This document shows positions 1-63,288 of a stretch of 63,288 nt of DNA, piece after piece. The position numbers and the translations under genes are program-made. How positions within the stretch are numbered: the stretch's first letter is position 1; every line of letters starts with the position of its first letter. The notes under the pieces were generated by a model, which saw only the letters and a program-made list of their open reading frames with translations, did not search any database and had not been told where the DNA came from. Source of the stretch: Patescibacteria group bacterium (GTDB lineage: Bacteria > Patescibacteriota > Patescibacteriia > 2-02-FULL-49-11); assembly GCA_040757655.1 (NCBI GenBank), contig JBFLWV010000058.1, positions 1 through 63,288 on the forward strand. Reading direction: 5' to 3'.

Positions 1-150
1 ATCCCTCTTGAGGACTTTTTCAACTGACATCATACGATTTTGTGTTGATTTTAATAATTGCTTTGTATTTTCAAGACCTTGCTATCCTTAATTTTATCAA
101 AATAACCTAATTCGCAACAGGTCTATTAATATCTTAATGGAAGGGAGGAA

Positions 151-192
151 GGGACATTATTTTCTCGGTCGAGAAAATAATTGTCCTTTTTA
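151..192 (+). terminator. 17-bp-stem hairpin followed by a T-run
   Basis: GGGACATTATTTTCTCG-gtc-GAGAAAATAATTGTCC TTTTTA. No obvious upstream plus-strand gene in the window. Confidence 0.5.
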
Positions 193-237
193 TTGTATGC
201 CATATCTTACCTTTTATTTCTTTAAATCTTATTATAC

Positions 238-551
238 TTGCCAAATCTCTCTCTCTGCTAAAGTGGGATAGTAAAAAGATGTTTGTCAAAAAAGTTCATG
301 AAAGGAGGTGATGAAAGATGGGATTCTGGTCTTGGATTTTAGGACAGGATAAGGAGGTAGAGCTTTTCTACCTCTTCAAAAGCAATCCGACTGTAAGTGG
401 GCCAGACCGGACACCTCACCAGCGCGAGCGGCCCGAGAATCTACCCAATGGTTATGTCATTGGGTCTAGGATGGTGTCGCCAAGAAAGGCGGAAAAGCTC
501 GTGGGAAGGTGACGGTGAAGGCGAGGGCTATCAACCCCCGCCTGATTTTTT
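238..551 (+). other. orphan plus-strand unit A: promoter-like region, extended SD, 64-codon ORF (318..512), intrinsic terminator
   Basis: AAAGGAGGTGAT (301-312) lies 9 nt before ATG 318. There are several 8-bp hairpins. Terminator AGGCGAGGG-n7-CCCCCGCCT plus a T6 run at 519-551. Coding versus ncRNA is unresolved. Confidence 0.35.
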
Positions 552-607
552 AAAGAAAACCAAAGAAGCACCAAAATTTGATGCTCCTTATGCTATCAGT
601 GTTTGAT

Positions 608-726
608 CTGCGACGCTACAACCGATTAACATTCTATAGCGTGGCAGCTGGTCTGCCACCACGGTGTCGGAGACGAGCCCCCGTAGGAGAGCAAAGCACC
701 CTACGGGGCAAGTCCGACGCTACAGG
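608..726. repeat. REP/BIME-like mosaic hairpin element, copy A
   Basis: CTGCGACGCTACA ... TGGCAG-ctggt-CTGCCA ... GTCGGA[CCCCGTAGG...CCTACGGGG]TCCGACGCTACAGG. Confidence 0.8.
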
Positions 727-741
727 CGGTTGGAGTATTTG

Positions 742-2253
742 TTATCCTAAGCTCCTTCTTAAAATCCCGCTGGCGGTGATGAGGAAGGTCGCCTTTTTAC
801 GATTACGGAGTAAGGGGAGGAGTCTCTTAGCGAGCTGATAGTGTTTTTTCTCCCTCGCGGTTTGGGGGCCGAGGATCACGCCGAAAATTTTCTCTATTTG
901 CACGATATCTTCCATTATTTTATTCCAATTACGGTTGTGCTGTGCCAATTTCTTCACGTTTTCCTTATTAAGATATTTTCCCGCCTCGATGAGATTGCTC
1001 TTTATATTCACGTAATATTTTTCAAGCAGTGAGCGTTCCTTATCAGTGAGTCGTTTAAGCGTCACTCCTGTGCCAATGAATTCCGGAGGAATCCCAAGCG
1101 AGTAAAATGCCGCGGTAAAGTTAATCGCGCGCGGGAGAGAGAGCGCGCCCATTCTGCGCTGATAGGCAAGGAAGCCGACATGCAGGCGGCGTTCGCGCCG
1201 CGCCGGTACTGCGCCAAATAGCGGCTCTACATCACGTATGACTCCTGCGAGAGTGGTTTGGTATGCGGTTTCAAACTTTTTGGCAAGTTTGTGGAGTTTT
1301 TGGATTTCGTTAGGAGGGATAACGCGTGCACGGGTAGCAGGAAGATGACGATTAAGATAGGCAATCGCCCTTTTCACCTGCAGCAGCGGGTAATCGTAGC
1401 GGAACGCAGATTGGATGGTGACGGTTTTCACGCCCGCATATTCTTTAATAAATTCTTTGCAGGATGCGGGAGAAAGCCCTCCACGGAATACGAGACTCCC
1501 CACACCAATGATGGGAAATACGGGAATGCCTGTCTCTTTGGTGAAGGAGCGCATTTCCGAGAGCGCGATTTTATTTGCGATCATCGTGGCGGGAAGGCCG
1601 GAGACGAGTGCGGGATCGGAGCGCGCGAGAAAGACGCGCAAAGAGCGGGGCCGCGCGCGGAAATACCGTGCGTGCATCCGCACATATTCCCGCAGTAGTT
1701 TTCCCACGCCGATTTGGTGTTCGATGCCCTCTAAAAGCGGAATGACCTGCAAGTGCTCATTGTTGCGGTAAGAGAAATGGTCGAACGCCTGCGATTTGAA
1801 ACGCGCGAGTTTCCGGAATGAGCGTTCGATGTAGATCAGCTGTTCCGCACGTTCGGTGAGCGGAAGGATAACTTCGAACAAGGGCGGGTAGTGGAATTTA
1901 AGATCCCGCGCAAAGTCCTCGCTGGTGAGGATGACAAGCAGCGCGCGCAGGAGCCCGTAGCCTTTTTCGTGCCAGATGTTGGGGAGGCGGAAGGTGAGGA
2001 AGACGTCCTTTCCGAGTTGTCGGCGTTTAAAAAAGTCGCGGTATCCGTAAAAAAATTTATCAATCACTGCCTCGTCTGCGTGTCTGCCTTCCCAGTCCCA
2101 CATGAATTCTTCCGCGCCAAGGTCGCGGAAGCTCGACATACTTTCTTCCACTTCTTCCAAAGAGCTCACAAACCCATCGCCGTCGCGTTCCCAATAGGGT
2201 GCGGCGGCATTGTCAGGATGCTGGGTGGCCATGGTGGAGGGGATTTTGCGCAT
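742..2253 (-). CDS. ppcA: archaeal-type phosphoenolpyruvate carboxylase (PEPcase_2 family)
   Basis: ORF 742..2382. MRKIPSTMATQHPDN is the hallmark N-terminus of archaeal-type PEPC. Start moved to the ATG at 2253 because the 43 upstream codons are an Arg/Pro-rich extension. Confidence 0.8.
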   Translation of the reverse strand: MRKIPSTMATQHPDNAAAPYWERDGDGFVSSLEEVEESMSSFRDLGAEEFMWDWEGRHADEAVIDKFFYGYRDFFKRRQLGKDVFLTFRLPNIWHEKGYGLLRALLVILTSEDFARDLKFHYPPLFEVILPLTERAEQLIYIERSFRKLARFKSQAFDHFSYRNNEHLQVIPLLEGIEHQIGVGKLLREYVRMHARYFRARPRSLRVFLARSDPALVSGLPATMIANKIALSEMRSFTKETGIPVFPIIGVGSLVFRGGLSPASCKEFIKEYAGVKTVTIQSAFRYDYPLLQVKRAIAYLNRHLPATRARVIPPNEIQKLHKLAKKFETAYQTTLAGVIRDVEPLFGAVPARRERRLHVGFLAYQRRMGALSLPRAINFTAAFYSLGIPPEFIGTGVTLKRLTDKERSLLEKYYVNIKSNLIEAGKYLNKENVKKLAQHNRNWNKIMEDIVQIEKIFGVILGPQTAREKKHYQLAKRLLPLLRNRKKATFLITASGILRRSLG

Positions 2254-2721
2254 ACAGAGTCGTTCGGGTTCGACATTGGCAAACACGCGTCCCCGCCTCC
2301 TGCGCGGCGGGGCGCTCCGCCTCGCCAGCCCGATCCGCCTTCGGCGGAACCATGCTCGGGCTAACTGCGGAGGGTTTGCCAAATTGCCGAACCCTCACTA
2401 AAGAGAAGTGTTTTTGAGAATATTAAGTTTTTAACTCATTGATAAACGTATGTGGTTTTAGTAGTTGTTAGTAGTTTTGTCAAAAGGTACCACTTACGGT
2501 ATAGTAACTATACCTTATTTTATTATTCTCGCATAATTCCGCGTTACTATCCGCGTTTATCTGCTTCTATTGAATATGTGATGTTACGCACGAGAATAAA
2601 TCTTAATTGGACGGAATCTTCTATTTGAGCCAAATTTTGATCTTACGCAAGCGGTATTGGCTGATTTGAAAAATGGCTTGTGTTAGCAACATTTGAATTT
2701 TTCTGCGTAACATCAGTGAAT

Positions 2722-3783
2722 ATGATAAAAATAATGATATTCATTGACGGCACATGGTTGTATTCAAATATCCCTTCTTTGCGAGAAACATACGGGCAGG
2801 AGGATTTCCATATTGATTTCGGCAAACTCCCCATCGTGCTCACGCGAGAGGTGAGCAGGCTCGCGGGAGCGGAAGAGGTTGATCTGGTGCGTACGCACCT
2901 TTTTGGCAGCTACGCGTCAAACTATGATTTGCGTGACGATGAAGCGGTGCAGCGCCGACGCGATTTTTTCCTCATGCTCAAGGAAGAGTACCATTATGAG
3001 CTAGAGCTCTACGCAATCAATTACATGGGTAGGCGTTTGCGGAAGGCGGATCGCGATCCCGAGGATGCGTTTGAAGCGAAAGAAAAGTGCGTGGACATTT
3101 CACTTGCTGCTACCATGCTTTATGCTGCCGCGCTTCCCCATGTGTATGACGTGGCGATTGTGGTGACCGGGGATGGCGATTTCGTGCCGGTGCTGCAGCG
3201 GGTGAGGCTTTTGGGCAAACGCGTGGCGATTGCGAGTATTAGGAGCAGTTGTGCCTCTGATCTTTCTGATCCGCACGACCCCAGTAGGGTGAAAGACTTC
3301 GATACGATCTGGATTGATGACTTATTGAAAGAATTGGAGCTCACGTTCGAGCCGCACCAGTTGAGATGCGAGTCACCCATCCATAAAGGGAAAAGGGAGG
3401 TTTGGACCACTTTTTATCCGCGGAAGGGGCAGCGGTTTTATTGCGACACCTGCCGCACGGAATTCTTGGAGCAGAAGCAAATGGCGCAGGAGGAATACGT
3501 GAGTGATAGGATTACCCAAGCAGAGGAAGATGAGCGGTTTGAGGAAGTGTATACCCCTCCTACCTTAACCGGAGAATTAAGGAAGAAAGTGCCTGAGCGT
3601 GGTTTTGGGTTTATTAAGGCAGGCGACGGGAATGACTACTTTTTCCATTTTACTGACTGTACGAATGGCACCCATTTCGAAGATTTGGAGGAAGGCGCAC
3701 TTCTTGATTTTGAAGTAAAAAAAGAGCCTTCCTTCGGTAAGGCAGGCGCGGCGCAAAATGTGCGGTCGCATCGTTCGGGGTAA
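2722..3783 (+). CDS. NYN/LabA-like (PIN-fold) domain protein with Cys-rich segment and C-terminal cold-shock domain
   Basis: MIFIDGTWLY...KCVDISLA...VVTGDGDFVPVLQRVRLLGKRV is the LabA/NYN pattern. C-terminal RGFGFIKAGDGNDYFFHF is a CSD RNP motif. ATG at 2722 chosen inside ORF 2680..3783. Confidence 0.7.
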   Translation: MIKIMIFIDGTWLYSNIPSLRETYGQEDFHIDFGKLPIVLTREVSRLAGAEEVDLVRTHLFGSYASNYDLRDDEAVQRRRDFFLMLKEEYHYELELYAINYMGRRLRKADRDPEDAFEAKEKCVDISLAATMLYAAALPHVYDVAIVVTGDGDFVPVLQRVRLLGKRVAIASIRSSCASDLSDPHDPSRVKDFDTIWIDDLLKELELTFEPHQLRCESPIHKGKREVWTTFYPRKGQRFYCDTCRTEFLEQKQMAQEEYVSDRITQAEEDERFEEVYTPPTLTGELRKKVPERGFGFIKAGDGNDYFFHFTDCTNGTHFEDLEEGALLDFEVKKEPSFGKAGAAQNVRSHRSG

Positions 3784-3938
3784 CACGATTTTCTTGTTGC
3801 GGAACTCGGCTCCGCCTTCGCTCCGCTTCGGCGAGACCATCCCGCTCAGCCACCATCCTAATCAACTCCAGCTGAGCGGGACTGCCTCAGACAATCCTCA
3901 CTGCGAAAATCGATTACCCCTCACTCATAAGAGTGACG

Positions 3939-4334
3939 TTACCGTGTGTAGCCCAAGCATTCTAATTCTTGTTCAATTTCGGTGGGAAGTGGAATTGCTT
4001 CCCTCACGGGGCTTTTACCCGGATAGCGCCACGCGGTAATGACGGTGCGTGTCCCTTTCTTATCTTGATACATCACCCAGATTTCCTGCATAGTCGCAGA
4101 TTTATGCAGATTAGACGCAGATTTACGCAGAGCGTGCTGTGTGTGTTTATATTTAGTGATTGATTGCATAGCTGCAATAGTGTTAGGCGCTATGCCCTTT
4201 TCTATGCGTGTGGGATATTTTATTACGCGTTTTATGCGGGATTCACTCAACCCATAGAAGCGCATTTTTTCCTTCACGTGCAGGGTCCATTTGAGGGTTG
4301 GTGGTTGGGGAAGGGGGTTGGTCTTTGTTTGCAT
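3939..4334 (-). CDS. hypothetical small protein (possibly DUF4258-like) with repeat-derived insert
   Basis: 131-aa ORF starting at ATG 4334. The internal HALRKSASNLHKSAT segment is encoded by the tandem CGCAGAT-type repeat at 4093-4134. Confidence 0.4.
   Translation of the reverse strand: MQTKTNPLPQPPTLKWTLHVKEKMRFYGLSESRIKRVIKYPTRIEKGIAPNTIAAMQSITKYKHTQHALRKSASNLHKSATMQEIWVMYQDKKGTRTVITAWRYPGKSPVREAIPLPTEIEQELECLGYTR
4093..4134 (-). repeat. in-frame CGCAGAT-type repeat in hypothetical CDS
   Basis: GTCGCAGATTTATGCAGATTAGACGCAGATTTACGCAGAGCG. Confidence 0.85.
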
Positions 4335-4432
4335 GGTTCAACGCGGATAGGACGTATAAGATGAAGAGGATGAATAGGTCTTAAGAGGGCGAAGAGGATG
4401 AATAGGTGGGTATGATGGATTGTTGGTTATCG

Positions 4433-5338
4433 TTACCATTTTCCTGATGCTCCTCCCCCACCTGATATACCGCCGCCGAATCCCCCAAATCCGCCGCCAC
4501 CTCCGCCAAATCCGCCTCCAAAGAATCCCCCGCCTGAACGCCACCACGTGGTGGGAAGGCCTTTCTTGGCGCGTGCTTGATAATTCCTGGAGAGAATAAA
4601 GTCCAAACCAAGGCCAAAAAGCCCTAATGCTATTGCACCAATAATCACCGAGCCCAACATTCCTCCGAGCACTCCGCCTCCCACAGCGCCGATGACACCT
4701 CCTGGCCACCAGCGTTTGCTGCGCGCAAGGAAGCTACCGAGATATATGATAAAGATAATGAGTAGGTAGACGATCTGACTGTTCAATTTTATGTTGTGCG
4801 ACGGTGTTTCCTCCACGAGCGTGGGTTCTCCTTTCAATTCTCCTAAAATAGCCTCCACTGCACTTTGAAGTCCTGCGCCGTATTGTTCCTTTTGAAATGC
4901 GGGTGCCATTATGTCGCGTATGATCCTACCTGCTTTCGCATCATTTATGACCGGTTCTAAGCCGTAGCCCACTTCAATGCGCACGGCGCGGTCTTCCTTT
5001 GCCACCAGGATAAGGAGGCCATTATCTTTTTCTTTTTGCCCAATGCCCCATTGCTCAAACAGCTTGACCGCATAGTCTTCGATCGGTTCTCCTTCTAATG
5101 AAGGGATAGTCACCACGGCGATTTCATCGCCTGTTTGTTGTTTGAAATCGGAAAGTGTCGCTTCAAGCGTTTGCTTCTCTTCAGAAGTAAGGAGTTGAGC
5201 CGCGTCGGTGACGAAACTTTGGGGGGAAGGATACGTAGCTGCTTGGATTACCGCAAAGGGTAACACAACAAGAGTCATCGCGAGAACGATGACTCGAGCA
5301 TTGTGCACGAGAAGCTTTTTTGCAGAGAAAATATTCAT
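4433..5338 (-). CDS. TPM-domain (YgcG-like) membrane protein with Gly-rich tail
   Basis: Signal/TM segment, then FVTDAAQLL...IAVVTIPSL...NGLLILVAKEDRAVRIEVGYGLE (TPM pattern), a TM segment and a GGGFGG tail. Paired with lemA. Confidence 0.75.
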   Translation of the reverse strand: MNIFSAKKLLVHNARVIVLAMTLVVLPFAVIQAATYPSPQSFVTDAAQLLTSEEKQTLEATLSDFKQQTGDEIAVVTIPSLEGEPIEDYAVKLFEQWGIGQKEKDNGLLILVAKEDRAVRIEVGYGLEPVINDAKAGRIIRDIMAPAFQKEQYGAGLQSAVEAILGELKGEPTLVEETPSHNIKLNSQIVYLLIIFIIYLGSFLARSKRWWPGGVIGAVGGGVLGGMLGSVIIGAIALGLFGLGLDFILSRNYQARAKKGLPTTWWRSGGGFFGGGFGGGGGGFGGFGGGISGGGGASGKW

Positions 5339-5390
5339 GCTATAACTCCTCCCGACCTCCTCTTATCATACGAGAAGGGGAAAAGTGGAG

Positions 5391-5951
5391 TTATTCGGTA
5401 AAATTCACCTGCGGCGCAGTTTCCGCGCCTGTGGTCGCTTCGAAATACGTCCGCGCATTAAATCCGAAGACCCGCGCAAAGAGATTGGTGGGGAAACGCA
5501 GGATCATGGTGTTGTAATCACGTACCTTTTCGTTAAAACGTCCACGCTCTACTGCCACACGGTTTTCGGTCCCAGCGAGCTCATCCATAAGCGCGGTAAC
5601 ATTTTCTGCAGAACGCAATTGCGGATAATTCTCCACCACCACCAAGAGCCGCGCAAGAGCGGATTCAACCTCTCCTGCAGCCTGGGCTTTTTGGTCTACC
5701 GTGGTTGCGCCTGCATAGCGGGAGCGCGCGTCCGCGAGTTTCCCGAACACCTCCTGTTCTTGTTCAAAGATGCCTTTTACCGATTCCACGAGATTTGGGA
5801 TAAGGTCAAAACGCCTCTGGTATTGGGTTTCCACCTGTGCCCATTGGCTATCAATAGCTTGGGATGCGGTCACGAGTCGGTTGTAGACGGAAACGCCTCC
5901 GGCGGTAAGAATAACGACGATGGCGAGGATGAGGATGGTTGATCGTTTCAT
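5391..5951 (-). CDS. lemA: LemA family protein
   Basis: N-terminal TM plus YNRLV...QWAQVETQYQRRFDLIPNLV...NYPQLRS...GTENRVAVERGRFN, the typical LemA signature. Confidence 0.85.
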   Translation of the reverse strand: MKRSTILILAIVVILTAGGVSVYNRLVTASQAIDSQWAQVETQYQRRFDLIPNLVESVKGIFEQEQEVFGKLADARSRYAGATTVDQKAQAAGEVESALARLLVVVENYPQLRSAENVTALMDELAGTENRVAVERGRFNEKVRDYNTMILRFPTNLFARVFGFNARTYFEATTGAETAPQVNFTE

Positions 5952-6025
5952 ATAAAAAATGGTTACATTGTTATACTAGTAGTGTTATCTGGCAGTGTGA
6001 TGCTGAGATATAATAACACATTTTA

Positions 6026-7810
6026 TTAAAATCCTACAAACTCGATTTCTGGTTCGAGGTGTATGCCAGTTTTTTTTACAATTTCCTCGCGGATGAAATT
6101 GATGAGTGAAAGCACATCCTCCGCTGTTGCTTGTACTGTCCCTGTTGATTGTAAAAAGTTACCGTGGAAGGAAGAGATTTGTGCGGTGCGGAGCGTGGTG
6201 CTAAGGCCAATGAACCGGTCAATGTTGGCGCCTGCGGAGATGGGTACATGGTGCGCTGCCGCATCTTGTGGGGGTATGTTTTTGAATGTACAGCCCGCGG
6301 TGCCCGCGGCGGTTTGCGTGGTATTTTTGTACCGCTGCCATGCATTAAAATATTCATTAAACTCTTGCCAGAGCAAATCATCTGCTTTGGGAAGCTGGAG
6401 GGTTACTTCCCACACTAACCAGTCTTTTTGATGCTGGAGTATGCTGCGGTCATAGCTGAACGCAAAGCGGTCATGCGGCCATATCTCGGTGATGCCGGTG
6501 CGGCGGTTGAATACTGTTACCTCTTTTACATAGCGGCCGAAGTTGTCGGAGCCGCCGTGGACGTTATTACGCAAGGCGCCGCCCACCCGCGCCGGGATAC
6601 CGAAGAATGATTCCAATCCGACCAGCTTTGCCTGGTGGGTTTTTAGCACAAGCTGTTGGAGAGACGTTCCCGCGCCTGCGCGTACTTCGACGAGCGGCAA
6701 GGTTGAGGGTGCGTTTGGTTTTTGCGGAGGTGTGGGACGGTTTTCGTTGCTGTGGCTCCATCGTGCCGCGTCCTTATCTGGAGTATTGCCTACATCCGCG
6801 AGCAAAGGCTGCTCCTTACTCTTAACTCCAATCGTTATATCATTATTGGCAAGTTGCAGCACGACGCCTCTCCATCCCTGATCTGAAAAAAGAATGTTGG
6901 ATCCGCCGCCAAGGATGAAGAGGGGGATATTGAGTTCGCGGCAGGCGGTGCAGATTGTTTGAATATCCTCAAGAGTTTTAGGAGTTACGAAATAGTCTGC
7001 AGGTCCTCCCAAACGGAAGGTGGTTTTAAGGCTTAAGGGAACAGCGCGAGCAAACCATTCTTTTGAGCCGAAACGGCGTACAAGCTCTTTCCCCGCTTCC
7101 GCTTGGTAGGATCCAAGAGGAGTGATATTGGTTCCTTCAAGGGAAGTGTTGCGGTAATGCGGGTCAGGGGAGATTTTTTTTGGGGCAATGCGCAAGAATT
7201 TTTTTATAGCAGCAATGAAGGAACGGCGTTGGGCGGGATTGCGGAGTACATGGAACGCGGTCGGTGCGACAGAAGTGAGGATAATGAGGAGAATAATAGG
7301 AATGAGATACCTATCCACGCCAGGTATGGTGTCACCCAGTAAATATCCCATATAAGAGATGCCCGCTGCCCAGAGCAGGGCGCCAACCACGTTATAGAAT
7401 AAAAATTGCCTGTACTGCATCCTGCCTACGCCCGCAAGGATCGGCGCAAAGGTGCGCACGATGGGCATGAAGCGCGCGAGGATGATGGTTTTGCCGCCAT
7501 GCCGTTCATAAAAACGCCGCGAGCGTTCTAGGTGGTCACGGTGGAACAGAAGTGAATCCTCGCGGGTAAAAATTTTTGGGCCTAATTTACGACCAAAGGT
7601 ATAGCCAACACTGTCACCGAATACCGCAGCCAGAAAGCAGAGCGGTACGAGGATGCGGATATCGAAAATATGCTGCGAAGCTAAAAAACCCGCGGTGAAG
7701 AGCAGGCTATCACCGGGGAAAAATGCGCCGATGAGCAAACCAGACTCGGAAAACACCACCGCAGCGAGACCGAGGTAACCAATGGATTCGATGAAATTTT
7801 GTAAATCCAT
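6026..7810 (-). CDS. murB: DedA-family membrane domain fused to UDP-N-acetylenolpyruvoylglucosamine reductase
   Basis: One uninterrupted ORF. The N-terminal ~200 aa are DedA/VTT-like (FPGDSLLFTAGFLA, RFMPIVRTFAPILAG). The C-terminal part is MurB (TTFRLGGPADYF, ILGGGSNILF, GCTFKNIP...SSFHGNFL). ATG at 7810 preferred over TTG at 7831. Confidence 0.8.
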   Translation of the reverse strand: MDLQNFIESIGYLGLAAVVFSESGLLIGAFFPGDSLLFTAGFLASQHIFDIRILVPLCFLAAVFGDSVGYTFGRKLGPKIFTREDSLLFHRDHLERSRRFYERHGGKTIILARFMPIVRTFAPILAGVGRMQYRQFLFYNVVGALLWAAGISYMGYLLGDTIPGVDRYLIPIILLIILTSVAPTAFHVLRNPAQRRSFIAAIKKFLRIAPKKISPDPHYRNTSLEGTNITPLGSYQAEAGKELVRRFGSKEWFARAVPLSLKTTFRLGGPADYFVTPKTLEDIQTICTACRELNIPLFILGGGSNILFSDQGWRGVVLQLANNDITIGVKSKEQPLLADVGNTPDKDAARWSHSNENRPTPPQKPNAPSTLPLVEVRAGAGTSLQQLVLKTHQAKLVGLESFFGIPARVGGALRNNVHGGSDNFGRYVKEVTVFNRRTGITEIWPHDRFAFSYDRSILQHQKDWLVWEVTLQLPKADDLLWQEFNEYFNAWQRYKNTTQTAAGTAGCTFKNIPPQDAAAHHVPISAGANIDRFIGLSTTLRTAQISSFHGNFLQSTGTVQATAEDVLSLINFIREEIVKKTGIHLEPEIEFVGF

Positions 7811-7828
7811 ATAGGATGAGTGGTAATT

Positions 7829-8018
7829 CAAATTTCAAAACCCAAATGTCAAATAAAATCCTAATAACCAATATGAACTCAAAACTCAAAAGGCAAAATT
7901 CAAAGGTTCAATTCAAAAATCAAAAGTTTTGGACTATGACTTGCAATTTTGACTTTTGACCTTTGACTTTTGAATGTAGGCTTGGGATTTTATTGGAAAT
8001 GTGAAATTGGGATTTAGG
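7829..8018. repeat. ~190-bp imperfect palindrome built from A-rich simple repeats
   Basis: The left arm (CAAATTTCAAAACCCAAATGTCAAATAAAATCC...TCAAAAG) is mirrored by the right arm (CTTTTGA...GGATTTTATTGGAAATGTGAAATTGGG). Fills the murB-polA spacer. Confidence 0.8.
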
Positions 8019-8023
8019 ATTTT

Positions 8024-10834
8024 TCACTTGCACTCCTCCCAATTTCTCCCCACCCCCACATACACCTCAATGGGCACCTTCAGCGTGGCGACTGATTCCA
8101 TTTCTTCTTTGACCCATTGTGATACCTTGTCAATCAGTTCGTTTTTTACCTCAATGACCAGTTCGTCGTGCACCTGCAGGAGCATGCGCACGGGGCGGGA
8201 TGCAGGCAGCACGTCGGACAATCCTAATCCATTTTTCAGCCGTGCGTCAACTCTGATCATTGCTTTTTTCATCAGGTCGGCGGCAGTCCCTTGGATCGGG
8301 TGGTTGATCGCCATGCGTTCGGCAGCGGCTCTCAAACCTTGGTGTTCTGCGGCGATTTCGGGAAGATAGCGGCGACGGCCGAAGAGCGTTTCTACATATC
8401 CTTTTTCACGTGCCTCCGCAATAGTGTGGTCGACATACATTTTGATTCCTTTATGCACGCGGAAATAGCGCTCAATAAAGTCTTTTGCTTCATCAATCGT
8501 GAGGCCAGATCCCTCCGCGAGGCCGCGCGCGCCTAATCCGTAGAGGATGCCGAAATTAATAGTTTTTGCTTCTCTGCGTTGCTCCGGCGTTACCTTTTCA
8601 TAGGGGACACCAAGAACGTTCGATGCGGTGCGGCGGTGGATGTCCTCGTTGCGATGGAATGAGGTGATCATGGCGGCATCCCCGGTGAGCGATGCCGCGA
8701 TGCGCAATTCGATCTGGGAATAATCAGCTGAGAGGAGCCGAAAACCCCGATCTGCCACAAACGCTTTGCGGATTTCTCTCCCTTGTTCAGTCCGGATGGG
8801 GATATTTTGCAAATTTGGATTGGATGAGGAAAGGCGGCCGGTCGCTGCCACTGTTTGGTTAAAGTCAGTATGGATGCGCCCCGTTGCGGGATCAACTTGT
8901 GCCGGAAGCGCGTCGAGATAGGTGGAGCAGAGTTTAAACAATTCTCGGTACTCCAAAATCAATTCTATAATTGGATGGGTGCCCTTCAACTTCTCAAGCT
9001 CTCCTGCTGCGGTGGAGATGCCAGTTTTCGTTTTTCCTAAGCCCGTGGTTGAGATTTTGAGCTTCTCAAAAAGGATCACTTTCAACTGGGGGGGAGAGTT
9101 GATATTGAATTCCTGGCCTGCCATTTGGTGTATCTTCCTTTCGAGTCTCTGTAAGGTTTTCTTCACGCTTCGCGCCTGTCCTTTCAGTACGCTCGTGTCA
9201 ATTTTTATCCCCACTTCTTCCATGTCGGCAAGGATGGGGATGAGCGGCATTTCGAGCTCCTCAAGAAGCTGCAAGTTTTTTCGCTCCGCAAGGCGTGCGC
9301 GGTACGGTGCGATAAGCCGGAAGGTGAAATCAGCGTCCTCGCATGAATAATTTGCGATATCTTCATGGGGGACCGTTTCCATACTGATCTGATGAGGTCC
9401 TTTTCCAATGAGTTCTTCAATAGGCTGCATTTGGTATCCGAATTCCGTAAACACAGTCGAGTCAAGATTGTGTTGCCGTGATCCGGGATTTAAGAGGTAA
9501 GATGCCACCATGGTGTCGAAGGTAAATCCACACGCAGCAATGCCGGCGTGGCGCAGGACTTCCATGTCAAATTTCACGTTGTGGCCGTATTTTTCGATTT
9601 TTGGATTTTCTAATATTTCTTTCAATTGTTTGGAAATTGGAAATTGGAAATTGGAAATTACCACGTATTGAGCTTCTCCCTCCTTCCAGCAAAAACTTAT
9701 ACCGAGGAGTTTGTCTTTAAAGGGATTAAGCCCTGTAGTCTCTGTATCAAGGACAAATGATCGTTGTGTTTTTAGTACTCGGAGGAGTGCGTCAAATTTT
9801 TCTTCATCGTCAACCAGCGTATAGCGTGCCCCTTTCCATTCGCGGTGGGGGAGTGAGGTGCGCTCAAAGATGCTTCCTTGCGTGTGGCGCGTGGGTGGTT
9901 GTTTGTCTTCTCGTGAAGCTTTTTGTGTGGCAACCTCCACGGAGGTGGGGATTTTTCCTACCAACGACTGGAATCCCCATTGCCGGAAAAGTTGTACCAG
10001 TGCTTGCGTATCACAGCCACCCACGCGCGCGTCCTCAAGATTGAACATAAGCGGCGCATCTCGGACGATAGTGGCAAGTTTCTGTGAGAGAAGAGCGTCT
10101 TTTTTCCCTTGTATCAGTTTTTCCCGTATGCCAGGTTTTACGTCTGGGGTATCATGAGTCTCAATTCCCTCGTATAACCGATCGAGGGTTTTATAACGTG
10201 ACAGTAACTCCGTCGCGGTTTTCTCCCCAATTCCCTTCACCCCGGGGATGTTATCAGAAGGGTCGCCGCGGAGTGCTTTATAGTCAATCATCTGATTGGG
10301 TGCAAGGCCGAAACGCTCTTTCACTGCATCGGCATCATAGATCATGGTATCGGTGAAACCCTTGCGGAAGGTATAGACGTTCGTGTGTTCGTCAATCAAT
10401 TGAAGGGCATCCAGATCACCCGTCACGATGATTGTCTCAAGGTTGTGTTCTTGTGTTTTCGTGTTTTCGTGTTTTCGTGCTAACGTGCCAATAATGTCAT
10501 CTGCTTCAAAACCGTCTTTCTCAATGACTGGCAGGCGGAATGCGCGGATCATGTCCTTGATGAGCGGGATCTGGTCGTAGAGTTCCTGCGGTTGTGTGAT
10601 GCGCTGCGCTTTATACGCTTCGAACATTTTATCGCGGAAGGTGGGCGCCTTGGTGTCAAATGCGACCGCGCAAAACTTCGGCTTGAGGTCTTTGAGTACT
10701 TTCAGGAACGTGAGCGCAAACCCATAGACCGCATTAACGAGCTTGCCGTCCGTTGTTGTTAAGGGAGGCAGGGCATGGAATGCGCGGTGTAATAAAGCGT
10801 TCCCATCAATAATTACAAATTTTTGTAAAGCCAT
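8024..10834 (-). CDS. polA: DNA polymerase I (5'-3' exo, 3'-5' exo-like and polymerase domains)
   Basis: 936 aa. Motifs: IDGNALLHRAFHA, GDPSDNIPGVKGIGEKTA, LLSADYSQIELRI, RREAKTINFGILYG, QVHDELV. Confidence 0.95.
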   Translation of the reverse strand: MALQKFVIIDGNALLHRAFHALPPLTTTDGKLVNAVYGFALTFLKVLKDLKPKFCAVAFDTKAPTFRDKMFEAYKAQRITQPQELYDQIPLIKDMIRAFRLPVIEKDGFEADDIIGTLARKHENTKTQEHNLETIIVTGDLDALQLIDEHTNVYTFRKGFTDTMIYDADAVKERFGLAPNQMIDYKALRGDPSDNIPGVKGIGEKTATELLSRYKTLDRLYEGIETHDTPDVKPGIREKLIQGKKDALLSQKLATIVRDAPLMFNLEDARVGGCDTQALVQLFRQWGFQSLVGKIPTSVEVATQKASREDKQPPTRHTQGSIFERTSLPHREWKGARYTLVDDEEKFDALLRVLKTQRSFVLDTETTGLNPFKDKLLGISFCWKEGEAQYVVISNFQFPISKQLKEILENPKIEKYGHNVKFDMEVLRHAGIAACGFTFDTMVASYLLNPGSRQHNLDSTVFTEFGYQMQPIEELIGKGPHQISMETVPHEDIANYSCEDADFTFRLIAPYRARLAERKNLQLLEELEMPLIPILADMEEVGIKIDTSVLKGQARSVKKTLQRLERKIHQMAGQEFNINSPPQLKVILFEKLKISTTGLGKTKTGISTAAGELEKLKGTHPIIELILEYRELFKLCSTYLDALPAQVDPATGRIHTDFNQTVAATGRLSSSNPNLQNIPIRTEQGREIRKAFVADRGFRLLSADYSQIELRIAASLTGDAAMITSFHRNEDIHRRTASNVLGVPYEKVTPEQRREAKTINFGILYGLGARGLAEGSGLTIDEAKDFIERYFRVHKGIKMYVDHTIAEAREKGYVETLFGRRRYLPEIAAEHQGLRAAAERMAINHPIQGTAADLMKKAMIRVDARLKNGLGLSDVLPASRPVRMLLQVHDELVIEVKNELIDKVSQWVKEEMESVATLKVPIEVYVGVGRNWEECK
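9632..9659 (-). repeat. in-frame (GGAAATT)4 repeat in polA
   Basis: GGAAATTGGAAATTGGAAATTGGAAATT on the plus strand. Encodes ISNFQFPISK in polA. Confidence 0.9.
10445..10480 (-). repeat. in-frame (GTGTTTTC)3 octamer repeat in polA
   Basis: GTGTTCTTGTGTTTTCGTGTTTTCGTGTTTTCGTGC. Encodes ARKHENTKTQEH. Confidence 0.9.
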
Positions 10835-10852
10835 ATAGATAATTCTACCATC

Positions 10853-11962
10853 TTATAGCTCAAGTAATGAATGGATTTCTTCAATAACGTCGTGCAAATA
10901 TTGACGTTCTTCCTCTAATTCTTGCGCGCGGACTTCATAGGGGATTCCTCGCGCGGGATCAATGATTTTTCTCATTATCAGGTTCCTTGCATGGGTGCTC
11001 ACGGTGCCGGGAGGGTCAAGCTCTGGCACAAGTCCGCCATTGAAATTGATTTTGGCGAGCGCAAAGAAGAACTGCTGGAGTTGGTGGCGCAGTTTTTGAT
11101 CCGTGCTTCCCGCAAAACTCTGATGCGCGTCTTGGTACGTGGATGAGGGAGCGTTGACGTGTGCGTGTTGGATAAGGCCGGGATAGCGGTCCTCAATTTT
11201 CCGCACGACAGTTGTGGGATCGAGATCGTGGATGCGGCAGTGTTGGAAATCTATCGTAAGTCCCATATGCTGCGTGTGTGCGTCGTGGAGCAATTCTGCA
11301 AGCATTATCGGGTTGTATACAAATTCAAATTTCTCACGAGGAAGTTGCGCAATAGTGTTCCCTTGCGTTTCTATTGCGATGGCTACTTCTGGCGCAATCT
11401 TATCTCGCGCGTCGGAGAGTTTTTCGACGAGCGATGGAATGTGCGCTTCCGGATGTTTCTTATTCATCAATAGATAGGCAAGTTCTGCTGCGTGCATGAC
11501 GAGCGTTCTCGCACCGACTGCGTGAGCAGTTTCCAGTCCTGCACCAAGACGTCCTTTATCCGTTACTGTTCCGCGCGTATTCCAGGATGGAAGGAATGTT
11601 GGATGCGGGGATGTAAGGCTGTATTTCAGCTTACTGGCAAGGGTTGGCTCTTTTTCCGCACGAGGCATGGCGCAATGCACTGAACGTACTAAGCCTTTAA
11701 GATATTTTTCAAGGTCATTTGTAGATTCTTCTCGCGTAAAGAAACGATTCCCCAGCACGTATTCGATCTGCGGATGAGGTATGCCAAGTTCTCGCAGTTC
11801 TCTAGAGAATTCTTTAAGGAAGAGTGCAGTTAGTTTCAGATTCCAGCCTGTGAGTTCGGGAAACGTGGGTAGGGTGATATTATGAAAAATCCGTTCTCGC
11901 TGTTCAGGAGTTGGGCACTCTGTTTCTTGTTCTGGCATGTGACGATTTTCAAGTTCAGACAT
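10853..11962 (-). CDS. hypothetical protein, possibly xylose-isomerase-like TIM barrel (sugar phosphate isomerase/epimerase fold)
   Basis: ORF 10853..12079 trimmed to the ATG at 11962, just after the gatA stop. His/Glu-containing strand ends (LVMHAAE, AIAIETQ, TIDFQHC, HAHVN) suggest the AP_endonuc_2/TIM fold. Weak call. Confidence 0.4.
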   Translation of the reverse strand: MSELENRHMPEQETECPTPEQRERIFHNITLPTFPELTGWNLKLTALFLKEFSRELRELGIPHPQIEYVLGNRFFTREESTNDLEKYLKGLVRSVHCAMPRAEKEPTLASKLKYSLTSPHPTFLPSWNTRGTVTDKGRLGAGLETAHAVGARTLVMHAAELAYLLMNKKHPEAHIPSLVEKLSDARDKIAPEVAIAIETQGNTIAQLPREKFEFVYNPIMLAELLHDAHTQHMGLTIDFQHCRIHDLDPTTVVRKIEDRYPGLIQHAHVNAPSSTYQDAHQSFAGSTDQKLRHQLQQFFFALAKINFNGGLVPELDPPGTVSTHARNLIMRKIIDPARGIPYEVRAQELEEERQYLHDVIEEIHSLLEL

Positions 11963-11975
11963 AATAGACTGGACT

Positions 11976-13535
11976 TCATAGGACTGACATAGAGAGCGGT
12001 GTCTTGAGATGATGGTCGGTGGTCTGTTGGAAGGCTTTACCCGCATGGAAGAGTCGGGATTCACTAAACGGCGGGGCAATGAGCTGCAATCCTATCGGAA
12101 GATTTGATTGCGGATCGTCAGGTGCAGGAGCAAAGCCGCAGGGGAGGGAGATAGCCGGCAATCCTGCGACGTTCACCGCGACCGTGAAGATATCTGCCAG
12201 ATACATAGCCAAGGGGTCATTTGCCTTTTCCCCGATTTTGAATGCCACGGTAGGCGAAGTGGGGCAGGCGATGAGGTCCACCTCTTTGAACGCCTGGTTA
12301 AAATCATCCCGAATGAGCGTACGCATTTGCTGCGCTTTTTTGTAATAGGCATCGTAGTAGCCGGCGGAGAGCGCATAGGTGCCGATCATTATACGGCGTT
12401 TGGATTCAGGCCCGAGTCCCCGCGTGCGCATGTTTTCATACCACTCAATCAACGCGGACTGACGCGGAACGTCACGCTTGCCTGTATCGCGGAAGGACGC
12501 GGAAGTGTCTGCGCCATTCACACCGCCGTACCTCATCCCATCATACCGCGCAAGATTTGAAGAAACCTCGGAAGGGACGAGAATATAATAAGTGGAAAGC
12601 GCGAGGGGTGCATGGGGGAGCGGAATCATTGTGACTACCGCTCCCAAACCCTCCAATTCCTCTATAGCTTCCCGTACGCATATTTTGACGCCCTCTTCAA
12701 TTCCTTCTGCATCCCAGTTTTTGCCGACATATTCTACGGGGATGCCTATTTTGAGGCCTTTACACCCTCTCTCCGCCAGCGGGCGGGTCTCCCCCTTATT
12801 AGGGGGAGAACCTATTGAGGTGGCGTCGCGCGGGTCATTGCCTTGTATCACGTTGAACACGGTTTCTGCTTCTTCAACAGTGCGGCTGAATACGCCTATC
12901 TGGTCAAGCGATGACGCCATGGCAATGAGGCCGTAGCGCGATATGCTGCCGTAGGTACAGTGCAGTCCCACTAAGCCGCAAAGTGAAGCAGGCTGGCGGA
13001 TGGATCCTCCGGTATCGCTTCCCAACGCGTAGGGCGCGAGTCCTGCGGCAACCGCAACCGCAGAGCCGCCTGATGATCCGCCAGGCACGCGTGTGGCATC
13101 CCAAGGATTTTTTACCGAGCCAAAAGCAGAGTTTTCATTTGACGCGCCCATGGCAAATTCGTCACAATTGGTTTTTCCCAGGAGGACGTATCCTTCTTCT
13201 TGTAGCTTCTCAATCACGGTCGCGTCATAAGGCGGCGTGTAGTGTTCCAGTATTTTTGCACTTGCTGTAGTGCGGATGCCTTTAGTGATAATAACGTCTT
13301 TCACTGCCGCAGGAACGCCAGTTAGGGATTTAAGGGGAAGACCCTGTGCAATCTGGTTATCCACTTCTTGCGCGGAAGCTAATGCTTCTTTCTCTGTAAT
13401 AGTGAGGAACGCGTTCAGTGCAGGATTATATTTCTTAATCCGTCCAAGATATTCTTGCGCAAGCTCACGAGCAGAGAAGTCTTTATGGAGGAGACCTTCG
13501 TGAATTTTTCCTATTGTCAAATTCTCTATCATCAT
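11976..13535 (-). CDS. gatA: Glu/Asp-tRNA amidotransferase subunit A
   Basis: Amidase signature GGSSGGSAVAVAAG. N-terminus ELAQEYLGRIKKYNPALNAF. ATG at 13535 preferred over TTG at 13550. Confidence 0.9.
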   Translation of the reverse strand: MMIENLTIGKIHEGLLHKDFSARELAQEYLGRIKKYNPALNAFLTITEKEALASAQEVDNQIAQGLPLKSLTGVPAAVKDVIITKGIRTTASAKILEHYTPPYDATVIEKLQEEGYVLLGKTNCDEFAMGASNENSAFGSVKNPWDATRVPGGSSGGSAVAVAAGLAPYALGSDTGGSIRQPASLCGLVGLHCTYGSISRYGLIAMASSLDQIGVFSRTVEEAETVFNVIQGNDPRDATSIGSPPNKGETRPLAERGCKGLKIGIPVEYVGKNWDAEGIEEGVKICVREAIEELEGLGAVVTMIPLPHAPLALSTYYILVPSEVSSNLARYDGMRYGGVNGADTSASFRDTGKRDVPRQSALIEWYENMRTRGLGPESKRRIMIGTYALSAGYYDAYYKKAQQMRTLIRDDFNQAFKEVDLIACPTSPTVAFKIGEKANDPLAMYLADIFTVAVNVAGLPAISLPCGFAPAPDDPQSNLPIGLQLIAPPFSESRLFHAGKAFQQTTDHHLKTPLSMSVL

Positions 13536-13685
13536 AGAAAAAATTTTCAATGCCTAAAGTCCAAAAATTTTCAATGCTCAATTTTCAATTTCCAAAGAAT
13601 GTCACAATGACTCAATTTTCAAAAGTTTGGTAATTGATTCATTGGGAATTGATTGAAAATTGGTATTTGAAAATTGAAAATTCGT
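13536..13685. repeat. low-complexity inverted repeat between gatC and gatA
   Basis: TTTTCAATG/TTTCAATTTCC words on the left are mirrored by CATTGGGAATTGATTGAAAATTGG...GAAAATTGAAAA on the right. Confidence 0.7.
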
Positions 13686-13982
13686 TTACGTCTCAAATAC
13701 GCCCGGTACTTTCAAAAAGTCTCCCTCGCGCATTGAGGATTGCGACAAAAATTTATCCCGCGTCATTTCTCCTGATACGCACGTGATGTCATCATTGCGG
13801 GACACATTGAGTGCGCCTGACACGGTATGCGTAGGTTCCACTCCTTCCGTTTTTTGGCTTTGGATTTCGCTCACATAATCAAGAATGGAGGTTAATTGGC
13901 TTCCAAACCCCTTCTGCTCTTCTTCCGAGAGTTTCAAACGCGCAAGGCGGGTGATGTGCTGGATTTCATGTGACAAAGTCAT
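13686..13982 (-). CDS. gatC: Glu/Asp-tRNA amidotransferase subunit C
   Basis: 98 aa. ITRLARLKLSEEEQKGFGSQLTSILDYV is typical GatC. Sits upstream of gatA. Confidence 0.85.
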   Translation of the reverse strand: MTLSHEIQHITRLARLKLSEEEQKGFGSQLTSILDYVSEIQSQKTEGVEPTHTVSGALNVSRNDDITCVSGEMTRDKFLSQSSMREGDFLKVPGVFET

Positions 13983-14023
13983 AGCATTAAGTCATTAAGT
14001 CATGAAGGATGGAAATAGTCAAC

Positions 14024-14330
14024 TTGACTTTCAGAGAGAGAGAGTACTATTTGCCCGATTAGCCGATTAAAAAGGAGGTGAGTGCGATGGCTAAGAAACG
14101 AAATCAATTAGGTGAGGAGCAAAAAAACTCGAATGTGTCGAAGGTATAGGTGAGGTGTCGAGCTCTCCTGAAAGGTGGGGGACGATGTGATGAAATGAGT
14201 GAGGTAGGGAGCGCGAATTGTCCGAATCTGAATAACCATGCGACAAAGCGCTCGCGGGACGAGGACTTATAATCTGCTCTTCTTGGAAGGCTTGTGGGAT
14301 AAGTTAATCTTACAGGCCTTGTTATTTATT
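14024..14330 (+). other. orphan plus-strand unit B: TTGACT-N15-TACTAT promoter-like site, extended SD, 20-codon ORF (14087..14149), terminator-like hairpin
   Basis: TTGACT 14024-14029, (GA)6 spacer, TACTAT 14045-14050, AAAAGGAGGTGA 14070-14081, ATG 14087. Hairpin AAGGCTTGT...ACAGGCCTT plus a T-rich tail at 14287-14330. Both neighbouring genes are on the other strand. Confidence 0.35.
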
Positions 14331-14350
14331 GTATCGGAATTCTAATAATT

Positions 14351-14521
14351 TGTAGCGTCGGAGTTAATCTCCGACCAATCGAGTGGCAGATAAACTGCCA
14401 CGCTACAATTGTTCAATCACCTGTAGCGTCATAGCTGGTCTATGACTCAACCGATCGGGTGGCAGACCCCGATAGTAGAAGCTACGCTTCACTACGGGGC
14501 ACGCAAGCTGCCACGCTACAG
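14351..14521. repeat. REP/BIME-like mosaic hairpin element, copy B (two units)
   Basis: TGTAGCG-TCGGAG-ttaat-CTCCGA...GTGGCAG-ataaa-CTGCCAC-GCTACA; then CTGTAGCG-TCATAG-ctggt-CTATGA...GTGGCAG[...CCCCG..CGGGG...]CTGCCAC-GCTACAG. Confidence 0.8.
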
Positions 14522-14523
14522 AT

Positions 14524-16677
<2,154 letters not shown>

Positions 16678-16681
16678 TAGA

Positions 16682-17197
16682 TTAGGGTCTATACCCTCTC
16701 GACGTCAATTGGTACGTCCCCGGCGCGCCCAAAGGTGGTACCCCATGTTCAAGGTAGAAACGGATGGAGAAATCAGTGCTGGAATTATTGGAGTAGCTAT
16801 AAGCACAGGGCTGTGAGACGCTCTTCACACAAGGCGGGTTTGCGGGCGTGAGGGGATCAAAAGGCGCATGCAGGAGATAGACGGGGTCATCCGGCGAGGC
16901 TACCCAGCCTTGGTTGTCCAATGCGCTTGCGGGAGTAGTGCCAATTATCATGTTTTTCCCTTCAGGATAGGCCCCTTGGGTGTGTTCGTAGAGCGTGAGT
17001 GCAGCGCGCACTTGGCCCAAATCTGCCAGGCGCTTCACGTCCCGTGCCTCCTGCCGCACTTTTTGGATATAACCAAGAGTAAGGGAAGTAAAGACAGTGA
17101 TAATCAACATTACGAAAAAAGCCTCCACCAATGTAAAACCAATCCTCCCCTTGGTAGGGTTATATCGGTAGTTTGGGTGCAGTATATATTTTGCCAT
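16682..17197 (-). CDS. type IV pilin-like protein (prepilin N-terminal cleavage/methylation domain)
   Basis: KGRIG|FTLVEAFFVMLIITVF is a class III signal peptide. ATG at 17197 preferred over TTG at 17203. Confidence 0.75.
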   Translation of the reverse strand: MAKYILHPNYRYNPTKGRIGFTLVEAFFVMLIITVFTSLTLGYIQKVRQEARDVKRLADLGQVRAALTLYEHTQGAYPEGKNMIIGTTPASALDNQGWVASPDDPVYLLHAPFDPLTPANPPCVKSVSQPCAYSYSNNSSTDFSIRFYLEHGVPPLGAPGTYQLTSRGYRP

Positions 17198-17204
17198 GAA
17201 CAAA

Positions 17205-17290
17205 AAATCCTAAATCCTAAATCCTAAATCCTAAACAAATCCAAAAATGGATCGTTTTAGAGTTTAGAGCTTAGAATTTAGAGTTTTGCA
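17205..17290. repeat. (CCTAAAT)4 mirrored by (TTTAGAG)n inverted repeat
   Basis: AATCCTAAATCCTAAATCCTAAATCCTAAAC...TTTTAGAGTTTAGAGCTTAGAATTTAGAGTTTTG. Lies between the adhesin and pilin genes. Confidence 0.8.
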
Positions 17291-17291
17291 T

Positions 17292-19793
17292 TTACCGTTC
17301 CTGCCACTGCGAGCCGCGGAAGCAGATGGACTTGGAGCTTTGTCCCGGTGAGGGATTCGCGCCGGTTTGGCTGGTGACGTAGTAGAAGTAGATGACGTCT
17401 GGTACGATGTCACGGTCAGTGTAGGAGAGCGTGGTGAGGCCGCTTGCAATTTGCGTGGCAGATGCAAAGTTATCCACTGCGACATTACGGTACACGCGAT
17501 AACTGGTGGCACCATCGAGTGCTTGCCAGCTTAGGGTGATAAAGCCGCATGCGGAGGTAGGTGAGAGAGGATCTACGACTACCATACATGAGGGGGTGGT
17601 CACTGAAAGCGGGCAGATCACCTCTGGGGGGTCCCCAGACCAGGTGCCGGTGCAGGCAGGAGCGGAAGTGGAATTATTAAGCGTGCCTGCGGAGGGGAGT
17701 ACTGCTTTGATATAATACTGGTAAGAACTATTCGGGCTCACCGTGGTGTCATAGGTGAAGAGCCCCGTGATACCAGAGAAGCGTTGCACCCATCCCGCAC
17801 CGTCGTTACGGTAGATAGAATAGCTTTGCGCTGCTTTTGCCGCGGTCCAGGTTAAGCCCACCTCATCGCATTTGGTCGCGACTGCGCTCGTGAGTGTGAA
17901 AAAGCTCGCGCAGGTGGGTGCGGTGGTCAGGTTCACGGTATGGGAGGTGGGGGTTGAAGGATTGCTTTCATTGTCCGTGGCAGTGAGCGTGACGTTGTAC
18001 GGCCCGCCCGGTCCTTGGAGTTCTTCACTGCCGAAAGAATTAAATGTGTCGGTCATTGATTTGTATTGCGCTGCGATCCAATTTGTAGAACGGGTGCCAG
18101 AGGCTATGCGGACCTCATCGAGGGTGCCTGCGAAATTGTTGTATCCAAAATTCCAATCGCCCCATGGTGGAGTGCCGGAAAGGTTGTATTGGTGGAGCTG
18201 CGTCCCATTCCGGTACACTGTGACATTGGTGGTCGATTTCACCACGACGATATGGTACCAGGAATTTGTAGTAAAGGTGGTTACGGGTGAGAGCGAGGAG
18301 GTTGGAGTGAGGGTATCGTGCTTTGTTTCAATCGTATTCCCGTCTTTCACCTTCACGCTAAAATTGTCCGCATTCATTTCCCAAAACCACGTGTTGGAAG
18401 GAAAACTGTCTGCTTCAAACCACACTTCCCACGTGAACGGATCTTGTTGAATAGTTGCCGCAGTGGTGCGGCGGATGTAGCCTGCGCTGGTCAAACCTTT
18501 TCCAAGGCCAATTTGGCCAGTGGTAGTATAGGTCATGCCAGATTCGCTCGTACTATCAATGTTATTACTGGTGGAATCCTGGATTCTTCCAGAGGCATCA
18601 TTCATATGCCACACCATGCGGTAGTTTGTATCCCATACGGCGGTTGGGTTTTGTCCTGCTAGAGCAGACACATTGCCGTAGTACATCCAGATATAATCGG
18701 TATTTGAGGAAGCATTGATTTGCGGCACTTTCACCCACACGAACGAATTTCCTGATTCGTCCCACCGTTCGATTTCATACGAGAGGACGGTTGAGCCATC
18801 GGTATCAAGAAATCGCAGATCTTGCCCAGAGTTTTGTGTATTGGCGTAGTCTATGCGAGTGCTGTTGAGCTTAACAAGCACCGGCACGTTGACGAGGTTT
18901 TCAGCTTGTGCAGCGTTGTCAAATGTGATTTTCCGCCTCCTCGTCCACGACGTGTTCCACCAGCTTGCCGGCGTATATGTGTGATAAGGGTGTTGGACAT
19001 TGGACGTGGTGGTATCGCCTAAATCCCAGCTCCATGCGGTGATCGTACCGTCATCAGTGGAGAGGTCTTGGTATTGGACCGTGTCGGATTTTAAGGTACA
19101 CAAGTCAAATTCTGCGGTAGGAGGCGTGCCGCCGCCAGAGAGACTCACCACCACTTGATAGGTACCAGAGGGATCTGAAACGTTCGTGGGCACCGTATCA
19201 TCACGTGCGATCGTGTAGTAATCATAGGTGCCATCGGGGAGGCTGGTTTCGCTATAGGAGGGCGAGGTAACAGATCCGACCAACGAGTAGCCTCCCCCAT
19301 TCAGTTGTCGATAGACATCATATTGGCTAATGGAAACAGGTACGGAGCTCATAGAATGGGGATCAGAAGGAGTCCAGCCGAGCGTGAACGTACCTGTGGT
19401 GGAAGGATTCGTGCCAGCAGTGATGGCGGGAGTTCCTGGGGTGGAAGGAGGGGCAATGGTGATTACTGACGGATCTGATTGGAGTGAGCACTGGGTCGGA
19501 TCACATGCGACGACATAGACGGAGTAAACTCCCTCACTACTCCAACTATGGGCAGCGGTCACCGTTGCTCCGGAAGCAACCGTGCCGCTTGCAGGGGATC
19601 GCGTTTCAGGAGTACCATCGCCCCAATTGAAGGTATAATACAGCGCGTCACCTTCAGGGTCGGTGGTGGAGGCTGAATAGGTATAGGTGTGATTGATAGC
19701 ACCAGTGAGCGATTGCGCAGAGGTGTGGTGCGGCCGGGAGAAGATGACGCACGTGATCAGCGCGCACAAAAGAATGAAGATTTTTCGCGGCAT
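17292..19793 (-). CDS. large secreted surface protein with PKD, FN3-like, DUF2341 and LamG/concanavalin-like domains
   Basis: Signal peptide MPRKIFILLCALITCVIF. PKD-like DPEGDALYYTFNWGDG. DUF2341-like WWNTSWTRRRKITFDN...VPVLVKL...DLRFLD. LamG-like block, then C-terminal FN3-like repeats. Confidence 0.7.
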   Translation of the reverse strand: MPRKIFILLCALITCVIFSRPHHTSAQSLTGAINHTYTYSASTTDPEGDALYYTFNWGDGTPETRSPASGTVASGATVTAAHSWSSEGVYSVYVVACDPTQCSLQSDPSVITIAPPSTPGTPAITAGTNPSTTGTFTLGWTPSDPHSMSSVPVSISQYDVYRQLNGGGYSLVGSVTSPSYSETSLPDGTYDYYTIARDDTVPTNVSDPSGTYQVVVSLSGGGTPPTAEFDLCTLKSDTVQYQDLSTDDGTITAWSWDLGDTTTSNVQHPYHTYTPASWWNTSWTRRRKITFDNAAQAENLVNVPVLVKLNSTRIDYANTQNSGQDLRFLDTDGSTVLSYEIERWDESGNSFVWVKVPQINASSNTDYIWMYYGNVSALAGQNPTAVWDTNYRMVWHMNDASGRIQDSTSNNIDSTSESGMTYTTTGQIGLGKGLTSAGYIRRTTAATIQQDPFTWEVWFEADSFPSNTWFWEMNADNFSVKVKDGNTIETKHDTLTPTSSLSPVTTFTTNSWYHIVVVKSTTNVTVYRNGTQLHQYNLSGTPPWGDWNFGYNNFAGTLDEVRIASGTRSTNWIAAQYKSMTDTFNSFGSEELQGPGGPYNVTLTATDNESNPSTPTSHTVNLTTAPTCASFFTLTSAVATKCDEVGLTWTAAKAAQSYSIYRNDGAGWVQRFSGITGLFTYDTTVSPNSSYQYYIKAVLPSAGTLNNSTSAPACTGTWSGDPPEVICPLSVTTPSCMVVVDPLSPTSACGFITLSWQALDGATSYRVYRNVAVDNFASATQIASGLTTLSYTDRDIVPDVIYFYYVTSQTGANPSPGQSSKSICFRGSQWQER

Positions 19794-19797
19794 ACTA

Positions 19798-20277
19798 TTA
19801 TGGGGTGGTGATTTTTTCAACGCGGAGCGCAGAGAACGACGTTGATGCGGTGATATCACTGAAACTTATGACGAATACGTCATCTCCTCTCTGGAGGTCA
19901 ACAAAGGTGGTAGGGGTGCGCTCGACTGCAGCTTTTTCGGGTTGAGGTGTCATAGGAATCGTAATCCGCACAAACGTCGTGAGGGGCTTTAATACTATAG
20001 TGAGGAGTGTACCTTTCGGTGCATAGTCATCGGTGGGTTTGATGGTGAGTTTTTCACTGGTCGCGTCAATTATTATACCACGCCTTCCCCTTAGTTCGGA
20101 AGCACGAATTCCTTGTGATGTGTGTTGCGGATTTGAGGGAGGCAATGAGGGGAAGGGGAGATATTCACGTTTCTGGATAGAGGAAATAATGAGGAGCGTG
20201 CTCAGGAGTATGAGGATGAGTATGCAGCTGAGCGTGAGAATATGTTGTGTTTTCTTAGCTCTTTTTTTCCTCTCCAC
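19798..20277 (-). CDS. hypothetical N-terminally membrane-anchored protein
   Basis: 159-aa ORF with a single TM followed by a beta-rich domain. Its stop lies 4 nt upstream of the adhesin start. Confidence 0.5.
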   Translation of the reverse strand: MERKKRAKKTQHILTLSCILILILLSTLLIISSIQKREYLPFPSLPPSNPQHTSQGIRASELRGRRGIIIDATSEKLTIKPTDDYAPKGTLLTIVLKPLTTFVRITIPMTPQPEKAAVERTPTTFVDLQRGDDVFVISFSDITASTSFSALRVEKITTP

Positions 20278-20331
20278 AGGGTGTATGATTATTGGTATAC
20301 TGAGAGTGTTAATTCTTTATTATAAAGCATT

Positions 20332-20814
20332 ATGGAAAAATCAAAACCCCGCTCTATCCCCGTCTGGGTTTCTGTGAGCCTCGTGGTAATTGTCGGTCTC
20401 TTGGCATGGCTTTTCATCGTGATGAATGCTTCCAAAGTGGACCAGACAATCTCCCCAAACTCCGCCCTCCTGCCGCCCCCTGAAGAGCCTTTGCGCATTA
20501 CTTCAGTGATTGGCGTGATAACCTCTTTGAGCGCTGACCGCCTCACATTGCAGGCGTTGAAAGTAAATAATCCGCAGCTCTCCCGCGATACCGCCCTTAC
20601 CATCATTCTTCCATCAGATACGCAGGTAGCAGTGACGACGGTGCCCGCGACCATACCCAGGGGAGTGAAGGACGTGCGCAGTCTTTATCTTTCGGTGTCA
20701 GGCATGTTGAGCGATCTTAAGGTTGGTCAGCAGGTGAATGTGCGCGCACGGGAGGACGTTCGAGGATATACTGAAATCGTGGCAAAGAGCATTGAAATCA
20801 CCCTTGTCAAATAG
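20332..20814 (+). CDS. hypothetical N-terminally membrane-anchored protein (same architecture as 19798..20277)
   Basis: 160-aa ORF with a single TM and a beta-rich domain. Divergently oriented to its look-alike. Confidence 0.5.
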   Translation: MEKSKPRSIPVWVSVSLVVIVGLLAWLFIVMNASKVDQTISPNSALLPPPEEPLRITSVIGVITSLSADRLTLQALKVNNPQLSRDTALTIILPSDTQVAVTTVPATIPRGVKDVRSLYLSVSGMLSDLKVGQQVNVRAREDVRGYTEIVAKSIEITLVK

Positions 20815-20880
20815 CGCGGACTCACGCGGACAACGTTGTCAGCGTTAGTCTGCGTCCCGTCAGCGTGAGTCAGCGATCAA
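20815..20880. terminator. palindromic CGC-word hairpin between convergent genes
   Basis: GCGCGGACTCACGCGGACAACGTTGTCAGCGTTAGTCTGCGTCCCGTCAGCGTGAGTCAGCG is symmetric around CAACGTTG. Confidence 0.6.
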
Positions 20881-21612
20881 CTAGTAGATGACCCAATTCG
20901 GTTTCACAACTTCAAGCCTCCGCTCCACACCGCGGTAGCGCCCCACCCCCGTAATCAACACGCCTATGGGAAGTTCTCCTCCCGTAGGCATTATCGTATA
21001 GGTAGAGGCGGCGGAGGCGGTATTTTCTATCTTTAATTTTGTGTTATTGTCATAGCTTGGATTATTGACCGTGACTGTGGGGGCTCCCACTCCATCGTAA
21101 TTAGTCTGTGTTTGGACATTAGACGACGTCACGATAACTTCTGCTGACTTTCCCGTTTCAAGGGTAACTTGTATATTAGAGGGATAAACCGCACCATTGA
21201 TAGCAAGATCAAGGTAGAATGATTTTCCCGGGGGCAGGGTGACCTGCAAGGGGTTTGAAGAGGTAATTGGATCATTGAGGTTGCTCGTGGAGAGATTCGC
21301 ATTGCCTTTGGGAGCGTAATTTTCTGTCGTAGCGCTGGTGGTGTAGGAAGCGTTTGCGTTTCCCGGGAGCGGGGTAGCGGTGGCGGTGAGCGCGCTCAAT
21401 GAAGCACTATCCTTTTCGTATTCCCACAGCGCGCGTTCTACCGCGGTCTCCGCTGCGTAATACGCAATTTCTGAATCACCGATGGAGCGTGAGGATCGGC
21501 TCACGGTCAGGATCATGTCTGTTGCCGCGCTCGTGACGAAAATGAGCCCCCCAAGTACGGATATGGCGAGGAGTAAGGAGATACCTGGGTGTGCGATAGG
21601 TGGAGTGCGCAT
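20881..21612 (-). CDS. pilus-associated minor component (PilX/GspK-like N-terminal anchor)
   Basis: N-terminal hydrophobic anchor without the G|F site, then AYYAAETAVERALWEY typical of PilX-like proteins. Lies within the pseudopilin operon. Confidence 0.5.
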   Translation of the reverse strand: MRTPPIAHPGISLLLAISVLGGLIFVTSAATDMILTVSRSSRSIGDSEIAYYAAETAVERALWEYEKDSASLSALTATATPLPGNANASYTTSATTENYAPKGNANLSTSNLNDPITSSNPLQVTLPPGKSFYLDLAINGAVYPSNIQVTLETGKSAEVIVTSSNVQTQTNYDGVGAPTVTVNNPSYDNNTKLKIENTASAASTYTIMPTGGELPIGVLITGVGRYRGVERRLEVVKPNWVIY

Positions 21613-21620
21613 ATGTTAAT

Positions 21621-22166
21621 CTACTCTACTGATCGTTGAGGTACCGTTTGTTGCACCAGCATCTGTGCGGGCTGGTAGAGCGCGGTACTTGAAAACCGCA
21701 TTACGATAGTCGCGCGCGGTTGGCCTAGAGGGGGCTGTCCTCCGCCTTGATAGGGCGTGGTGGCAGGGGTAATGTAATAATTTAAGTCTGTCACTGAAAT
21801 CAAGGTGGAAGAAATTTGCCGCGCTGGCTGGCCGTTGACTGATACCGTAACGGCTTTGGGAGCGGGCTCATAGTTGAAGACGTATTGGTCGCCGCTCGCA
21901 TTGCGCAGAATGAGTTGGGTGGTGGGTGAGGGAATAGTACCTCCCGGATATGCGGCGTAGTCGATCTCTGAGGTGCGGATCATTTTTGCAAGGAACTCCA
22001 TCACAAACTGCGCTTCCTGTTGGATCCGGGAGAGGGAAAGTGTTTTTTTCTCCGCTCGTACCGTGGAGGTGTAAATGCCAAGTGAGATGGTCGTGAAGAT
22101 CAAAAAGATAGATACCGACACCAGCATTTCGGTAAGCGTAAATCCTTTTTTCAACTTATGATTCAT
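21621..22166 (-). CDS. pseudopilin (prepilin-type N-terminal cleavage/methylation domain)
   Basis: MNHKLKKG|FTLTEMLVSVSIFLIF. Confidence 0.7.
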   Translation of the reverse strand: MNHKLKKGFTLTEMLVSVSIFLIFTTISLGIYTSTVRAEKKTLSLSRIQQEAQFVMEFLAKMIRTSEIDYAAYPGGTIPSPTTQLILRNASGDQYVFNYEPAPKAVTVSVNGQPARQISSTLISVTDLNYYITPATTPYQGGGQPPLGQPRATIVMRFSSTALYQPAQMLVQQTVPQRSVE

Positions 22167-22198
22167 ACTCGTTAGATATCTCTTACTTTAATTCATGA

Positions 22199-22295
22199 AG
22201 CTCAAAACTCAAATCTTAGATCTCAAATCCATAACTCAAAGCCCGATAGCTTTTCAGTTTTGCGTTGTGGTTTTGAGTTTTGAGATTTGACATTT
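22199..22295. repeat. CTCAAAA/CCCGATAGC palindromic element, copy 1
   Basis: AGCTCAAAACTCAAATCTTAGATCTCAAATCC...AGCCCGATAGCTTTTCAGTTTTGCGTTGTGGTTTTGAGTTTTGAGATTTGA. Confidence 0.8.
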
Positions 22296-22307
22296 AAGTT
22301 CTCACAA

Positions 22308-22823
22308 TCATTTCCAATCCGTCAATACGGTGGTAAGGGCGTACGTGTGCACCCTTCCATGTTCGGTCCATCGCATAGTGGAGACAATCTCCTTTTCTGT
22401 CGCAGAGAGCGTATTGATGTTTACTAATCTCCAGAACAGCGTGGGGGTGCCCGCGGTGGTGCGGTATTGGTTATTGTTGAGGTAAAGAGCGCAGTTCGTA
22501 CATGCGTGGATATCAGATCCTCCGCTGAAGGTGGCAGGGGTGGTGAGTGAGGCGCTCTCCCGATCAACAATCCACGAGGTATTCCCCGGTGGCAGGGCGG
22601 AGAAACCTGCGACGTCCCTAATAGACCGCACGACTTCTATTCCTTCCCGGGCGAGGTTCACCACGACGATGAGACTCTCTGTTTGTTTTGAGAAGGCAAT
22701 GGTGGAGGTGACCAACGTGAGGCTGGCCGCGACTCCCATAAGGAGGATGCCGATGCTCACGACGGTTTCAACAAGAGTAAATCCGTGATAATATGTCATT
22801 TTTTTAACCTTAACTTCCGACAT
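22308..22823 (-). CDS. pseudopilin (PilV/GspI-like)
   Basis: YYHG|FTLVETVVSIGILLMG. Candidate starts at ATG 22823 or 22799. Confidence 0.7.
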   Translation of the reverse strand: MSEVKVKKMTYYHGFTLVETVVSIGILLMGVAASLTLVTSTIAFSKQTESLIVVVNLAREGIEVVRSIRDVAGFSALPPGNTSWIVDRESASLTTPATFSGGSDIHACTNCALYLNNNQYRTTAGTPTLFWRLVNINTLSATEKEIVSTMRWTEHGRVHTYALTTVLTDWK

Positions 22824-22853
22824 AGATGACAGTAATGGTACTTTCTGGTTTAA

Positions 22854-22951
22854 ACTCAAAACTCAGATCTTAGATATCAAAGTTATATCTTAAAACCCGA
22901 TAGCTTTCAGTTTTACGTTGTGGTTTTGAGTTTTGAGATTTGAAATTTGAG
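22854..22951. repeat. CTCAAAA/CCCGATAGC palindromic element, copy 2
   Basis: CTCAAAACTCAGATCTTAGATATCAAAG...AACCCGATAGCTTTCAGTTTTACGTTGTGGTTTTGAGTTTTGAGATTTGA. Confidence 0.8.
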
Positions 22952-23584
22952 TTATTGTATCGTGATCTGTCCTGATACGCCATCGAATGAAATGGTTTTC
23001 ACTTTTTCGGTTTGTGCGCGGTGGGTAAGCGTAATGGTGGCTGATTGTCCTTTCGTGGCATTCACATAGGATTCTGAGGTCGGAAAGGTGGAGATGACCG
23101 TGAGAGGACTTGACGGCGTGACGCTGGTGACGCTTACTTGAGAGTTCAGTTTCTCTGTGCGGATGACCGTATCACAGCCATTGTCATATTGGTGGAGCGT
23201 GGGAGAACACGTGTCGCCGAACACGGTGAATGTGCACACGCCGCTCGTGCAGGGTGAGGTGAGGGTGACGCCGTAGCCGCCGTCAGGACGCGATCCGCCT
23301 ACCAATTCGCCGGTCAGTGCCCAAAGCTGCGCTTGCCGGAGAGAGGAGACCAATTGGTCAGCATTTGATTCAACCGCAAGGCCAAATTGGAACCCTTTGA
23401 AGTTTGCCGTGTAGAGGAGCGTCATCATGGCGAAGATCCCTATGGTGACAATCATTTCCATGATGGTGAAACCGCTTGAAAATGACCAATGACTAATGAC
23501 CCCGCCTGCCAAAGCCTGTCGATAAGAACGATGCGGCTGCTCGGATGTAGCATGCAAATTTTTTAACGATACGTCCATCACCAT
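22952..23584 (-). CDS. pseudopilin (GspH/FimT-like) with unusually long leader
   Basis: SSG|FTIMEMIVTIGIFAMM. ATG at 23584 chosen. The longer ORF to 23662 runs into a simple repeat. Confidence 0.65.
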   Translation of the reverse strand: MVMDVSLKNLHATSEQPHRSYRQALAGGVISHWSFSSGFTIMEMIVTIGIFAMMTLLYTANFKGFQFGLAVESNADQLVSSLRQAQLWALTGELVGGSRPDGGYGVTLTSPCTSGVCTFTVFGDTCSPTLHQYDNGCDTVIRTEKLNSQVSVTSVTPSSPLTVISTFPTSESYVNATKGQSATITLTHRAQTEKVKTISFDGVSGQITIQ

Positions 23585-23602
23585 AGGCAGATGGCGGGCA
23601 GG

Positions 23603-23669
23603 CAATGACCAATATTGGACATTGGGATTTGAAATATTTATTGGACATTGGGGTTTGGGCATTGGGATT
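23603..23669. repeat. CCAATG/TGACCAA-word simple repeat flanking pilD (downstream side)
   Basis: CAATGACCAATATTGGACATTGGGATTTGAAATATTTATTGGACATTGGGGTTTGGGCATTGGGATTT. Confidence 0.7.
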
Positions 23670-24478
23670 TATCCTGCAAGGATAGTGTGGAGATACCATT
23701 CAAGAATTTGGTCACCCCAGAAGAGCGTAACGATTCCTGCCAAGGAAAGGAACGTGCCAAATGCGATGCGTGATTGCCATGTTTTTGATTTTAGAAAGAG
23801 CAGCGGTATGGATATGGCCGCTCCACTAAGATATGCGCCAGCAAGCGCGAGAAGGATCAGGGGGTATGAGACCGCAACACCGATAAATCCACCTACGAAG
23901 AGGTCTCCCACCCCAATCCACCGTCCCCTCGATATCACATATTGGAATCCAAAGAATCCTACCCCTATTATACCAGCTAGAAGCAGGGGTAACAACGGTT
24001 CCCCTAATATGAGATTTAGAGGGAGCGTGATAAGCCCTGCAGTGATCATGACGACATCGAAGATGAGCTGGAAACGGAGGTCAGTGACAAAGGTGATGAC
24101 CAGTGCGCTGATAATGACCCAGTCGCGGAAGAGGCTCAACGCGAGTAAAGGAGTGTAACCACCTTCCTGCAGGCGAAGGGAGAAACTAAGCGCGAAGAGA
24201 CCGCCAGTTGCCAATTCCACCGCAGGATATTGCCAGGAAATTGGAGTGTAACAGCTACGGCATTTTCCTTTAAGGAGGACAAAGGAAATCAGTGGGATGA
24301 GATCATGCCACGCGATTGCTCTATGGCAGTGTGGGCAATGCGACCGACCGTTTAATCGTTCTCCCCGCGGGAGGCGGTGGATGACCACGTTTAAGAAACT
24401 GCCGATTATCGCGCCAAAGATAAAAGTGGGGAGTATAATCATAACATAGTGTAAGAGTAGTTCTGAGGATGGTATCAT
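23669..24478 (-). CDS. pilD: prepilin peptidase (A24 family)
   Basis: GSFLNVVIHRLP, CPHCHRAIAWHDLIPLISF...GKCRSC zinc motif, polytopic membrane protein. Confidence 0.85.
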   Translation of the reverse strand: MIPSSELLLHYVMIILPTFIFGAIIGSFLNVVIHRLPRGERLNGRSHCPHCHRAIAWHDLIPLISFVLLKGKCRSCYTPISWQYPAVELATGGLFALSFSLRLQEGGYTPLLALSLFRDWVIISALVITFVTDLRFQLIFDVVMITAGLITLPLNLILGEPLLPLLLAGIIGVGFFGFQYVISRGRWIGVGDLFVGGFIGVAVSYPLILLALAGAYLSGAAISIPLLFLKSKTWQSRIAFGTFLSLAGIVTLFWGDQILEWYLHTILAG

Positions 24479-24483
24479 GAGCT

Positions 24484-24590
24484 AAATCCCAATGACCAAT
24501 CAGTGATTTAATGCCCAAATGACCAATTTTGGAATTTGGGATTTTATTGGGTCTTAGACATTGGGGTTTGGGGTTTTTTTAATTCGAGCC
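24484..24590. repeat. CCAATG/TGACCAA-word simple repeat flanking pilD (upstream side), running into the 3' end of the DUF2723 gene
   Basis: AAATCCCAATGACCAATCAGTGATTTAATGCCCAAATGACCAATTTTGGAATTTGGGATTTTATTGGGTCTTAGACATTGGGGTTTGGGG. Confidence 0.7.
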
Positions 24591-26655
24591 ATCGTTGTTG
24601 GTGGCTTAAATAATCTCTCGCATTTGCTGCGAACGGCGTGGCATCGAAGCTAAAGGCTTCAAGGAATACCTGTTCTGAAGCTTTGAGTTGGCCTTGTTCG
24701 AGCAGTGCACTCGCGCGGGCATAGAGTAGGTCAGAGATGAAGTCATTATAATACATCTGGTTCTGAAAGCGATCCTCCTCAAGATTCCGTATCTGTGGTG
24801 TGAGGGTTGTGAGGTGCGCGCGTTGCGCAGTCTCTTTATTTGGGTAGACGCGATAGACAATACCATTCGAGCGGCTTATGAGGTCTCCATTGAGCCACGT
24901 GCCCACGGGGTAGAGGGTATAGATCGGCCGTTGCGTACGTTGTGCAATTTTCCAGATTCTGTTGAGGAGTCTCGCGCGCGCGACCGGGAAAGGGAGTTTC
25001 ATGATCTGCATGCTTTCCGTGCCCACGGGGTGGTAGAAGCGCGAGGAGAGATACCCATAATCCACAATTGCCACGTCAGGCCTTACTTTTTTAATAAGCG
25101 ACAGGTACGCGAGGGTGAACACACCGCTATCTGCTGCAGGTTGTTCCGTAAAGAGGAGAAGGATGGCATGAGGCGCAAGGCTTTGGAGGAGTGCAGTCCC
25201 CCAATCGTCCGTCAGCCATATATCGCTGCGGTCAGTACTACGAGCGAAACTTAAACCTTGGGCGCTGGGGAGAAACAGGAGAAACAGGATCGCCAAGGCT
25301 GCAACGAGCGGTTTGGGGGCGGTGCCTCTCTTAAGAAAATATTTTCGTATTTGGTGGATAATTTCTGCGATGCCAATAGCCGTCCACACAAATGCCATGA
25401 GAAATGAGGAGATATAGTAGACCGTATAGATTTCTTCACTCTCTACAATATATCCCAAACGCCGGAGGATAATAATGAGGACGCTGTTTGAAAAAAATAC
25501 GCCGAGGGTGAGGAGCAGGAAGGATCGTTTGCGGAGCCACAGCGTGATAAAACCACAGAGCGATAGGAGTGCGCCAACGGGATTGAGTTGTTTAAGAAGG
25601 TCAGTGAAAAAATAGTGGACATAAATTATTTTTTTATGTTTCCATGTATCTTCGATCAGGTTGGCAGTGAAATCATTATATGATTTGCGGGAGATGTGGT
25701 GCCAGAATTCGGCGAGCGTATCAGGATGGTTCCAGTTGATGAGCGGATCGCTCCACGCGCGGAAGAGAATAAAGAGATAAAGCGAGAGGCCAAGAAAGAA
25801 AAAAAGGAGGGCGATGGGATAGGGGTGGATATTGGTATACCAATGATGCGACCGTGTCTGTGTTTGTGTGGGTATTGATTCATTGCGCGTCCACCAGCGA
25901 TTACGTTTCCAATCTATGCAGAGGATGAAGATAAGATAGACGGGCGCGACGAGAATCATCATTTGATGATTGGTAATAGAGAGGCCACAGAGGAAGGAAA
26001 AGCACAAAAGTGTTGCGTGGGAGGGTGTCTGCGCGTAACGCCAGAGAAGGATGAGCGTGGCGATGAGCAGTGCGGCGTTCAGGGTATAGACTTCTGCAAT
26101 GATGGCCTGCGACCAAAAGACAGGGGAAAAGGCGAAGAAAAGGGAGAGGGAGAGGGCAACGAGATAGGTGCTCGTGGTAGCTACACGAAAAGACACGGTT
26201 GACTTCCCCTGCGAGGAAGTCACCGCTCGGCTCTCGGTTTCGCTCTCCCCCGATATGATCGGGGGATCCATGCCCGCGAAGCCTCCGAGATGCTTTTCGA
26301 TGTGGCTACCACTCGCTGACAGTCGTTGTGTGGGAAAGAGAGAAGAGAGGATATTGATAAGGAGTAGTGAGAGCAAAGAGACAGTGATGCTTGCGCAAAA
26401 GGCGGAGAAGAGATTGACGCGCCAGGCAATGTCGCCAAAAGGGATAATGAGCGTAAAAAGTTTTCCGAGCACAACGTAGAGAGGATAGCCAGAGGGGTGG
26501 GCGATACCGAGACTCGCCACCGCCGCGATGAATTCTCCTGAATCCTCTAGTCCCACCGTGGGCGAGAGGGTGAAGAGATAGACGGTGAAGCTTATTACAA
26601 ACGTTAAGATAGTGACGAGGAATGCAGGACGGAGTTTAATAGAAAGCAGGTGCAT
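24544..26655 (-). CDS. DUF2723/TMEM260-like GT-C membrane glycosyltransferase with C-terminal TPR-like region
   Basis: VGLEDSGEFIAAVASLGIAHPSGYPLY is the DUF2723 signature. Many TM segments. Confidence 0.7.
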   Translation of the reverse strand: MHLLSIKLRPAFLVTILTFVISFTVYLFTLSPTVGLEDSGEFIAAVASLGIAHPSGYPLYVVLGKLFTLIIPFGDIAWRVNLFSAFCASITVSLLSLLLINILSSLFPTQRLSASGSHIEKHLGGFAGMDPPIISGESETESRAVTSSQGKSTVSFRVATTSTYLVALSLSLFFAFSPVFWSQAIIAEVYTLNAALLIATLILLWRYAQTPSHATLLCFSFLCGLSITNHQMMILVAPVYLIFILCIDWKRNRWWTRNESIPTQTQTRSHHWYTNIHPYPIALLFFFLGLSLYLFILFRAWSDPLINWNHPDTLAEFWHHISRKSYNDFTANLIEDTWKHKKIIYVHYFFTDLLKQLNPVGALLSLCGFITLWLRKRSFLLLTLGVFFSNSVLIIILRRLGYIVESEEIYTVYYISSFLMAFVWTAIGIAEIIHQIRKYFLKRGTAPKPLVAALAILFLLFLPSAQGLSFARSTDRSDIWLTDDWGTALLQSLAPHAILLLFTEQPAADSGVFTLAYLSLIKKVRPDVAIVDYGYLSSRFYHPVGTESMQIMKLPFPVARARLLNRIWKIAQRTQRPIYTLYPVGTWLNGDLISRSNGIVYRVYPNKETAQRAHLTTLTPQIRNLEEDRFQNQMYYNDFISDLLYARASALLEQGQLKASEQVFLEAFSFDATPFAANARDYLSHQQRWLELKKPQTPMSKTQ

Positions 26656-26666
26656 ACAACGTTATG

Positions 26667-26766
26667 AATCCAAAAGCCAAAATGCAAATATCAAAATGAA
26701 AATGAAAAATTTTTAAATTATAGTTTATCATTCTGGGTTTTGGATTTTGGATTTTACATTTGCATG
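26667..26766. repeat. CCAAAAN simple inverted repeat between DUF2723 and YfhO-like genes
   Basis: AATCCAAAAGCCAAAATGCAAATATCAAAATGAAAATG...TTCTGGGTTTTGGATTTTGGATTTTACATTTGCAT. Confidence 0.75.
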
Positions 26767-29082
26767 AGCAGTGAGCCATCTTCTGTGAAGTAATTGAATT
26801 GTGAGGAGTATTATCATTAACCACCCAATTCCAGAAATCATCGCTCCCCAGAAGAAGGTTTTTGATTGGAATTGAAACCGCACGGTGTGTTCGCCTTTTG
26901 GCACCACGATGCCCTGGAATGCGAGGTTCACTGGAATGATCTGCGTGTCATTTCCATCAATGGTCGCGCGCCAGCCCGGGTACCATGATTCATTGAGCAC
27001 GAGGAGCGCCGAGCCGTCGGTAGAGGTGCGGACGGTATAAGAGCCCTCCTCGGATGAAGTGATAGCAGCATGTGATTGCACCGCATTGAGAGAGGGAAGC
27101 GTGGTATATTCCACGATCGCGTTAGCTGCTTGGTAGTCACTCTGCATGAGCGTGGCTGCTGCCTCATCCTTTGAGGACACCGTGACGGCATTGGTCGTGA
27201 GATATACCTTGGGTTGTGCTATGGTCAATTCATAGAGATATACAGAAGCGCTCGCATCATTGATTGTCATGCGTGCTGCTTCGTTCATGAGTAAGGAGTT
27301 TAGGGGTACGGGCGAGAGAATGTATTTTACATTCGCGAGCCCTAGAAGCTTGATAGTATCATCCTTCAGGTGATAGGCATCAAAGGAAGGAGGAGATCCT
27401 TTGGCTATAACGGAATCGAACATGTTGGTATGGGTAATGGAATAATAGGAATTACTGCGCCCAAGCGGGAGCGGCGAGTAGTCAGGCAGCGATTCTATGC
27501 GGTAAAACAGGCTATAATCAGGCGGGAGCAGCTCACGCACGAGGGTGAGCCAACGCAAATCGTTTTGCCACCCTCCCCGCAGAGAGATGAGCTGCTGATA
27601 ATATTGTCCTGTGAAAAACGTGGTGAAACGGTATTCGTTATGTTGGTTGAGATACGTAGCTGCGTGAGGCGCACTCTCCCATGTCTTAATTTTCAGTTTG
27701 TTCATGGCGTTATAGTGGTAGCCAAATACCATTAAGTCGAAGAAGGCGATACCCAACAGCGTTATTCCTAAGAGGGTGATGACCGTTTTTGGAAAAATTA
27801 TTTTCCTTGCGCGTAGGAGGAGATCGACCAGCTGTTGGAACGCGTAACCCGCGAGGATGGCAAGCGAAAAATCAACCCACAGGAGGTGTCTCCCGGGAAC
27901 ACGAAATGAAGAAAATCCCGGGATCCATTTAAAACTCCATGCATACAGCGGAGAGTATTTCCCAAGGACAAGAGCAATTGCGAATAGAAGCGCGCATAAC
28001 CAAACCAGATAATACCATGCCCTTTTTCGGACCATGAAAGGGAGTGCGACAATGGATAAGAGTAAGGGGATAAGCCCTAGGTAGCCGATATTTTCCCAGA
28101 AGAGGCCTACGCGATCCGTGAGCTCGTTCCAGTTTTCTGTATAGGTGAGGTATGCCGGATTGCCAAATTCAAAGGGTTCAATAAAGGTAAGAAGATTCTT
28201 GGGATGAAAGGGGAATGTAGTTGCAAATGAGTATGAGGAGGCGAGTTCGCGCGTGGAATGATGCGCCAACTCCCACGTTGGCAAAACTTGCACGGCCGAG
28301 AGCGTGACAAAGGTGAGGGCAGTAAGGAGCGCGAATGTCCCCCAGGTTTTAATGAGCGATAATCCTTGAGTGAGTCGTTCTTTCCATGAAGGTGAAGTGA
28401 TGGCTCTCTGGTAGTAGGTGCCAATACAATAAAGGATGGTGGTGAGGACGAGAAAAAGTATGGATTGATACACAACTTGTGATGAGCCTGCAAAGAGCAT
28501 AGATGTGAGCGTTACCCCGAGCATGAGTGCATACTTGAGAGAATGTGTTATACGGAAGCGGGACACACACACAAATGCGAGGGGGGTGAGCGATGCAGAC
28601 ATGAAATAGATCACATGCTTCAGGTGCCCCACGAAGTAACCGCTAAAGGCAAAGGTGATGCCTGCGAGTGTTGCCCCCCATGATTTTATGCCTATGGTGC
28701 GACAGTACCAGTACATCCCCATGGCCGCGATCAGCGCATGCAACGGGAATAATGCGACAAATGCTTTCAAGGGGGGAAGGAAGAGAAAAGGTATCTGTGT
28801 GAGCGGATAAAAAAAAGAACTCGCGCCATTGGCAAACAAAGGATATCCTCCTCCCACCCGTGAGGTCCATAAGGGGAGAGATAAATCTTTGAGTTTTTCT
28901 GAAGAGTAGGCGAGGTAAGGGAAGTGTACTTGGAGGAGGTCAGTACCTGCCGGATCGCCGGAATAAGGGATTGCCTGCATTGTCACCTGCGGCCAATAGT
29001 AAATAATTACAGTAAAGAATATGAAGAGTACGGGGAAATAACGATATATCCTTTCTCTATGATTGATAAACATTCGAAGCAT
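26728..29082 (-). CDS. YfhO-like polytopic membrane protein (putative GT-C glycosyltransferase)
   Basis: ~785 aa with a multi-TM N-terminal two thirds and a beta-rich C-terminal domain plus a final TM, which is the YfhO layout. ATG at 29082 chosen over the Arg-rich TTG extension. Confidence 0.55.
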   Translation of the reverse strand: MLRMFINHRERIYRYFPVLFIFFTVIIYYWPQVTMQAIPYSGDPAGTDLLQVHFPYLAYSSEKLKDLSLPLWTSRVGGGYPLFANGASSFFYPLTQIPFLFLPPLKAFVALFPLHALIAAMGMYWYCRTIGIKSWGATLAGITFAFSGYFVGHLKHVIYFMSASLTPLAFVCVSRFRITHSLKYALMLGVTLTSMLFAGSSQVVYQSILFLVLTTILYCIGTYYQRAITSPSWKERLTQGLSLIKTWGTFALLTALTFVTLSAVQVLPTWELAHHSTRELASSYSFATTFPFHPKNLLTFIEPFEFGNPAYLTYTENWNELTDRVGLFWENIGYLGLIPLLLSIVALPFMVRKRAWYYLVWLCALLFAIALVLGKYSPLYAWSFKWIPGFSSFRVPGRHLLWVDFSLAILAGYAFQQLVDLLLRARKIIFPKTVITLLGITLLGIAFFDLMVFGYHYNAMNKLKIKTWESAPHAATYLNQHNEYRFTTFFTGQYYQQLISLRGGWQNDLRWLTLVRELLPPDYSLFYRIESLPDYSPLPLGRSNSYYSITHTNMFDSVIAKGSPPSFDAYHLKDDTIKLLGLANVKYILSPVPLNSLLMNEAARMTINDASASVYLYELTIAQPKVYLTTNAVTVSSKDEAAATLMQSDYQAANAIVEYTTLPSLNAVQSHAAITSSEEGSYTVRTSTDGSALLVLNESWYPGWRATIDGNDTQIIPVNLAFQGIVVPKGEHTVRFQFQSKTFFWGAMISGIGWLMIILLTIQLLHRRWLTAHANVKSKIQNPE

Positions 29083-29302
29083 AGGAGGTAGGTATAGAGG
29101 AGCACTTTTAGAAATATGATATCTACGCCGCGGGTGCCGCCTTCCAAGCTTTCGGAACTCGCTCCTCCGCAATTGCGGGGTCGCTCAAACAGTCCTCGCG
29201 GCGAAATGCGGCACACCGCGGCTATTATACGTTTAAAGTATTTTGTCTATAGGAAGAAGTGGGTTTCGTGTCGAGAACGTGGTGAGAAAAGGGATGACGT
29301 CA

Positions 29303-29336
29303 AATCATCGATCGAGGATTTTGCGTCTCACAATGG
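29303..29336 (+). promoter_or_regulatory. AATCATCGATCGA-motif copy 1 (just 3' of the PaaX-like gene)
   Basis: AATCATCGATCGAGGATTTTGCGTCTCACAATGG. Confidence 0.6.
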
Positions 29337-29340
29337 AGAA

Positions 29341-29895
29341 CTAGAGAAGGCGGAAGTGGTGTGCAAGTTCTTCCATGCCATCAAAGTATTCGAGTCGGAG
29401 GAAGCGCACAAAGCGTCCAACAGCATAATAATCAGCAATAGCGTTTATCTCATCCTGACACTCGTAGGGATAAATCCACACACTCAAGTTGAGGTAATGG
29501 AATCCTAACTGTTTCAATTTCCACCGCAGAGCATTTCTCGCTTTATTGAAATTTTCCGGAATATCAAAAATCACCATCCGCCATTTTCTATCCCACGAGG
29601 GAGGCTTTGGGATGGTGAGTTGTGCGATATGTTTCTTCTGGAGGAGTTTTTCACCCTTTTCGGTGAGGATATAATTCCATTCTGATCGTTTACTTGCACG
29701 GCGTATGCAGTTCCGGCGTTCAAGGTGTTTCAGTGAACGCTTCACGCGATCACGGGGGAATCGATGCGCATGGCCGTTGATGTCGAGAATTTGTACGATA
29801 TTGGGAGCAACAAGGGCAACCGTAAGGAGCGCGCCTGCGCCGAGGATGGGGAGTATGACATTACTGATGGTATCTTTTATTTTTTTCTGATCCAT
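29341..29895 (-). CDS. PaaX-like regulator with wHTH and Cas2-like central domain, N-terminal hydrophobic segment
   Basis: WDRKWRMVIFDIPENFNKARNALRWKLKQLGFHYLNLSVWIYP is the PaaX central/Cas2-like pattern. It is preceded by a wHTH-like KHLERRNCIRR...YILTEKG. Confidence 0.6.
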   Translation of the reverse strand: MDQKKIKDTISNVILPILGAGALLTVALVAPNIVQILDINGHAHRFPRDRVKRSLKHLERRNCIRRASKRSEWNYILTEKGEKLLQKKHIAQLTIPKPPSWDRKWRMVIFDIPENFNKARNALRWKLKQLGFHYLNLSVWIYPYECQDEINAIADYYAVGRFVRFLRLEYFDGMEELAHHFRLL

Positions 29896-29947
29896 AATTT
29901 ATTCACAGCTAAAATTATTATATCAATAATCGTTATCTCTGACCACT

Positions 29948-29977
29948 AATCATCGATCGACAATATTATGTCATTGG
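29948..29977 (+). promoter_or_regulatory. AATCATCGATCGA-motif copy 2 (~50 bp upstream of the PaaX-like start)
   Basis: AATCATCGATCGACAATATTATGTCATTGG, followed by a G/T-rich tract. Confidence 0.6.
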
Positions 29978-30024
29978 AGTGAACGGTGATGGTACTGATG
30001 GTAGTATTTAGGTATGAGATATAG

Positions 30025-30057
30025 AATCATCGGTCGAAGATTTTGTATTAGATCATT
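30025..30057 (+). promoter_or_regulatory. AATCATCGATCGA-motif copy 3 (degenerate)
   Basis: AATCATCGGTCGAAGATTTTGTATTAGATCATT. Confidence 0.5.
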
Positions 30058-30221
30058 ACTACTACAACCCAGTGCCGTATCTCTTTGATATCCCATAGTC
30101 AGGCATGATGGTTTCCCTAGATTTATAATGATAATTTCAGTGACACTTCACTATGGGGCACTAACGAGATACGGTACAAGTGATGAGCGGTAATAAACAG
30201 CGGGTGCGGGAACGGACGTTT

Positions 30222-30252
30222 AATCATCGATCGAGAATTATACGTCACTTGG
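30222..30252 (+). promoter_or_regulatory. AATCATCGATCGA-motif copy 4
   Basis: AATCATCGATCGAGAATTATACGTCACTTGG, followed by a G/T-rich tract. Confidence 0.6.
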
Positions 30253-30428
30253 TTTGAGGTGATGAATGTGGGTAGTGGGCGGATGGTGGTAAGGGCGCTT
30301 AAAAAAATTACATCTCACTTCTCTTCAGGGTATACGCTTATTTTCTCGATAAACAAGATAGATGGCTGGATATGTTATTTTTTTACGGCGTCTAAGAGGA
30401 GGAAACAAAAGGAGGAAAAATGATGCAT

Positions 30429-30466
30429 AAAAACAGGCAAGGTCTCCTTAGTCCCTGCCTTTTTTA
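30429..30466 (-). terminator. intrinsic terminator of the receiver-domain gene
   Basis: Stem AGGCAAGG/CCCTGCCT immediately after the stop at 30469, followed on the minus strand by a T5 run. Confidence 0.7.
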
Positions 30467-30468
30467 GA

Positions 30469-30834
30469 TTACTTTTTTTCCAGCAATTTATTGACAGTGT
30501 CAATCAGCCGCTTGGACCAAAAAGGTTTTGTCATAAACTCATTAGCGCCAGCCTTGACCGCCTTATTGGCGATATCCACGCTGCCAAAGCCGGTAGTGGC
30601 GATGATCCGCATATCTGGGGCCATGCTGCGCAGCTTTTCGATGACGTCCAAACCATTGAGATCGCCGGGCAGTACTAAATCCACCAGTGCTAGATCGTAG
30701 TCGTTGCACTCGGCATCCTCCAAGGCCTCATCGCCGTATTTGGCTGTATCCACAATATAACCTTCGATGCGCAGCATATCTGCTGACAAATCGCGAATTT
30801 CCTGCTCATTATCGACAACTAGGATCCGTGCCAT
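30469..30834 (-). CDS. stand-alone response-regulator receiver domain (CheY-like)
   Basis: ILVVDNE...DLALVDLVLPG...ATTGF...MTKPF carries the receiver Asp/Thr/Lys residues. 121 aa with no output domain. Confidence 0.85.
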   Translation of the reverse strand: MARILVVDNEQEIRDLSADMLRIEGYIVDTAKYGDEALEDAECNDYDLALVDLVLPGDLNGLDVIEKLRSMAPDMRIIATTGFGSVDIANKAVKAGANEFMTKPFWSKRLIDTVNKLLEKK

Positions 30835-30853
30835 GTCTTCCTCCTTACAAAAT

Positions 30854-31540
30854 TCAAAATGACTCTACCATCTTGGCCGTGATGCTATCCAGGACCAAGA
30901 TTTCTTGTGCGAATCCAATGTGTGAGCTCGCCGTAATACCGAAGGGTGAACGGTTAAGATACGGCGACTGGCATTGCTTGCCGAGATGCTCGAGAATAAG
31001 GTGTAGCCCGACAAGGTGAGAAGGGACAATCCCTCCTTGCGCCATCGGTACAAGATCCATCGCTTCTTGCGCAGAAAACCACCGGCCTTGTTCCTTCGAT
31101 TTTGGCTCGCCATCCACTGTGCAAAGAAAGAGCATGCAGAGTAAATCTGCCCTTGCACTGTATAAAGGATGGATTGTTTTGATGAGCTGGCAACTCGTTA
31201 GTTCGACGCCGATCTCCTTAGCAACGACTCGGCGAATTGCTTTAAGCTCATACTCCTCCCATAACTCAACCCCGCCGGGATAATGCCACATTCCATTGAA
31301 GGGATCGTCACCCGGTACCTCACGAAGGGTGAGCCAGAAGAAGGGAACCCCTTCCTCCTTTTTGTATACAATGACCTCGGTTGACGTTCCCGGCCTCAAC
31401 CGAATAAGACCGTTGAATAGTGGGAGCGGGAGATAGCCATTGTGGTTATCCCGCCATTTTTTCATCCACTCGATCGCGGCCTCACATACCGCGATTGCAT
31501 CTTCTTCCTTAGCGAACAGTTTTTGTGTTTTCATTTCCAC
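30854..31540 (-). CDS. NUDIX-fold protein with degenerate Nudix box
   Basis: GGVELWEEYELKAIRRVVAKEIGV approximates Gx5Ex7REUxEExGU, but REvvKE replaces RExxEE. Confidence 0.5.
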   Translation of the reverse strand: MEMKTQKLFAKEEDAIAVCEAAIEWMKKWRDNHNGYLPLPLFNGLIRLRPGTSTEVIVYKKEEGVPFFWLTLREVPGDDPFNGMWHYPGGVELWEEYELKAIRRVVAKEIGVELTSCQLIKTIHPLYSARADLLCMLFLCTVDGEPKSKEQGRWFSAQEAMDLVPMAQGGIVPSHLVGLHLILEHLGKQCQSPYLNRSPFGITASSHIGFAQEILVLDSITAKMVESF

Positions 31541-31606
31541 CTCTCCGTAATAAAATCGAACGAAATATCCGATCCCTTAGGATTTTAGGATCGGGGTGAA
31601 TTTTGG

Positions 31607-32113
31607 CTACCGTTTTGGCTTGCGGTAGCCGATGCCGTGGAGTCCGATGGTCGCCAGGACGGAATAGGCCATTAGCCTTAACGGTCCACGGGTCCACCAA
31701 CCGTCGGAGTTCCGATCGAACGGCACCCAGCCGGTGGGAACGATTTCCACATCGAATCCTTTGCGCCGCAGAAGCCGGGCACAGTAGAAGCGGTGGAATG
31801 GGTGCGCAACGAGACGGACTTCAGTGACTCCTTTCTCTTGAAGGAAGGAGTTAGCCCACCCGATTACCTCCTCCGTGTCGATATATCCTCTGGAGGAGAT
31901 GGTGAGGTCCTCCAGCGTTAAGATGCATTGATCCAATGGTGACTGGATCACGACGAGATCTTCCACCCATTGCCATGCAACCTCGTCAATAATTTTTCCA
32001 AGAGCTTCATTGGCCGCGCCAGGGCCATACTCAAGGGAACCCCCGAATGGAAAACCAATTATTGCTTTCACTTTTTTCCCTTTCGTTTTATGAATAGTTT
32101 TATGAATTGTCAA
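31607..32113 (-). CDS. DUF218/YdcF-like protein
   Basis: YIDTEEVIGWANSFLQEKGVTEVRLVAHPFHRFYCARLLRRKGFDV resembles the DUF218 core. The ORF starts with TTG at 32113; a GTG at 32071 with an upstream AAAGGGA is an alternative start. Confidence 0.45.
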   Translation of the reverse strand: MTIHKTIHKTKGKKVKAIIGFPFGGSLEYGPGAANEALGKIIDEVAWQWVEDLVVIQSPLDQCILTLEDLTISSRGYIDTEEVIGWANSFLQEKGVTEVRLVAHPFHRFYCARLLRRKGFDVEIVPTGWVPFDRNSDGWWTRGPLRLMAYSVLATIGLHGIGYRKPKR

Positions 32114-32196
32114 AGAGCACTATTACCCTAGTGCAGAGAGAGAGAGGAGTCAATGGGGATAAAGGGAATAATGATTGTGATTTCGACACCCTCACC

Positions 32197-32280
32197 CTCG
32201 CCTCCTGACACCAGGAGGCGAGCCTCTCCCTTTTTAGGGAGAGGGACGCGGCAAAAATAAAACCCTCCTTGAGTGGAGGG
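32197..32280 (-). terminator. three consecutive GC-rich hairpins downstream of the GT2 gene
   Basis: CCCTCC-ttgagt-GGAGGG (32263-32280, followed by a T-rich run on the minus strand), CCTCTCCCT-tttt-AGGGAGAGG (32223-32244), and CTCGCCTCCTG-acac-CAGGAGGCGAG (32197-32222). Confidence 0.65.
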
Positions 32281-32307
32281 TGATGACGGGATTGCTAGAT
32301 TTAGTAA

Positions 32308-33267
32308 TCAAAGAGAAGTGGGATTCTTCCTATGATTGTTGATGATCTCGCGGGTGATGGAGCGGGGACGCTGTTTCACTTCCTCGAAAATTTTTGCGAG
32401 ATACTCGGCGATGACTCCAAGGGAGAGGAGCTGGATCGCGCCAAGGAAGAGGATGACGATAAGGGTGGTCAAAAATCCGTGCGGTGCAGGATAGAAAAAT
32501 GCGAGAATCACATAGATAAGGATTGCGAGCCCGGCAAATCCTGTCACCACCAGCGCGATAAAGGAAATCCATTCCAAGGGCAGGTAGGAAAACGAGAAGA
32601 TCGCGCGTTTTGCCCAGCGCAGGTTTTTCCAAAAGCTATTAGTTGATTTTCCCCAATAGCGTTCTGGCCGTACGTACTCTGTGCCAGTTTGTTTAAACCC
32701 TACCCATGCACGCAGTCCCCGCAAGAGCCGGTCGCGCTCTGGCAGTGCATTCATCCAGTCCACTGCCCTGCGGTCAATAAGGGAAAATTCTCCCGCATCT
32801 ACGGGCACTTTCATGTAGGAGAGTTTGTTAAAGAGGACATAGAACTGGTGATAGAGCCATTCATTGATTCTTCCCATACTTTGTTCGCGACGGCGACGCA
32901 CGCCATAAACCACTTCCCAACCTTGAAGCCATTTCTCAACAAACTGCGGGATGATTTCAGGAGGGTCCTGCAGGTCGCCGTCTAAAAGAATGACCGCATC
33001 GCCCAGCGCTTGTACCATACCGGCCGTGAATGCTGCTTGCGCACCAAAGTTGCGTGATTGGATAATCACCGTAAGGTGAGAGTCATATGAGGCAAGCTCG
33101 CGTAGGATTGATTCAGAGTTATCAGGGCTTGCGTCATTCACGTAAATAATTTCCCAGTTCGGCGTGATGTTCGCAAGTGTCCGGGAGAGCCGCTCGTAGA
33201 GTGCTTTAATATTTCCTTCGTCACGGTAGCATACGACTACGGTGGAGAGCATTTTGTCGGTAAGCAT
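32308..33267 (-). CDS. family 2 glycosyltransferase (polyprenyl-phosphate sugar transferase type, two C-terminal TM)
   Basis: VVCYRDEGNI...IIYVNDASPDNS...LLDGDLQDPPE, plus a C-terminal TM pair as in DPM1/ArnC-like enzymes. Confidence 0.85.
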   Translation of the reverse strand: MLTDKMLSTVVVCYRDEGNIKALYERLSRTLANITPNWEIIYVNDASPDNSESILRELASYDSHLTVIIQSRNFGAQAAFTAGMVQALGDAVILLDGDLQDPPEIIPQFVEKWLQGWEVVYGVRRRREQSMGRINEWLYHQFYVLFNKLSYMKVPVDAGEFSLIDRRAVDWMNALPERDRLLRGLRAWVGFKQTGTEYVRPERYWGKSTNSFWKNLRWAKRAIFSFSYLPLEWISFIALVVTGFAGLAILIYVILAFFYPAPHGFLTTLIVILFLGAIQLLSLGVIAEYLAKIFEEVKQRPRSITREIINNHRKNPTSL

Positions 33268-33298
33268 ATAAATAGGGAACCAATTGTAGTTCTCCTTG

Positions 33299-34006
33299 TT
33301 ATAATTTAATCACGACACATTGGCTTGTGGCTAATTCTATGATAGTTTCGTCTTTGTCAGAGAAGAAATCCTGAAAGGCCGCTTTCACTCCAATAATATC
33401 ATTATAATCATGGGAGAGAATTATGCCACCTCTCACCATTCTCGGATAGAAAAAGGAGAGGCAATCCAACATTGTCTTGTAAATGTCAACATCCAAGTGG
33501 ACAAACGCGAATGAAGAGTTATTCACAAGATTCGCAATAGCATCGGGAAATATTCCTTTATAGATTTTAACGTTTTTATAAGGAGATAAGCGGCGTTGTA
33601 CCATTTCATAGTTTGAAGCATATTGTCCTGCCGCTATAAGAGCATCATGTGCTGTTATTTTCTGTTTTGGGAGCCCTTCAAAGGTGTCAAAGAGAAGTAG
33701 ATTTTTTTCTCCTTTTGCCTCGCAGATTAGTTGAGCTGAGGCGCCTTCAAATACTCCCACCTCTGCATAATCTCCAGGAAGTTTTCGCGCCGCAACGGCG
33801 CATGCCAAGAGTTGATAGGCTTCGAAATTCGTGAGGAGCAAGGTGGTGTGGCGGCGGATTTTTTTTATGATCTGGATCATTTGAGGATTTTTATAGTAGG
33901 AGAGAAGAAATAATTCGTAGAGATTCGGAGGAATGCGAATGAGATCCGCAATTTTTTTCGCAATGGGATTTTTCGCGTTCATGAGCTGGCGGAGCAGTTT
34001 TTTCAT
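33299..34006 (-). CDS. TylF/macrocin-O-methyltransferase-family SAM methyltransferase
   Basis: GDYAEVGVFEGAS, FDTFEGLP, HLDVDIYKTMLDCLSFFYPRMVRGGIILSHDY. Confidence 0.7.
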   Translation of the reverse strand: MKKLLRQLMNAKNPIAKKIADLIRIPPNLYELFLLSYYKNPQMIQIIKKIRRHTTLLLTNFEAYQLLACAVAARKLPGDYAEVGVFEGASAQLICEAKGEKNLLLFDTFEGLPKQKITAHDALIAAGQYASNYEMVQRRLSPYKNVKIYKGIFPDAIANLVNNSSFAFVHLDVDIYKTMLDCLSFFYPRMVRGGIILSHDYNDIIGVKAAFQDFFSDKDETIIELATSQCVVIKL

Positions 34007-34027
34007 AGAGGTGATAGGGAATGGGCG

Positions 34028-34762
34028 CTACTTTAATAATTTTTCACTGAGGGAGACAAATAGTCCATCAGGGATCATGAGGCTCATGCGATAGAGCGTG
34101 GTGGAGAGAAGAGGAAAGTAAGAGAGCTCCTTTGGTGCCTTAATCCTCGTTACAATATAGCGGGCAGCATGGGTGGGTGTGGGAGTGAGGAACGATTTCT
34201 TTCCCTCCCACATGGCGGTGGCAATGGGGCCGAAGATGATTGTAGAGAATTGAATATGTTCACTACGATAGCGCAGTGCAAGACTTTTCATCGCCGTGAG
34301 CAGTGCTGCTTTACTGGCAGGGTACCCTGCGCCGCGCATACTGCCGCGGTACATTGCCATGGAGCCGAGCGCGATGAAGTGGCCTTTGTGTAGTTGTACA
34401 TAATAAGGGAGAAGCGCGTTGATGAAGTTGAGAACCCCATAGAGGTTTATTTCAACGATAGTTCTAAATTGTTCAAGATTGAATGCTGGATGAATATCAT
34501 CAGGAAAGATGCCGGCGCCAAGCACTGCGGTGTCAGGAAGCCATTGTCGTGCGGCGAGGTCGTGTATGAATTGCTCGACCTTTTCTTGGTTGGCGACGTC
34601 GCACGCACGAGTAATGAATTTGGGTGAATGAAGTTCTCTCTGTAGCGCGTTGAGCTCTTGTTCGCGGCGGGCAATACCGATCACCTCATGACCTGCAGTG
34701 ACGAGTTGAACGACAAGCGCGCGGCCAATGCCTGAGGAAGCGCCGGTAACAAGGATGTTCAT
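34028..34762 (-). CDS. short-chain dehydrogenase/reductase
   Basis: ILVTGASSGIGRA Rossmann motif and YPASKAAL catalytic YxxxK. Confidence 0.85.
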   Translation of the reverse strand: MNILVTGASSGIGRALVVQLVTAGHEVIGIARREQELNALQRELHSPKFITRACDVANQEKVEQFIHDLAARQWLPDTAVLGAGIFPDDIHPAFNLEQFRTIVEINLYGVLNFINALLPYYVQLHKGHFIALGSMAMYRGSMRGAGYPASKAALLTAMKSLALRYRSEHIQFSTIIFGPIATAMWEGKKSFLTPTPTHAARYIVTRIKAPKELSYFPLLSTTLYRMSLMIPDGLFVSLSEKLLK

Positions 34763-34802
34763 AATGAAGAATTTAGAAGCTTGAATCTAGAAGCAAGGAT
34801 AT

Positions 34803-35756
34803 TCAATCGTCTCCAACTATTCCATATTCTTTATTCCTGATTCCTATCAACTCAAGTACTTTCTCGCAGATTTGTTCCGGATTCAGCCCGTGCTTCCCCC
34901 GCAGGTAGATTTGCGTGCCAATGGTATCTGGGAATGAATCGAGCACGCCGATGCGCTTGAAGCGAGGATGAAAAGGAGATTCTGCGAGCACTTCCGCGAC
35001 CGCACTCCCTAAACCCCCAAAGATGGAATGTTCTTCCAAGGTTACGATGGCAGGAAGGCGTTGTGCGATGTCACGCAGGAGTTTAACATCCAATGGTTTA
35101 ATGGTATGGATGCTCACCAGCATGGGAGATACTCCTTTGGCTTTGAGCAACTGTACGGTTTGTGAGGCCCCTTCCAGCATGGTGCTAGTGGCAATGAGTG
35201 TAACATCTGTCCCCTCCTCAATGATGATGCCCTTTCCTACCGTAAACACCGTACCAGGTTTATGTACCGTTGGCTCTCCCCGTTTTCCGAGACGCAGATA
35301 CGTGGGGCCGGGGAGGTTCGCAACAGCACGCACTGCTTCGCTTGTTTCCCATGGGTCGCCAGGACATATGACGGTCATGCGGGGAAGGGTGCGCATGATA
35401 CTAATATCTTCTATCGCATGGTGGGTCGCGCCGAAATAACTGTAGCTGTAACCGCCGCCCACACCAACAATATTCACGTTGAGATTTTGGTAACAGAGAT
35501 CATTTCTAATTTGTTCAAAACAGCGCATGGTGGCAAAGGGAATAATGGAATACACATAGACGATTTTCCCTTCAAGCGCGAGTCCTGCCGCAACCCCTAT
35601 CATGTTTGCTTCTGATACGCCGATGTTGAGGTAGCGGTCAGGATATTGTACCTTAAATTCATCAAATACGTTAAAGCCCAGGTCTCCTGTGATGACCATG
35701 ATATGGGGGTCTTCATGCACTAACTCCGTGAGAGTTTTTACGAAAGCATTACGCAT
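34803..35756 (-). CDS. transketolase C-terminal (pyrimidine-binding) subunit
   Basis: MRNAFVKTLTEL...GVSEANMIGVAAGLA...TLEEHSIFGGLGSAV. The start ATG at 35756 overlaps the upstream stop (ATGCGTAA). Confidence 0.85.
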   Translation of the reverse strand: MRNAFVKTLTELVHEDPHIMVITGDLGFNVFDEFKVQYPDRYLNIGVSEANMIGVAAGLALEGKIVYVYSIIPFATMRCFEQIRNDLCYQNLNVNIVGVGGGYSYSYFGATHHAIEDISIMRTLPRMTVICPGDPWETSEAVRAVANLPGPTYLRLGKRGEPTVHKPGTVFTVGKGIIIEEGTDVTLIATSTMLEGASQTVQLLKAKGVSPMLVSIHTIKPLDVKLLRDIAQRLPAIVTLEEHSIFGGLGSAVAEVLAESPFHPRFKRIGVLDSFPDTIGTQIYLRGKHGLNPEQICEKVLELIGIRNKEYGIVGDD

Positions 35757-36576
35757 ACCTTTGATAGAGTTCACATATCCCGTCCTCAACTTGTTGTGAT
35801 GTTGGGGTGTGATAATGCCATTCGAAATCATTTTCCATAAAGGAGACTCCTTTGCCTTTAATGGTATGGGCGAGGATGAGCGTGGGTTTCCCATATTGGA
35901 GAGGAAGATGACTGAAGGCAGTGATGAGCGCAGAGAAGTCGTGACCATCAAGTTCCCTCACCTCAAAACGGAAAGCGCGCCATTTGTCGGCGAGAGGCTC
36001 TAAGTCCATAACCTCCGCAATTCTGCCATAACTTTGGATTTTATTGTAATCAACAATGGCGATAAGGTTATCAAGCCCAAAATGCCCTGCGGAAAGGGCC
36101 GCTTCCCACGTAGATCCTTCGTCGCACTCCCCGTCAGAGAGCAGAACGAATACCCGTGATTGCGGCTGATCTTTTTTTAAGGCAAGCGCCATGCCGACGC
36201 CGATGGAGAGGCCGTGTCCCAGCGATCCAGTGGAAGCCTCAATGCCTGGCATAGCGGTGCGGGTCACATGACCAGCAAGTGCACTCCCATCTTTGATGTA
36301 GTGAGTAAGGATATCGGGTGAGCAAAAGCCACGCTTTGCGAGGGTGACATAGAGTGCGGCCACCCCATGCCCCTTGCTCATGATGAAGCGGTCGCGCTCG
36401 CTCCATGGTGGATTTTTAGGATCGATGCGAAGCGTGTGGAAATAGAGCGCGGTGAGAATGTCGATGCAAGAGAAGCACGATCCCACATGGCAGGATTTGG
36501 CGTCCGCAATTATACGCAAGGTCTCTTTTCTGATATCACGTGCGAGGTGAGATAGTTCCTGAAGAGTGAGCTTCAT
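35749..36576 (-). CDS. transketolase N-terminal (TPP-binding) subunit
   Basis: HVGSCFSCIDILTALYF...SKGHGVAALY...GSLGHGLSIGVGMA...LLSDGECDEGS. Confidence 0.85.
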   Translation of the reverse strand: MKLTLQELSHLARDIRKETLRIIADAKSCHVGSCFSCIDILTALYFHTLRIDPKNPPWSERDRFIMSKGHGVAALYVTLAKRGFCSPDILTHYIKDGSALAGHVTRTAMPGIEASTGSLGHGLSIGVGMALALKKDQPQSRVFVLLSDGECDEGSTWEAALSAGHFGLDNLIAIVDYNKIQSYGRIAEVMDLEPLADKWRAFRFEVRELDGHDFSALITAFSHLPLQYGKPTLILAHTIKGKGVSFMENDFEWHYHTPTSQQVEDGICELYQRYA

Positions 36577-37580
36577 ATTTTTTGCGCAATCAGATAAAAA
36601 TTTCCCGCAGGGATGGTGAGCTTTATTTCACTTAATTTAAGTATGGTGAGGAATTTAAGGACTTTCTTTTTAAGCGGTAAAGGAAGCGGGATGAGTTCTA
36701 TCCAGTGGCGAATAGTATGCGTGTTCCAAGCCGCACCCGTTTCTAACACGCGGAAATGGTGGAGAGAGAGAAGCTCAGTGATGGTTTTGATGCTAAAAAG
36801 AAATGGGTGTTCAATGTCAATGATGGGGGAAGATGCTCCCAAAGCGCGATTCGTGAACGCATCCCAATTGTGACTGATCATGAGGGCGATGCCTCCTGGT
36901 TTCAAATGTTCGTGAACTGTGTCGAGGCAGCGCGCAGGGTCGTCCATATGGTCAATAACTTGGAAAAGGCACGCATAGTCAAACGTGGACGGAGGAAAAC
37001 AATCGCAGTGATATAATCCTTGGATGATGTGTGGTTGCAATTCGGGATCGGCAGCTGCGATTGCGTGAGTGCTCGGCTCCACACCCTTCACTTCATTTAA
37101 TCCTATCCTGCGCGCTTCGGCAAGGAAGAATCCGTCACCGCAGCCGATTTCAAGAAGTGAACCCCACACCATGGCCTTAACGGCCGGAGGCCTTAAGGCC
37201 TGAATGCTCCGCGTTGGCATCGCACATTCCTCCTCGGATTTACACCCAGGGCTTCCTGTGGTGCGGGGTGATCCTTTCGCATTGCCAAAATGCAAAGCGC
37301 GGGCAAGATAATGGCGGTACGTGGCGATGAGACCGGGTTTATCCGCCTCATAAGTTATCCTGCTTCCTTCGTACAACCGAGCGAGTTCTGATGTCTCAAG
37401 GATAGGATTCGCGCGTACCAAACCGCATCGGGTGCAGCGTACCATCCGATACCTGATGCGGTCAGGGAGACGCCGTGCAGAGAACGTCGCAGTGGTTAAA
37501 TGTTCATGGGTAAAATTTGCTTCGTAGAGAAGTGCGTCGTATTGGTTTGTGTTGCATATCGCACAGATGGTGGTTCGCAT
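36573..37580 (-). CDS. class I SAM-dependent methyltransferase with N-terminal Cys4 zinc ribbon
   Basis: CAICNT...CTRCGLVRANP, then LLEIGCGDGFFL (motif I). Contains a palindrome-derived insert. Confidence 0.7.
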   Translation of the reverse strand: MRTTICAICNTNQYDALLYEANFTHEHLTTATFSARRLPDRIRYRMVRCTRCGLVRANPILETSELARLYEGSRITYEADKPGLIATYRHYLARALHFGNAKGSPRTTGSPGCKSEEECAMPTRSIQALRPPAVKAMVWGSLLEIGCGDGFFLAEARRIGLNEVKGVEPSTHAIAAADPELQPHIIQGLYHCDCFPPSTFDYACLFQVIDHMDDPARCLDTVHEHLKPGGIALMISHNWDAFTNRALGASSPIIDIEHPFLFSIKTITELLSLHHFRVLETGAAWNTHTIRHWIELIPLPLPLKKKVLKFLTILKLSEIKLTIPAGNFYLIAQKI

Positions 37581-37633
37581 GGTCTCATTATATGGTATTT
37601 AATCGTGGGAGAATAGGGTATTATGCCATAGAA

Positions 37634-37730
37634 TGTAGCGTGGTAGTGTATCTACCACATCGGGTCGCAGACGAGCCCTGTAGAGCTCCCCCCGGTGGGT
37701 GATTCTACGGGGCGAACTGCGACGCTACAG
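37634..37730. repeat. REP/BIME-like mosaic hairpin element, copy C
   Basis: TGTAGCG-TGGTAG-tgtat-CTACCA...GTCGCAG[GCCCTGTAGA...TCTACGGGGC]CTGCGAC-GCTACAG. Lies in the divergent promoter region between the methyltransferase gene and ileS. Confidence 0.8.
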
Positions 37731-37796
37731 TGAAGAAATGACGTATTTGATTTATAATGGTTTATTCGATACGCTATATTCAATAATATTACTTTT

Positions 37797-40700
37797 ATGG
37801 ATTTTTCGAAAATTGAATTAGAAATATTGGAGTGGTGGCGGAAGAACAGGATATTCGAGAAATCACTCGCAAAACCCTCATCAAAGGGCGATTTTGTGTT
37901 TTATGAGGGGCCGCCGACCGCGAACGGCAAGCCCGGCATCCACCATGTCATTTCGCGCGCGTTCAAGGACATTATTCCGCGCTTCAAGACCATGCGCGGG
38001 TACCGGGTGGCGCGCAAGGGAGGATGGGATACGCACGGGCTCCCGGTTGAACTGGAAGTAGAAAAAACGCTGGGGTTGAAGAATAAGAAGGAGGTAGAGG
38101 CGTATGGCATTGAGGCGTTCAATAAAAAATGCCGCGAGTCAGTATGGAAGTACAAATCAGAGTGGGAAAAATTTACCGAGAGGATGGGGTTTTGGCTTGA
38201 TTTGGAACACGCCTACGTTACGTATGAGGGATCGTATGTAAATGGCCTTTGGGGGGTCATGAAGAAATTCTGGGAACACGGGCTTCTCTATGAGGGACAT
38301 AAAGTAGTGCCCCATTGTCCGCGTTGCGGCACGGCGCTGTCGAGCCATGAGTTGGCGCTGGGTTACCAATCCGTAAAAGATTTGTCACTAACGATTAAAT
38401 TCGAAATCCTAAATCCTAAATCCGAAATAAATTCAAAATTCCAAATTCCAAATGACGGAAAAGTGTTTATTTTATCTTGGACTACTACTCCTTGGACGCT
38501 GCCGGGGAATGTGGCGCTCGCAGTTGGCAATGACATTATGTATGTCATTGCAAGAAACAAGAAACAAGAAACAAGAAACAATGAATATGTGATAGTCGCG
38601 AAAGATCGGTTGAATATTTTGGAAGGTGAATACGAACCCATTGCAGAAGTGAAAGGGGATGACTTAGCCGGCTTGGAGTATGAACCATTATTCGATATCC
38701 CTTCGTTGAAAACAGATACCTCTTATAAAGTATACGCAGCTGATTTTGTAAGCACTACAGAAGGTACTGGCGTGGTACACACGGCAGTGATGTACGGGGA
38801 GGATGATTATCAGCTGGGAACAGAGGTAGGTCTCCCAAAAGTTCATACTGTGGCAGAAGATGGAACATTCAAGAGGCCCGAAATCCCAAATCTCAAATCC
38901 AAAATCCAAAATGATAGTAATATTATGGAAGAGCTTGAGGGGAGATTTGTGAAAGATTCGGAGACGGAAAAATTGATCATTGGCTACCTTGATGAGAAAA
39001 ATTTAATCTTAAAGAAAGAACTCTACGAACATGATTATCCTTTCTGCTGGCGGTGCAAAACTCCTTTGTTGTATTATGCTAAACACAGCTGGTTCGTGGC
39101 GATGTCGAAATTGCGGAATGAATTGATTGAAGCGAACAGTCACATTCATTGGGTTCCTGATTACATCAAGGAAGGGCGCTTCGGCGAGTGGTTGCGGGAG
39201 GTGAAGGATTGGGCGTTTTCCCGCGAACGTTATTGGGGCACACCACTCCCGATTTGGCGATGCCAAATCGGGAAATCCCAAATCCCAAATCCCAAATCCC
39301 AAATAATTTCAAATGACCAAATACAAAATCCAGAAACAGTTGGTGGATGTGGCAGAGTTGAAGTGATCGGCAGCGTGGCGGCACTGGTTCAGAAATCGAA
39401 ACTGAAAAACCGCTATATTTTCATGCGGCATGGGGAAGCGCGTTCAAATGTTGAGAACACCAATAATGCAATAGTATCCAATTCAGATAAATATCCACTC
39501 ACTGACAGAGGGAGGGAGGCAGTAAAGGCTTCTGCGCAACAGGTATGTTCAGAACATATTGATTTCTTAGTTGCCTCTGATTTTGTCCGTACACGTGAGA
39601 CCGCGGAGATTATTGCACGAGCAGCAGGGATAGAGATACGTTATGATGAGCGGTTGAGAGAGTTTCAGACTGGCCTAAAGTATGAAGAAAGGCCAGATCA
39701 AGCATTTGCATCGCTCTTTAGCAGTACTGCAGAACGATTTACGAGAAGAGAAGAAGGAGGAGAACTTTTGGGGGAAGCACTCATACGCATGCAAGCAGTG
39801 GTACGGGATTGTGAAGAACAGTATGAGGGGAAGATCATTGTCATCGTTTCACACGGCGATCCGCTCTGGGTGCTTACCTGGGCGCTTGCGGGAAGCCCGG
39901 GGACTTTAGATGATTTTCCGTATCCGCAGTTTGCGCAGCCCATCATGGTTGATCATGGGGTATTTTTAACAGACGAGCATGGAGAACTTGACCTGCATCG
40001 GCCGCGAGTGGATGAAGTTGAGTTTCCGTGCACGTGCGGCGGTACGATGCGGCGGGTCGCAGAAGTCGCGGATGTATGGTTTGACTCTGGCGCTATGCCG
40101 TTTGCACAATATCCGGAGAATATACAAGCGCTGATCAACGCAGATACAATTCACAATACTTCTGCGTCTATCCGCGTAGATAATCAGCGTAAATCCGCGT
40201 TGTGGCAGTTTCCGGCTGACTTCATCTCTGAAGCGATTGACCAGACGCGCGGATGGTTCTACACCTTGCTCGCAGTGGCGGTAGCGCTTCAGAAAGGTGC
40301 GCCGTATAAAAACGTCATCTGCCTCGGCCACGTCTTAGACGCGAAGGGCAAGAAGATGTCCAAATCCTTAGGGAACATCATTGTTCCGGAAGAAGTATTT
40401 GCGAAGTACGGTGCTGATGCGGTGCGTTGGTACCTCTATACTATGAATGATCCCGGGCTCCCTAAGCGGTTTAATGAGAAAGAGCTGGGGGAGGTAGTGA
40501 AGAAGTTTTTCATGATATTATGGAACGTTGTGTCGTTTCATGCATTGTATCCTCCACAACAAGCTTCCGGCTTACAACTTACGGCTTCACCCTCAAATGT
40601 GTTAGATCGTTGGATTTTGGCTCGTTTGAATCAATTGACGAAATTTGTCACTGAACGGCTCGACGCCTACGACATCACCCCGGCAGGGCGTGCGATTGAA

Positions 40701-41453
40701 GAATTCGTGACCGATCTTTCCACGTGGTACGTGCGGCGGAGCAGAGAGCGCATGAAAGCAGGGGATGAGGAGGGGAGGGCAACACTCAAGTATGTGTTAG
40801 CTGAATTGTCCAAATTAATTGCACCGTTTGCACCCTTTACCGCAGAAGCGCTGTGGCAGAAGCTTACCGCGTCTGGTTTGCGGCATAAGGCTTCAGTGGA
40901 ATCGGTGCATCTGGCTGAGTGGTCGGAGGCAGGAGAAATTGACGCAGAAGTGGTTTCCTTAATGGATATGGTGAGAAAGATTGTGGAAGCGGGGTTGGCG
41001 GCGCGCGCAGAAGCAAAGATGCCCATCAGACAGCCGTTGCAGAGCGCGAGAGTCGCTATACAGAGAACAATGAGCAATGAACAATATATCGAGTTGGTAA
41101 AGGATGAATTGAACGTGAAGGAGATTGTAGTTGGAAAAACAGAAGGGTCGATGAGTGTAGAGCTTGATACCAATTTGACGGAGGAGCTCAAGCTCGAAGG
41201 CATGAAGCGGGAGTTTGTGCGCGCAGTGAACAATTTGCGTAAACAGTCAAAGCTCACGATTAAAGATCGTGTACGATTAGAAATAGTAGATTGTATTGAG
41301 GTACAGAAGTTAATGAGAGAATATAAAAATGAACTTTTCCACGCTATATTAGCAAAGGAGATTACATCTGTAAAAACAGTTACTACTACCAGTCGGTCAA
41401 TAGTTGAGCTTGGTGGTGCAAAGGTCGAGTTTGGTATAGACGTGATACAATGA
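37797..41453 (+). CDS. ileS: isoleucyl-tRNA synthetase (type 2) with inserted histidine-phosphatase-like domain and several repeat-derived inserts
   Basis: PPTANGKPGIHH (HIGH), WTTTPWTLPGN, KMSKSLGN (KMSKS), DVWFDSG. 1218 aa. Insert with FMRHGEARSN...SHGD at 39405-39983. Confidence 0.95.
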   Translation: MDFSKIELEILEWWRKNRIFEKSLAKPSSKGDFVFYEGPPTANGKPGIHHVISRAFKDIIPRFKTMRGYRVARKGGWDTHGLPVELEVEKTLGLKNKKEVEAYGIEAFNKKCRESVWKYKSEWEKFTERMGFWLDLEHAYVTYEGSYVNGLWGVMKKFWEHGLLYEGHKVVPHCPRCGTALSSHELALGYQSVKDLSLTIKFEILNPKSEINSKFQIPNDGKVFILSWTTTPWTLPGNVALAVGNDIMYVIARNKKQETRNNEYVIVAKDRLNILEGEYEPIAEVKGDDLAGLEYEPLFDIPSLKTDTSYKVYAADFVSTTEGTGVVHTAVMYGEDDYQLGTEVGLPKVHTVAEDGTFKRPEIPNLKSKIQNDSNIMEELEGRFVKDSETEKLIIGYLDEKNLILKKELYEHDYPFCWRCKTPLLYYAKHSWFVAMSKLRNELIEANSHIHWVPDYIKEGRFGEWLREVKDWAFSRERYWGTPLPIWRCQIGKSQIPNPKSQIISNDQIQNPETVGGCGRVEVIGSVAALVQKSKLKNRYIFMRHGEARSNVENTNNAIVSNSDKYPLTDRGREAVKASAQQVCSEHIDFLVASDFVRTRETAEIIARAAGIEIRYDERLREFQTGLKYEERPDQAFASLFSSTAERFTRREEGGELLGEALIRMQAVVRDCEEQYEGKIIVIVSHGDPLWVLTWALAGSPGTLDDFPYPQFAQPIMVDHGVFLTDEHGELDLHRPRVDEVEFPCTCGGTMRRVAEVADVWFDSGAMPFAQYPENIQALINADTIHNTSASIRVDNQRKSALWQFPADFISEAIDQTRGWFYTLLAVAVALQKGAPYKNVICLGHVLDAKGKKMSKSLGNIIVPEEVFAKYGADAVRWYLYTMNDPGLPKRFNEKELGEVVKKFFMILWNVVSFHALYPPQQASGLQLTASPSNVLDRWILARLNQLTKFVTERLDAYDITPAGRAIEEFVTDLSTWYVRRSRERMKAGDEEGRATLKYVLAELSKLIAPFAPFTAEALWQKLTASGLRHKASVESVHLAEWSEAGEIDAEVVSLMDMVRKIVEAGLAARAEAKMPIRQPLQSARVAIQRTMSNEQYIELVKDELNVKEIVVGKTEGSMSVELDTNLTEELKLEGMKREFVRAVNNLRKQSKLTIKDRVRLEIVDCIEVQKLMREYKNELFHAILAKEITSVKTVTTTSRSIVELGGAKVEFGIDVIQ
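38403..38452 (+). repeat. in-frame heptamer-unit repeat in ileS (AAATCCT/TTCCAAA)
   Basis: GAAATCCTAAATCCTAAATCCGAAATAAATTCAAAATTCCAAATTCCAAAT encodes EILNPKSEINSKFQIPN. Confidence 0.9.
38551..38580 (+). repeat. in-frame (CAAGAAA)4 repeat in ileS
   Basis: CAAGAAACAAGAAACAAGAAACAAGAAACA encodes ARNKKQETRNN. Confidence 0.9.
38878..38912 (+). repeat. in-frame heptamer repeat in ileS (AAATCCN)
   Basis: CCGAAATCCCAAATCTCAAATCCAAAATCCAAAATG encodes PEIPNLKSKIQN. Confidence 0.9.
39264..39332 (+). repeat. in-frame heptamer repeat in ileS splitting the zinc-knuckle region
   Basis: CAAATCGGGAAATCCCAAATCCCAAATCCCAAATCCCAAATAATTTCAAATGACCAAATACAAAATCCAG encodes QIGKSQIPNPKSQIISNDQIQNP. Confidence 0.9.
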
Positions 41454-41722
41454 ACTATATGACTAAAGAAGAAAATTTTAGTATCGAGGAGGAAGCAGGT
41501 GAATCTATCGTGTTACTTCCCTGCAGTGGTTTTGAACAAGATGGAACTCCTAACGGACACGTATATAAAGTGGTTAAAAGAAATGACAGAGGTTCCCTAT
41601 ACCCAACTGGAGAATTTCTTCCATTGCTAGATGCACAAAGTAAATATCCTATGAGCACTGTCTCAATGAGTTCTTCTTATTATCCAGAATGTAAAAGGAA
41701 AGTGGAGAGCTTGGATGGATAA
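41450..41722 (+). CDS. hypothetical small protein, start overlaps ileS stop (ATGA)
   Basis: 90-aa ORF, AT-richer than its neighbours. No recognisable motif. Confidence 0.35.
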   Translation: MNYMTKEENFSIEEEAGESIVLLPCSGFEQDGTPNGHVYKVVKRNDRGSLYPTGEFLPLLDAQSKYPMSTVSMSSSYYPECKRKVESLDG

Positions 41723-41730
41723 CTATAATA

Positions 41731-41860
41731 TGTAGCGTCGGAGTTCATCTCCGACATCACGTCTGTAGCGTCGCAGCTTGCCCTATAAATCACCCACAGG
41801 GGAGCTCTATGGGGCTTGTCTATGACTCAATCGATCGGGTGGCAGACAGGCTGCCACGCA
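41731..41860. repeat. REP/BIME-like mosaic hairpin element, copy D
   Basis: TGTAGCG-TCGGAG-ttcat-CTCCGA...CTGTAGCG-TCGCAG[inner loop is the reverse complement of copy C]...GTGGCAG-acagg-CTGCCAC. Confidence 0.8.
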
Positions 41861-42054
41861 ACCATTTGATAGTACCCAAGGGATTTAATTCATCGTATCG
41901 GAATTTCAATGTTTGAAATTCCGACAGCACTAAAGCCTGCGGGCTTAGTGCTGGACTGCGTTAGGCAGCCAGCCAGATACGACCCAGCCTCTTTCGCAGA
42001 AAGGGGCTGCCCCGCAGGGGAGTTAGTGCCCGAAGGGCCTAACTGGCGCTATTA

Positions 42055-42076
42055 TGGCTCTTTTAAGCCATTTTTT
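42055..42076 (+). terminator. terminator-like hairpin plus T6, copy 1 of a duplicated ~26-nt sequence
   Basis: TGGCTCTTTTAAGCCATTTTTTGTT. Confidence 0.5.
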
Positions 42077-42091
42077 GTTTGGCTACCCAAA

Positions 42092-42119
42092 TTGACAAAG
42101 TATGCAAAGTATATATACT
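42092..42119 (+). promoter_or_regulatory. sigma70-like promoter of the antitoxin/PIN operon
   Basis: TTGACA-N16-TATACT. The ATG at 42128 is only 8 nt downstream of the -10 and has no SD. Confidence 0.6.
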
Positions 42120-42127
42120 ATACACAT

Positions 42128-42445
42128 ATGCCTACCATAAAGACCATTTCTTCTCTTGAACTTCGTAAACGGTTTGGTGAATTAACCGATGAGGTGTTGT
42201 ACTCCAATGTGTGGCTTAAAGTGACAAAGAACAGGAAGAAAGCGTTTCTCATGAAACCTTGGGAAGAGGGGGCGCATTATTTACACAAGAGCATTTCGTC
42301 CGAAATAGAAGCAGCGAAGAAACGCAACATGGAGGAGTTTCTTAAAAAGCTTGATCGGTTGCGAAAGCAGGCTGCAAAAAAAAGTAAACTTATTAATGGC
42401 ATGAGCTGGTCTGAGTTTATCCAGTATGACCGACATCACCACTAA
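42128..42445 (+). CDS. Phd/YefM-like antitoxin
   Basis: MPTIKTISSLELRKRFGELTDEV...KKAFLMKPWEE. Overlaps the downstream PIN gene. ATG at 42128 chosen; the upstream part of ORF 41909..42445 is hairpin-rich non-coding DNA. Confidence 0.55.
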   Translation: MPTIKTISSLELRKRFGELTDEVLYSNVWLKVTKNRKKAFLMKPWEEGAHYLHKSISSEIEAAKKRNMEEFLKKLDRLRKQAAKKSKLINGMSWSEFIQYDRHHH

Positions 42446-42872
42446 ACCTCCACATCTTTGTCTCGTGGTTGATGCTTCAGTAGGGGTTAAGTGGTTGAAC
42501 GAGAAATCCGAGCAAGGAGTTGAAGTAGCACGTACCATTGCCGCACGCGCCAAGGGAGACGAAATTGTCCTTATCGTCCCTGATATTTTTCTGTATGAGA
42601 TAGGAAATGTATTGGTGAATGATAGGGGGTTGACCAACAATGATATTGAAGAACGGCTTGACTTTTTATCTGAATTTGCTCTTCAGATAGTACACATTGA
42701 TCAGTCTCTCCTTATCGCGATTACGCGATTGGCAAGAGCGCATCAAGTGACGTTCTATGATGCGGCGTATCTCGCCATTGCCGAGATGTATCGTGCTGAT
42801 CTTGTTACGGAAGATAAGGATCTTTTGCATACAGGCCTTCCCTATGTAAAGTCACTTATGCGATATCCATAA
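42426..42872 (+). CDS. vapC: PIN-domain toxin
   Basis: LVVDASVGVKW...PDIFLYEIGNVL...TFYDAAYLAIA...LVTEDKDL carries the acidic PIN residues. Confidence 0.8.
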   Translation: MTDITTKPPHLCLVVDASVGVKWLNEKSEQGVEVARTIAARAKGDEIVLIVPDIFLYEIGNVLVNDRGLTNNDIEERLDFLSEFALQIVHIDQSLLIAITRLARAHQVTFYDAAYLAIAEMYRADLVTEDKDLLHTGLPYVKSLMRYP

Positions 42873-42896
42873 AATAAAAAGAAAGGATCGTGTATT

Positions 42897-42918
42897 TGGC
42901 TCATTTGAGCCATTTTTT
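42897..42918 (+). terminator. terminator after vapC, copy 2 of the duplicated sequence
   Basis: TGGCTCATTTGAGCCATTTTTTGTT (6-bp stem, T6). Confidence 0.6.
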
Positions 42919-42965
42919 GTTGTTAACTGTTGAATCCTAGGTTAACAAGTGGTATCATTTTTTAT

Positions 42966-43232
42966 ATGCGTACTACTCATAATGATAATTTTATTTCAAC
43001 CTCTGAATTGGCCAAACTTTTGGGCTTGAGCCGTGTGGCAGTGTTTAAGAAGATAAAAAAAGGAGAAATACCCGCGGAGAAAAAGGGACGAAATTTTATA
43101 ATCAAGAAAACAGATCTCCCCGAATTTTTTGGCAGAGGGTTAAGTGAACGGCAAAAAAGTGAGGTGGAGAAGGCGGTTGAAAAGATAGTGAAGGAGTATG
43201 GCGAAACGCTTCGGTTATTGGGACAGGAATAA
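42966..43232 (+). CDS. excisionase/MerR-type HTH protein (putative antitoxin of Doc)
   Basis: ISTSELAKLLGLSRVAVFKKIKKGEIPAEKKGRNFIIKK is the HTH_17 pattern. Lies immediately upstream of doc. Confidence 0.6.
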   Translation: MRTTHNDNFISTSELAKLLGLSRVAVFKKIKKGEIPAEKKGRNFIIKKTDLPEFFGRGLSERQKSEVEKAVEKIVKEYGETLRLLGQE

Positions 43233-43236
43233 AGTT

Positions 43237-43659
43237 ATGAAAGGTATATCTTTGGTCGAGGTGGAATACATAGCACACCGCCTGGCACAACAATTTCTTA
43301 AATGGAATGAGCCGATTCCCGAGTTTGGTTCACGTTTTCCGCATGTCCTCGAGTCGTGTCTTGCCATGCCATTCCAGACCTTCGCGCAGCGCAAGCTCTA
43401 TCATGGATTAATCGGTAAGGCAGCCGTTCTTTTTTATCTGCTCATCAAAAATCACCCTTTCCAAAATGGCAATAAACGCGTTGCCATGACGACCCTTCTC
43501 TATTTCCTTTATAAAAATAACAAATGGCTGCGTGTGGATGAGAGGGAAGTCTATCTATTTGCAAAATGGGTTGCGGAGAGTAATGCCAAGGTAAAGGATG
43601 AGACAATACGGGCGATTGAAAAGCTTCTTACTACCTACATCGTTTCTCTTAATCCTTGA
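43237..43659 (+). CDS. doc: Fic/Doc family toxin (death-on-curing type)
   Basis: HPFQNGNKRVAMT matches the Doc variant of the Fic motif HxFx(D/N)GNKR. Confidence 0.75.
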   Translation: MKGISLVEVEYIAHRLAQQFLKWNEPIPEFGSRFPHVLESCLAMPFQTFAQRKLYHGLIGKAAVLFYLLIKNHPFQNGNKRVAMTTLLYFLYKNNKWLRVDEREVYLFAKWVAESNAKVKDETIRAIEKLLTTYIVSLNP

Positions 43660-43666
43660 TTGAGGT

Positions 43667-44302
43667 ATGTACGCCACCACGCCCGCGATTATCCTCTCAA
43701 GCGCGCCCTATCGCGAGTGGGGGAGATCGTTTTTCCTCCTTACCGCGCAGAAAGGGCTGATACATGCCCATGCGATTGGGGTCGCACGGATGCGGTCGAA
43801 GTTGGGCCCAAAACTCACGCCCTACCACCTTCTCTCCCTTACCCTTGTGAGCAGGTTCACGGATCGCATTATTGGCGTGGACGTTATCGAGACTTTCTCA
43901 AACCTTTGGCGCGATGCGCGCCGGCAGGGATATGCCGCATGGGGTCTGGCTGCCATACAAGGCAGTTTAAAACCAGGATTAGCAGATGTGCGGATTTTTG
44001 ATCTTTGTCTTGAATATTTGCGTACCCTCAATACCCTTTCCGTGTTTGACAAAACATTTCCCTCCTTGCGCCTTGCATTTGTGGTAAAGCTTCTTCATTT
44101 CTTGGGGTATCGCCTCAAGGAAGGTGAGAACGCACCACTGCGGTCAGGAGTGATTCCCTTTCTCGGAGATGGCTCATTGCGAGAGGTTGCGGGTGCGATG
44201 AGCCCGGTACAAAAGATTGTTCACGAACGATCAGAGGAGATGGTGAGAGAAATTATGGGAGAACGTATGGTTCCGCTTGCACGTTATCTCACGGCCCTAT
44301 GA
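43667..44302 (+). CDS. recO: DNA repair protein RecO
   Basis: N-terminal OB pattern (AIILSSAPYREWGRSFFLLTAQKGLIHAHA), size and layout are RecO-like. GAGG lies 5 nt upstream of the ATG. Confidence 0.65.
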   Translation: MYATTPAIILSSAPYREWGRSFFLLTAQKGLIHAHAIGVARMRSKLGPKLTPYHLLSLTLVSRFTDRIIGVDVIETFSNLWRDARRQGYAAWGLAAIQGSLKPGLADVRIFDLCLEYLRTLNTLSVFDKTFPSLRLAFVVKLLHFLGYRLKEGENAPLRSGVIPFLGDGSLREVAGAMSPVQKIVHERSEEMVREIMGERMVPLARYLTAL

Positions 44303-46197
44303 AAGACGGAATGACTCGGAGAGAATTCTTACGCACGGCAGCTCTTGCCGGTGTGGGGGTGCTGGCGAAGCCTGAGGTAGGGGGAGGAAGAGACAGAAGA
44401 GAAGAGTCTATGGTGGAAGAAGAGAAAGCGCGTGAAGAGTATCGGAGAAGGATTCTTGAGCACGTGAGGGAATTTTTTGGCGATACCTATCTGCAAGAGC
44501 ATCCTTATTTATTTTCTTTGTTTGTCATGAGTGGGGGGCGGGAGGTGGTTGAGGATGCGCGCAGAGAAGCGTACGGGAAGGAAAAATTTACAGAGACGGT
44601 GAACGAAGCGGCAGTATTGTTTATTCAGACGGACGTGCGGGGAAAGGGTGTCACAGGCAAGATGAGCACTGACGCGCGGGAACCTTTGACCGATGCAGAA
44701 ATTGCCGCATGGAAGCAAAGACTCAAGGAAGAACTCACCTTTTCGGTGGTATATGGGCCAGATGCTGATCAGAGAGAGGCGCGATGGGTGAAGTATAAGA
44801 AAGCAGAAATACCCATTCTCCAAGCACTCGCTCTGTCGCAGGATCGCAAGGTACGTGGTAATTTAGTAAAAGCGGTAAAGGCGCTTCTTGATTATAATCA
44901 GACTGCATGGGCTGACTGGGGCGCGCGCGGGGGATTGCCGCATATCTACCGTGATAAGAAGTGGTATCCCATGTATCCTATGGACAGCGCGGGGGCGTTG
45001 CTCAACTATACGCGCGCTCTCCATGCCGTGTGGAGGGAATTAGAGACTCCAGAGAGAGAGCGATATCTTGAGTCCATACAACGCGGCATTGCTGCGTTTA
45101 AGAACATAGCAGGAGAATTCGAAGGAATCCTACCCCGCTATATTGGTTTAAGGGCGGGCGAGCCGCTCTCACCGCAGTCAGCGCCAGATGACGACACGGC
45201 GCCACCCACAGCCATGTTGTCATATCTGAGTACGTTGTTACGAGACATGGGTGCGTATGCGCTTGCTGAGGAAACATTACAGTTTGTCCGCGCTCTTATG
45301 GCAAGGACCGATGAAATTTTCTATCACGAAGTATCCTTTCCTGTGGAAGGTCAAGAGGTACGTTTTGGTCAGAGTTTGGGACATTGCGATGTGAGCAAAG
45401 CGCGGGAAGCAGCGGAGAAAGAAAAGAGGCCATTCACCGATACGGCGCGGCACATGGCAGAACCCAACATCCCAGCAGACGGTACCCGTCTTGCAGAAGC
45501 AAGGATCGGACTTGTGGAGGCGATGCTGCAAAAGACGCAAAGAGGCAAAGAAGAGACCCTTTCATGTCGCACGCATATCCTGCGCGCCATGGCAGAGTTA
45601 AGGACGTATATGAGGATTGCGAGGAGAATTCCTTTGTTTATTGTGAGTGAAGAGACAGGAGAATTTGTGGCGCCAGATGAGGTGCGGGAGCGCTTCTTCA
45701 GTGGACGAGTGATAGGTACCAATGCATGGGGGAAGGTGGAGGATCTCGCGATTCAGAGAGGGCTCGCGCGCTATCTTGCGCCGAACGAGAATGAAGGCAC
45801 TCATCGCGAGTGGCCGCGAGCATTTGCCGCATGTTTTGATTTTTTTTATAATCAGAAGCTTCGATCGCGCCTTCAAGAGGTGGTGGGAAAAGAAGAGTAC
45901 GGGGTGCTCAAAGACGCCATGAGCGCGTTTGCAGAAGAAGCACGCGAGTTTCTCGTCGCGCTTTTTGAGGGAAGCAGAGGAGCGTACAGAGAGCGGGAGA
46001 AATGGTATAATGAATTAGTCGTACAGAAGGGCGAATCAGAAGCGACCAAACAAGCACGTAATCAGCACATCGAGCCTCCCCAGCCAAATCAGATGAGAGG
46101 GCTGATGGAGAATTTTATCTTAACCACCATGCCTGCCGGTGCGAAGTGGGGAAGTCGAGGTGAGGAGGATGGCTTGTTACCCGTGGTAGGGAAGTAA
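44299..46197 (+). CDS. hypothetical protein with twin-arginine (Tat) signal peptide
   Basis: MTRREFLRTAALAGVGVLA is a canonical S/T-R-R-x-F-L-K Tat motif. The remaining ~600 aa are helical and Glu/Arg-rich with no motif I recognise. The start overlaps the recO stop (ATGA). Confidence 0.6.
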   Translation: MKDGMTRREFLRTAALAGVGVLAKPEVGGGRDRREESMVEEEKAREEYRRRILEHVREFFGDTYLQEHPYLFSLFVMSGGREVVEDARREAYGKEKFTETVNEAAVLFIQTDVRGKGVTGKMSTDAREPLTDAEIAAWKQRLKEELTFSVVYGPDADQREARWVKYKKAEIPILQALALSQDRKVRGNLVKAVKALLDYNQTAWADWGARGGLPHIYRDKKWYPMYPMDSAGALLNYTRALHAVWRELETPERERYLESIQRGIAAFKNIAGEFEGILPRYIGLRAGEPLSPQSAPDDDTAPPTAMLSYLSTLLRDMGAYALAEETLQFVRALMARTDEIFYHEVSFPVEGQEVRFGQSLGHCDVSKAREAAEKEKRPFTDTARHMAEPNIPADGTRLAEARIGLVEAMLQKTQRGKEETLSCRTHILRAMAELRTYMRIARRIPLFIVSEETGEFVAPDEVRERFFSGRVIGTNAWGKVEDLAIQRGLARYLAPNENEGTHREWPRAFAACFDFFYNQKLRSRLQEVVGKEEYGVLKDAMSAFAEEAREFLVALFEGSRGAYREREKWYNELVVQKGESEATKQARNQHIEPPQPNQMRGLMENFILTTMPAGAKWGSRGEEDGLLPVVGK

Positions 46198-46199
46198 GT

Positions 46200-46574
46200 A
46201 TGAGACAGATACCTCTTCCGTTTCAAGTGATGAAATTAGTAATCATCGATACGGTCCTTGATATCATCATGTGGCCGGTGTGGTGGTTTACGCAAGGGTT
46301 ATGGACCACCTTGCGATGGGTGGGGCGCGGGATCGCGAATGAGTGGTTTGATTTTGGGCTTGGGCCGTGGTTGAAGAGCATGTTCACGCCCATGTATGCA
46401 GATTACTCGCTTGCCGGCCGCGCCATCAGTTTCGTCGCACGCGTTATCATCCTTGCATTCCGTCTCCTCCAATTTTCACTGTGGGTGGTGTTTTATGTGG
46501 TGGGCGTAGCGCTTTACCTCGGGCTTCCTGGTGCGGCCGTATATCTATTAGTTACCTTTTATCATACATCTTAA
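46200..46574 (+). CDS. hypothetical polytopic membrane protein
   Basis: 124 aa with 3-4 hydrophobic segments. Starts 2 nt after the upstream stop. Confidence 0.5.
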   Translation: MRQIPLPFQVMKLVIIDTVLDIIMWPVWWFTQGLWTTLRWVGRGIANEWFDFGLGPWLKSMFTPMYADYSLAGRAISFVARVIILAFRLLQFSLWVVFYVVGVALYLGLPGAAVYLLVTFYHTS

Positions 46575-46683
46575 CTCAAAACGCAAAACTCAAATCTCAA
46601 AACCACAACGCAAAATTAAAAACTATACGGCTTTGGGATTTGAGATATGGATTTGAGTTTTGAGATTTGACCTTTGAGTTTTT
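46575..46683. repeat. CTCAAAA/CCCGATAGC-family element, copy 3 (inverted, diverged centre)
   Basis: CTCAAAACGCAAAACTCAAATCTCAAAACCACAACGCAAAAT...CGGCTTTGGGATTTGAGAT...TTTGAGTTTTGAGATTTGA. Confidence 0.7.
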
Positions 46684-46686
46684 ACT

Positions 46687-49440
46687 GTGTCTCCACCACC
46701 ATCACAAGAGAATAATCTGAATCCTCACCCTTGTGCCCACGACGGCAAGGCGCCATTTCGCTGTTCTTTATGCTACGGCACCGGCGTCGTATGGGAGTAT
46801 GAGGGAAAGGTCTTTTGCTGGGCGAGACCAATTTCAACCCTGCGCATTATGGCGGATGAAGTGGGCAGATCAGTGCACCTTGGCATTGGGGGTGGAATGT
46901 TTTGTATGGCTGCGCTCGCGGTGGTATCGCTTGGATACCTCGTGGTGCGCGCACAAGATGACTATGCGGTGGTGGTGCAGCATCTCCGGTACGGGAGTGA
47001 GGTGGCGGCGGTAGGAGTGTGGATCGGTCTCCTTGCCGCGTCCTATCTCTTCTACCGCTTTGTGAGCGAGCAACAAAAAGGGACAAATATAAGGAAAGCA
47101 GTAACGAAATCAGTCATGAAGGGTCGTTGGTCTACCCCGTTCCTGCGTACACTCATGGGGTTTGGGCGCAGTGAACGAGGGACCGATATTGCACCTTTTT
47201 TCACTGAAGCAGCACAGCGCATCATTGAACACGCATATGAATTTGCGAAGCGTCTGCAAGCGAAGGAACTTTCGTCCCTCCATATCCTCGCCAGCGCGGT
47301 GAGCGATCCGAGTATCGGCTTGATGTTTTCACGTCTCTCAGTTGACGGGACGTTGTTTGCAGAAAAGGTAAAGCGCCTTCTCTCGCGGAAGGCATTTGGC
47401 GAAGGCGCACCGCGGGTGAATCAAGAATGTTATCTGTTGTTTTTGCGCGCATTTCAAGGCGCGTTTTTGCGAGCGCACGCGCGCGTGAAGTCTACTGATC
47501 TCCTCATAGCGTTGAGCAGCCCCTTGTGCGTTGATCCTTTTGCGATATTTACCGACCTTGAGATTACTGAACGCGCGGTAGGGCACGTCGCAGAATGGAT
47601 TGAGCTCCATAGAGAGCTCGTGCGGAGAAGTCGCCACTTTGCGCGGAGGGCAGCGTATAAGCCAAAAGGTGCCATGAACCGAACGTATACGTCGGTGGCA
47701 ACACCTCTCCTGGATCGGTGCTCGCGAGACCTTACTATGTATGCACGCGCAGGTGCACTTCCCCTTGTAGTGGGACGTGAGCGAGAGGTGGGTGAACTTT
47801 TCCGAGTCTTCTCGGCAGGGGAGCAGGGAGTGTTGCTCGTGGGTGAAGAAGGCGCAGGTAAATCGTCCATTATTGGGCATATTGCAGATGCCATGGCATC
47901 TGAAGAAGTGCCGCATATCTTGGGGGATAAGCGTCTCATAGAACTCTCCGTCCCCGCGCTCGTGGCAGGGGGGGGTACGTTGGGCGGCATGGAGGATACT
48001 CTCCTTAGAATGTCAAGGGAGATACGGAAAGCTGGTAATATTATTTTAGTGGTTGAGAATGTCCACGCGCTCGTAGGGACGCGTTCCACGGGAGGCGCGG
48101 CATTTGACATCGCGGGGATTGTGGCGGAGCTTTTAGAGCATAAACAGATTTTTCTTATTGCCACAACCACACCCCAGGAGGCACGGGAATTTATTGAAAA
48201 TTCTCCTCTCGGGCGGCTGCTTGCGCGGGTGGATGTGGGGGAAACAGACCGCGAGCAGACCATCAGGGTGCTTGAATCAAAAGCCCCGTACCTTGAGGGA
48301 AGGTTAAAGGTTTATTATTCTTATCCTGCGCTCGAAAAAATAGTTGACCTATCCCTGCGTTACCTCACGGAAGGGCACCTTCCTGATAAGGCAATACGCC
48401 TGATGGAGGAAGCAGGAGAAGCCGTGCGAGAAGAGCGCAAAGAATGGGCGGTGGTGCATCCGGAGGACGTCGCAGCAGTAGTATCAGAGAAAACGCGCAT
48501 ACCCTTAACCTCAATTTCAGAAGATGAGAGTTCAATGCTGCTTTCGCTCGAGGTGAGGCTTCACGAGCGCATTATTGATCAAGAGGAAGCGGTGAATTTG
48601 GTGGCGAATGCAATTCGTCGCGGCAGGACTGAACTTAGAGACCAAAAGCGCCCGATTGCCTCATTCCTCTTTCTGGGCCCCACTGGCGTGGGAAAAACAG
48701 AAGTGGCGCGCGCAGTTGCCGAATTGTATTATGGCAAGGAGAGCGCTATGGTGCGGCTTGATATGTCGGAGTATCAAGGAGCTGACGCGTTGGATAAGTT
48801 ACTGGGAAGCGTCGCAGCAGGTGCGTTTGGATATCTGACAGAAGCGATCCGTAGACAACCATTTTCACTGGTGGTGCTGGATGAGTTTGAAAAAGCCTCC
48901 AGCGACGTGCTCAATCTTTTCCTGCAGGTGTTGGAAGACGGGCGATTGACGGATGCGCATGGCAGGACCGTGAATTTCACCAACGCCATCATCATTGGCA
49001 CATCAAACGCGGGCGCAGAGCTTATTCTTTCGATGCTGCGTGCAGGAGATACGATTGAGAAGATACGAACCGAGCTTATCCAAAATGAACTTCCGAAGCG
49101 GTTTAAGCCCGAGCTTCTCAATCGTTTTGACGGGGTGGTGGTGTTTAAGCCATTGTCAGTGGAGCACGTGCAGGCCATTACCCGCCTGATGCTGTCACGC
49201 GTAGAGCGTGGTCTGAATGAGAAGGGGATTGGATTAAAGGTTGAGGAAGTTGCAGTAATGGACCTTGCGCGCGAGGGGTTTGACCTCGCTTACGGCGCAC
49301 GGCCCTTGCGGCGCCTTATTCAGGAACGGGTGGAAGACCCTATTGCGCAGTTTCTGCTCGCGGGGCAGCTCGCGCGGCGCGATGTGGTGATTCTCGAATA
49401 TGGCGGCCGTCCGCGCGTGGAGAAAGCTCCACCACTATAG
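46687..49440 (+). CDS. membrane-anchored Clp/Hsp100-family AAA+ ATPase with N-terminal CxxCxGxG zinc finger
   Basis: CSLCYGTGVV, two TM segments, a Clp_N-like repeat, D1 with GEEGAGKSS but Walker B ILVVENVH, and D2 with GPTGVGKTE and VVLDEFEKA. GTG start. Confidence 0.85.
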   Translation: MSPPPSQENNLNPHPCAHDGKAPFRCSLCYGTGVVWEYEGKVFCWARPISTLRIMADEVGRSVHLGIGGGMFCMAALAVVSLGYLVVRAQDDYAVVVQHLRYGSEVAAVGVWIGLLAASYLFYRFVSEQQKGTNIRKAVTKSVMKGRWSTPFLRTLMGFGRSERGTDIAPFFTEAAQRIIEHAYEFAKRLQAKELSSLHILASAVSDPSIGLMFSRLSVDGTLFAEKVKRLLSRKAFGEGAPRVNQECYLLFLRAFQGAFLRAHARVKSTDLLIALSSPLCVDPFAIFTDLEITERAVGHVAEWIELHRELVRRSRHFARRAAYKPKGAMNRTYTSVATPLLDRCSRDLTMYARAGALPLVVGREREVGELFRVFSAGEQGVLLVGEEGAGKSSIIGHIADAMASEEVPHILGDKRLIELSVPALVAGGGTLGGMEDTLLRMSREIRKAGNIILVVENVHALVGTRSTGGAAFDIAGIVAELLEHKQIFLIATTTPQEAREFIENSPLGRLLARVDVGETDREQTIRVLESKAPYLEGRLKVYYSYPALEKIVDLSLRYLTEGHLPDKAIRLMEEAGEAVREERKEWAVVHPEDVAAVVSEKTRIPLTSISEDESSMLLSLEVRLHERIIDQEEAVNLVANAIRRGRTELRDQKRPIASFLFLGPTGVGKTEVARAVAELYYGKESAMVRLDMSEYQGADALDKLLGSVAAGAFGYLTEAIRRQPFSLVVLDEFEKASSDVLNLFLQVLEDGRLTDAHGRTVNFTNAIIIGTSNAGAELILSMLRAGDTIEKIRTELIQNELPKRFKPELLNRFDGVVVFKPLSVEHVQAITRLMLSRVERGLNEKGIGLKVEEVAVMDLAREGFDLAYGARPLRRLIQERVEDPIAQFLLAGQLARRDVVILEYGGRPRVEKAPPL

Positions 49441-49556
49441 CAATAAGGTACCGTAGATATAAACGCGGATTAACGCAGATAACCGACCGCACCTTGTTGT
49501 GAAGAAGTTTAGGGTTGTGTGCGTATGCGGTCGGACGCTGATTTACGCAGAAATAT

Positions 49557-49823
49557 ATGGATACTGTCGAGAATTTAGAAAAGAGAATCGCGGCGATTGA
49601 GGAGCGCAACAGAAGGGTAGAGGCAGAGAAAGCTTGGGAAACAAGTGTCATACGTACGCTTTCAATATCTGCTGCAACGTATGTTATTGCGGGCATCTTC
49701 ATGCAGTCGGTGCATCTTTCGTATCCGTGGCTCAACGCCTTCGTGCCTACCATCGGCTATTACCTCTCCACCCGTTCTTTGCCGTTTGTGAAAAAATGGT
49801 GGATGAAGAGGCGCATCGGATAG
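49557..49823 (+). CDS. hypothetical small membrane protein
   Basis: 88 aa with an N-terminal coiled-coil-like segment and two TM segments. Followed by a terminator at 49842-49867. Confidence 0.45.
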   Translation: MDTVENLEKRIAAIEERNRRVEAEKAWETSVIRTLSISAATYVIAGIFMQSVHLSYPWLNAFVPTIGYYLSTRSLPFVKKWWMKRRIG

Positions 49824-49841
49824 CGTCATAAGAAACATATC

Positions 49842-49867
49842 CGGGAGATTTTTTCTCCCGTTTTTTA
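49842..49867 (+). terminator. intrinsic terminator
   Basis: CGGGAG-atttttt-CTCCCG followed by TTTTTTATTT. Confidence 0.75.
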
Positions 49868-49889
49868 TTTATGTGTCAAGAGAAAAGGG

Positions 49890-49898
49890 TGTTATAAT
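49890..49898 (+). promoter_or_regulatory. extended -10 promoter element
   Basis: TGTTATAAT. ATG 49905 lies 6 nt downstream of the -10. Confidence 0.5.
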
Positions 49899-49904
49899 AC
49901 ATAA

Positions 49905-51359
49905 ATGATAGTTAAATGGAATAGTATGCGCATCACATTTTACGGCGGCGCGGGCGGGGTGACGGGATCAAAGCATTTGGTTGAAATCGGCGGCGCGCGC
50001 ATCCTGTTTGATTGCGGATTTTTTCAAGGGCACCGCGTAGAGGCGCGGGAGCAGAATGCACGTCTGCCGTTTGATCCTACCACGATTGACGCGGTGGTCT
50101 TGTCGCACGCGCATCTTGACCACTGCGGCATGTTGCCGCTTTTGGTGAAAGGAAGATTCAAGGGTAACATTTATGCGACTGCGGCTACGCGGGATGTGGC
50201 GGAATGGATAATGAAAGACGCGGTACACGTGCAGATGCAGGATATGGTGCATTTACAGCGGCAGCAGTCTCAAGGAACTTCCCTTGCCGAGCCGTTCTAT
50301 ACGTTTGATGATATTGAACAAACGCTTGCACGGTTTGTGGATGTGCCGTATGTGAGAAATACTGGAGAGTGGTTTAATATGCGTGTAGGGGCGAACGGCC
50401 GTTCGCCCGTACAAATGAAATTGTATGACGCCGGGCATATTCTCGGTTCTGCAGTTATAGTGCTCGAGGCTCGGGGTGAGAGCGGCAGGATAGAGCGCGT
50501 GGTGTTTACCGGCGATCTTGGGCGCTGCGGCGCACCGCTCATTCCTGATCCGGAATTTGTGCATGAATCGTCAGAGGTGCTTCTTTTAGAGAGCACCTAT
50601 GGCAATCGCGTGCATGCGGATTTTGCGCAGGCAAAGGAGCGATTAAAGGCAATTATCCACGCGACGTTGGAGAGGCGCGGAAAGCTTGTGGTGCCCGCAT
50701 TCGCGCTCGGCCGCACGCAGGAGCTGCTCTACCTCCTGCACCGATTGACCGATGATAAAGAAATTCCCCGTATTCTCATTTTTGTCGACAGCCCGCTTGC
50801 CGACCGCGTGACAGAAGTGTATAAAAATCATATTGACGATTTTGACATCGAGACCTGGAAAGAATTCGGGAGACGTGGCGATGAGCCACTCGTATTCCGC
50901 AATCTTACCCTGATTCAATCCGTAGAAGAGTCAAAGCGACTGAATATGATGGAGGGGCCATTTATCGTAATTGCCGGATCTGGCATGTGCGAGCATGGGA
51001 GGATCCAGCACCACCTTGCCCGCGCCATCAACGATCCGCGCAACACCATACTCATTACCGGCTTCCAGGCAATAGACACGCTGGGAAGGAGGCTGGTGGA
51101 GGGCGAGAAGAGGGTTAGAATTTATGATGAATTTTTTGAGGTGCGCGCGCGGGTTGAGAAGCTGAATGAATTGTCAGCACATGCCGACCGCAATGAGCTG
51201 CTCGAGTATGCGGAACACGTGAATGGCGTGAAGAATATTTTTTTGGTTCATGGTGAGAAACCTCAAGTGATTGGTCTGCAAACCTTATTTCATGAACATC
51301 ATCCTGACTGGCGGGTGGATATTCCGGAGAGAGGGCAATTGTTTAACGTTGAGAAATAA
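49905..51359 (+). CDS. MBL-fold beta-CASP RNA-metabolising hydrolase (CPSF/RNase J-like)
   Basis: HAHLDHCG, LYDAGHILGSA, LLESTYGNR, GRTQELL, SAHADRNELL. An alternative ATG lies at 49926. Confidence 0.8.
   Translation: MIVKWNSMRITFYGGAGGVTGSKHLVEIGGARILFDCGFFQGHRVEAREQNARLPFDPTTIDAVVLSHAHLDHCGMLPLLVKGRFKGNIYATAATRDVAEWIMKDAVHVQMQDMVHLQRQQSQGTSLAEPFYTFDDIEQTLARFVDVPYVRNTGEWFNMRVGANGRSPVQMKLYDAGHILGSAVIVLEARGESGRIERVVFTGDLGRCGAPLIPDPEFVHESSEVLLLESTYGNRVHADFAQAKERLKAIIHATLERRGKLVVPAFALGRTQELLYLLHRLTDDKEIPRILIFVDSPLADRVTEVYKNHIDDFDIETWKEFGRRGDEPLVFRNLTLIQSVEESKRLNMMEGPFIVIAGSGMCEHGRIQHHLARAINDPRNTILITGFQAIDTLGRRLVEGEKRVRIYDEFFEVRARVEKLNELSAHADRNELLEYAEHVNGVKNIFLVHGEKPQVIGLQTLFHEHHPDWRVDIPERGQLFNVEK
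50385..50412. repeat. perfect 20-bp palindrome GGGCGAACGGCCGTTCGCCC (GTA-flanked) inside the beta-CASP hydrolase CDS
   Basis: GTAGGGGCGAACGGCCGTTCGCCCGTAC, palindrome core 50389-50408. Translated VGANGRSPV. Confidence 0.95.
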
Positions 51360-51443
51360 AAGATATGGATCTGATAGTACAAGGTATATATGAAGGAAGA
51401 TGACGATATTGAAAAAAAGACTTATTTCTATTAGAATAGGGGC

Positions 51444-51740
51444 ATGAGTAAAGAATTAGAGAAAAGTCTAGAGGTGCTGCGGCAGCAGAAGCCGTATTTA
51501 CAGAAAGCCTACCACGTGAAGGAGTTGGGCGTGTTTGGTTCGTTTGCGCGCGGGGATTTCACCGATACGAGTGATATGGATGTACTGGTTGATTTTTGTA
51601 AAAGTCCTAGCCTATTGAAATATATCCATTTAGAGAACTATTTAACAGAACAGCTGGGGCGCAAGGTAGACCTTGTTCATAAGCCAGGTCTCAAGCGGGC
51701 AATCAAAGACGACGTTTTAAGTGAAGTCGTGTATGTCTGA
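51444..51740 (+). CDS. minimal nucleotidyltransferase (MNT-type, antitoxin-like)
   Basis: LGVFGSFARGDFTDTSDMDVLVDF is the GSxxRG...DxD NTase motif. Confidence 0.8.
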   Translation: MSKELEKSLEVLRQQKPYLQKAYHVKELGVFGSFARGDFTDTSDMDVLVDFCKSPSLLKYIHLENYLTEQLGRKVDLVHKPGLKRAIKDDVLSEVVYV

Positions 51741-51758
51741 GCGAAAGTCAGCATTGTT

Positions 51759-53156
51759 ATGATTACGGATGCATCGTTAATGGATAAAATCGTGTCCCTG
51801 GCAAAGCGCCGGGGGTTTGTGTTCCCCGGCAGCGAAATCTACGGAGGCCTTGCCAACTCGTGGGATTACGGGCCGTTGGGGGTTGAACTAAAGAATAACA
51901 TCAAGCAACTATGGTGGAAGCGGTTTGTGCAGAGCATGGACGATATGGTGGGGATTGACACGGCACTCATCATGAATCCAAGGGTGTGGGAAGCCAGCGG
52001 CCATTTGAAGAATTTTAACGATCCCTTGGTAGAGTGCAAGAAATGCCATAGCCGCGCGCGCGCGGATAAGTCTGATGGTACGTGCGTGAATTGTGGAGGT
52101 AAAGATTTTACCCCCGCGAGGCAATTTAATCTCATGTTCAAAACATTCGTGGGCCCTGCAGAGGAGCAGGCGAACGTCGCATACTTCCGTCCCGAGACCG
52201 CTCAAGGGATGTTTGTGAATTTTAAAAACGTATTGGACACCACGCGACGGAGGCTGCCATTCGGTATAGCCCAGATCGGGAAAGCGTTCCGCAATGAAAT
52301 CACGCCTGGGAATTTCATATTCCGCACACGCGAGTTTGAGCAGATGGAAATTGAATACTTTATTTCACCGGATGACGATTGGAAGATTCACTTTGAAAGG
52401 TGGAGTAAGGAAATGAAAGAATGGATGAAAGATATTGGGCTGGATCTTCGTCATGTCCATGGGGCAGAGATTCCCGAAGAGGAACGCGCGCATTACTCAA
52501 AGCGCACGATTGATTTTGAGTATGATTTCCCCTTCGGGAGAAGCGAATTGTATGGCTTGGCATACCGCACTGATGTTGACCTCAAGAACCATCAGGAGAA
52601 TTCAGGGCAGACACTGGAGTACACCGATCCCGAAAGCGGCAAGAAGTTTACGCCGCACGTGATCGAGCCAACGTGGGGAGTGGATCGGTCGGTACTTGCC
52701 GTATTATGTGAGGGTTATCGGGAAGAACCCGCCTCCGCTCAAGCTTCGGGCGAGGCAAGGGGAGAGGGAAAAGATAAAAGAGTATACTTAAAGTTGCCCG
52801 TAACGCTTGCGCCTTTCAAGGTTGCGGTATTTCCTCTGCTTGCGAACAAGCCAAAACTTATGGAGCTCGCGCGTTCAATTTATGACACTTTGCGGCCTCA
52901 TGTTATGACCGCATGGGACGACCGCGGCAACATCGGCAAACGTTATTATTCCCAAGACGAAATCGGCACGCCATTTTGCATCACGGTTGATTTTGAATCG
53001 CTCACGAAAGGGGATGTGACGGTGCGGGACAGGGATACCATGAAACAGGAGAGGATTTCCATACATGAAGTACAGGAGTATATCAGCAATAAACTGGAGT
53101 TTAATTATCAAGGTACAAGTTACAAGAAACAAGATACAAACGTGTTTGGGATTTGA
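51759..53156 (+). CDS. glyQS: glycyl-tRNA synthetase (dimeric class II type)
   Basis: RRGFVFPGSEIYGGLANSWDYGPLG, FRNEITPGNFIFRTREFEQMEIEYF, GVDRSVLA. Confidence 0.9.
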   Translation: MITDASLMDKIVSLAKRRGFVFPGSEIYGGLANSWDYGPLGVELKNNIKQLWWKRFVQSMDDMVGIDTALIMNPRVWEASGHLKNFNDPLVECKKCHSRARADKSDGTCVNCGGKDFTPARQFNLMFKTFVGPAEEQANVAYFRPETAQGMFVNFKNVLDTTRRRLPFGIAQIGKAFRNEITPGNFIFRTREFEQMEIEYFISPDDDWKIHFERWSKEMKEWMKDIGLDLRHVHGAEIPEEERAHYSKRTIDFEYDFPFGRSELYGLAYRTDVDLKNHQENSGQTLEYTDPESGKKFTPHVIEPTWGVDRSVLAVLCEGYREEPASAQASGEARGEGKDKRVYLKLPVTLAPFKVAVFPLLANKPKLMELARSIYDTLRPHVMTAWDDRGNIGKRYYSQDEIGTPFCITVDFESLTKGDVTVRDRDTMKQERISIHEVQEYISNKLEFNYQGTSYKKQDTNVFGI

Positions 53157-53249
53157 GTATTGGTGATTGGGAATTGTTTGTAACTTGTTACTTGGTGATT
53201 GGTGTTTCTCAATAGTGTTTCTCGTATCCTTGCTTTTTTCTTTTCCCCT

Positions 53250-54512
53250 ATGGTTCATAAATCACTTCTTCCCAACGGCACGACCGTGCTTTTCTGCCCC
53301 TTAAGGGAAACCGAGGCGGTGACGGTGTTGGTGTTGGTGAAAGTCGGGTCGCGGTATGAAACCAAGGAGGTGGTGGGCGTTTCGCATTTTATTGAGCATA
53401 TGATGTTTAAGGGAACCCGTCGGCGCCCTTCCAGCCTTGCGCTCACCAAGGAGCTTGATAGCGTGGGTGCAGAATTTAACGCCTACACCTCGAAAGACCA
53501 TACCGGCTATTACGTGAAAGCGGTCAAGGAGCAACTGCCGCTCGCGCTTGATATCCTCTCCGACATGCTCCACCATTCTTTGTTTAAGGGTGACGAACTG
53601 GACCGCGAACGCGGCGTGATTATCGAGGAAATCAAGATGTACGAGGACAATCCTTTGATGAGTCTTGGGGATGTGTTTGAGGGGAGCATGTACGGCGATC
53701 ATCCTTTGGGGTGGCATATTGCCGGCACGATTCCTATGATGAAGTCATTATCGAGGGAAGAGGTTATGAGGTACTTACATGCGCAGTATCATCCTGACCG
53801 CACACTGGTGGTCGTCGCGGGGAATTATGCGCCCTCTGTCAGGCGTTTGGTGAGGAAGTATTTTGGCAGAAGAGGTGAGTGCGGTGCGGTGCATGAGTAC
53901 AGACAGGCGCCTGAAAAAATCAGGGAGGGCGTGTTCATAAAGGAAAAAGACACCAAACAAGTGCACCTTGGATTCGGCACACGTGGATACCCTTTGGGTC
54001 ACCCTGATGCGGAGGCAGCCACCCTTCTTTCCATCATCATGGGCGGTACGATGTCATCACGTTTGTTTATTTCGGTGCGCGAACGGAAAGGATTGTGTTA
54101 CTACATCCGCGCGGGATTGAATGCATACGAGGATACGGGCAATTTCGGCATATTTGCCGGCGTGGATTTGAAGCGCGTGGAGCTGGCATTGAAGACAATA
54201 ATCAGTGAATTGCAGAGCGCACGGCGCAAGGGGTTCACAAGAGAGGAATTACGGCGGGCGAAGGAATATATCCGTGGGAAGGTCACGCTCGATCTCGAGG
54301 ATTCAGAATCCATAGCGGAGTGGTATGGGAAACAGTACTTCTTTCTCAAAGAGCTACAGACCCCCCATGAGAAGCTGGAGCGCTATTTGAAGGTCACGAT
54401 GGATGATATCAAACGTGTGGCAAAGCAGTTGCTTGACCACCGCCGCTATACCTTGGCGCTTATTGGGCCGTTGAAGGATGCGAAACCTTTTACGAAAATC
54501 ATAAAGGCGTAG
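53250..54512 (+). CDS. M16-family zinc peptidase (insulinase-like)
   Basis: HFIEHMMFKGT (HxxEH) and EREVIIEE-like RERGVIIEEI. ATG at 53250 chosen. Confidence 0.85.
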   Translation: MVHKSLLPNGTTVLFCPLRETEAVTVLVLVKVGSRYETKEVVGVSHFIEHMMFKGTRRRPSSLALTKELDSVGAEFNAYTSKDHTGYYVKAVKEQLPLALDILSDMLHHSLFKGDELDRERGVIIEEIKMYEDNPLMSLGDVFEGSMYGDHPLGWHIAGTIPMMKSLSREEVMRYLHAQYHPDRTLVVVAGNYAPSVRRLVRKYFGRRGECGAVHEYRQAPEKIREGVFIKEKDTKQVHLGFGTRGYPLGHPDAEAATLLSIIMGGTMSSRLFISVRERKGLCYYIRAGLNAYEDTGNFGIFAGVDLKRVELALKTIISELQSARRKGFTREELRRAKEYIRGKVTLDLEDSESIAEWYGKQYFFLKELQTPHEKLERYLKVTMDDIKRVAKQLLDHRRYTLALIGPLKDAKPFTKIIKA

Positions 54513-54548
54513 CTTCTATTACGTATCGAAGTATGGTATATTAGTGAT

Positions 54549-55583
54549 ATGGTTATCCCGGTAAACACTCTCTCAGACATCTCCTATCGTTCTATATTCC
54601 GCGTCCTCGGAGTCCTTGCGGTGATGGGGTTTCTTTATGTAGTGCGCGATATTATCGCCCTTCTTTTTGTTGCGCTGGTATTCTCAGCCGCTATCGATCC
54701 ATTCGTTGATTCTTTCGCAAAGCGGCAGATACCACGCGCGCTCGGCATCCTTATCGTCTATGTGCTCGTACTTGGCATCTTTGGTATTACGCTTACGCTC
54801 CTCATCCCCCCTTTGGTCACTGAAGTGCGGCAACTTGCGGAGAGTTTCCCCTACTATTACGACAAGCTCTCCATGGGCGTCAACTACCTTCGGGATGCGT
54901 CCGGCGGCGTAGCCAGCAGCGAGAATGTACAACAGATAGTGGGTTCGTTTGAAAAGGCGCTTACTACTGTCACCGCGGGGGTCTTCACCACCATCTCCTC
55001 CATTTTTGGTGGGGTGGTGTCCTTCTTCATCATCCTCGTCCTTACGTTCTATATGGTGGTGGATGAAGATGGTATTAAGAGATTTTTACAGGTCGTCACG
55101 CCCGAGAACGCCCATCAGGGGGTGATAGCACTCACCATAAAAATTCAGGACAAGATTGGGTTGTGGCTCCGTGGACAGCTTATACTCATGCTGATTATTG
55201 CATTACTCACCTTTATCGGGCTTACCCTCATCGGTGTGCCCTACGCCTTAGTGCTCGCGCTTGTCGCAGGCGTCACGGAGATTATTCCTTACGCGGGGCC
55301 CGTGATCGGCGCCATACCCGCCATCTTCATTGCGTTTACTGTCTCACCCTCTATGGGTCTCTGGACAGTATTCTGGTATATCCTTGTGCAGCAAGCAGAG
55401 AATCACCTGATCGTACCCAAGGTGATGCAGAAGACCACGGGTTTAAATCCCATCATCGTGATTTTGGCAGTACTCATCGGCGCCAGACTTTCAGGTATCT
55501 TAGGCGCACTCCTTGCGGTACCGATTGCATCTGCGATTGAAGTGATTATTCATGAGCACTTCGATCACAAAACGACCGTATAA
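54549..55583 (+). CDS. AI-2E family transporter (PerM/UPF0118)
   Basis: ~8 TM with a conserved C-terminal region (VTEIIPYAGPVIGAIPA...ENHLIVPKVM). Confidence 0.8.
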   Translation: MVIPVNTLSDISYRSIFRVLGVLAVMGFLYVVRDIIALLFVALVFSAAIDPFVDSFAKRQIPRALGILIVYVLVLGIFGITLTLLIPPLVTEVRQLAESFPYYYDKLSMGVNYLRDASGGVASSENVQQIVGSFEKALTTVTAGVFTTISSIFGGVVSFFIILVLTFYMVVDEDGIKRFLQVVTPENAHQGVIALTIKIQDKIGLWLRGQLILMLIIALLTFIGLTLIGVPYALVLALVAGVTEIIPYAGPVIGAIPAIFIAFTVSPSMGLWTVFWYILVQQAENHLIVPKVMQKTTGLNPIIVILAVLIGARLSGILGALLAVPIASAIEVIIHEHFDHKTTV

Positions 55584-55682
55584 CTCATATCTCAAATGTC
55601 AAAACTCAAAACCATAACTCAAATCGTAAAGCTATCGGGTTTTAAGATCTGGCTTTGGGATTTGCGTTTTGAGTTTTGAGAT
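55584..55682. repeat. CTCAAAA/CCCGATAGC-family element, copy 4 (inverted)
   Basis: ...TCAAAACTCAAAACCATAACTCAAATCGTAAAGCTATCGGGTTTTAAGATC...GCGTTTTGAGTTTTGAGAT. Confidence 0.8.
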
Positions 55683-56441
55683 ATGGCCACTCTTTATATA
55701 GTTGCAACCCCGATAGGAAATTTAAGCGATATTACCATTCGCGCCCTAGAAATCTTACGGCGCGTTTCTGTTGTGTATGGCGAAGATACGCGCGTGACGA
55801 GAAAGCTCTTTGAGCGGCACGGGATTACGACGCTTTTAAGGAGTTATCATCAGCATTCGTCGAGTCAAAAGGTTAAAGAAGTGATTGAGTCTCTACAACA
55901 TGGCGATGTGGCGCTCGTGACTGATGCAGGGACACCGGGAGTCGCGGATCCGGGAAATGAATTGGTCGCCCAATTAGTATGGGCGAACGGCCGTTCGCCC
56001 GTACTTTCAGAGATCAAAATCGTACCTATCCCCGGGCCTTCAGCAGTGATGGCAGCGGCAAGCGTGTGTGGGTTCAATATGAGCGCGTTTACGTTCTTAG
56101 GATATGTGCCAAAGAAGAAAGGACGGCAGAAATTTTTTAGGGCGATTGCCGAAAGCGATATTCCTGTGACACTCTATGAAACGCCGCACAGAATCATACG
56201 AACTTTGGAAGAATTACACGGAACAATCGTTGAGTGGGTTAACTCTACCCAACCTCCTCTTAAGGTAAGAGGAGGAGAAGGAGGAGTTATGAAATATGAG
56301 AGACGGAGACTGGTCGTCTGCCGCGAGCTCACGAAGATTTACGAATCCATCTACCGCGGCACGATTGAGGAAGTCCTTGCGCAGGTTCGTAGAGATCCCA
56401 TGAGGGGAGAATATGTAGTGATAATTGATGGGAATACATGA
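55683..56441 (+). CDS. rsmI: 16S rRNA (cytidine1402-2'-O)-methyltransferase
   Basis: LYIVATPIGNLSDITIRALEIL...GEDTRVTRKL...VTDAGTPGVADPG. Confidence 0.85.
   Translation: MATLYIVATPIGNLSDITIRALEILRRVSVVYGEDTRVTRKLFERHGITTLLRSYHQHSSSQKVKEVIESLQHGDVALVTDAGTPGVADPGNELVAQLVWANGRSPVLSEIKIVPIPGPSAVMAAASVCGFNMSAFTFLGYVPKKKGRQKFFRAIAESDIPVTLYETPHRIIRTLEELHGTIVEWVNSTQPPLKVRGGEGGVMKYERRRLVVCRELTKIYESIYRGTIEEVLAQVRRDPMRGEYVVIIDGNT
55977..56004. repeat. same 20-bp palindrome inside rsmI CDS
   Basis: GTATGGGCGAACGGCCGTTCGCCCGTAC, core 55981-56000. Translated VWANGRSPV. Confidence 0.95.
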
Positions 56442-57883
56442 GCAAGTTCTACATCACCACCACGCTTCCCTATGTGAATGCTGATCCGCATATCGGGTTT
56501 GCGCTGGAAATCGTGCAGGCCGACGTGATTGCGCGGTGGCACCGAAGGGTGGGGGATGAGGTTTTTTTCAATACCGGCACTGACGAGCATGGCTTGAAGA
56601 TTTACCGCGGCGCGCAAGGAGAGGGAATGGATCCGAAAGCATACGCGGATCTCCATGCAGCGAAGTTTGAGGCACTGAAAACCGCACTCAACCTAAGCTA
56701 TAATAATTTCATACGGACCACTGATCCGCATCATGTGGCGGCTGCGCAGGAATTTTGGCGGCGCTGTGCGGAGAAGGGCGACATTTACAAGAAAAATTAC
56801 CGCATTAAATACTGCGTCGGCTGCGAGCTCGAGAAGACGGAATCGGAGCTTGAGGATGGCCGCTGCCCCCTCCATCCCCATCTTGCGCTGGAACAGGTGG
56901 ATGAGGAGAATTATTTTTTCAGGTATTCGCGTTACCAAGATGCTCTATTGGAATTATATAAGAATAATCCGCAGTTTGTCGTGCCGAAGAACAGAATGCT
57001 CGAGATCGTCAAATTTACCGAGCGGGGGCTGCAGGATTTCAGCATATCGCGGCTTAAATCAAAAATGCCATGGGGCGTGCCTGTGCCGGGCGATGATGCG
57101 CAGGTGATGTATGTGTGGTTTGACGCGCTGGTCAATTATATTTCAGCCCTCGGCTGGCCGGACGACCTCCAGAAGTTCAATGCATTCTGGCCGGGCGTGC
57201 AGGTGGCGGGCAAGGACAACCTGCGCCAGCAGTCGTCCATGTGGCAGGCGATGCTCCTCTCTGCCGGGCTCCCGCCATCCACCCAGATATTGATACACGG
57301 GTTTATCACTTCACGAGGACAAAAAATGTCGAAATCGCTCGGCAATGTGGTGAGCCCGTTTGAGTATGTGGAAAAGTTTGGCGCGGACGCGCTTCGGTAT
57401 TACCTTCTTCGGGAAATTCCCACGCTCGATGACGGCGATTTTACGCATGAGCAGTTCCTCGCGCGCTATAATGCAGACCTTGCCAATGGCCTCGGGAATC
57501 TTGTCCAGCGCGTGAGTACTATGATCGCGAAATATTCAATCAATGTAGGGGCGAACGGCCGTTCGCCCGTACAGAGTGTGTTGAGAAAAGAGATTGATAA
57601 TTGTATTCAGCGATATCAGCTCGATCAAGCATTGGCGGTGATTTGGGAAAAAATCGCTGCCTGCGACAAACGTATTGATAACGAAAAACCGTGGGCATTA
57701 GCAAAGGACACTTCCCAGCATGAAAAGTTAGAAGCTTTGTTGTCTAGCTTGGTTGCCGACCTTCGGGAAATAGGCGTTGCGCTTTTGCCCTTCCTTCCCT
57801 GCACTGCGGAGAGTATACTGAAGGTGGTGGGTGCGGAAAAGATTGTGCCACCCGCAAAGCCGCTGTTTCCGAGAGAAACATAA
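56438..57883 (+). CDS. metG: methionyl-tRNA synthetase (short form)
   Basis: YITTTLPYVNADPHIGF (HIGH-type), zinc knuckle CVGCE...CPLH, KMSKSLGN. Confidence 0.9.
   Translation: MSKFYITTTLPYVNADPHIGFALEIVQADVIARWHRRVGDEVFFNTGTDEHGLKIYRGAQGEGMDPKAYADLHAAKFEALKTALNLSYNNFIRTTDPHHVAAAQEFWRRCAEKGDIYKKNYRIKYCVGCELEKTESELEDGRCPLHPHLALEQVDEENYFFRYSRYQDALLELYKNNPQFVVPKNRMLEIVKFTERGLQDFSISRLKSKMPWGVPVPGDDAQVMYVWFDALVNYISALGWPDDLQKFNAFWPGVQVAGKDNLRQQSSMWQAMLLSAGLPPSTQILIHGFITSRGQKMSKSLGNVVSPFEYVEKFGADALRYYLLREIPTLDDGDFTHEQFLARYNADLANGLGNLVQRVSTMIAKYSINVGANGRSPVQSVLRKEIDNCIQRYQLDQALAVIWEKIAACDKRIDNEKPWALAKDTSQHEKLEALLSSLVADLREIGVALLPFLPCTAESILKVVGAEKIVPPAKPLFPRET
57545..57572. repeat. same 20-bp palindrome inside metG CDS
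   Basis: GTAGGGGCGAACGGCCGTTCGCCCGTAC, core 57549-57568. Translated VGANGRSPV. Confidence 0.95.
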
Positions 57884-57997
57884 TCCAAAATCCAAAATCC
57901 AAAATCCAAAATGAAGGTGTCCCGACGCGGTCGGGACGATTCCCCAACATTTTGGATTATGATCTATCATTTTGATTTTTGGTGTTTGGATTTTACA
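57884..57997. repeat. composite element: (CCAAAAT)4 - ATGAAGG - GTCCCGAC hairpin - (ATTTTGG)n, copy 2
   Basis: TCCAAAATCCAAAATCCAAAATCCAAAATGAAGGT-GTCCCGACgcgGTCGGGAC-...CATTTTGGATT...TTTTGATTTTTGGTGTTTGGATTTT. Confidence 0.8.
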
Positions 57998-58005
57998 TTA
58001 ACCTT

Positions 58006-58542
58006 ATGACTCTCCTCGACCTCATCCTCGTCCTCATCATCTTCTTCTTCACTTCCACCGGTTTCTGGTGCGGGCTGATCCATGCGTTGGGCGCCCTGGT
58101 CGGCACCATCGCGGGCGTGCTTGTCGCGGGACATTATTTCGAGACTTTTTCAGTAAAGCTTTTAGGGCTTGCGATGGGCAATAGCGGTGTTGCTAAAGTG
58201 GTTGCCTTTATCCTTATTTTCCTCGTGGTGTCGCGGCTGGTGGGGTTTGTGTTTTGGATTATCAATAAGATGTTCAATGTCATTGCGAAAATCCCAGTGC
58301 TTAAGAGCTTCAACCATATCGGCGGCGGCATCTTGGGATTTGCCGAAGGAGTGGTGGTAACCGGCATTGCCTTGGTGATGGCCGGGAAATACATCACCAC
58401 CGGGTGGTTTGTGGATGCGGTTGCTGCGTCGCAAGTCGCGCAGTGGCTCTTAAAGTACGGCCAGATACTCGTGCCGCTTCTCCCCACGTCCGTGAAAGAC
58501 ATACGGAGCATCTGGGAGCAGAGAGCACTATACGGGTTGTAA
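58006..58542 (+). CDS. cvpA: CvpA-family membrane protein
   Basis: 4 TM. The N-terminal LDLILVLIIFFFTSTGFWCGLI layout is typical of CvpA. ATG at 58006 chosen. Confidence 0.6.
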   Translation: MTLLDLILVLIIFFFTSTGFWCGLIHALGALVGTIAGVLVAGHYFETFSVKLLGLAMGNSGVAKVVAFILIFLVVSRLVGFVFWIINKMFNVIAKIPVLKSFNHIGGGILGFAEGVVVTGIALVMAGKYITTGWFVDAVAASQVAQWLLKYGQILVPLLPTSVKDIRSIWEQRALYGL

Positions 58543-58641
58543 TCATTCTGCGTTGCTCTGCGTAACTATCGGCGTTCTTCTGCCACTAAAAGGTTGTAGA
58601 AGCGGATCAACGCAGATGGTAACGCGGATTAACGCTGAAGG

Positions 58642-59511
58642 ATGAATCCTTTATTAATAGACATCCACTCCCACGTCAATTTCGCCGCCTTCAAAGAGGA
58701 CGGCGATGCTGTTATTGCGCGCGCGTTAGAAAAAGGAATCTTGGTCATGAATGTGGGATCGCAGATTAACACTTCTCATCGAGCTGTGGAGATTGCGGTG
58801 AAATACCAAGAAGGGGTGTATGCGATCGTGGGACTGCATCCGATTCATCTGGAAGAAATGGAAGTGGATGAGGAAGAACATCACTTTACCACGCGGGCGG
58901 AGGAGTTTAATTATAAAACGTATCTCGAACTCGCGCGGCATCCAAAGGTAGTCGCGATTGGCGAATGCGGACTTGATTATTACCGCATAGACGCGGATCA
59001 ACGCGGATTATCACGCGGATCAACGCAGAACGTTGTTGAACGGCAAAGGGAAACTTTGATCCAACACATCGCATTGGCGAATGAATTAAGAAAGCCGCTC
59101 ATGATTCACCTCCGCGCGGGAAAAGATGACCCGGACGGGGCATATATGGATTTAGCAGAGATTATTCGTGTCCACCCTTTGGACGCGGGTGGCGATGTGC
59201 ACTGTTTCAGCGGGTCTAAAGCAGCTGCTCGTGCGCTTCTTGATCTCGGGCTTTACCTTTCATTCACCGGCATTATCACATTTAAAAACGCGCATGACGC
59301 GCGTGAATTGGTGCGGTATGTACCGCTTGAGCATTTAATGGTGGAAACCGATGCGCCCTACCTTGCGCCTGACCCTTTCAGGGGGAAAAGGAATGAGCCG
59401 CAGTTTGTAGAGTTCGTGGCGCGGAAGGTGGCGGAGGTGAAGGGTTTAAGCTTTGAGCAGGTCGCAGAAGCGACGACGGGTAATGCAATGAGACTTTTTC
59501 AGTTAAAATAG
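58642..59511 (+). CDS. tatD: TatD-family metal-dependent hydrolase
   Basis: IDIHSHVNF, AIGECGLDY, IHLR..., HCFSG, ETDAPYL. Confidence 0.85.
   Translation: MNPLLIDIHSHVNFAAFKEDGDAVIARALEKGILVMNVGSQINTSHRAVEIAVKYQEGVYAIVGLHPIHLEEMEVDEEEHHFTTRAEEFNYKTYLELARHPKVVAIGECGLDYYRIDADQRGLSRGSTQNVVERQRETLIQHIALANELRKPLMIHLRAGKDDPDGAYMDLAEIIRVHPLDAGGDVHCFSGSKAAARALLDLGLYLSFTGIITFKNAHDARELVRYVPLEHLMVETDAPYLAPDPFRGKRNEPQFVEFVARKVAEVKGLSFEQVAEATTGNAMRLFQLK
58990..59032 (+). repeat. in-frame CGCGGAT(C/T)AA-type repeat in tatD
   Basis: GACGCGGATCAACGCGGATTATCACGCGGATCAACGCAGAACG encodes DADQRGLSRGSTQN. Confidence 0.9.
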
Positions 59512-59565
59512 ACGTGAACCAACGCGAAGCAGGTTGTCAAGGGGGATACGATGGAGGGAAAGGTG

Positions 59566-59660
59566 GTAGCGTGGCAGCTTGTCTGCCACCGATCGCTCGA
59601 GTCATAGGCAAGCTATGACGCTACAGGTAATTATGTCGGAGATGAACTCCGACGCTACAC
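59566..59660. repeat. REP/BIME-like mosaic hairpin element, copy E
   Basis: GTAGCG-TGGCAG-cttgt-CTGCCA...TCATAG-gcaag-CTATGA-CGCTACAGG...GTCGGAG-atgaa-CTCCGAC-GCTACAC. Lies between convergent tatD and the antiporter gene. Confidence 0.8.
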
Positions 59661-59680
59661 TATTGATTAGTGATTAGTTA

Positions 59681-61105
59681 CTAAGATGAAGAGGGAGATT
59701 TTTTCAGCAGATAGGTGAGGATGGGCGGCGTGAGCAGGGTGGTGAGGATAACCATGATGACAATAACCGAATAGGTGGTGTCAGATACCACCCCCAATCC
59801 CTTGCCGATGGTGGCAAATATCAAACCTACCTCTCCCCGCGGCACCATACCCCATCCCACCAGCGATTTGCGCACTTTTCCTGCGGCAACGCAGGAGACG
59901 ATTTTTCCGATGAAGGCTACGGCGGTAAGGCCCAAAGCGACTAGGAGCACCGGTACATTGAAGAGCGTTTCCAGCTTTACTCCGAATCCGGTCATGACGA
60001 AAAATATGGGGACGAGGAAGTAGCTTAAAGGTTCAATGATGTCTTCCACGTGGCGCTGTGCATGCTGTTCAAGGGTAAACGTGAGCCTATCCTTGTGCGG
60101 CTGGGGTATGTCCATGGAGATTTCCTGAATATCGTGCACGATGTGCGCACTTTTGAAATAACGGAAATGCACGGGATCAAGCACGAGGCCTGCGGCGAAC
60201 GCGCCGACAATTGGCGCGAGCCCGATGAGGTTCGCACAGTAAGCAAAGATAAGGCCGAAGGCAATGGCGAGCGTGAATTTCATGCCCACCCCGGTGTGGA
60301 TTTTGGAAAGCGCTTTCCCCAGCAGCGGCGCTGCCAGTTGTCCCACGATAATGGAGCCTGCAAGGAAGAGCACCGCTTTTGCGGTAATCCACGAAATCGC
60401 GCCAATGCTTACCGCGCCTACGCTCACGATTGCGGATACCACCGCGAGAATGATAAGGCCCAGCACATCGTCAATGACCGCGGCGCCGAGTACGATTTGC
60501 GCTTCCGGTGTTTGCAGTTTGCCGAGATCTCTGAACACGCGGGCGGTGATGCCTACTGACGTCGCCGTGAGGGTTGCGCCAAGAAAGAGATACGCATTAG
60601 AGCTTAATCCCGGCAACAGCCACGGGCCCGCCACGTAGGTGCCCAGCACAAACGGCGTGATGACGCCCACTACAGCCACGAGGAATGCCCGCATACCCAC
60701 CTTAGCCATTTGTTTGATATTGGATTCAAGCCCTATCTGAAATAGGAGAATTACCACTCCCAGTTCAGCGAGGAATGTTATGATGGCATCCTGTTTAAGG
60801 GGATCAAGCACATGGATGCCTAAAAGGGCTAAATTGCCGAGGATGACGCCGATGACCAATTCGCCCAAGACCGAGGGCTGTCCCCAGCGCTCAATTAAGC
60901 TTGAAAGTTTGGCGGCCACCAGTATGATCGCGATCCAGAGGAAGGTGAGCGCAAAATTATGGTTTGCCGCCTCCCCGCTTCCTCCTTCTGAAGCAAATAA
61001 AAGTATTGGTAAGAATGCAAAAAGAAATGCCAAATATCTTCCTATCCTCGCGCGTTTTAACCATGCAGGAGTCGGCATAAGATGGGTGGAAATTTTTTTA
61101 TTCAT
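59681..61105 (-). CDS. cation:proton antiporter (CPA2/Kef-type)
   Basis: ~12 TM. QPSVLGELVIGVILG and TLTATSVGITARV are typical of the Na_H_Exchanger family. Confidence 0.8.
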   Translation of the reverse strand: MNKKISTHLMPTPAWLKRARIGRYLAFLFAFLPILLFASEGGSGEAANHNFALTFLWIAIILVAAKLSSLIERWGQPSVLGELVIGVILGNLALLGIHVLDPLKQDAIITFLAELGVVILLFQIGLESNIKQMAKVGMRAFLVAVVGVITPFVLGTYVAGPWLLPGLSSNAYLFLGATLTATSVGITARVFRDLGKLQTPEAQIVLGAAVIDDVLGLIILAVVSAIVSVGAVSIGAISWITAKAVLFLAGSIIVGQLAAPLLGKALSKIHTGVGMKFTLAIAFGLIFAYCANLIGLAPIVGAFAAGLVLDPVHFRYFKSAHIVHDIQEISMDIPQPHKDRLTFTLEQHAQRHVEDIIEPLSYFLVPIFFVMTGFGVKLETLFNVPVLLVALGLTAVAFIGKIVSCVAAGKVRKSLVGWGMVPRGEVGLIFATIGKGLGVVSDTTYSVIVIMVILTTLLTPPILTYLLKKSPSSS

Positions 61106-61231
61106 AATGCTATATAGCAGAAGAAGCCGCGGGGCTTCTTTGTTTTTAATAAATTGTATGCAACCAAAAGGTATGGTAGCATAGGAGACATACCATGTAA
61201 ATACTTATTTTCAACGTGTCCGATATAATAT

Positions 61232-62176
61232 ATGGGAACCACTGTCATAATTATCATCGCGGTGCTTATTGGGTTTATCGGTGTGGCGGTATTTGTGGCG
61301 AAAAAATTGAAAAGCTTGGAAGAGAAACAGAAAGGCGACCAAAGCCTTTTGATGTTGAACCAGAATTTGCAGGGCATGCAGGCGCGGATTGACGAGACCA
61401 CGCGCGCCATCAACGAGCGGCTGGACAATGCCGCGAAGGTGGTCGCGGGGGTTGCCAAGGAGCTGGGCGCCGTGCAGGAAATGGGCAGGGGCATGAAGGA
61501 TTTACAGGATTTCCTGCGTTCGCCGAAACTCCGCGGCAACATCGGCGAGCAGGTGCTGCGGGATTTGCTCGAGCAATATTTTCCCAGAGAGCACTTTGAG
61601 TTGCAATACACGTTTCAGTCAGGCGAGCGGGTTGACGCTATTTTGAAAACCGACAAAGGTTTGATCCCGATTGACTCGAAGTTTCCCATGGAGAATTTTG
61701 CCAAGATTCTGAAAGCGGAATCAGATGGGGAGAGGGACGCGTTGCGGCGTGAATTTGTGAAGGACGTGAAGAAGCACGTGGATGCGATTGCAAAGAAATA
61801 CATCCTACCGCAGGAGGGGACCGTTGATTTTGCGGTGATGTATGTACCGTCCGAGTCTGTGTATTACGAAATCATCCGCGATGAGGGAGACCTTAATAAT
61901 TATGCGAATGGGAGAAAGGTATTTCTCGTGTCGCCGAATTCATTCTTTTATTTCCTGAAAGTCATCATGATGGGCATGGAAGGCAAGCGCATCGAAGAGC
62001 AGGCGAAGAGGATTCTTGAACTTTTAATCGCGATGCAGCAGGATGCGGGGAAATTTGGTGAGACTCTGGGCGTGGTAACGACCCATGTGACCAACGCGAA
62101 AAACGCGGTTGACCGCGCGAATACGGAGTACATGAGGCTGGCGGGGAAGATTGAACAGGTGAGGATGCTTAAATAA
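61232..62176 (+). CDS. rmuC: DNA recombination protein RmuC
   Basis: N-terminal TM plus coiled coil, then RGNIGEQVLRDLLE...IPIDSKFPME...VMYVPSESVYYE. Confidence 0.85.
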   Translation: MGTTVIIIIAVLIGFIGVAVFVAKKLKSLEEKQKGDQSLLMLNQNLQGMQARIDETTRAINERLDNAAKVVAGVAKELGAVQEMGRGMKDLQDFLRSPKLRGNIGEQVLRDLLEQYFPREHFELQYTFQSGERVDAILKTDKGLIPIDSKFPMENFAKILKAESDGERDALRREFVKDVKKHVDAIAKKYILPQEGTVDFAVMYVPSESVYYEIIRDEGDLNNYANGRKVFLVSPNSFFYFLKVIMMGMEGKRIEEQAKRILELLIAMQQDAGKFGETLGVVTTHVTNAKNAVDRANTEYMRLAGKIEQVRMLK

Positions 62177-62245
62177 TGACCGGTGTATGAGTCGTTGTGG
62201 CAACTACTCACTCACCGTCCGTCACTGAGTTACGTATGATGCGTT

Positions 62246-63160
62246 ATGACCATACCGAATCTTCCCACCTATCTGGGTGACCGGCGCATGCCGATTGAAA
62301 AATTGTATGCTTCGTATGCACCCTTGGATCGCGCGGGATGGAAACGAGAATGTATCTTTCTTCAATCGTTCATTTTACGCGGAATGCAGTATACCCTCCC
62401 GATCTTATCTTATCGCAGTGTACGAAAAGGACCAGCGTTATGGTTTCTCGCGGGGGTGCATGGTGAAGAACCTGCAGGTCCCAATGCGGTGGCGCAGTGC
62501 ATTGCGTATATAAGGGAGTTGGGGGAAAAAGTTCCAGTGGTGCTGTTCCCATTATTAAATCCTTCCGGTTATCGCCGCAATTGGCGCTATCCAGATCGGC
62601 GGTACCGGCCGCGGGATAATAAAAGTTTCCAGAGCGTGAGCGATGCTGAGCATGTGCTATTGGATCTCGCGCATCCTCATAAACCCCGTCATCGCGCGCC
62701 GTCTTCAGTGCTTGCCGCGCGCATGATTAACGCTATCTTACAGATTAGTAAGCAATACCCGCCGAAGCTGGTATGTAACCTCCACGAAGATGTGAGCAAT
62801 GTAGATCCTTATATTTACGTAAATAGTGCGCGGGGGGCGGAGGACCCTGTGGCGCGGGAGGTCGTGAAGATTATCAGACGCCATGGGTTTAAATTAAAGC
62901 AGCGCGGGAAGGTGTGGAATGGGGGAATGAAAGTTGAGGTGCAGAATGGCATTGTCGCAAACGTCAATGACGGATCAGTGGACGAGCTTTTGAGTGCAAA
63001 AAAGATTTATCTCCACGGCAAGGTCGTGCGCGGCCCTTCTGCCAAGTGCGCGGTGGTGGTGGAAACTAAAGCTCTTCATGTACCGCTTAAAAAGCGCGTA
63101 CAAGTTCATGCGGCAATCATTAAATCACTTGGACGTTTTTGGAGCATGCTTACGAGATGA
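62246..63160 (+). CDS. M14-like zinc carboxypeptidase / AstE-AspA (succinylglutamate desuccinylase) family protein
   Basis: LWFLAGVHGEEPAGPNAV (HxxE zinc motif) and a later LHED segment. Confidence 0.5.
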   Translation: MTIPNLPTYLGDRRMPIEKLYASYAPLDRAGWKRECIFLQSFILRGMQYTLPILSYRSVRKGPALWFLAGVHGEEPAGPNAVAQCIAYIRELGEKVPVVLFPLLNPSGYRRNWRYPDRRYRPRDNKSFQSVSDAEHVLLDLAHPHKPRHRAPSSVLAARMINAILQISKQYPPKLVCNLHEDVSNVDPYIYVNSARGAEDPVAREVVKIIRRHGFKLKQRGKVWNGGMKVEVQNGIVANVNDGSVDELLSAKKIYLHGKVVRGPSAKCAVVVETKALHVPLKKRVQVHAAIIKSLGRFWSMLTR

Positions 63161-63166
63161 GTATGT

Positions 63167-63288
63167 TCAAGTCCACGAACATAATTGACAGTCAATAAGA
63201 GCTTGTTTTGCGTGTGAAAGTTCGACCGTTTGGGTTAGTTTGGCATCGATAAATTTCATCAGCGCTTCGATTTGTTCCTGTCGTTTCA
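63167..63288 (-). CDS. 3' end of an unidentified gene (partial, continues beyond window)
   Basis: An open frame from the window edge reads ...KRQEQIEALMKFIDAKLTQTVELSHAKQALIDCQLCSWT and stops at TGA 63167-63169. Too short to assign. Confidence 0.3.
   Translation of the reverse strand, partial: KRQEQIEALMKFIDAKLTQTVELSHAKQALIDCQLCSWT

Follow-up and report, generated by a model that had tools for sequence, protein, structure and literature searches.

The five hairpin loci in a 63,288-nt stretch of Patescibacteria DNA (hereafter the window) are very probably GTAG-tagged REPs, mostly head-to-head heterodimers of REPIN/BIME-like form, and serve as non-autonomous partners of a RAYT—i.e., TnpA_REP, an HUH Y1 enzyme. 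The window is contig C58 of a 1.19-Mb, 70-contig assembly (48.6% G+C, estimated 98.9% complete) from an Uhrbacteria-type genus (CPR/Patescibacteria). We refer to this genome as G000 and to two further species of the genus as G012 (Candidatus Uhrbacteria RIFCSPLOWO2_02_FULL_49_11) and G013. Regular-expression scans covered G000, 60 relatives, and a species-wide collection, and the whole G012 assembly was used for flank comparison with G000. A first-pass annotation of the window had read the loci as REP/BIME-like. Their anatomy agrees with that reading, with a GTAG tag at the hairpin foot and the hairpins arranged in head-to-head inverted pairs and small mosaics.

All five loci share one hairpin grammar, as had been proposed, and they hold the only copies within the window. 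The unit reads GTAGCG, T-NNN-AG, 5 nt, CT-NNN-A, and C, so that a GTAG tag is followed by one base, a 7-bp stem, and a 5-nt loop. At locus A, a 12-nt remnant, CTGCGAC-GCTAC (608-619), represents the 3' arm and tag of a TCGCAG-type REP. It is followed by a plus-strand TGGCAG-type half at 636-659, which folds as a hairpin and carries the mutated tag ATAGCG, and by an inverted, minus-strand TCGGAG-type half at 666-723, the loop of which holds a nested CCCCCGTAG...CTACGGGG module (678-708). Locus B comprises two doublets. B1 (14352-14406) is a canonical 55-nt head-to-head doublet of a TCGGAG half (14352-14375) and a TGGCAG half (14383-14406), with a predicted Y-shaped DNA fold of -18.8 kcal/mol (z -7.2). 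B2 (14423-14519) joins a TCATAG half (14423-14446) to a TGGCAG half (14459-14519) that contains a nested CCCCGATAG...CTACGGGG module at 14467-14499, and it stops 4 nt short of the stop codon of a minus-strand gene (14524-16599). Locus C (37635-37728) pairs a TGGTAG half (37635-37658) with a TCGCAG half (37664-37728), the latter again with a nested module (37676-37712). Locus D consists of a single plus-strand TCGGAG-type half (41732-41755) and a doublet (41765-41862) with a mismatched left half, whose chimeric hairpin has the arms TCGCAG and CTATGA around a nested module at 41781-41814, and a right TGGCAG half (41839-41862) with the degenerate tag CGCAAC. Locus E is a doublet (59566-59624) of a TGGCAG half (59566-59589) and a TCATAG half (59601-59624), accompanied by an additional single TCGGAG-type half on the minus strand (59635-59658).

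Loci A and B lie right after stop codons, C in the divergent region upstream of ileS, D between tandem genes, and E between convergent genes. Locus A sits inside a segment of about 540 nt (window 203-741) that is missing from both sister species. A separate hairpin, GGGACATTATTTTCTCGGTCGAGAAAATAATTGTCC (window 150-200), is found directly 3' of an orthologous gene in G012 and G013; in G000, the lineage-specific segment of about 540 nt that includes locus A separates this hairpin from that gene. Because the flanking sequences differ between loci, the copies are independent of one another and are not fragments of one duplicated region. Two details of the initial description needed adjustment. The GTAGCG/CGCTAC bounds are present, but the outer stem that they form consists of nothing more than the invariant tags at either end of an inverted pair, and the CGATCG motif assigned to the linker occurs in some linkers but not in all, the linkers varying from 5 to 14 nt.

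The stem variants had been described as compensated, with both arms changing together, and this was confirmed across the genome. At 57 G000 sites chosen on the tag and left arm only, the right arm was the exact complement in 54, while permutation gave a mean of 16 perfect stems and none of 10000 permutations reached 54. Each of the three imperfect stems carried one single transition that leaves a G-T wobble. When sites were taken after a bare GTAGCG anchor, stem pairing was bimodal, with 54 sites at 7/7 pairs and a background mode of 1-2. Perfect hairpins numbered 65 genome-wide in G000 versus 4 in shuffled sequence, and a census with long loops allowed returned 61 units with perfect arms in G000, in about 33 clusters, and 71 in G012. 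The genome-wide scan that the first-pass annotation had called for was positive in G000 and also in its relatives within the genus. Among 39 distinct 24-mers from the three genomes, GTAG was invariant (39/39), and three of the 7 stem pairs changed on both sides. The covariation test, likewise called for, gave a score of 0.405 versus 0.107, with 0/500 shuffles as high and 99.6% of cells paired; slid registers gave no such changes on both sides. The covariation had been taken as an argument for a folded structure. Compensation is indeed clear, but since compensated stem subfamilies are ordinary in GTAG REPs (PMC3733652), covariation alone makes no case for a new structured RNA.

The roughly 33 clusters of G000 comprise head-to-head doublets, singletons, tail-to-tail pairs, and trimers. 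All 18 head-to-head doublets pair a TGG-type stem (TGGCAG or TGGTAG) with a TC-type stem (TCGGAG, TCGCAG, TCGTAG, TCATAG, or TTGGAG), and there are zero homodimers. Because the two halves of a doublet differ at two stem positions, the predicted single-strand fold is a three-way Y junction, in which two hairpins are closed by the paired tags; it is predicted for both strands (z about -7). By crude ORF calls, 25 of the 33 clusters are intergenic, and most of the "inside ORF" calls are artefacts of choosing the longest ORF. Across the genome, tandem genes flank 15 clusters, divergent genes 5, and convergent genes 2, and 11 of 17 copies are no more than 32 nt away from an upstream stop codon. Doublet orientation showed no bias relative to transcription (10 versus 6). 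An intrinsic-terminator scan at loci B, C, and E was negative, with no T-tract after them. Rfam gave no match at the gathering score in the whole window and nothing relevant at E ≤ 1 around locus D, where one chance-level match was returned (E = 0.086). The doublet ends showed no target-site duplications and no terminal inverted repeats beyond the tags. Outside the window, the coding sequence of a class-V aminotransferase contains one complete doublet in frame (G000 C60, 860-914), whose orthologous site is at 24383-24520 of G012 contig 67. Compared with PDB 2DR1, this protein has a 15-residue insertion that falls within the 19 residues encoded by the element and its edges.

Several REP loops are themselves occupied by smaller modules. 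A 29-37-nt module of the form CCCCGTAG-N13-21-CTACGGGG occurs in about 16 copies in G000, and those inside REP loops are flanked by YTYG...YTYG. The inner-hairpin loop had been reported as flipped in copies C and D. This part of the description did not hold: the two copies look opposite because whole REP halves are inverted, and the four copies with a AATCACCC...GGGGAGCT core all have one fixed orientation relative to the host GTAG tag (4/4). The G012 orthologue of locus C has a plain ACGAG loop and is therefore an unfilled site. In G012, an 18-nt perfect palindrome, CCTGCCTGCGCAGGCAGG, is present in 43 copies. About 24 of these are in REP loops, always between the 5' arm and a CTTGT loop, and the remaining ones form the apex of unrelated hairpin repeats. 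The same palindrome is found in G000 (C52 4400 and C63 6282) and in G013 (L164 about 2285-2310 and 2545-2575), where it also occurs within a coding gene, reading PAQAGQ. A 16-nt CCCGTCGAATGACGGG module and a CCCCGTAGTGAAGCG... module are both shared by G000 and G012. The modules may arise by strand- and position-specific insertion into single-stranded loops. It is tentatively conceivable that the REP hairpin apex acts as a landing site for smaller palindromes in a nested system, combined with a RAYT-independent upkeep of the stems by selection or conversion; if true, this would amount to hierarchical, hairpin-targeted mobile palindromes and to an upkeep process with no need of a resident RAYT. 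The small dispersed repeats of Nostoc described by Elhai et al. in 2008 are likewise said to be nested in other repeat copies and to sit at hairpin tips. An RNA intermediate was reportedly proposed for them, with no known link to a RAYT, and they differ from the present modules in sequence and host.

Other repeats were met in passing. An abundant repeat starting with TCGTATCGGAATTTCAA-NNNN-TTGAAATTCCGACAGACACTTTACCCTTCAGGTAAGTGCGGGACTGCGTTAGGC lies at about 41885-42110 of the window, with about 33 further copies across G000. The copy in the window has a terminator-like hairpin at its end. The repeat matches nothing in Rfam and looks like a multi-copy structured RNA or leader. The first 20 nt of this repeat adjoin a REP doublet in five cases. 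At 13564-13682 of the window, there is a repeat of AAAATTTTCAAT-like units, with dozens of matches on both strands in G012 and G013.

We then turned to the distribution of the family and its enzyme. The pattern GTAGCGTSRBAG-N5-CTVYSAC is restricted to the genus, whose three genomes have 54, 47, and 62 matches; scans of 58 other genomes of the class gave none, nor did a control with the reversed pattern. A search for a RAYT had been suggested at the outset, and it found one flanked by matching doublets in the sister species G012 and none in G000. G012 has a single such gene, encoding MTFHKALRMKDFDYRGSYLYFVTICTDNR...HIHMIV...GYWEHVIRNE, which scores 80.9 bits on NCBIfam NF047646, "REP-associated tyrosine transposase" (cut-off, 80 bits), and 35.8 bits on the IS200 model. 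On its 5' side are a complete TGGCAG+TCGGAG doublet and a second, short one, so that four REP halves lie within 135 nt of the start codon, compared with a genome-wide REP density of about 1 unit per 14 kb. At least one further REP unit lies directly downstream of the gene, beyond a scaffold gap. REP/RAYT systems are defined by just this arrangement, in which REPs of the same genome lie on both sides of the RAYT (PMC3333891, PMC3116915, PMC3733652).

In G000, the Pfam Y1_Tnp HMM gave four matches, all of them broken tnpA fragments of IS200/IS605 type (C23 19680-20119, C17 1352-1609, C2 2030-2233, and C4 1380-1577). The C23 copy is frameshifted, and the others are one N-terminal and two C-terminal pieces, those on C2 and C4 having near-identical C-terminal ends. 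The best NF047646 score in G000 was no higher than 24 bits, and tblastn of G000 with the G012 RAYT gave no match. Synteny places the site of the G012 RAYT at the end of G000 contig C2, where no RAYT was present in the 240 nt past the conserved gene, a stretch with at most one decayed REP arm. The cognate RAYT is also missing from G013. That genome has a divergent RAYT (L164, 1459-1956; 99.6 bits on NF047646), which is flanked by untagged hairpins, GGTTCAATCT-N3-AGATTGAACC, that occur zero times in G000 and once in G012. Seven G000 contigs end in a repeat of about 130 nt, CTTTTTTAGGCATAGGATGGATC...CGGTACGCTACC (C3, C23, C30, C48, and C54 at the 5' end; C29 and C69 at the 3' end), which is probably an unassembled multi-copy mobile element. 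Its interior was not found in the bin, in G012, or in the metagenome contigs, so a hidden gene in G000 stays conceivable. Since no RAYT was found in G000, its roughly 60 copies are most likely an orphaned population that is structurally intact and no longer moved by a cognate enzyme.

RAYT-like genes are more widespread, with matches in 23 of 61 genomes of the class. In one Ignavibacteria genome, one Bipolaricaulota genome, and one further MAG, RAYT paralogues are each flanked by their own GTAG-stem-loop-stem repeats, mostly with a CTTGT loop, and one of these repeats, GTAG-CGTCCGAG-CTTGT-CTCGGACG, is the present unit with a compensated swap. The half-unit GTAGCGTCGGAG-N5-CTCCGAC occurs in more than 107 stretches of other phyla, chiefly Bipolaricaulota/Acetothermia. 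In the genomes that bear the half-unit, no gene is closely homologous to the G012 RAYT; the best is 34% identical, in an Ignavibacteria genome. We treat the half-unit elsewhere as the same REP design and as evidence of neither a shared family nor transfer. A conserved intergenic repeat of about 110 nt in Bipolaricaulota MAGs combines a half-unit, GTAGCGTCGGAGCTTGTCTCCGAC, with a following GTTGAGAGGTTTGTTCCTGACAGAGTTCATGTAGCTCGTACAAACAAC on many contigs and in many genomes (loci L099 about 255-380, L079, L057, L070, and others).

To follow the units over time, we compared orthologous sites between G000 and G012, where the mean flank identity is 74%. Of the testable G000 sites, 6/14 were occupied and 8/14 empty in G012; conversely, 6/19 testable G012 sites were occupied and 13/19 empty in G000, counts that cannot separate gain from loss. 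Five of the six shared G000 sites were identified by script and one, C18, by inspection, its G012 copies carrying nested inserts; the common sites include locus C, the in-frame aminotransferase copy, C26, C33, and C43. Exact insertion boundaries between occupied and empty sites were unreadable by pairwise alignment, the intergenic DNA being too diverged, and identical-protein look-ups for two flanking genes, made in search of strain variants, found none. Orthologous copies with different, compensated stems are seen at locus C, C43, and locus E. At locus C, TGGTAG + TCGCAG in G000 corresponds to TGGCAG + TCGGAG with no insert in G012, and the site orthologous to locus E in G013 holds a tandem array of TGGCAG+TCGGAG doublets. 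The shared C33 copy appears halfway, with a single-arm transition. In the in-frame aminotransferase copy, 2 of 55 positions differ, while about 13-27% differ in its flanks (counted by eye). Since shared sites keep their tags and pairing at about 74% flank identity, the units have been kept paired over long times. Selection, copy-to-copy conversion, or replacement by a recently present RAYT could each be the source of this pairing.

The biochemistry of the RAYT family suggests how such units would move (PMC3333891, PMC3479197, PMC8266576). In single-stranded DNA, each unit would fold into its 7-bp hairpin; the RAYT would bind both this fold and the GTAG guide at the base of the hairpin; and it would cut and rejoin the strand, by which units could spread or reshuffle. 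A REP origin is also compatible with host-maintained structural elements that are now under host selection, for instance because they stabilise mRNA 3' ends, bind proteins, or act as DNA-structure elements, so this possibility competes only over present-day maintenance. We regard it as possible but rather unlikely. Host selection would explain perfect pairing without a RAYT, including the orthologous copies that retain tags and perfect, sometimes different but compensated, stems at 74% flank identity. It would also fit the 2/55 differences in the in-frame aminotransferase copy against roughly 13-27% in its flanks, the finding that all three imperfect stems are single transitions leaving a G-T wobble, and the 11/17 copies within 32 nt of an upstream stop codon. 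However, the copies show no orientation bias relative to transcription; they lack T-tracts and hence are not intrinsic terminators; they also occur in divergent promoter regions and inside a gene; and about two thirds of the sites are not common to both species. Moreover, copy-to-copy conversion or a recently lost RAYT could equally keep the stems perfect.

Two further explanations were weighed. In the first, the repeats would be no RAYT partners. Miniature IS derivatives, either MITEs of a DDE transposon or palindrome-associated elements of IS200/IS605, would be in keeping with the four IS200/IS605 tnpA fragments of G000, one of which (C17 1352-1609) has a REP-like hairpin, GTCAGAG-ATAAA-CTCTGA-TACTAC, about 60 nt away, and the ends of IS200/IS605 likewise consist of a subterminal hairpin and a guide tetranucleotide (PMC6006769). 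Yet no GTAGCG tag lies within 500 nt on either side of the frameshifted C23 IS200 copy, no IS in G000 carries these ends as a MITE would demand, and the doublet ends have neither target-site duplications nor terminal inverted repeats beyond the tags. The one gene that doublets enclose is a RAYT (81 bits on the RAYT model versus 36 on the IS200 model), and we consider an IS origin very improbable. Selection on an RNA fold, as in a family of structured non-coding RNAs of cis-regulatory or small-RNA type, would account for the covariation in three stem pairs, the strong predicted folds, and the G-T intermediates, which are G-U pairs in RNA. Against this, the fold is as good on one strand as on the other, copies lie in all orientations to the neighbouring genes and have no promoter or terminator partner, Rfam gives no match, and one copy is translated in frame within the aminotransferase. 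No RNA need be invoked for the pattern, which the invariant GTAG tag and the link to a RAYT already explain. The chance that these are non-coding RNAs is thus extremely small. A cyanobacterial HIP1/SDR reading was tried as well and rejected, GCGATCGC not being over-represented (43 versus 36 expected).

To our knowledge, nearly all work on REP/RAYT systems has dealt with large Proteobacterial genomes, and no paper linking REP/RAYT to CPR/Patescibacteria was found in the literature searched. Here, a streamlined genome of roughly 1 Mb carries about 60 REP hairpins, a modest copy number unlike that of classical REP hosts. With GTAG-tagged REPs as the preferred reading, the genus offers a natural comparison of one species with a cognate RAYT versus two without, and hence a tractable case for asking whether REPs decay after RAYT loss, why the heterodimers are strict, and where the loop modules originate. 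For annotation, these loci should be labeled as REP repeats and not as candidate new RNAs.

Among known systems, the REPIN-RAYT system (Bertels and Rainey 2011, PMC3116915) shares with the present family an inverted REP pair as the repeated unit, vertical inheritance, lineage restriction, and a single-copy RAYT flanked by its REPs. Unlike a REPIN, the doublet has differing halves and folds into a Y junction and not one long hairpin, so that it falls outside the REPIN definition; spacers are 5-14 nt here, and two of the three species lack a cognate RAYT. The BIMEs and REPtron of E. coli (PMC3333891, PMC3479197) resemble it in that two REP types alternate in orientation and are joined by linkers that are short and variable, and the E. 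coli enzyme TnpA_REP/YafM (PDB 4ER8) is a Y1 HUH enzyme that recognises a folded hairpin and GTAG (PMC3333891, PMC3479197). In contrast to E. coli REPs, the stems here are perfect, with no bulge, and L/S linker motifs are lacking. The G012 RAYT has weak similarity to 4ER8 (23.5 bits). The sequences are unrelated to E. coli BIMEs and the linkers short and variable, and BIME-like describes only the working of the elements.

Quentin et al. (2018, PMC6006769) describe short REPs for TnpA_Y1 subclass 2.5; in these, 1-2 nt separate the tetranucleotide from a short stem, and foot and stem together measure 10-13 nt, compared with 4+1+7 = 12 here. No CPR genomes are among those listed in that study (PMC6006769). 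G000 also holds 28-nt GTAG...GTAC double-foot palindromes that resemble the double-foot REPs of subclass 2.4 (PMC6006769). These palindromes, GTAGGGGC...GCCCGTAC, form a second GTAG family at 50385-50412 and 57545-57572 of the window and at C24 5194 and C50 2228 of G000; the G012 version, GTAGGGGCAGAAGATTTTCTGCCCGTAC, occurs in three copies on one contig.

The units are closely akin to the GTAG REP superfamily, surveyed in 8 phyla with no CPR/Patescibacteria among them (Di Nocera, De Gregorio, Rocco 2013, PMC3733652). Its members have a terminal GTAG, stems of 6-13 bp (7 bp here), alternative complementary stem residues, and G-T pairs; they form head-to-head, tail-to-tail, and head-to-tail dimers, trimers, and complex loops; and they show an intergenic bias with some intragenic copies, as well as RAYT genes flanked by repeats (PMC3733652). 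The present units differ in their 5-nt loops (YTYRY), compared with loops commonly of 2-3 nt, and in a tag placed one base from the stem. Heterodimers are preferential in the superfamily, where no explanation was offered (PMC3733652), whereas here the dimers are strictly heterodimeric (18/18). The family is therefore a known element type in a little-studied host, namely GTAG REPs with strictly heterodimeric doublets in an Uhrbacteria-type genus, and what is unusual here is that modules are nested in the loops and that orthologous copies are long-lived and compensated.

What the first reader, a model, noticed from the sequence alone, without database searches (positions are those of the whole stretch)
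39264..39983. Isoleucyl-tRNA synthetase with an embedded histidine-phosphatase (PGAM-like) domain
The ileS ORF is 1218 aa and uninterrupted. Canonical IleRS has only a short linker (zinc knuckle, IGS..EL) between the conserved GTPLPIWRC block (W-R-C at 39255-39263) and the conserved LDLHRPRVDE...DVWFDSG block (from ~39984). Here about 240 codons sit in that position. After a repeat-derived stretch and the native-looking GCGRVEVIGSVAALV, codons 39405-39983 read KNRYIFMRHGEARSN...FVRTRETAEII...KIIVIVSHGDPLW. These are the RHGxxxxN catalytic motif and the distal SHG histidine motif, about 140 residues apart, which is the order and spacing of the histidine phosphatase superfamily branch 1 (cofactor-dependent PGM / CobC / SixA type). 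There are no intein-type junction residues and no frame break. I know of no described aminoacyl-tRNA synthetase with a phosphatase inserted here. A phosphatase fused to an enzyme that handles ATP, Ile-AMP and tRNA 3' ends could act on a nucleotide or tRNA-end substrate or on a phosphorylated regulator; that is speculation.
Basis: partly seen in the sequence, partly recalled or inferred. Interest (0 to 1): 0.82.

Follow-up and report, generated by a model that had tools for sequence, protein, structure and literature searches.

The report
IleRS with nested histidine phosphatase domain
This candidate-phyla-radiation (CPR) bacterium's isoleucyl-tRNA synthetase carries an intact phosphatase enzyme spliced into a loop of its catalytic core; hundreds of related genomes share this design, no paper I could search describes it, and its purpose is unknown.

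Summary
ORF 37797-41453 (+) encodes a 1218-aa type-2 IleRS. A roughly 200-aa histidine phosphatase domain (Pfam His_Phos_1, E = 1.5e-30) is nested in the CP3/zinc-knuckle loop at the stated coordinates.

It is not an assembly artefact. All 120 best homologs, from independent Patescibacteria/CPR assemblies, share the architecture. Catalytic positions R544, H545, R598 and H686 are invariant in all 120; E622 is kept in 119 and N551 in 117. The IleRS synthetic and editing motifs are also intact. AlphaFold models the insert as an autonomous PhoE/PspA/GpgP-like fold (pLDDT 94).

New findings:
- The same phosphatase subfamily also exists as a separate ~195-aa gene between argS and an insert-less ileS (7 of 10 sampled).
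- It occurs as 2 or 4 tandem copies at the same IleRS site.
- Rarely, it is fused to the C-terminus of ArgRS or of TsaC.

All partners are tRNA-centred enzymes that convert ATP to an adenylate plus PPi. The substrate is unknown.

My best reading is an active small-molecule phosphomonoesterase, captured from the neighbouring gene and kept physically coupled to IleRS. A neutral "neighbour capture" with no mechanistic link is a serious rival.

I found no description of this in the literature. I class it as a new variant of a known kind (aaRS with an accessory catalytic domain). Interest 0.66.

The parts
37797..41453 (+). ileS: type-2 isoleucyl-tRNA synthetase, 1218 aa, with a nested phosphatase domain
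   Evidence: ORF. TIGR00392 844.5 bits (cutoff 621.4) and the DUF5915 C-terminal domain. Foldseek best hits are P. megaterium IleRS2 8C8W/8C8V (TMt 0.79) and T. thermophilus 1ILE (TMt 0.89).
37935..37946 (+). Class I signature motif in its non-canonical G-I-H-H form (aa 47-50; GxHH instead of HxGH)
   Evidence: Sequence PTANGKPGIHHV. G47, H49 and H50 are invariant in 46-70 CPR homologs. G/AxHH is a known functional IleRS2 variant that gives mupirocin hyper-resistance (PMC10485003).
38478..38504 (+). CP1 editing-domain motif W228-TTTPWTLP
   Evidence: W228, T229-T231, P232, W233, T234 and L235 are invariant in homologs, as are H328 and D337.
39255..39263 (+). W-R-C: end of the Rossmann strand and first zinc-knuckle cysteine (C489), start of CP3
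   Evidence: W487 in 119/120 and C489 in 117/120 homologs. The CP3 definition comes from PMC7191050.
39264..39344 (+). Lineage-specific loop (aa 490-516) derived from a heptanucleotide repeat, lying between knuckle cysteines C489 and C518; not part of the phosphatase
   Evidence: (AAATCCC)x4.6, 100% match, at 39273-39304. Gapped in 113-115 of 120 homologs. pLDDT below 50 at aa 493-514.
39345..39386 (+). Native CP3 knuckle N-terminal arm (GGCGRVEVIGSVAAL, aa 517-530), including C518
   Evidence: C518 in 114/120 and G525-S526 conserved. The same 'xGSxxEL' arm is present in insert-less IleRS2.
39387..39983 (+). Histidine phosphatase (His_Phos_1, branch 1) domain, aa 531-729, nested in CP3
   Evidence: Pfam PF00300 at aa 541-701, E 1.5e-30. 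pLDDT 87-97 in the full-length model. The stand-alone model has pLDDT 93.8 and pTM 0.91. Foldseek best hits are GpgP-type hydrolases 6S2Q/4PZ9, PspA 4IJ6 and PhoE 1H2E/1EBB, with TMt up to 0.80.
39426..39449 (+). RHGxxxxN catalytic motif (R544, H545 nucleophile, G546, N551)
   Evidence: R544 and H545 in 120/120, G546 in 114/120, N551 in 117/120. H545 aligns with catalytic His9 of PspA 4IJ5 (4IJ6 is the H9A mutant).
39588..39590 (+). R598, the second phosphate-binding arginine (S-x-x-x-R-T-x-x-T-A motif)
   Evidence: R598 and S594 in 120/120; T602 in 115/120.
39660..39662 (+). E622, the likely general acid/base (RLRE motif)
   Evidence: 119/120. It aligns with the conserved Glu of PspA.
39852..39854 (+). 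H686, the distal catalytic histidine (SHG motif)
   Evidence: 120/120.
39984..40067 (+). Native CP3 knuckle C-terminal arm (ELDLHRPRVDEVEFPCTCGGTMRRVAEV, aa 730-757), with C745 and C747
   Evidence: D732, H734, P736 and D739 are invariant or nearly so. C745 in 117/120, C747 in 118/120, R753 in 119/120.
40071..40091 (+). D-V-W-F-D-S-G: resumption of the Rossmann fold (aa 759-765)
   Evidence: D759, W761, D763, S764 and G765 in 120/120.
40353..40367 (+). KMSKS loop (aa 853-857)
   Evidence: K853, M854, S855 and K856 are invariant.
43667..44302 (+). recO, a syntenic marker showing that this ileS sits at the same locus as the insert-less ileS of relatives
   Evidence: RecO_N/RecO_C hits. recO follows ileS in L081, L087 and L089 (unfused) and in L002, L004, L005 and L009 (fused).

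Best explanation
What it is. This is the organism's housekeeping type-2 isoleucyl-tRNA synthetase. Its CP3 subdomain (the zinc knuckle between the two halves of the second Rossmann-fold repeat) hosts an autonomous, catalytically competent branch-1 histidine phosphatase domain. The protein is therefore bifunctional.

Shown:
- The IleRS synthetic site (GxHH, KMSKS, DVWFDSG), the CP1 editing site and the knuckle cysteines are intact.
- The insert folds independently as a ~200-aa PhoE/PspA/GpgP-type phosphatase.
- Its full catalytic set is under strong purifying selection in every copy examined: R544 and H545 (nucleophile), N551, R598, E622 (acid/base) and H686.
- The domain belongs to a CPR-specific subfamily. 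In other lineages this subfamily is a separate gene sitting between argS and an insert-less ileS in the same syntenic block (argS-hisPhos-ileS-x-recO). In fused lineages the argS/ileS slot is empty.

Inferred:
- The domain was captured from (or exchanged with) the neighbouring gene.
- It works as a phosphomonoesterase through a phospho-His545 intermediate.
- It acts on a small phosphorylated molecule rather than on a long stretch of RNA.
- It is kept physically and stoichiometrically coupled to IleRS because its activity serves ATP-consuming, adenylate-forming tRNA enzymes. The same subfamily is also fused to ArgRS and to TsaC.

My preferred but unproven substrate class is a by-product or side-product common to these enzymes (PPi or a nucleotide phosphate). 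Its removal next to the active site would pull amino-acid activation forward.
For: - Architecture and significance.
- Conservation of the architecture in all 120 best homologs from independent CPR assemblies, 45-66% identical.
- Catalytic residues of the insert across the 120: R544, H545, R598, E656 and H686 in all 120; E622 in 119; R664 in 118; N551 in 117.
- IleRS motifs invariant.
- Confident autonomous fold.
- Nearest structures are small-molecule phosphatases.
- The whole model matches IleRS2.
- The insert co-diverges with the core (Mantel r = 0.64, 0 of 999 permutations).
- Free-standing orthologs are as similar to the insert as other inserts are.
- 7 of 10 sampled free-standing orthologs are encoded next to ileS, six of them immediately upstream.
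- Fused loci keep argS-ileS-recO with no gene between argS and ileS.
- Tandem arrays of 2 or 4 domains at the same site, each copy keeping the catalytic set.
- Independent fusions to ArgRS (3 clusters) and TsaC (4 clusters), in tRNA-enzyme neighbourhoods.
- Domain net charge is not conserved, and the window's domain is acidic.
Against: - No substrate has been tested.
- No branch-1 histidine phosphatase is known, to my knowledge, to hydrolyse PPi.
- Synteny may be inherited rather than functional: recO is equally syntenic with ileS without an obvious functional link.
- CPR proteins appear prone to fusion. TsaC is fused to MGMT, TruB, NUDIX, 2H-phosphoesterase and GNAT domains, so fusion is weak evidence of shared function.
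- Some CPR IleRS (L010, L011) have neither an insert nor a linked phosphatase gene.
- I had no coordinates, so I could not measure how far the phosphatase active site lies from the aminoacylation site or from the tRNA path.
- The NJ tree interleaves fused and free forms and is unsupported, so the number and direction of events are unresolved.
Confidence: 0.55

Rival explanations
1. Neutral neighbour capture. The phosphatase is an ordinary housekeeping metabolic phosphatase (for example a sugar-phosphate or phospho-amino-acid phosphatase) with no mechanistic link to aminoacylation. It happened to lie upstream of ileS, and a local duplication or rearrangement dropped a copy into the structurally permissive CP3 loop. 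The original copy was then lost, so the nested copy is now retained only because it is the cell's sole copy (constructive neutral evolution in small-genome symbionts).
For: - The nearest characterised relatives are metabolic phosphatases: PspA, PhoE, GpgP, CobC and TIGAR.
- CP3 is the most structurally variable IleRS subdomain (PMC7191050).
- In this very gene, repeat-derived junk is tolerated in the same loop.
- recO is equally syntenic without a functional link.
- CPR TsaC shows many apparently unrelated fusions, such as MGMT.
- The insert evolves faster than the core: 36% against 60% mean pairwise identity.
- More distant free-standing members are encoded away from ileS.
Against: - The subfamily is repeatedly attached to three different tRNA-centred adenylate-forming enzymes: IleRS, ArgRS and TsaC.
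- The domain is amplified to 2-4 active copies inside IleRS.
- The nested arrangement has been retained across deep CPR divergence.
- Adjacent-gene fusions normally give end-to-end fusions, not a precise in-loop nesting.
Confidence: 0.3
2. tRNA-end healing. The domain removes a 2'- or 3'-phosphate (left after nuclease or toxin damage, or after cyclic-phosphate opening) from the tRNA 3' terminus so that it can be aminoacylated. It is positioned on CP3 beside the entry to the synthetic site.
For: - All fusion partners and many neighbours are tRNA enzymes: IleRS, ArgRS and TsaC as partners; CCA-adding enzyme, TGT and TruD as neighbours.
- In other CPR lineages TsaC is fused to a 2H/LigT-type phosphoesterase, which would produce the phosphomonoester such a phosphatase would remove.
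- From my own knowledge, not tested here: the HD domain of E. coli CCA-adding enzyme has 2',3'-cyclic phosphodiesterase and phosphatase activities, a precedent for end-healing built into a tRNA enzyme.
Against: - No histidine-phosphatase-fold enzyme is known, to my knowledge, to act on polynucleotide ends.
- Domain net charge is not conserved, and the window's domain is acidic (pI 5.0, net -9).
- The CCA-adding enzyme next to the TsaC fusion already carries an HD domain.
- Restriction to IleRS (and rarely ArgRS) would heal only one or two tRNA species.
- Tandem arrays are not explained.
Confidence: 0.1
3. Non-catalytic or regulatory module. The domain acts as a structural or docking element, or as a phosphoprotein (pHis/pSer) phosphatase regulating IleRS or a partner, rather than as a metabolite phosphatase.
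For: The superfamily includes protein phosphatases (SixA, PGAM5, Sts-1; my own knowledge). There is a weak SixA hit (E 5.7e-4 for the insert, below cutoff).
Against: - A purely structural role is contradicted by the invariant catalytic residues in every copy.
- The SixA score of 19.8 bits is far below its cutoff of 74.5.
- CPR genomes encode few signalling systems (my own knowledge).
- No kinase partner is seen in any of the contexts.
Confidence: 0.04
4. Artefact. The architecture comes from a chimeric assembly, a mis-joined contig or a gene-calling fusion.
For: None found.
Against: - The same nested architecture appears in all 120 best hits from NCBI, JGI, ENA and Logan assemblies, on contigs up to 775 kb, and in nine GTDB species genomes.
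- GC content and skew are continuous across the junctions.
- The insert co-diverges with the core.
- The CP3 arms on both sides are native.
Confidence: 0.01

Closest known systems
Type-2 (eukaryote-like, mupirocin-resistant) IleRS, e.g. P. megaterium IleRS2 (PDB 8C8V/8C8W) and T. thermophilus IleRS (1ILE)
   Same: Same domain order: Rossmann fold, CP core, CP1 editing, CP2, CP3 with a 4-Cys zinc knuckle, anticodon-binding domain and DUF5915-type C-terminal domains. TIGR00392 scores above its cutoff. Foldseek TMt is 0.79-0.89. It carries the known GxHH signature-motif variant.
   Different: The CP3 segment is about 250-270 aa instead of 53-61 aa, because a complete phosphatase domain is nested in the knuckle. 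In this genome there is also a repeat-derived disordered loop between the first two knuckle cysteines.
Short branch-1 histidine phosphatases: PhoE (1EBB/1H2E), phosphoserine phosphatase PspA (4IJ5), glucosyl-3-phosphoglycerate phosphatase GpgP (4PZ9/6S2Q), CobC (6E4B)
   Same: Same fold (TM 0.68-0.80), the same ~200-aa size, and the same catalytic constellation: RHG...N, R, E and a distal H.
   Different: Only 20-26% identical. It scores below the equivalog cutoff of every named family. It is not a stand-alone protein but is nested in (or encoded next to) an aaRS. It has a subfamily-specific 'KNxYxxxRHG' N-terminus and an 'SHGxPxW' motif. The substrate is unknown.
IleRS with an N-acetyltransferase domain (NCBIfam NF040702, ileS_w_GNAT)
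   Same: Another curated case of an IleRS carrying an extra catalytic domain. This shows that accessory enzymatic domains in IleRS are a recognised kind.
   Different: The accessory domain and the family are different. The window protein scores 289 bits against a cutoff of 1999. I did not examine where the GNAT domain sits.
Bifunctional RNase H / acid phosphatase (Rv2228c type; NCBIfam NF005567)
   Same: A nucleic-acid enzyme fused to a CobC-like branch-1 histidine phosphatase. The insert matches the phosphatase half (E 3.5e-16, profile positions 173-343 of 378).
   Different: That is an end-to-end fusion, not a nested one. The partner is RNase H, not an aaRS. The score of 59.5 bits is below the cutoff of 326. 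The functional link in that fusion is also unresolved (my own knowledge).
Nested catalytic domains of class Ia aaRS (CP1 editing domain in IleRS/ValRS/LeuRS)
   Same: A complete, independently folding hydrolytic domain inserted into a loop of the Rossmann-fold catalytic domain, joined by two antiparallel arms.
   Different: CP1 is universal, acts on mischarged tRNA and is a different fold. Here the insertion is in CP3, is restricted to CPR, and is a phosphatase fold that also exists as a separate neighbouring gene.

Membership tests
Histidine phosphatase superfamily, branch 1 (Pfam PF00300 His_Phos_1) | Score above the Pfam gathering threshold | tested here: met
   106.8 bits (110.6 for the insert alone) against a cutoff of 21.7; E 1.5e-30 and 1e-31.
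Histidine phosphatase superfamily, branch 1 (Pfam PF00300 His_Phos_1) | N-terminal RHG motif with the nucleophilic His at the end of strand beta-1 | tested here: met
   R544-H545-G546 follows strand E535-544. R and H are 120/120 conserved. H545 aligns with catalytic His9 of PspA.
Histidine phosphatase superfamily, branch 1 (Pfam PF00300 His_Phos_1) | Second Arg, a Glu acid/base and a distal His completing the phosphate pocket | tested here: met
   R598 in 120/120, E622 in 119/120 and H686 in 120/120. The same set is present in every copy of the tandem arrays.
Histidine phosphatase superfamily, branch 1 (Pfam PF00300 His_Phos_1) | Alpha/beta PGAM-like fold | tested here: met
   The domain model has pLDDT 93.8 and pTM 0.91. 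Foldseek probability is 1.00 and TM 0.68-0.80 to GpgP, PspA and PhoE.
Histidine phosphatase superfamily, branch 1 (Pfam PF00300 His_Phos_1) | Phosphatase or mutase activity through a phosphohistidine intermediate | not testable with these tools
   Requires an enzyme assay.
Cofactor-dependent phosphoglycerate mutase (dPGM: GpmA, archaeal dPGM, GpmB) | Score above the NCBIfam equivalog cutoff | tested here: not met
   dPGM_arch 79.3 bits against 225; GpmB 69.7 against 261; PRK01112 19.5 against 320.
Cofactor-dependent phosphoglycerate mutase (dPGM: GpmA, archaeal dPGM, GpmB) | Mutase-specific substrate residues (ER-x-YG after the catalytic Glu; HGN after the distal His) and a ~250-aa length with a C-terminal tail (features recalled from my own knowledge) | tested here: not met
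   After E622 the sequence is F/I/M-x-x-G, with no R or Y. After H686 the consensus is G/E-D/Y-P, with no conserved Asn. The domain is about 190-200 aa and ends in the CP3 arm.
Named short phosphatases (PspA, CobC, SixA, MSMEG_4193, acid phosphatase PRK13462) | Score above the NCBIfam cutoff | tested here: not met
   PspA 44.1 against 350; CobC TIGR03162 50.9 against 162.9; SixA 19.8 against 74.5; MSMEG_4193 44.2 against 203.85; PRK13462 16.6 against 226.
Isoleucyl-tRNA synthetase, type 2 | ileS equivalog model above cutoff | tested here: met
   TIGR00392 844.5 bits against 621.4.
Isoleucyl-tRNA synthetase, type 2 | Class I signature motifs (HxGH or its IleRS2 variant G/AxHH; KMSKS) | tested here: met
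   G47-I48-H49-H50 and K853-M-S-K-S857 are invariant in homologs. G/AxHH was shown to be functional in IleRS2 (PMC10485003).
Isoleucyl-tRNA synthetase, type 2 | CP1 editing domain with a Thr-rich motif and conserved His/Asp | tested here: met
   W228-TTTPWTLP, H328 and D337 are invariant.
Isoleucyl-tRNA synthetase, type 2 | Type-2 C-terminal organisation (no C-terminal zinc-binding domain; ARD/DUF5915-type domains) | tested here: met
   Anticodon_1 plus DUF5915. The best structural matches are IleRS2 rather than IleRS1: TMt 0.79 with rmsd 5.4 for 8C8W, against 0.77 with rmsd 9.5 for 8C9F.
Isoleucyl-tRNA synthetase, type 2 | Aminoacylation of tRNA-Ile; sole ileS of the genome | not testable with these tools
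   Only 63 kb of the genome is available. Synteny with insert-less ileS loci argues for orthology.
Intein / mobile insertion | Hint domain, Cys/Ser/Thr at both splice junctions, terminal His-Asn, optional homing endonuclease | tested here: not met
   No Hint or LAGLIDADG Pfam hit. The junction residues are ...AALV|QKSK... and ...EHG|ELDL....
IleRS with GNAT domain (NF040702) | Score above the cutoff of 1999 bits | tested here: not met
   289.4 bits, covering the N-terminal IleRS part only.

The most novel reading that the evidence does not exclude
The phosphatase is a dedicated, previously unrecognised accessory activity of the translation apparatus in the Candidate Phyla Radiation. It would be a partner enzyme of adenylate-forming tRNA enzymes (IleRS, ArgRS, TsaC) that acts at or beside their active sites. 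It might hydrolyse PPi or a nucleotide or adenylate-derived phosphate to drive or proofread activation, or it might heal phosphorylated tRNA 3' ends. In most lineages it would have been hard-wired into IleRS as a second nested hydrolytic domain, analogous in logic to CP1.
Probability: 0.3. Interest if true: 0.85.

Novelty: new variant of a known kind. Interest (0 to 1): 0.66.

Why it matters
Aminoacyl-tRNA synthetases are among the most conserved and best-studied enzymes, and new catalytic domains nested in their cores are rare. Here a whole bacterial radiation with minimal genomes keeps an active phosphatase inside, or immediately beside, its only IleRS. Some lineages even multiply it to 2-4 copies.

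If the coupling is functional, it points to an unknown requirement of aminoacylation or tRNA metabolism in CPR bacteria. Candidates are product removal, proofreading or tRNA repair. The requirement is directly testable with a single recombinant protein and an H545A mutant.

If the coupling is neutral, it is a clean and datable example of neighbour-gene capture into a permissive loop of an essential enzyme, with all three states (absent, adjacent, nested) still extant at one syntenic locus.

Practically, the insert explains why NCBI labels many of these proteins only 'class I tRNA ligase family protein'. It is also a convenient sequence marker for large CPR clades.

Tried and rejected
- Chimeric assembly: rejected.
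- Intein or mobile element: rejected, with no Hint or endonuclease hits and no splice junction residues.
- Pseudo-enzyme: rejected, because the catalytic residues are invariant.
- dPGM mutase, SixA, CobC or PspA membership: all below their cutoffs, and the mutase residues are absent.
I sampled 10 members individually instead.
- My first motif regex for the knuckle length was wrong and was corrected. About half of the non-CPR loci still did not parse and were left out.
- NJ tree of 185 domain sequences: fused and free forms interleave. The tree has no support values, so I draw no conclusion on the number or direction of insertion events. I note only that first and second copies of the tandem arrays fall into two separate clades.
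- Net-charge test for RNA binding: no conserved basic character, which is only weak evidence.
- Search for a free-standing copy near the insert-less CPR ileS in L010 and L011, or elsewhere in the window: none found.
- tRNA genes in the window: none.
- Literature: nine searches and five papers read found no description of the architecture. The library lacks most subscription-journal papers, so absence is not proof.
- Spatial relation of the phosphatase pocket to the synthetic site or the tRNA: not obtainable, because the structure tool returns no coordinates.


Full report
OBSERVATION

The window contains one uninterrupted ORF, 37797..41453 on the + strand, encoding 1218 aa. Pfam splits tRNA-synt_1 into two stretches. 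Between them, at aa 541-701, it places His_Phos_1 (PF00300) with E = 1.5e-30 and 106.8 bits against a cutoff of 21.7. NCBIfam's ileS equivalog TIGR00392 scores 844.5 bits against a cutoff of 621.4.

WRC lies at 39255-39263, the extra segment at 39264-39983 (aa 490-729), K537 at 39405, and the two catalytic histidines (H545, H686) are 141 residues apart. GC content and skew run smoothly across the junctions.

The segment has three parts:
- A lineage-specific loop (aa 490-516) encoded by an (AAATCCC)n heptamer array. It sits between the first two knuckle cysteines, is missing from 113-115 of 120 homologs, and is modelled as disordered.
- The native N-terminal arm of the knuckle (aa 517-530).
- The phosphatase domain (aa 531-729), followed by the native C-terminal arm 'ELDLHRPRVDEVEFPCTCGG...DVWFDSG'.

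In the literature's nomenclature the site is the CP3 subdomain. CP3 connects CP2 to the second half of the Rossmann fold, carries a zinc motif in T. thermophilus IleRS, and has a different topology in each solved IleRS (PMC7191050).

IS IT REAL AND HOW WIDESPREAD?

A search of 5.8 billion proteins returned the window protein itself (NCBI: 'MAG: class I tRNA ligase family protein [Patescibacteria group bacterium]', on a 63,288-nt contig). All 120 best hits are 1109-1270 aa long, 45-66% identical, and all have PF00133 and PF00300 precomputed. They come from NCBI, JGI, ENA and Logan assemblies, on contigs up to 775 kb. Where named, they are Uhrbacteria (closest, 65-66%), Komeilibacteria, Brennerbacteria, Nomurabacteria or Parcubacteria.

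A scan of GTDB species genomes sampled both CPR and non-CPR type-2 IleRS.
- I measured the segment between 'WG.P.P' and 'D.WFDSG'. It is 53-61 aa in 36 of 38 parsed non-CPR loci, with outliers of 74 and 80 aa.
- It is 241-256 aa in nine CPR loci: Yanofskybacteria, Spechtbacterales, Minisyncoccia, Paceibacteria and 'Patescibacteria group'.
- In the CPR loci the insertion is always after the 'xGSxxEL' arm and before 'ELDLHRPYxD'.
- Two close relatives, L010 (named only 'bacterium') and L011 ('Patescibacteria group bacterium'), have a normal short knuckle.

An assembly chimera is therefore excluded, but the insert is not universal in CPR.

IS EACH HALF FUNCTIONAL?

In the 120-sequence alignment the phosphatase catalytic set is essentially invariant:

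| Residue | Conserved in |
|---|---|
| R544 | 120/120 |
| H545 | 120/120 |
| G546 | 114/120 |
| N551 | 117/120 |
| R598 | 120/120 |
| E622 | 119/120 |
| E656 | 120/120 |
| R664 | 118/120 |
| H686 | 120/120 |

H545 aligns with His9 of H. thermophilus PspA, the residue mutated in PDB 4IJ6.

The IleRS motifs are also invariant: the signature motif (here GIHH), KMSKS, DVWFDSG, the CP1 editing motif WTTTPWTLP with H328 and D337, and the four knuckle cysteines.

AlphaFold2 with a 70-sequence alignment gives mean pLDDT 87.3 and pTM 0.82 for aa 1-1198. The insert scores 87-97, and the only disordered stretches are short lineage-specific loops. Foldseek matches the whole model to IleRS2 structures: 8C8W/8C8V at TMt 0.79 and 1ILE at TMt 0.89.

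The insert with its arms, modelled alone, gives pLDDT 93.8 and pTM 0.91. Its best structural matches are ~200-aa small-molecule phosphatases: mycobacterial GpgP-type hydrolases 6S2Q/4PZ9, PspA 4IJ6, PhoE 1H2E/1EBB (TMt 0.76-0.80), CobC and TIGAR. By sequence the nearest solved structures are PspA (E 7.7e-10) and PhoE (1.5e-8).

The insert scores below the cutoff of every NCBIfam equivalog (dPGM_arch 79 against 225; GpmB 70 against 261; CobC 51 against 163; PspA 44 against 350; SixA 20 against 74.5). It also lacks the mutase-type residues after E622 and H686 (the motif definitions are from my own knowledge). It is therefore a member of the superfamily but of no characterised family.

ORIGIN: THE SAME DOMAIN IS A NEIGHBOURING GENE ELSEWHERE

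I ran an exhaustive HMMER search of 1.84 billion cluster representatives with the insert alone. It found 5958 proteins at E <= 1e-3 and 556 at E <= 1e-10.

Of the best 150:
- 87 are IleRS fusions: 79 with one domain, 7 with two, and one truncated protein (P0122) with four.
- 58 are proteins of 260 aa or fewer. Most start with Met and share the fusion's 'KNxYxxxRHG' N-terminus, although a few are probably fragments.
- 5 are other architectures.

I looked up the genomic context of ten free-standing representatives spread down the ranking.
- Seven lie next to ileS. Six are immediately upstream on the same strand, with gaps of 1-120 bp: P0132/L081, P0134/L082, P0124/L084-85, P0166/L086, P0185/L087-88 and P0202/L089-90. 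One is tail-to-tail (P0149/L083).
- Wherever the knuckle region is on the contig (L081, L083, L087, L088, L089), that ileS is insert-less. In L082, L084, L085, L086 and L090 the contig ends before it.
- argS lies upstream in six of the seven: immediately adjacent in four (L083, L086, L087/88, L089/90) and further upstream with other genes between in L081 and L082. Where the sequence continues, a small ORF and recO follow.
- The three lowest-ranked representatives (P0236, P0248, P0264) are not next to ileS.

In fused GTDB loci, argS abuts the fused ileS directly. In L005 argS ends at 7961 and the ileS ORF opens at 7962. recO follows. The window keeps ileS...recO (43667-44302) but has no argS.

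One syntenic block thus exists in three states:
- argS-hisPhos-ileS-x-recO
- argS-ileS[hisPhos]-recO
- ileS-recO with no linked phosphatase (L011, where argS lies about 2.9 kb upstream)

Pairwise identities of insert and core are correlated (Mantel r = 0.64, 0 of 999 permutations; the insert averages 36% against 60% for the core). This is consistent with long co-descent. An unsupported NJ tree interleaves fused and free forms, so I do not claim a direction or a number of events.

FURTHER ARCHITECTURES

A Peribacteria IleRS (L048, a 1472-aa ORF) has two tandem His_Phos domains at the same site. Other representatives have two, and P0122 has four. Every copy aligned keeps the catalytic constellation R-H-N-R-E-E-R-H, apart from one copy with N551 replaced by Ala, one with Q-Q at the E656/R664 positions, and two copies truncated before the RHG motif.

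Two of the 'other' hits are fusions to different enzymes:
- P0244 is a complete ArgRS with the phosphatase at its C-terminus. Three clusters exist, two of them only 49% identical to each other. In L094 argS::hisPhos is followed directly by recO, and ileS has moved elsewhere.
- P0189 is TsaC/Sua5 (threonylcarbamoyl-AMP synthase) with the phosphatase at its C-terminus. Four clusters exist at 52-65% identity, one of them an NCBI Patescibacteria MAG. Its neighbours are a CCA-adding enzyme with an HD domain, TGT, a queuosine-salvage gene and TruD.

All three partners are tRNA-centred enzymes that make an acyl-adenylate and release PPi.

MECHANISM: WHAT IS SHOWN AND WHAT IS INFERRED

Shown: a bifunctional polypeptide with two intact catalytic units, the phosphatase under purifying selection in every copy, and a genetic linkage to ileS that takes several forms.

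Inferred: catalysis proceeds by the superfamily's mechanism. R544, R598 and H686 hold the phosphate, H545 is phosphorylated, and E622 acts as acid/base.

For the substrate I have only indirect evidence:
- Homology and fold point to small phosphomonoesters.
- The domain's net charge ranges from -14 to +20 across the family, and the window's copy is acidic (pI 5.0). There is therefore no conserved RNA-binding surface.
- The recurring partners share ATP, acyl-AMP, AMP and PPi.

I therefore favour, at modest confidence, a small phosphorylated by-product or nucleotide handled beside the active site. PPi removal is the most attractive option chemically, because both amino-acid activation and TC-AMP synthesis are reversible and PPi-limited (my own knowledge). 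However, no branch-1 member is known to me to hydrolyse PPi.

The main rival is neutral neighbour capture into a permissive loop:
- recO is equally syntenic without an obvious functional link.
- CP3 tolerates even repeat-derived junk in this same gene.
- CPR TsaC is fused to many unrelated partners, including MGMT, TruB, NUDIX, 2H phosphoesterase and GNAT.

tRNA-end healing is a further possibility. The tRNA-enzyme company supports it; the lack of precedent for this fold on RNA ends and the charge data argue against it.

COMPARISON WITH WHAT IS KNOWN, AND NOVELTY

aaRS with accessory or nested domains are a known kind: CP1 editing domains, and NCBIfam even curates 'ileS_w_GNAT'. Fusions of a nucleic-acid enzyme with a CobC-like phosphatase also exist (RNase H/acid phosphatase, NF005567).

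I found no description of a phosphatase in any aaRS:
- Full-text searches for 'isoleucyl-tRNA synthetase' with 'histidine phosphatase' or 'phosphatase domain', 'tRNA synthetase' with His_Phos_1, IleRS with 'phosphoglycerate mutase', and aaRS with CPR or Patescibacteria returned nothing relevant.
- AARS Online, the 2023 IleRS2 signature-motif paper and a 2026 preprint on IleRS domain evolution do not mention it.

The proteins are in public databases with both Pfam domains detectable, but they are named only generically. I classify the finding as a new variant of a known kind. The genetic picture (absent, adjacent, nested or multiplied at one locus, plus ArgRS and TsaC fusions) appears to be new.

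VERDICT

The feature is real, ancient within CPR, catalytically intact and undescribed in the searchable literature. Its biochemical role is open but directly testable. Interest 0.66.

Noticed in passing
window 38396-38453, 38551-38581, 38881-38912, 39273-39339 (inside ileS); intergenic examples 7876-7973, 13566-13682, 16579-16683, 17205-17294, 22201-22290, 26667-26761, 46573-46682, 55582-55680, 57882-57912: The window is littered with period-7 tandem arrays of 4-7 copies (units AAATCCC, AACTCAA/TTTGAGT, TTGGAAA, AATGCAA, CAAGAAA and others). TRF lists about 35, and AAATCCC-like 20-mers occur 17 times against 0.05 expected. Many intergenic arrays come as inverted pairs about 50 nt apart. Four arrays lie in frame inside ileS (aa 200-219, 252-262, 362-372, 493-515), each at a low-confidence surface loop. 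For the one I checked (aa 490-516), the stretch is absent from 113-115 of 120 homologs. Their origin and function (regulatory element, slippage-prone repeat, or mobile micro-element) are unexplained.
   Followed up: partly
window 37935-37946 (aa 47-50): The class I 'HIGH' motif reads G-I-H-H. This is the non-canonical G/AxHH variant shown to give IleRS2 mupirocin hyper-resistance (PMC10485003). G47, H49 and H50 are invariant in all 46-70 CPR homologs aligned, so the whole fused clade carries it.
   Followed up: partly
L048 7878-12293 (Candidatus Peribacteria); proteins P0122, P0137, P0150, P0161, P0167, P0179, P0215: IleRS with two (P0122: four) tandem histidine phosphatase domains at the same CP3 site, every copy catalytically intact. 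In a rough NJ tree the first and second copies fall into two separate clades, which suggests one old duplication.
   Followed up: partly
L094/L095 7001-9070 (P0244); also P0388, P0389: ArgRS with the same phosphatase subfamily fused to its C-terminus. Here argS::hisPhos is followed directly by recO, and ileS is not in the block.
   Followed up: partly
L096 1964-3292 and L097 974-2302 (P0271); also P0189, P0270, P0272: TsaC/Sua5 (t6A pathway) with the same phosphatase at its C-terminus, in a neighbourhood of tRNA enzymes: CCA-adding enzyme with HD domain, TGT, Q_salvage and TruD.
   Followed up: partly
proteins P0273-P0381: CPR TsaC is a promiscuous fusion hub. Most close homologs carry a C-terminal PF01035 (O6-methylguanine-DNA methyltransferase DNA-binding) domain. 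Others are fused to TruB, 2H/LigT-like phosphoesterase (PF13563/PF07823), NUDIX, GNAT or Pur_DNA_glyco.
   Followed up: no
window 41909-42445 + 42426-42872; 42930-43232 + 43198-43659: Two toxin-antitoxin-like cassettes sit between ileS and recO. The first is a 178-aa ORF with no Pfam hit overlapping a PIN-domain gene. The second is an HTH_17 gene overlapping a Fic/DOC gene. In relatives the spacer between ileS and recO holds only one small ORF.
   Followed up: partly
L083 2682-5609 (minus strand): The ileS next to free-standing P0149 is called as two genes (412 + 554 aa), although tblastn aligns it continuously. This could be a recoded stop (a UGA-reassigning CPR lineage), a frameshift or a sequencing error.
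   Followed up: no
window 40149-40193 (aa 785-799): Another lineage-specific, low-confidence insertion (…NADTIHNTSASIRVDNQRK…) lies just after DVWFDSG. pLDDT is below 50.
   Followed up: no
window 34803-36576 (minus strand): Transketolase is encoded as two separate overlapping ORFs: the N-terminal TPP-binding part (35749-36576) and the pyrimidine-binding plus C-terminal part (34803-35951). A class I SAM methyltransferase (36573-37580) lies next to it.
   Followed up: no
window 1-63288: ARAGORN finds no tRNA or tmRNA gene in 63 kb.
   Followed up: no

What the first reader, a model, noticed from the sequence alone, without database searches (positions are those of the whole stretch)
38403..39332. 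Four heptamer-unit simple repeats translated inside the essential ileS gene
Four tracts lie at 38403-38452, 38551-38580, 38878-38912 and 39264-39332. They are tandem 7-nt units (AAATCCT, CAAGAAA, AAATCCC and similar). The same words build the intergenic inverted repeats elsewhere in the window. They are translated as low-complexity K/N/Q/P/S/I loops (EILNPKSEINSKFQIPN, RNKKQETRNN, PEIPNLKSKIQN, QIGKSQIPNPKSQIISNDQIQNP). The last tract splits the zinc-knuckle region. A 7-nt unit is not a multiple of 3, so gain or loss of one unit by slippage would frameshift an essential gene. Either slippage is rare, or the gene is under constant purifying rescue, or population-level on/off variants exist.
Basis: seen in the sequence. 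Interest (0 to 1): 0.68.

Follow-up and report, generated by a model that had tools for sequence, protein, structure and literature searches.

The report
Seven-base repeat cassettes inside ileS
The isoleucyl-tRNA synthetase gene of this candidate-phyla-radiation (CPR) bacterium carries four translated stretches built from 7-base repeats; such ~31-base repeats are common in this bacterial group, sit in surface loops of the enzyme, and in three related populations the loss of one repeat unit has broken the same gene.

Summary
Tandem Repeats Finder finds period-7 arrays at 38396-38453, 38551-38581, 38881-38912 and 39273-39304 inside an intact ileS gene (37797-41453). Shuffled sequence gives none.

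All four are in-frame insertions in low-confidence coil loops. Three lie in the CP1 editing domain. The fourth splits the second CxxC zinc knuckle (C489...C518).

They are not private oddities. Period 7 dominates tandem repeats across 87 Patescibacteria loci, and array length peaks sharply at 30-32 nt. 37 of 83 ileS genes carry 74 such arrays at recurrent loop hot spots. ileS is about 7-fold enriched over neighbouring genes.

The tracts behave as cassettes. Some are the best-conserved DNA in the gene between relatives. Others are replaced wholesale by unrelated heptamers.

Stop codons are avoided by patching every third unit.

Slippage does occur. In three independent relatives, one assembly each lacks exactly one unit in the first-site array, which splits ileS.

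I have no population data for this organism.

Best reading: translated members of a clade-wide heptamer-cassette family, filtered by selection. What generates them is unknown.

The parts
37797..41453 (+). ileS (type-2-like isoleucyl-tRNA synthetase, 1218 aa), host of the tracts
   Evidence: ORF. Pfam gives tRNA-synt_1, His_Phos_1, Anticodon_1 and DUF5915. NCBIfam TIGR00392 scores 844 bits against a cut-off of 621. The closest solved structures are 8c8w and 1ile.
38396..38453 (+). Tract 1 (site 1). It is a composite of TAAATCC x4.7, the junction GAAATAAATTC, and AAATTCC x3.6. It encodes (I)KFEILNPKSEINSKFQIPN, a loop at the entry to the CP1 editing domain.
   Evidence: TRF. pLDDT is 73 and 61 for residues 201-220. 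A 51-nt exact match to relative P0004 is the longest in the gene. G replaces T at every third unit boundary, where TAA would otherwise be in frame.
38551..38581 (+). Tract 2 (site 2): CAAGAAA x4.4, perfect, encoding ARNKKQETRNN. It lies in a CP1 loop.
   Evidence: TRF. It is a 5-aa insertion relative to 8c8w. Third-position identity to P0003 is 0.91 against a background of 0.44. pLDDT is 70 for residues 251-260.
38881..38912 (+). Tract 3 (site 3): AAATCCA-type x4.6, encoding EIPNLKSKIQN. It lies in a CP1 loop.
   Evidence: TRF. It is a 14-aa insertion relative to 8c8w and to P0003/P0004. The loop is 27 aa against a median of 12 in 120 relatives. pLDDT is below 50 at residues 368-372. P0002 has GGAATTA and P0005 has AATTTTC arrays at the same site.
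39273..39332 (+). Tract 4 (site 4): AAATCCC x4.6, perfect (39273-39304), plus a degenerate period-7 tail. It encodes KSQIPNPKSQIISNDQIQNP, inserted between C489 and C518 of the second zinc knuckle.
   Evidence: TRF. The loop is 34 aa against a median of 8; 9 of 120 relatives have an insert here. pLDDT is below 50 at residues 493-514. P0005 has AAATCCG x4.6, also perfect, at the same place.
39261..39350 (+). The split CxxC: Cys489 (TGC, 39261-39263) and Cys518 (TGT, 39348-39350)
   Evidence: C489, C518, C745 and C747 are nearly invariant columns in 85 sequences. Relatives without an insert read WxCxxCG.
41065..41085 (+). Weak fifth array, GAACAAT x3.0 (RTMSNEQY), at a hot spot that carries arrays in five other genomes
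   Evidence: TRF. The hot spot at WIN residues 1082-1095 is shown.
40559..40587 (+). Decayed heptamer array (AGCTTCC-like; TRF calls it period 14) at the most-used hot spot, residues 920-935
   Evidence: TRF and sequence. Four related genomes have four unrelated arrays at this site.
9630..9659 (-). In-frame array of the same family in DNA polymerase I: AATTTCC x4.3, VISNFQFPISK
   Evidence: The same word is used in ileS of P0003.
14947..14978 (-). In-frame array in NAD-dependent DNA ligase: [28 protein letters not shown] is changed to CAG exactly where it would fall in frame.
   Evidence: The same peptide and word occur in ileS of P0003.
53109..53139 (+). In-frame array at the C-terminus of a class II aminoacyl-tRNA synthetase (CAAGATA-type)
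17205..17286 (.). Intergenic inverted pair: AAATCCT x4.4 (perfect) facing TTTAGAG x4.4. Same word and same 4-units-plus-AAACAAAT layout as tract 1.
22201..22290 (.). Intergenic heptamer-periodic hairpin: 6-bp helices separated by one mismatch per unit
46573..46682 (.). Intergenic heptamer-periodic hairpin (AACTCAA / TTTGAGT)
57882..57975 (.). Hairpin starting at the stop of metG. Its 5' arm is AATCCAA x4.4 (perfect), the word of tract 3.

Best explanation
The four tracts are translated, in-frame copies of a class of short heptanucleotide cassettes. A cassette is about 31 nt, roughly 4.4 units, sometimes two arrays in tandem. The class pervades Patescibacteria genomes.

Shown:
- The cassettes are densest in intergenic spacers, where inverted pairs form long hairpins with one mismatch per 7-nt unit.
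- They also occur inside genes, above all in ileS, at a limited set of surface loops.

Inferred:
- They are made at the DNA level in one step, by insertion or wholesale replacement of a preformed array. They do not grow unit by unit, because in a single-copy essential gene every single-unit intermediate is a frameshift. Coding and intergenic arrays also share the same sharp length mode.
- Selection then filters them. Survivors keep the frame. They are stop-free on the sense strand or are patched at every third unit. They carry the A-rich strand as sense, which gives K/N/Q/S/P/I-rich coil. They sit in loops that do not disturb the fold, including the tip of a zinc knuckle.
- Once fixed, a cassette either persists almost unchanged or homogenised, or is swapped for an unrelated heptamer array.

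The arrays do slip. Single-unit deletions that split ileS are seen in three related populations. The tracts are therefore a standing mutational liability that purifying selection has to police. The generator of the arrays and the reason for the 31-nt length are unknown.
For: - The tracts are real and non-random.
- They are insertions in variable loops relative to 120 relatives and to PDB 8c8w/1ile.
- The AlphaFold model is confident overall (mean pLDDT 88.7, pTM 0.84). Its low-confidence coil falls at residues 201-220, 251-260, 361-380 and 491-520.
- The class is clade-wide. In 87 loci (1.56 Mb) TRF finds 166 period-7 and 78 period-14 arrays, against 53 or fewer for any other period. 68 of 153 arrays are 30-32 nt long.
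- 74 arrays occur in 37 of 83 ileS genes, at about 13 recurrent hot spots, with many different units.
- Filter: array density is 0.80 per 10 kb in coding sequence and 2.12 in non-coding. Stop-containing consensus units make up 35% on the sense strand, 55% on the antisense strand and 58-68% in intergenic arrays. A exceeds T on the sense strand in 92 of 109 coding arrays. Length modes are the same in coding and intergenic arrays.
- Stop patching is visible in tract 1 (G at every third boundary) and in LigA (TAG changed to CAG).
- Cassette behaviour, persistence: tract 1 shares a 51-nt exact run with P0004; the next longest run is 23 nt. Third-position identity there is 1.00 against a background of 0.45. 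Tract 2 against P0003 gives 0.91 against 0.44.
- Cassette behaviour, replacement: sisters P0003 and P0004 (77% aa identity) fall to 0.36-0.68 nt identity exactly across sites 1-2, each having replaced one cassette. Four unrelated arrays occupy the site at residues 920-935 in four relatives, and P0003 has a young 39-nt insertion.
- Copies from three different ileS sites in five genomes align in register and share a 4-units-plus-AAAYAAATTC junction.
- Homogenisation: site 4 is perfect in both the window (AAATCCC) and P0005 (AAATCCG), at 50% aa identity.
- Slippage: exact 7-nt unit deletions are seen in L087, L090 and L092. In each comparison it is the only indel within ileS.
Against: - No mechanism that makes arrays of about 4.4 units is identified, so one-step birth is an argument, not an observation.
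- The shared vocabulary of words across distant genomes (AAATCCN, AATTTTC, AATTTCC, AGCTTCC, CAAGAWA) is not explained by a random generator plus a filter.
- The 7-fold enrichment in ileS is also unexplained. ArgRS and UvrC are likewise enriched, while MetRS and a class II aaRS are not. This could point to a function at protein or nucleic-acid level.
- Near-identity of tract 1 with P0004 could reflect a short recombination tract rather than constraint. The 43 nt downstream are also somewhat elevated.
- In one assembly each from 3 of the 15 clusters examined, the broken allele is the assembled consensus. That is uncomfortable for a purely deleterious allele.
- No reads or second assembly of this organism were available.
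Confidence: 0.62

Rival explanations
1. Phase-variable switch. The arrays, especially the one at the entry to the CP1 editing domain, are contingency loci. Reversible loss or gain of one unit toggles IleRS between a full-length enzyme and a split or editing-less (or leaky) form, giving population heterogeneity in translation fidelity or growth.
For: - Three independent one-unit deletions were found, all in perfect arrays at site 1, each as the assembled consensus of a sample or MAG.
- They account for 3 of the 5 gene-disrupting differences I could resolve among the 15 clusters examined.
- The split removes the WTTTPWTLPGN editing motif from both ORFs.
- From my own knowledge, not tested here: class I synthetases split within CP1 can reassemble, and editing-deficient synthetases occur naturally in reduced parasites.
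Against: - ileS is normally single-copy and essential.
- Arrays of about 4 units are short for a useful switching rate.
- Only deletions were seen. No +1 alleles and no evidence of reversibility were found.
- Arrays occur at about 13 sites and in other housekeeping genes, where switching makes no sense.
- The window's own site-1 tract is imperfect (84-94% match), so it is a poor switch.
- Allele frequencies are unknown.
Confidence: 0.12
2. Protein-level function. The Lys/Asn/Gln-rich loops are selected appendages, for example extra tRNA or nucleic-acid affinity. The heptamer periodicity is only the way they arose.
For: - Hosts are mostly nucleic-acid enzymes: IleRS, ArgRS, UvrC, PolA, LigA, TGT.
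- There is strong A-sense bias, which gives basic, hydrophilic peptides.
- Site-1 peptides of the form KFEI(L/R)NPKSE(I/T) recur in many lineages.
Against: - Peptides at one site differ radically between relatives: KSQIPNP, FSIFNFQ, GIRNEELG.
- Hydrophobic T-rich versions are tolerated.
- Many arrays are perfect at the nucleotide level, which protein selection does not require.
- Most relatives lack any insert at sites 3 and 4.
- All four loops are predicted to be disordered.
Confidence: 0.15
3. Nucleic-acid-level element. The arrays are binding sites or structural signals in DNA or mRNA, for example for a protein that reads one heptamer per subunit such as a cold-shock or S1-type domain. They are conserved for that reason even inside genes.
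For: - The tracts are the best-conserved synonymous sites in the gene in three pairwise comparisons.
- Distant genomes share a vocabulary of words, and the array length is fixed.
- The same words are used in intergenic hairpins.
- Heptamer-per-monomer binding by CspB is cited in PMC4679880.
Against: - The words are too diverse for one sequence-specific reader.
- Arrays are replaced by unrelated words at the same site.
- Hairpins show no consistent strand preference relative to transcription: 4 of 9.
- There is no Rfam match.
Confidence: 0.12
4. Ordinary microsatellites that expanded in place by stepwise replication slippage and are simply tolerated.
For: [quoted passage not shown]
- Single-unit slippage is directly seen.
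Against: - Every single-unit step inside ileS is a frameshift.
- The length distribution is sharply peaked at 30-32 nt rather than geometric, and is identical in coding and intergenic DNA.
- There are no 7.4-unit coding arrays, which would be expected from steps of +/-3 units.
- Units are replaced wholesale.
Confidence: 0.08
5. Assembly or polishing artefact.
For: Repeats are error-prone in assemblies. This organism is known from a single contig.
Against: - The tracts keep a 1218-aa frame open.
- Tract 1 is 97% identical over 70 nt in an independent assembly of a 68%-identical relative.
- Tract 2 recurs in P0003, and a site-4 array in P0005.
- The arrays are shorter than typical assembly k-mers.
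Confidence: 0.02

Closest known systems
Over-represented heptameric simple sequence repeats of bacteria: Xanthomonas GGGAATC, Nostoc GGGGAYT, cyanobacterial STRR heptamers (PMC4692102)
   Same: The unit is 7 nt. There is a clear preference for about four units. Arrays are mostly intergenic near gene ends, sometimes as inverted pairs, and several words occur per genome.
   Different: [quoted passage not shown] Here the words are A/T-rich with no G-tracts, yet show the same four-unit mode. They also sit inside essential genes, and many different words coexist.
TAACTGA direct repeats of marine Beggiatoaceae, cyanobacteria and Bacteroidetes (PMC4679880)
   Same: These are heptamer direct repeats of 2-6 copies spread over a genome. 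The orientation allowed in ORFs is dictated by stop codons. A few are translated.
   Different: There is one dominant word, placed just upstream of start codons and proposed to be a translational regulator site. The ORFs that contain it are mostly short hypothetical proteins, not conserved loops of housekeeping enzymes.
Rickettsia palindromic elements (RPEs) and other MITEs inserted in frame (PMC10969869)
   Same: These are dispersed repeats found both between genes and in frame inside unrelated housekeeping genes, at positions compatible with the protein fold.
   Different: RPEs are about 150 bp, have conserved family sequences and palindromic ends, and are not tandem repeats. Here the units are 31-65 nt, consist of tandem heptamers of many words, and occur in genes as single A-rich arms. 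No terminal inverted repeats or target-site duplications were identified.
Tandem repeats of Borg elements that create disordered regions in proteins (PMC9879509)
   Same: Perfect nucleotide tandem repeats lie inside ORFs. They are translated into low-complexity or disordered segments, turn over rapidly and are A-biased.
   Different: In Borgs every ORF repeat has a unit length divisible by three, so slippage is frame-neutral. Here the unit is 7 nt, so each unit is read in a different frame and any single-unit change is a frameshift.
Contingency loci: phase-variable SSRs of Haemophilus, Neisseria and Moraxella (background cited)
   Same: A repeat whose unit is not a multiple of three lies inside an ORF. 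Unit loss shifts the frame. Broken alleles are seen in natural samples.
   Different: Contingency loci sit in dispensable surface or restriction genes, usually near the 5' end, with many more copies and 1-5-nt units. Here the host is an essential synthetase, arrays have about 4 copies, there are several arrays per gene, and the arrays are conserved across deep divergence.

Membership tests
Isoleucyl-tRNA synthetase (ileS) | Score above the curated cut-off of the ileS equivalog model; class I catalytic core with KMSKS; CP1 editing domain | tested here: met
   TIGR00392 scores 844.5 bits against a cut-off of 621.4. Pfam gives tRNA-synt_1 and Anticodon_1. KMSKS and WTTTPWTLPGN are invariant in the alignment. 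The best PDB hits are IleRS 8c8w and 1ile.
Tandem heptanucleotide SSR class (STRR-like / heptameric SSRs) | Head-to-tail copies of a 7-nt unit, in excess over chance and over other periods | tested here: met
   (19 arrays against 0 in shuffles). Period 7 dominates in 87 loci.
Tandem heptanucleotide SSR class (STRR-like / heptameric SSRs) | Predominantly intergenic, under-represented in coding DNA | tested here: inconclusive
   Density is 2.6-fold lower in coding DNA overall (0.80 against 2.12 per 10 kb). However, ileS itself has 2.60 per 10 kb, as dense as intergenic DNA.
Contingency locus (phase-variable SSR) | Unit number varies between cells or strains and switches the reading frame on and off | tested here: inconclusive
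   One-unit deletions that break ileS were found in three related populations. No +1 alleles, no reversibility and no allele frequencies were found. There are no data for the window's own population.
Contingency locus (phase-variable SSR) | Host gene is dispensable or environment-facing, so that OFF is viable | tested here: not met
   The host is the ileS equivalog. Other hosts are PolA, LigA, ArgRS and UvrC.
MITE / RPE-like mobile repeat | Dispersed copies of a recognisable consensus at non-orthologous sites | tested here: inconclusive
   Seven copies from three ileS sites in five genomes align in register and share a junction motif. P0003 has the tract-1 composite at a different site. However, periodic low-complexity DNA aligns easily, and a strict pattern found only the window and P0004.
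MITE / RPE-like mobile repeat | Terminal inverted repeats and target-site duplications; a cognate transposase | not tested
   No TIR or TSD was evident at the one young insertion inspected, but this was not searched for systematically. No transposase was sought.
Borg-type amino-acid tandem repeats | Nucleotide unit length divisible by three, giving perfect amino-acid repeats | tested here: not met
   The unit is 7 nt. The peptide period is 7 aa per 21 nt, with only about 1.5 peptide repeats. The Borg rule is from PMC9879509.

The most novel reading that the evidence does not exclude
Patescibacteria have an undescribed repeat system that writes fixed-length (about 31 nt) heptanucleotide cassettes into their genomes, with preferred hosts (IleRS, ArgRS, UvrC). 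The cassette at the entry to the IleRS editing domain would then act as a slippage switch: losing one unit converts the enzyme into a split, editing-motif-less or leaky form that is viable and reaches high frequency in natural populations. That would amount to heritable, reversible control of an essential synthetase or of translational fidelity.
Probability: 0.12. Interest if true: 0.88.

Novelty: new variant of a known kind. Interest (0 to 1): 0.7.

Why it matters
Repeats whose unit is not a multiple of three are thought to be excluded from essential genes, or to mark genes meant to switch off. Here they are embedded, conserved and recurrent in a core translation enzyme across a very large bacterial radiation. 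Natural alleles exist in which one slipped unit breaks the gene.

This gives a concrete system for three questions:
- How do streamlined genomes with reduced repair tolerate internal mutational hot spots?
- What produces the long-noted excess of heptameric repeats and their preference for about four units? G-quadruplex formation cannot explain it here.
- How is new disordered loop sequence added to ancient enzymes?

There is also a practical point. Such tracts are a likely cause of 'split' or 'pseudogenised' synthetase calls in CPR metagenome-assembled genomes (MAGs).

Tried and rejected
- **Metagenome scan** for contigs carrying tract-1 flanks with any unit number. It found only the P0004 contig, so there are no population data for the window.
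- **Apparent ileS frameshifts** in L070 and L085 are scaffold gaps of N. An apparent repeat-length difference at L002 position 7940 is also an N gap.
- **The split gene in the P0045 cluster** is a 120-nt deletion, not array-related. That gene has no period-7 arrays.
- **Rfam.** Nothing in the whole window at gathering thresholds, and nothing in the ileS leader at E<=1.
- **RNA-level terminator idea for the hairpins.** The more stable strand matches the transcribed strand in only 4 of 9 cases.
- **Replication origin** at the gene-orientation switch near 37.7 kb. GC skew does not change sign.
- **Strict regular expression** for the tract-1 composite across all loci. Only the window and P0004 match, so I do not claim a well-defined mobile element.
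- **Simple constraint as the reading of tract-1 conservation.** The mosaic pattern shows that recombination or cassette exchange cannot be separated from constraint.
- **Literature searches** for heptanucleotide repeats in Patescibacteria/CPR, and for IleRS with a histidine-phosphatase insert. No papers were found in the held library. PMC1895974 is not held there.
Full report

Yes. Tandem Repeats Finder reports the following period-7 arrays (sequence):

| Coordinates | Unit | Copies | Match |
|---|---|---|---|
| 38396-38428 | TAAATCC | 4.7 | 84% |
| 38429-38453 | AAATTCC | 3.6 | 94% |
| 38551-38581 | CAAGAAA | 4.4 | 100% |
| 38881-38912 | AAATCCA | 4.6 | 88% |
| 39273-39304 | AAATCCC | 4.6 | 100% |

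The last array has a degenerate period-7 tail to about 39332. All lie in one open frame, 37797-41453 (1218 aa).

The window has 19 period-7 arrays with TRF score >=40, against none in 50 dinucleotide-preserving shuffles. ileS has 5, against none in 200 shuffles. Of the 81 TRF rows for the window, 31 have period 7; no other period has more than 8.

**2. What is the host gene?**

The protein hits Pfam tRNA-synt_1, Anticodon_1 and DUF5915, with a His_Phos_1 domain inserted at residues 541-701. It passes the NCBIfam ileS equivalog TIGR00392, at 844 bits against a cut-off of 621. The closest solved structures are Priestia megaterium IleRS2 (8c8w) and Thermus thermophilus IleRS (1ile).

The nearest database relatives are Candidatus Uhrbacteria and other Patescibacteria proteins, at 65-66% identity. 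All 120 best hits share the His_Phos_1 insertion. The organism is therefore a CPR/Patescibacteria bacterium.

**3. Are the tracts insertions, and where do they sit?**

Against 8c8w:
- Tract 1 is a 13-residue insertion.
- Tract 2 is a 5-residue insertion.
- Tract 3 is a 14-residue insertion.
- The alignment breaks off at tract 4.

Loop lengths between conserved anchors, across 120 relatives:

| Site | Median (aa) | Window (aa) |
|---|---|---|
| 1 | 23 | 27 |
| 2 | 16 | 20 |
| 3 | 12 | 27 |
| 4 | 8 | 34 |

Sites 1-3 lie in the CP1 editing domain. The isolated editing-domain structure 1wk8 aligns to residues 188-385.

Site 4 lies between the two cysteines of a CxxC knuckle. Relatives read WxCxxCG, while the window reads WRC489-28 residues-C518G. 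C489, C518, C745 and C747 are nearly invariant columns.

An AlphaFold2 model built on 85 sequences is confident overall (mean pLDDT 88.7, pTM 0.84). Confidence drops at the tracts:

| Residues | Block pLDDT values |
|---|---|
| 201-220 | 73, 61 |
| 251-260 | 70 |
| 361-380 | 59, 73 |
| 491-520 | 47, 40, 64 |

The segments 368-372 and 493-514 fall below 50, and all are coil.

**4. Selection has shaped the tracts.**

A heptamer array is read in all three frames within 21 nt. A unit that contains a stop trinucleotide must therefore be altered at every third unit.

Tract 1 shows this. The sequence TTC-G-AAATCC-T-AAATCC-T-AAATCC-G-AAAT has G instead of T at the two boundaries where TAA would be in frame. 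The intergenic copy at 17205-17235 is a perfect (AAATCCT)4.4.

The in-frame array in the window's DNA ligase does the same, changing TAG to CAG where it would be in frame.

Across all loci:
- The consensus unit contains a stop on the sense strand in 35% of 109 coding arrays.
- The figure is 55% on their antisense strand and 58-68% for 38 intergenic arrays.
- A exceeds T on the sense strand in 92 of 109 coding arrays.

**5. The tracts belong to a clade-wide family.**

I fetched the ileS loci of four close relatives and 80 further Patescibacteria genomes.

Over these 87 loci (1.56 Mb), TRF finds 166 period-7 and 78 period-14 arrays, against at most 53 for any other period. 52 loci have at least one period-7 array.

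Array length has a sharp mode: 68 of 153 arrays are 30-32 nt long. The mode is the same for coding and intergenic arrays.

In 83 ileS genes there are 74 arrays in 37 genes. They cluster at about 13 recurrent positions, given here in window residues: 200-224, 245-262, 276-286, 299-310, 342-345, 360-377, 392-408, 493-513, 771-802, 920-935, 1021-1035, 1044-1051 and 1082-1095. Many different units are used.

ileS carries 71 of the 109 coding arrays. That is 2.60 per 10 kb against 0.35 for other ORFs in the same loci (binomial p = 2e-24). Other hosts compare as follows:
- ArgRS is enriched: 13 arrays in 51 genes.
- UvrC is enriched: 6 arrays in 3 genes.
- MetRS and a class II synthetase are not enriched.

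In the window itself, DNA polymerase I, DNA ligase and a class II synthetase each carry an in-frame array.

Intergenic arrays usually come as inverted pairs, with the A-rich arm followed by the T-rich arm. They fold into long hairpins of 6-bp helices separated by one mismatch per unit.

**6. The tracts behave as cassettes.**

Evidence for persistence:
- Between the window and P0004 (68% aa identity, third-position identity 0.45), tract 1 has third-position identity 1.00.
- Tract 1 also contains a 51-nt exact match to P0004. The next longest in the gene is 23 nt.
- Tract 2 against P0003 has third-position identity 0.91, against a background of 0.44. Tracts 4 and 1 are the top windows against P0005.
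- Site 4 is a perfect array in both the window (AAATCCC x4.6) and P0005 (AAATCCG x4.6), with the same AAATA junction, although the proteins are only 50% identical. I infer concerted change of all units from this.

Evidence for replacement:
- P0003 and P0004 are sisters (77% aa identity, typically 0.85-0.95 nt identity).
- Across sites 1-2 they fall to 0.36-0.68 nt identity. P0003 carries (AATTTTC)4.3 at site 1, and P0004 carries an unrelated sequence at site 2.
- At the residues 920-935 hot spot, four relatives have four unrelated arrays. P0003 also has a 39-nt array-bearing insertion that is absent from the other three.
- The tract-1 composite, (AAATCCN)n plus (AAATTCN)n, recurs at a different ileS site in P0003 and in L069. 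Seven copies from three sites in five genomes align in register.

Every single-unit change inside ileS is a frameshift, and coding arrays share the intergenic length mode. I therefore infer that arrays enter genes in one step as preformed units and do not grow in place. This is an argument, not an observation. The generator is unknown.

**7. Do the arrays slip?**

Yes, in relatives. I examined 15 clusters of at least 90%-identical proteins and found three split genes whose DNA I could compare with intact alleles.

| Case | Broken allele | Intact allele(s) | Missing unit | Rest of the comparison |
|---|---|---|---|---|
| a | L087 (ENA ERZ27254842) | three other assemblies of the P0003 population | AATTTTC, from the perfect site-1 array | 3 single-base differences in 3.8 kb |
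| b | L090 (ENA ERZ27293400) | L091 (JGI 3300025150, P0074 population) | CAAATTC, from the site-1 array | 1 mismatch in 7,881 nt |
| c | L092 (GCA_027422915.1) | L093 (GCA_027327665.1, P0056 population, 97% identity) | AAACTCA, from the site-1 array | the only indel within ileS |

In each case ileS is split into an N-terminal fragment and a C-terminal ORF beginning at M-ALAV or MGSDIEY. Neither piece encodes the conserved WTTTPWTLPGN editing motif.

As a baseline, two other disruptions in these clusters are not array-related. Two apparent frameshifts among the 87 loci are scaffold gaps.

I cannot tell whether these alleles are majority, minority or artefactual without reads. For the window's own organism there is only one contig and no other matching metagenome contig. 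In the window, any one-unit change in any tract would truncate IleRS within 6-49 residues.

**8. Comparison with what is known.**

- An excess of heptameric repeats in bacteria, and a preference for four units, have been described for G-rich words in Xanthomonas and Nostoc. There the preference was attributed to G-quadruplexes, and the repeats avoid coding DNA (PMC4692102).
- TAACTGA repeats of Beggiatoaceae are another heptamer family. Their orientation in ORFs is limited by stop codons (PMC4679880).
- Rickettsia palindromic elements are the classic case of repeats inserted in frame into housekeeping genes (PMC10969869).
- Borg tandem repeats create disordered protein segments, but their unit lengths are always divisible by three (PMC9879509).

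The present case combines features of all of these and differs from each. The words are A/T-rich and diverse, with the same four-unit mode. The arrays are as dense in ileS as in intergenic DNA and recur at the same loops of essential enzymes. They are deeply conserved yet swappable. The 7-nt unit makes each one a frameshift hazard.

I found no paper on heptanucleotide repeats in Patescibacteria in the held library.

**9. Verdict.**

It is better described as a family of fixed-length heptamer cassettes filtered by selection than as local microsatellites.

Still unexplained:
- what makes the arrays;
- why they are about 31 nt long;
- why distant genomes share the same words;
- why ileS, ArgRS and UvrC are preferred hosts;
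- whether the recurrent site-1 deletions are merely deleterious or a tolerated or used state.

Noticed in passing
window 39417-39899 (ileS residues 541-701): A histidine-phosphatase (phosphoglycerate-mutase-like, RHG motif) domain is inserted into IleRS between the two halves of the second zinc site (C489/C518 ... C745/C747). All 120 best database hits share it, so it is a Patescibacteria-wide architecture. AlphaFold models it confidently. No paper linking IleRS and a histidine phosphatase was found in the held library.
   Followed up: partly
window 7876-7973, 13566-13682, 16579-16683, 17205-17286, 22201-22290, 26667-26755, 46573-46682, 55582-55680, 57882-57975: Intergenic inverted pairs of heptamer arrays, usually at gene 3' ends. 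They fold into long hairpins made of 6-bp helices with one mismatch per 7-nt unit, A-rich arm first and T-rich arm second. The more stable strand does not track the direction of transcription (4 of 9). There is no Rfam match.
   Followed up: partly
window 9630-9659 (polA), 14947-14978 and 14752-14770 (ligA), 53109-53139 (class II aaRS): Other essential genes carry in-frame heptamer arrays using words that also appear in ileS of a different genome: AATTTCC gives ISNFQFP, and AGCTTCC gives [10 protein letters not shown]. The ligA array has TAG changed to CAG exactly where it would be in frame.
   Followed up: partly
loci L007-L086 (for example ArgRS at L065:8155-9834; UvrC at L049:21320-22684): Across Patescibacteria the coding arrays are concentrated in a few hosts: ileS 2.60, ArgRS 1.53 and UvrC about 15 per 10 kb, against 0.35 for all ORFs other than ileS. 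MetRS and a class II synthetase are not enriched. No explanation was found.
   Followed up: partly
window 10445-10479 (polA, minus strand): An 8-nt-unit array (sense CACGAAAA x4.4) is also translated in frame (ARKHENTKTQEH) in DNA polymerase I, so the phenomenon is not strictly limited to 7-nt units.
   Followed up: no
window 37746-37784, upstream of ileS; also L001, L002 and L004 just upstream of their ileS: A conserved motif, TTTGATTTnTAnTGnTTTnTTCGATACGCTA, lies 15-100 nt upstream of ileS in all four Uhrbacteria-like genomes. It is promoter-like. The window and P0003 also share a GC-rich, possibly structured segment further upstream (37637-37730). There is no Rfam match at E<=1.
   Followed up: partly
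ileS of L001 (P0004), gene nt about 750-1000, compared with L002, L006 and the window: ileS genes of close relatives are mosaics. P0004 carries a long insertion after site 2 that resembles the one in the distant P0005 rather than its sister P0003. This suggests recombination between lineages within the editing domain.
   Followed up: no
window 4470-4522 (minus-strand TPM-domain protein, residues 273-290): A Gly/Phe-rich C-terminal tail (FGGGFGGGGGGFGGFGGG) is encoded by a period-21/period-9 repeat. It is an ordinary frame-compatible repeat, in contrast to the heptamers.
   Followed up: no
window 40152-40193 (ileS residues 786-799) and 40875-40892 (residues 1027-1032): Two further low-confidence (pLDDT below 50) lineage-specific loops in IleRS lie at positions that carry heptamer arrays in other genomes (hot spots 771-802 and 1021-1035). 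They may be fully decayed cassettes.
   Followed up: no
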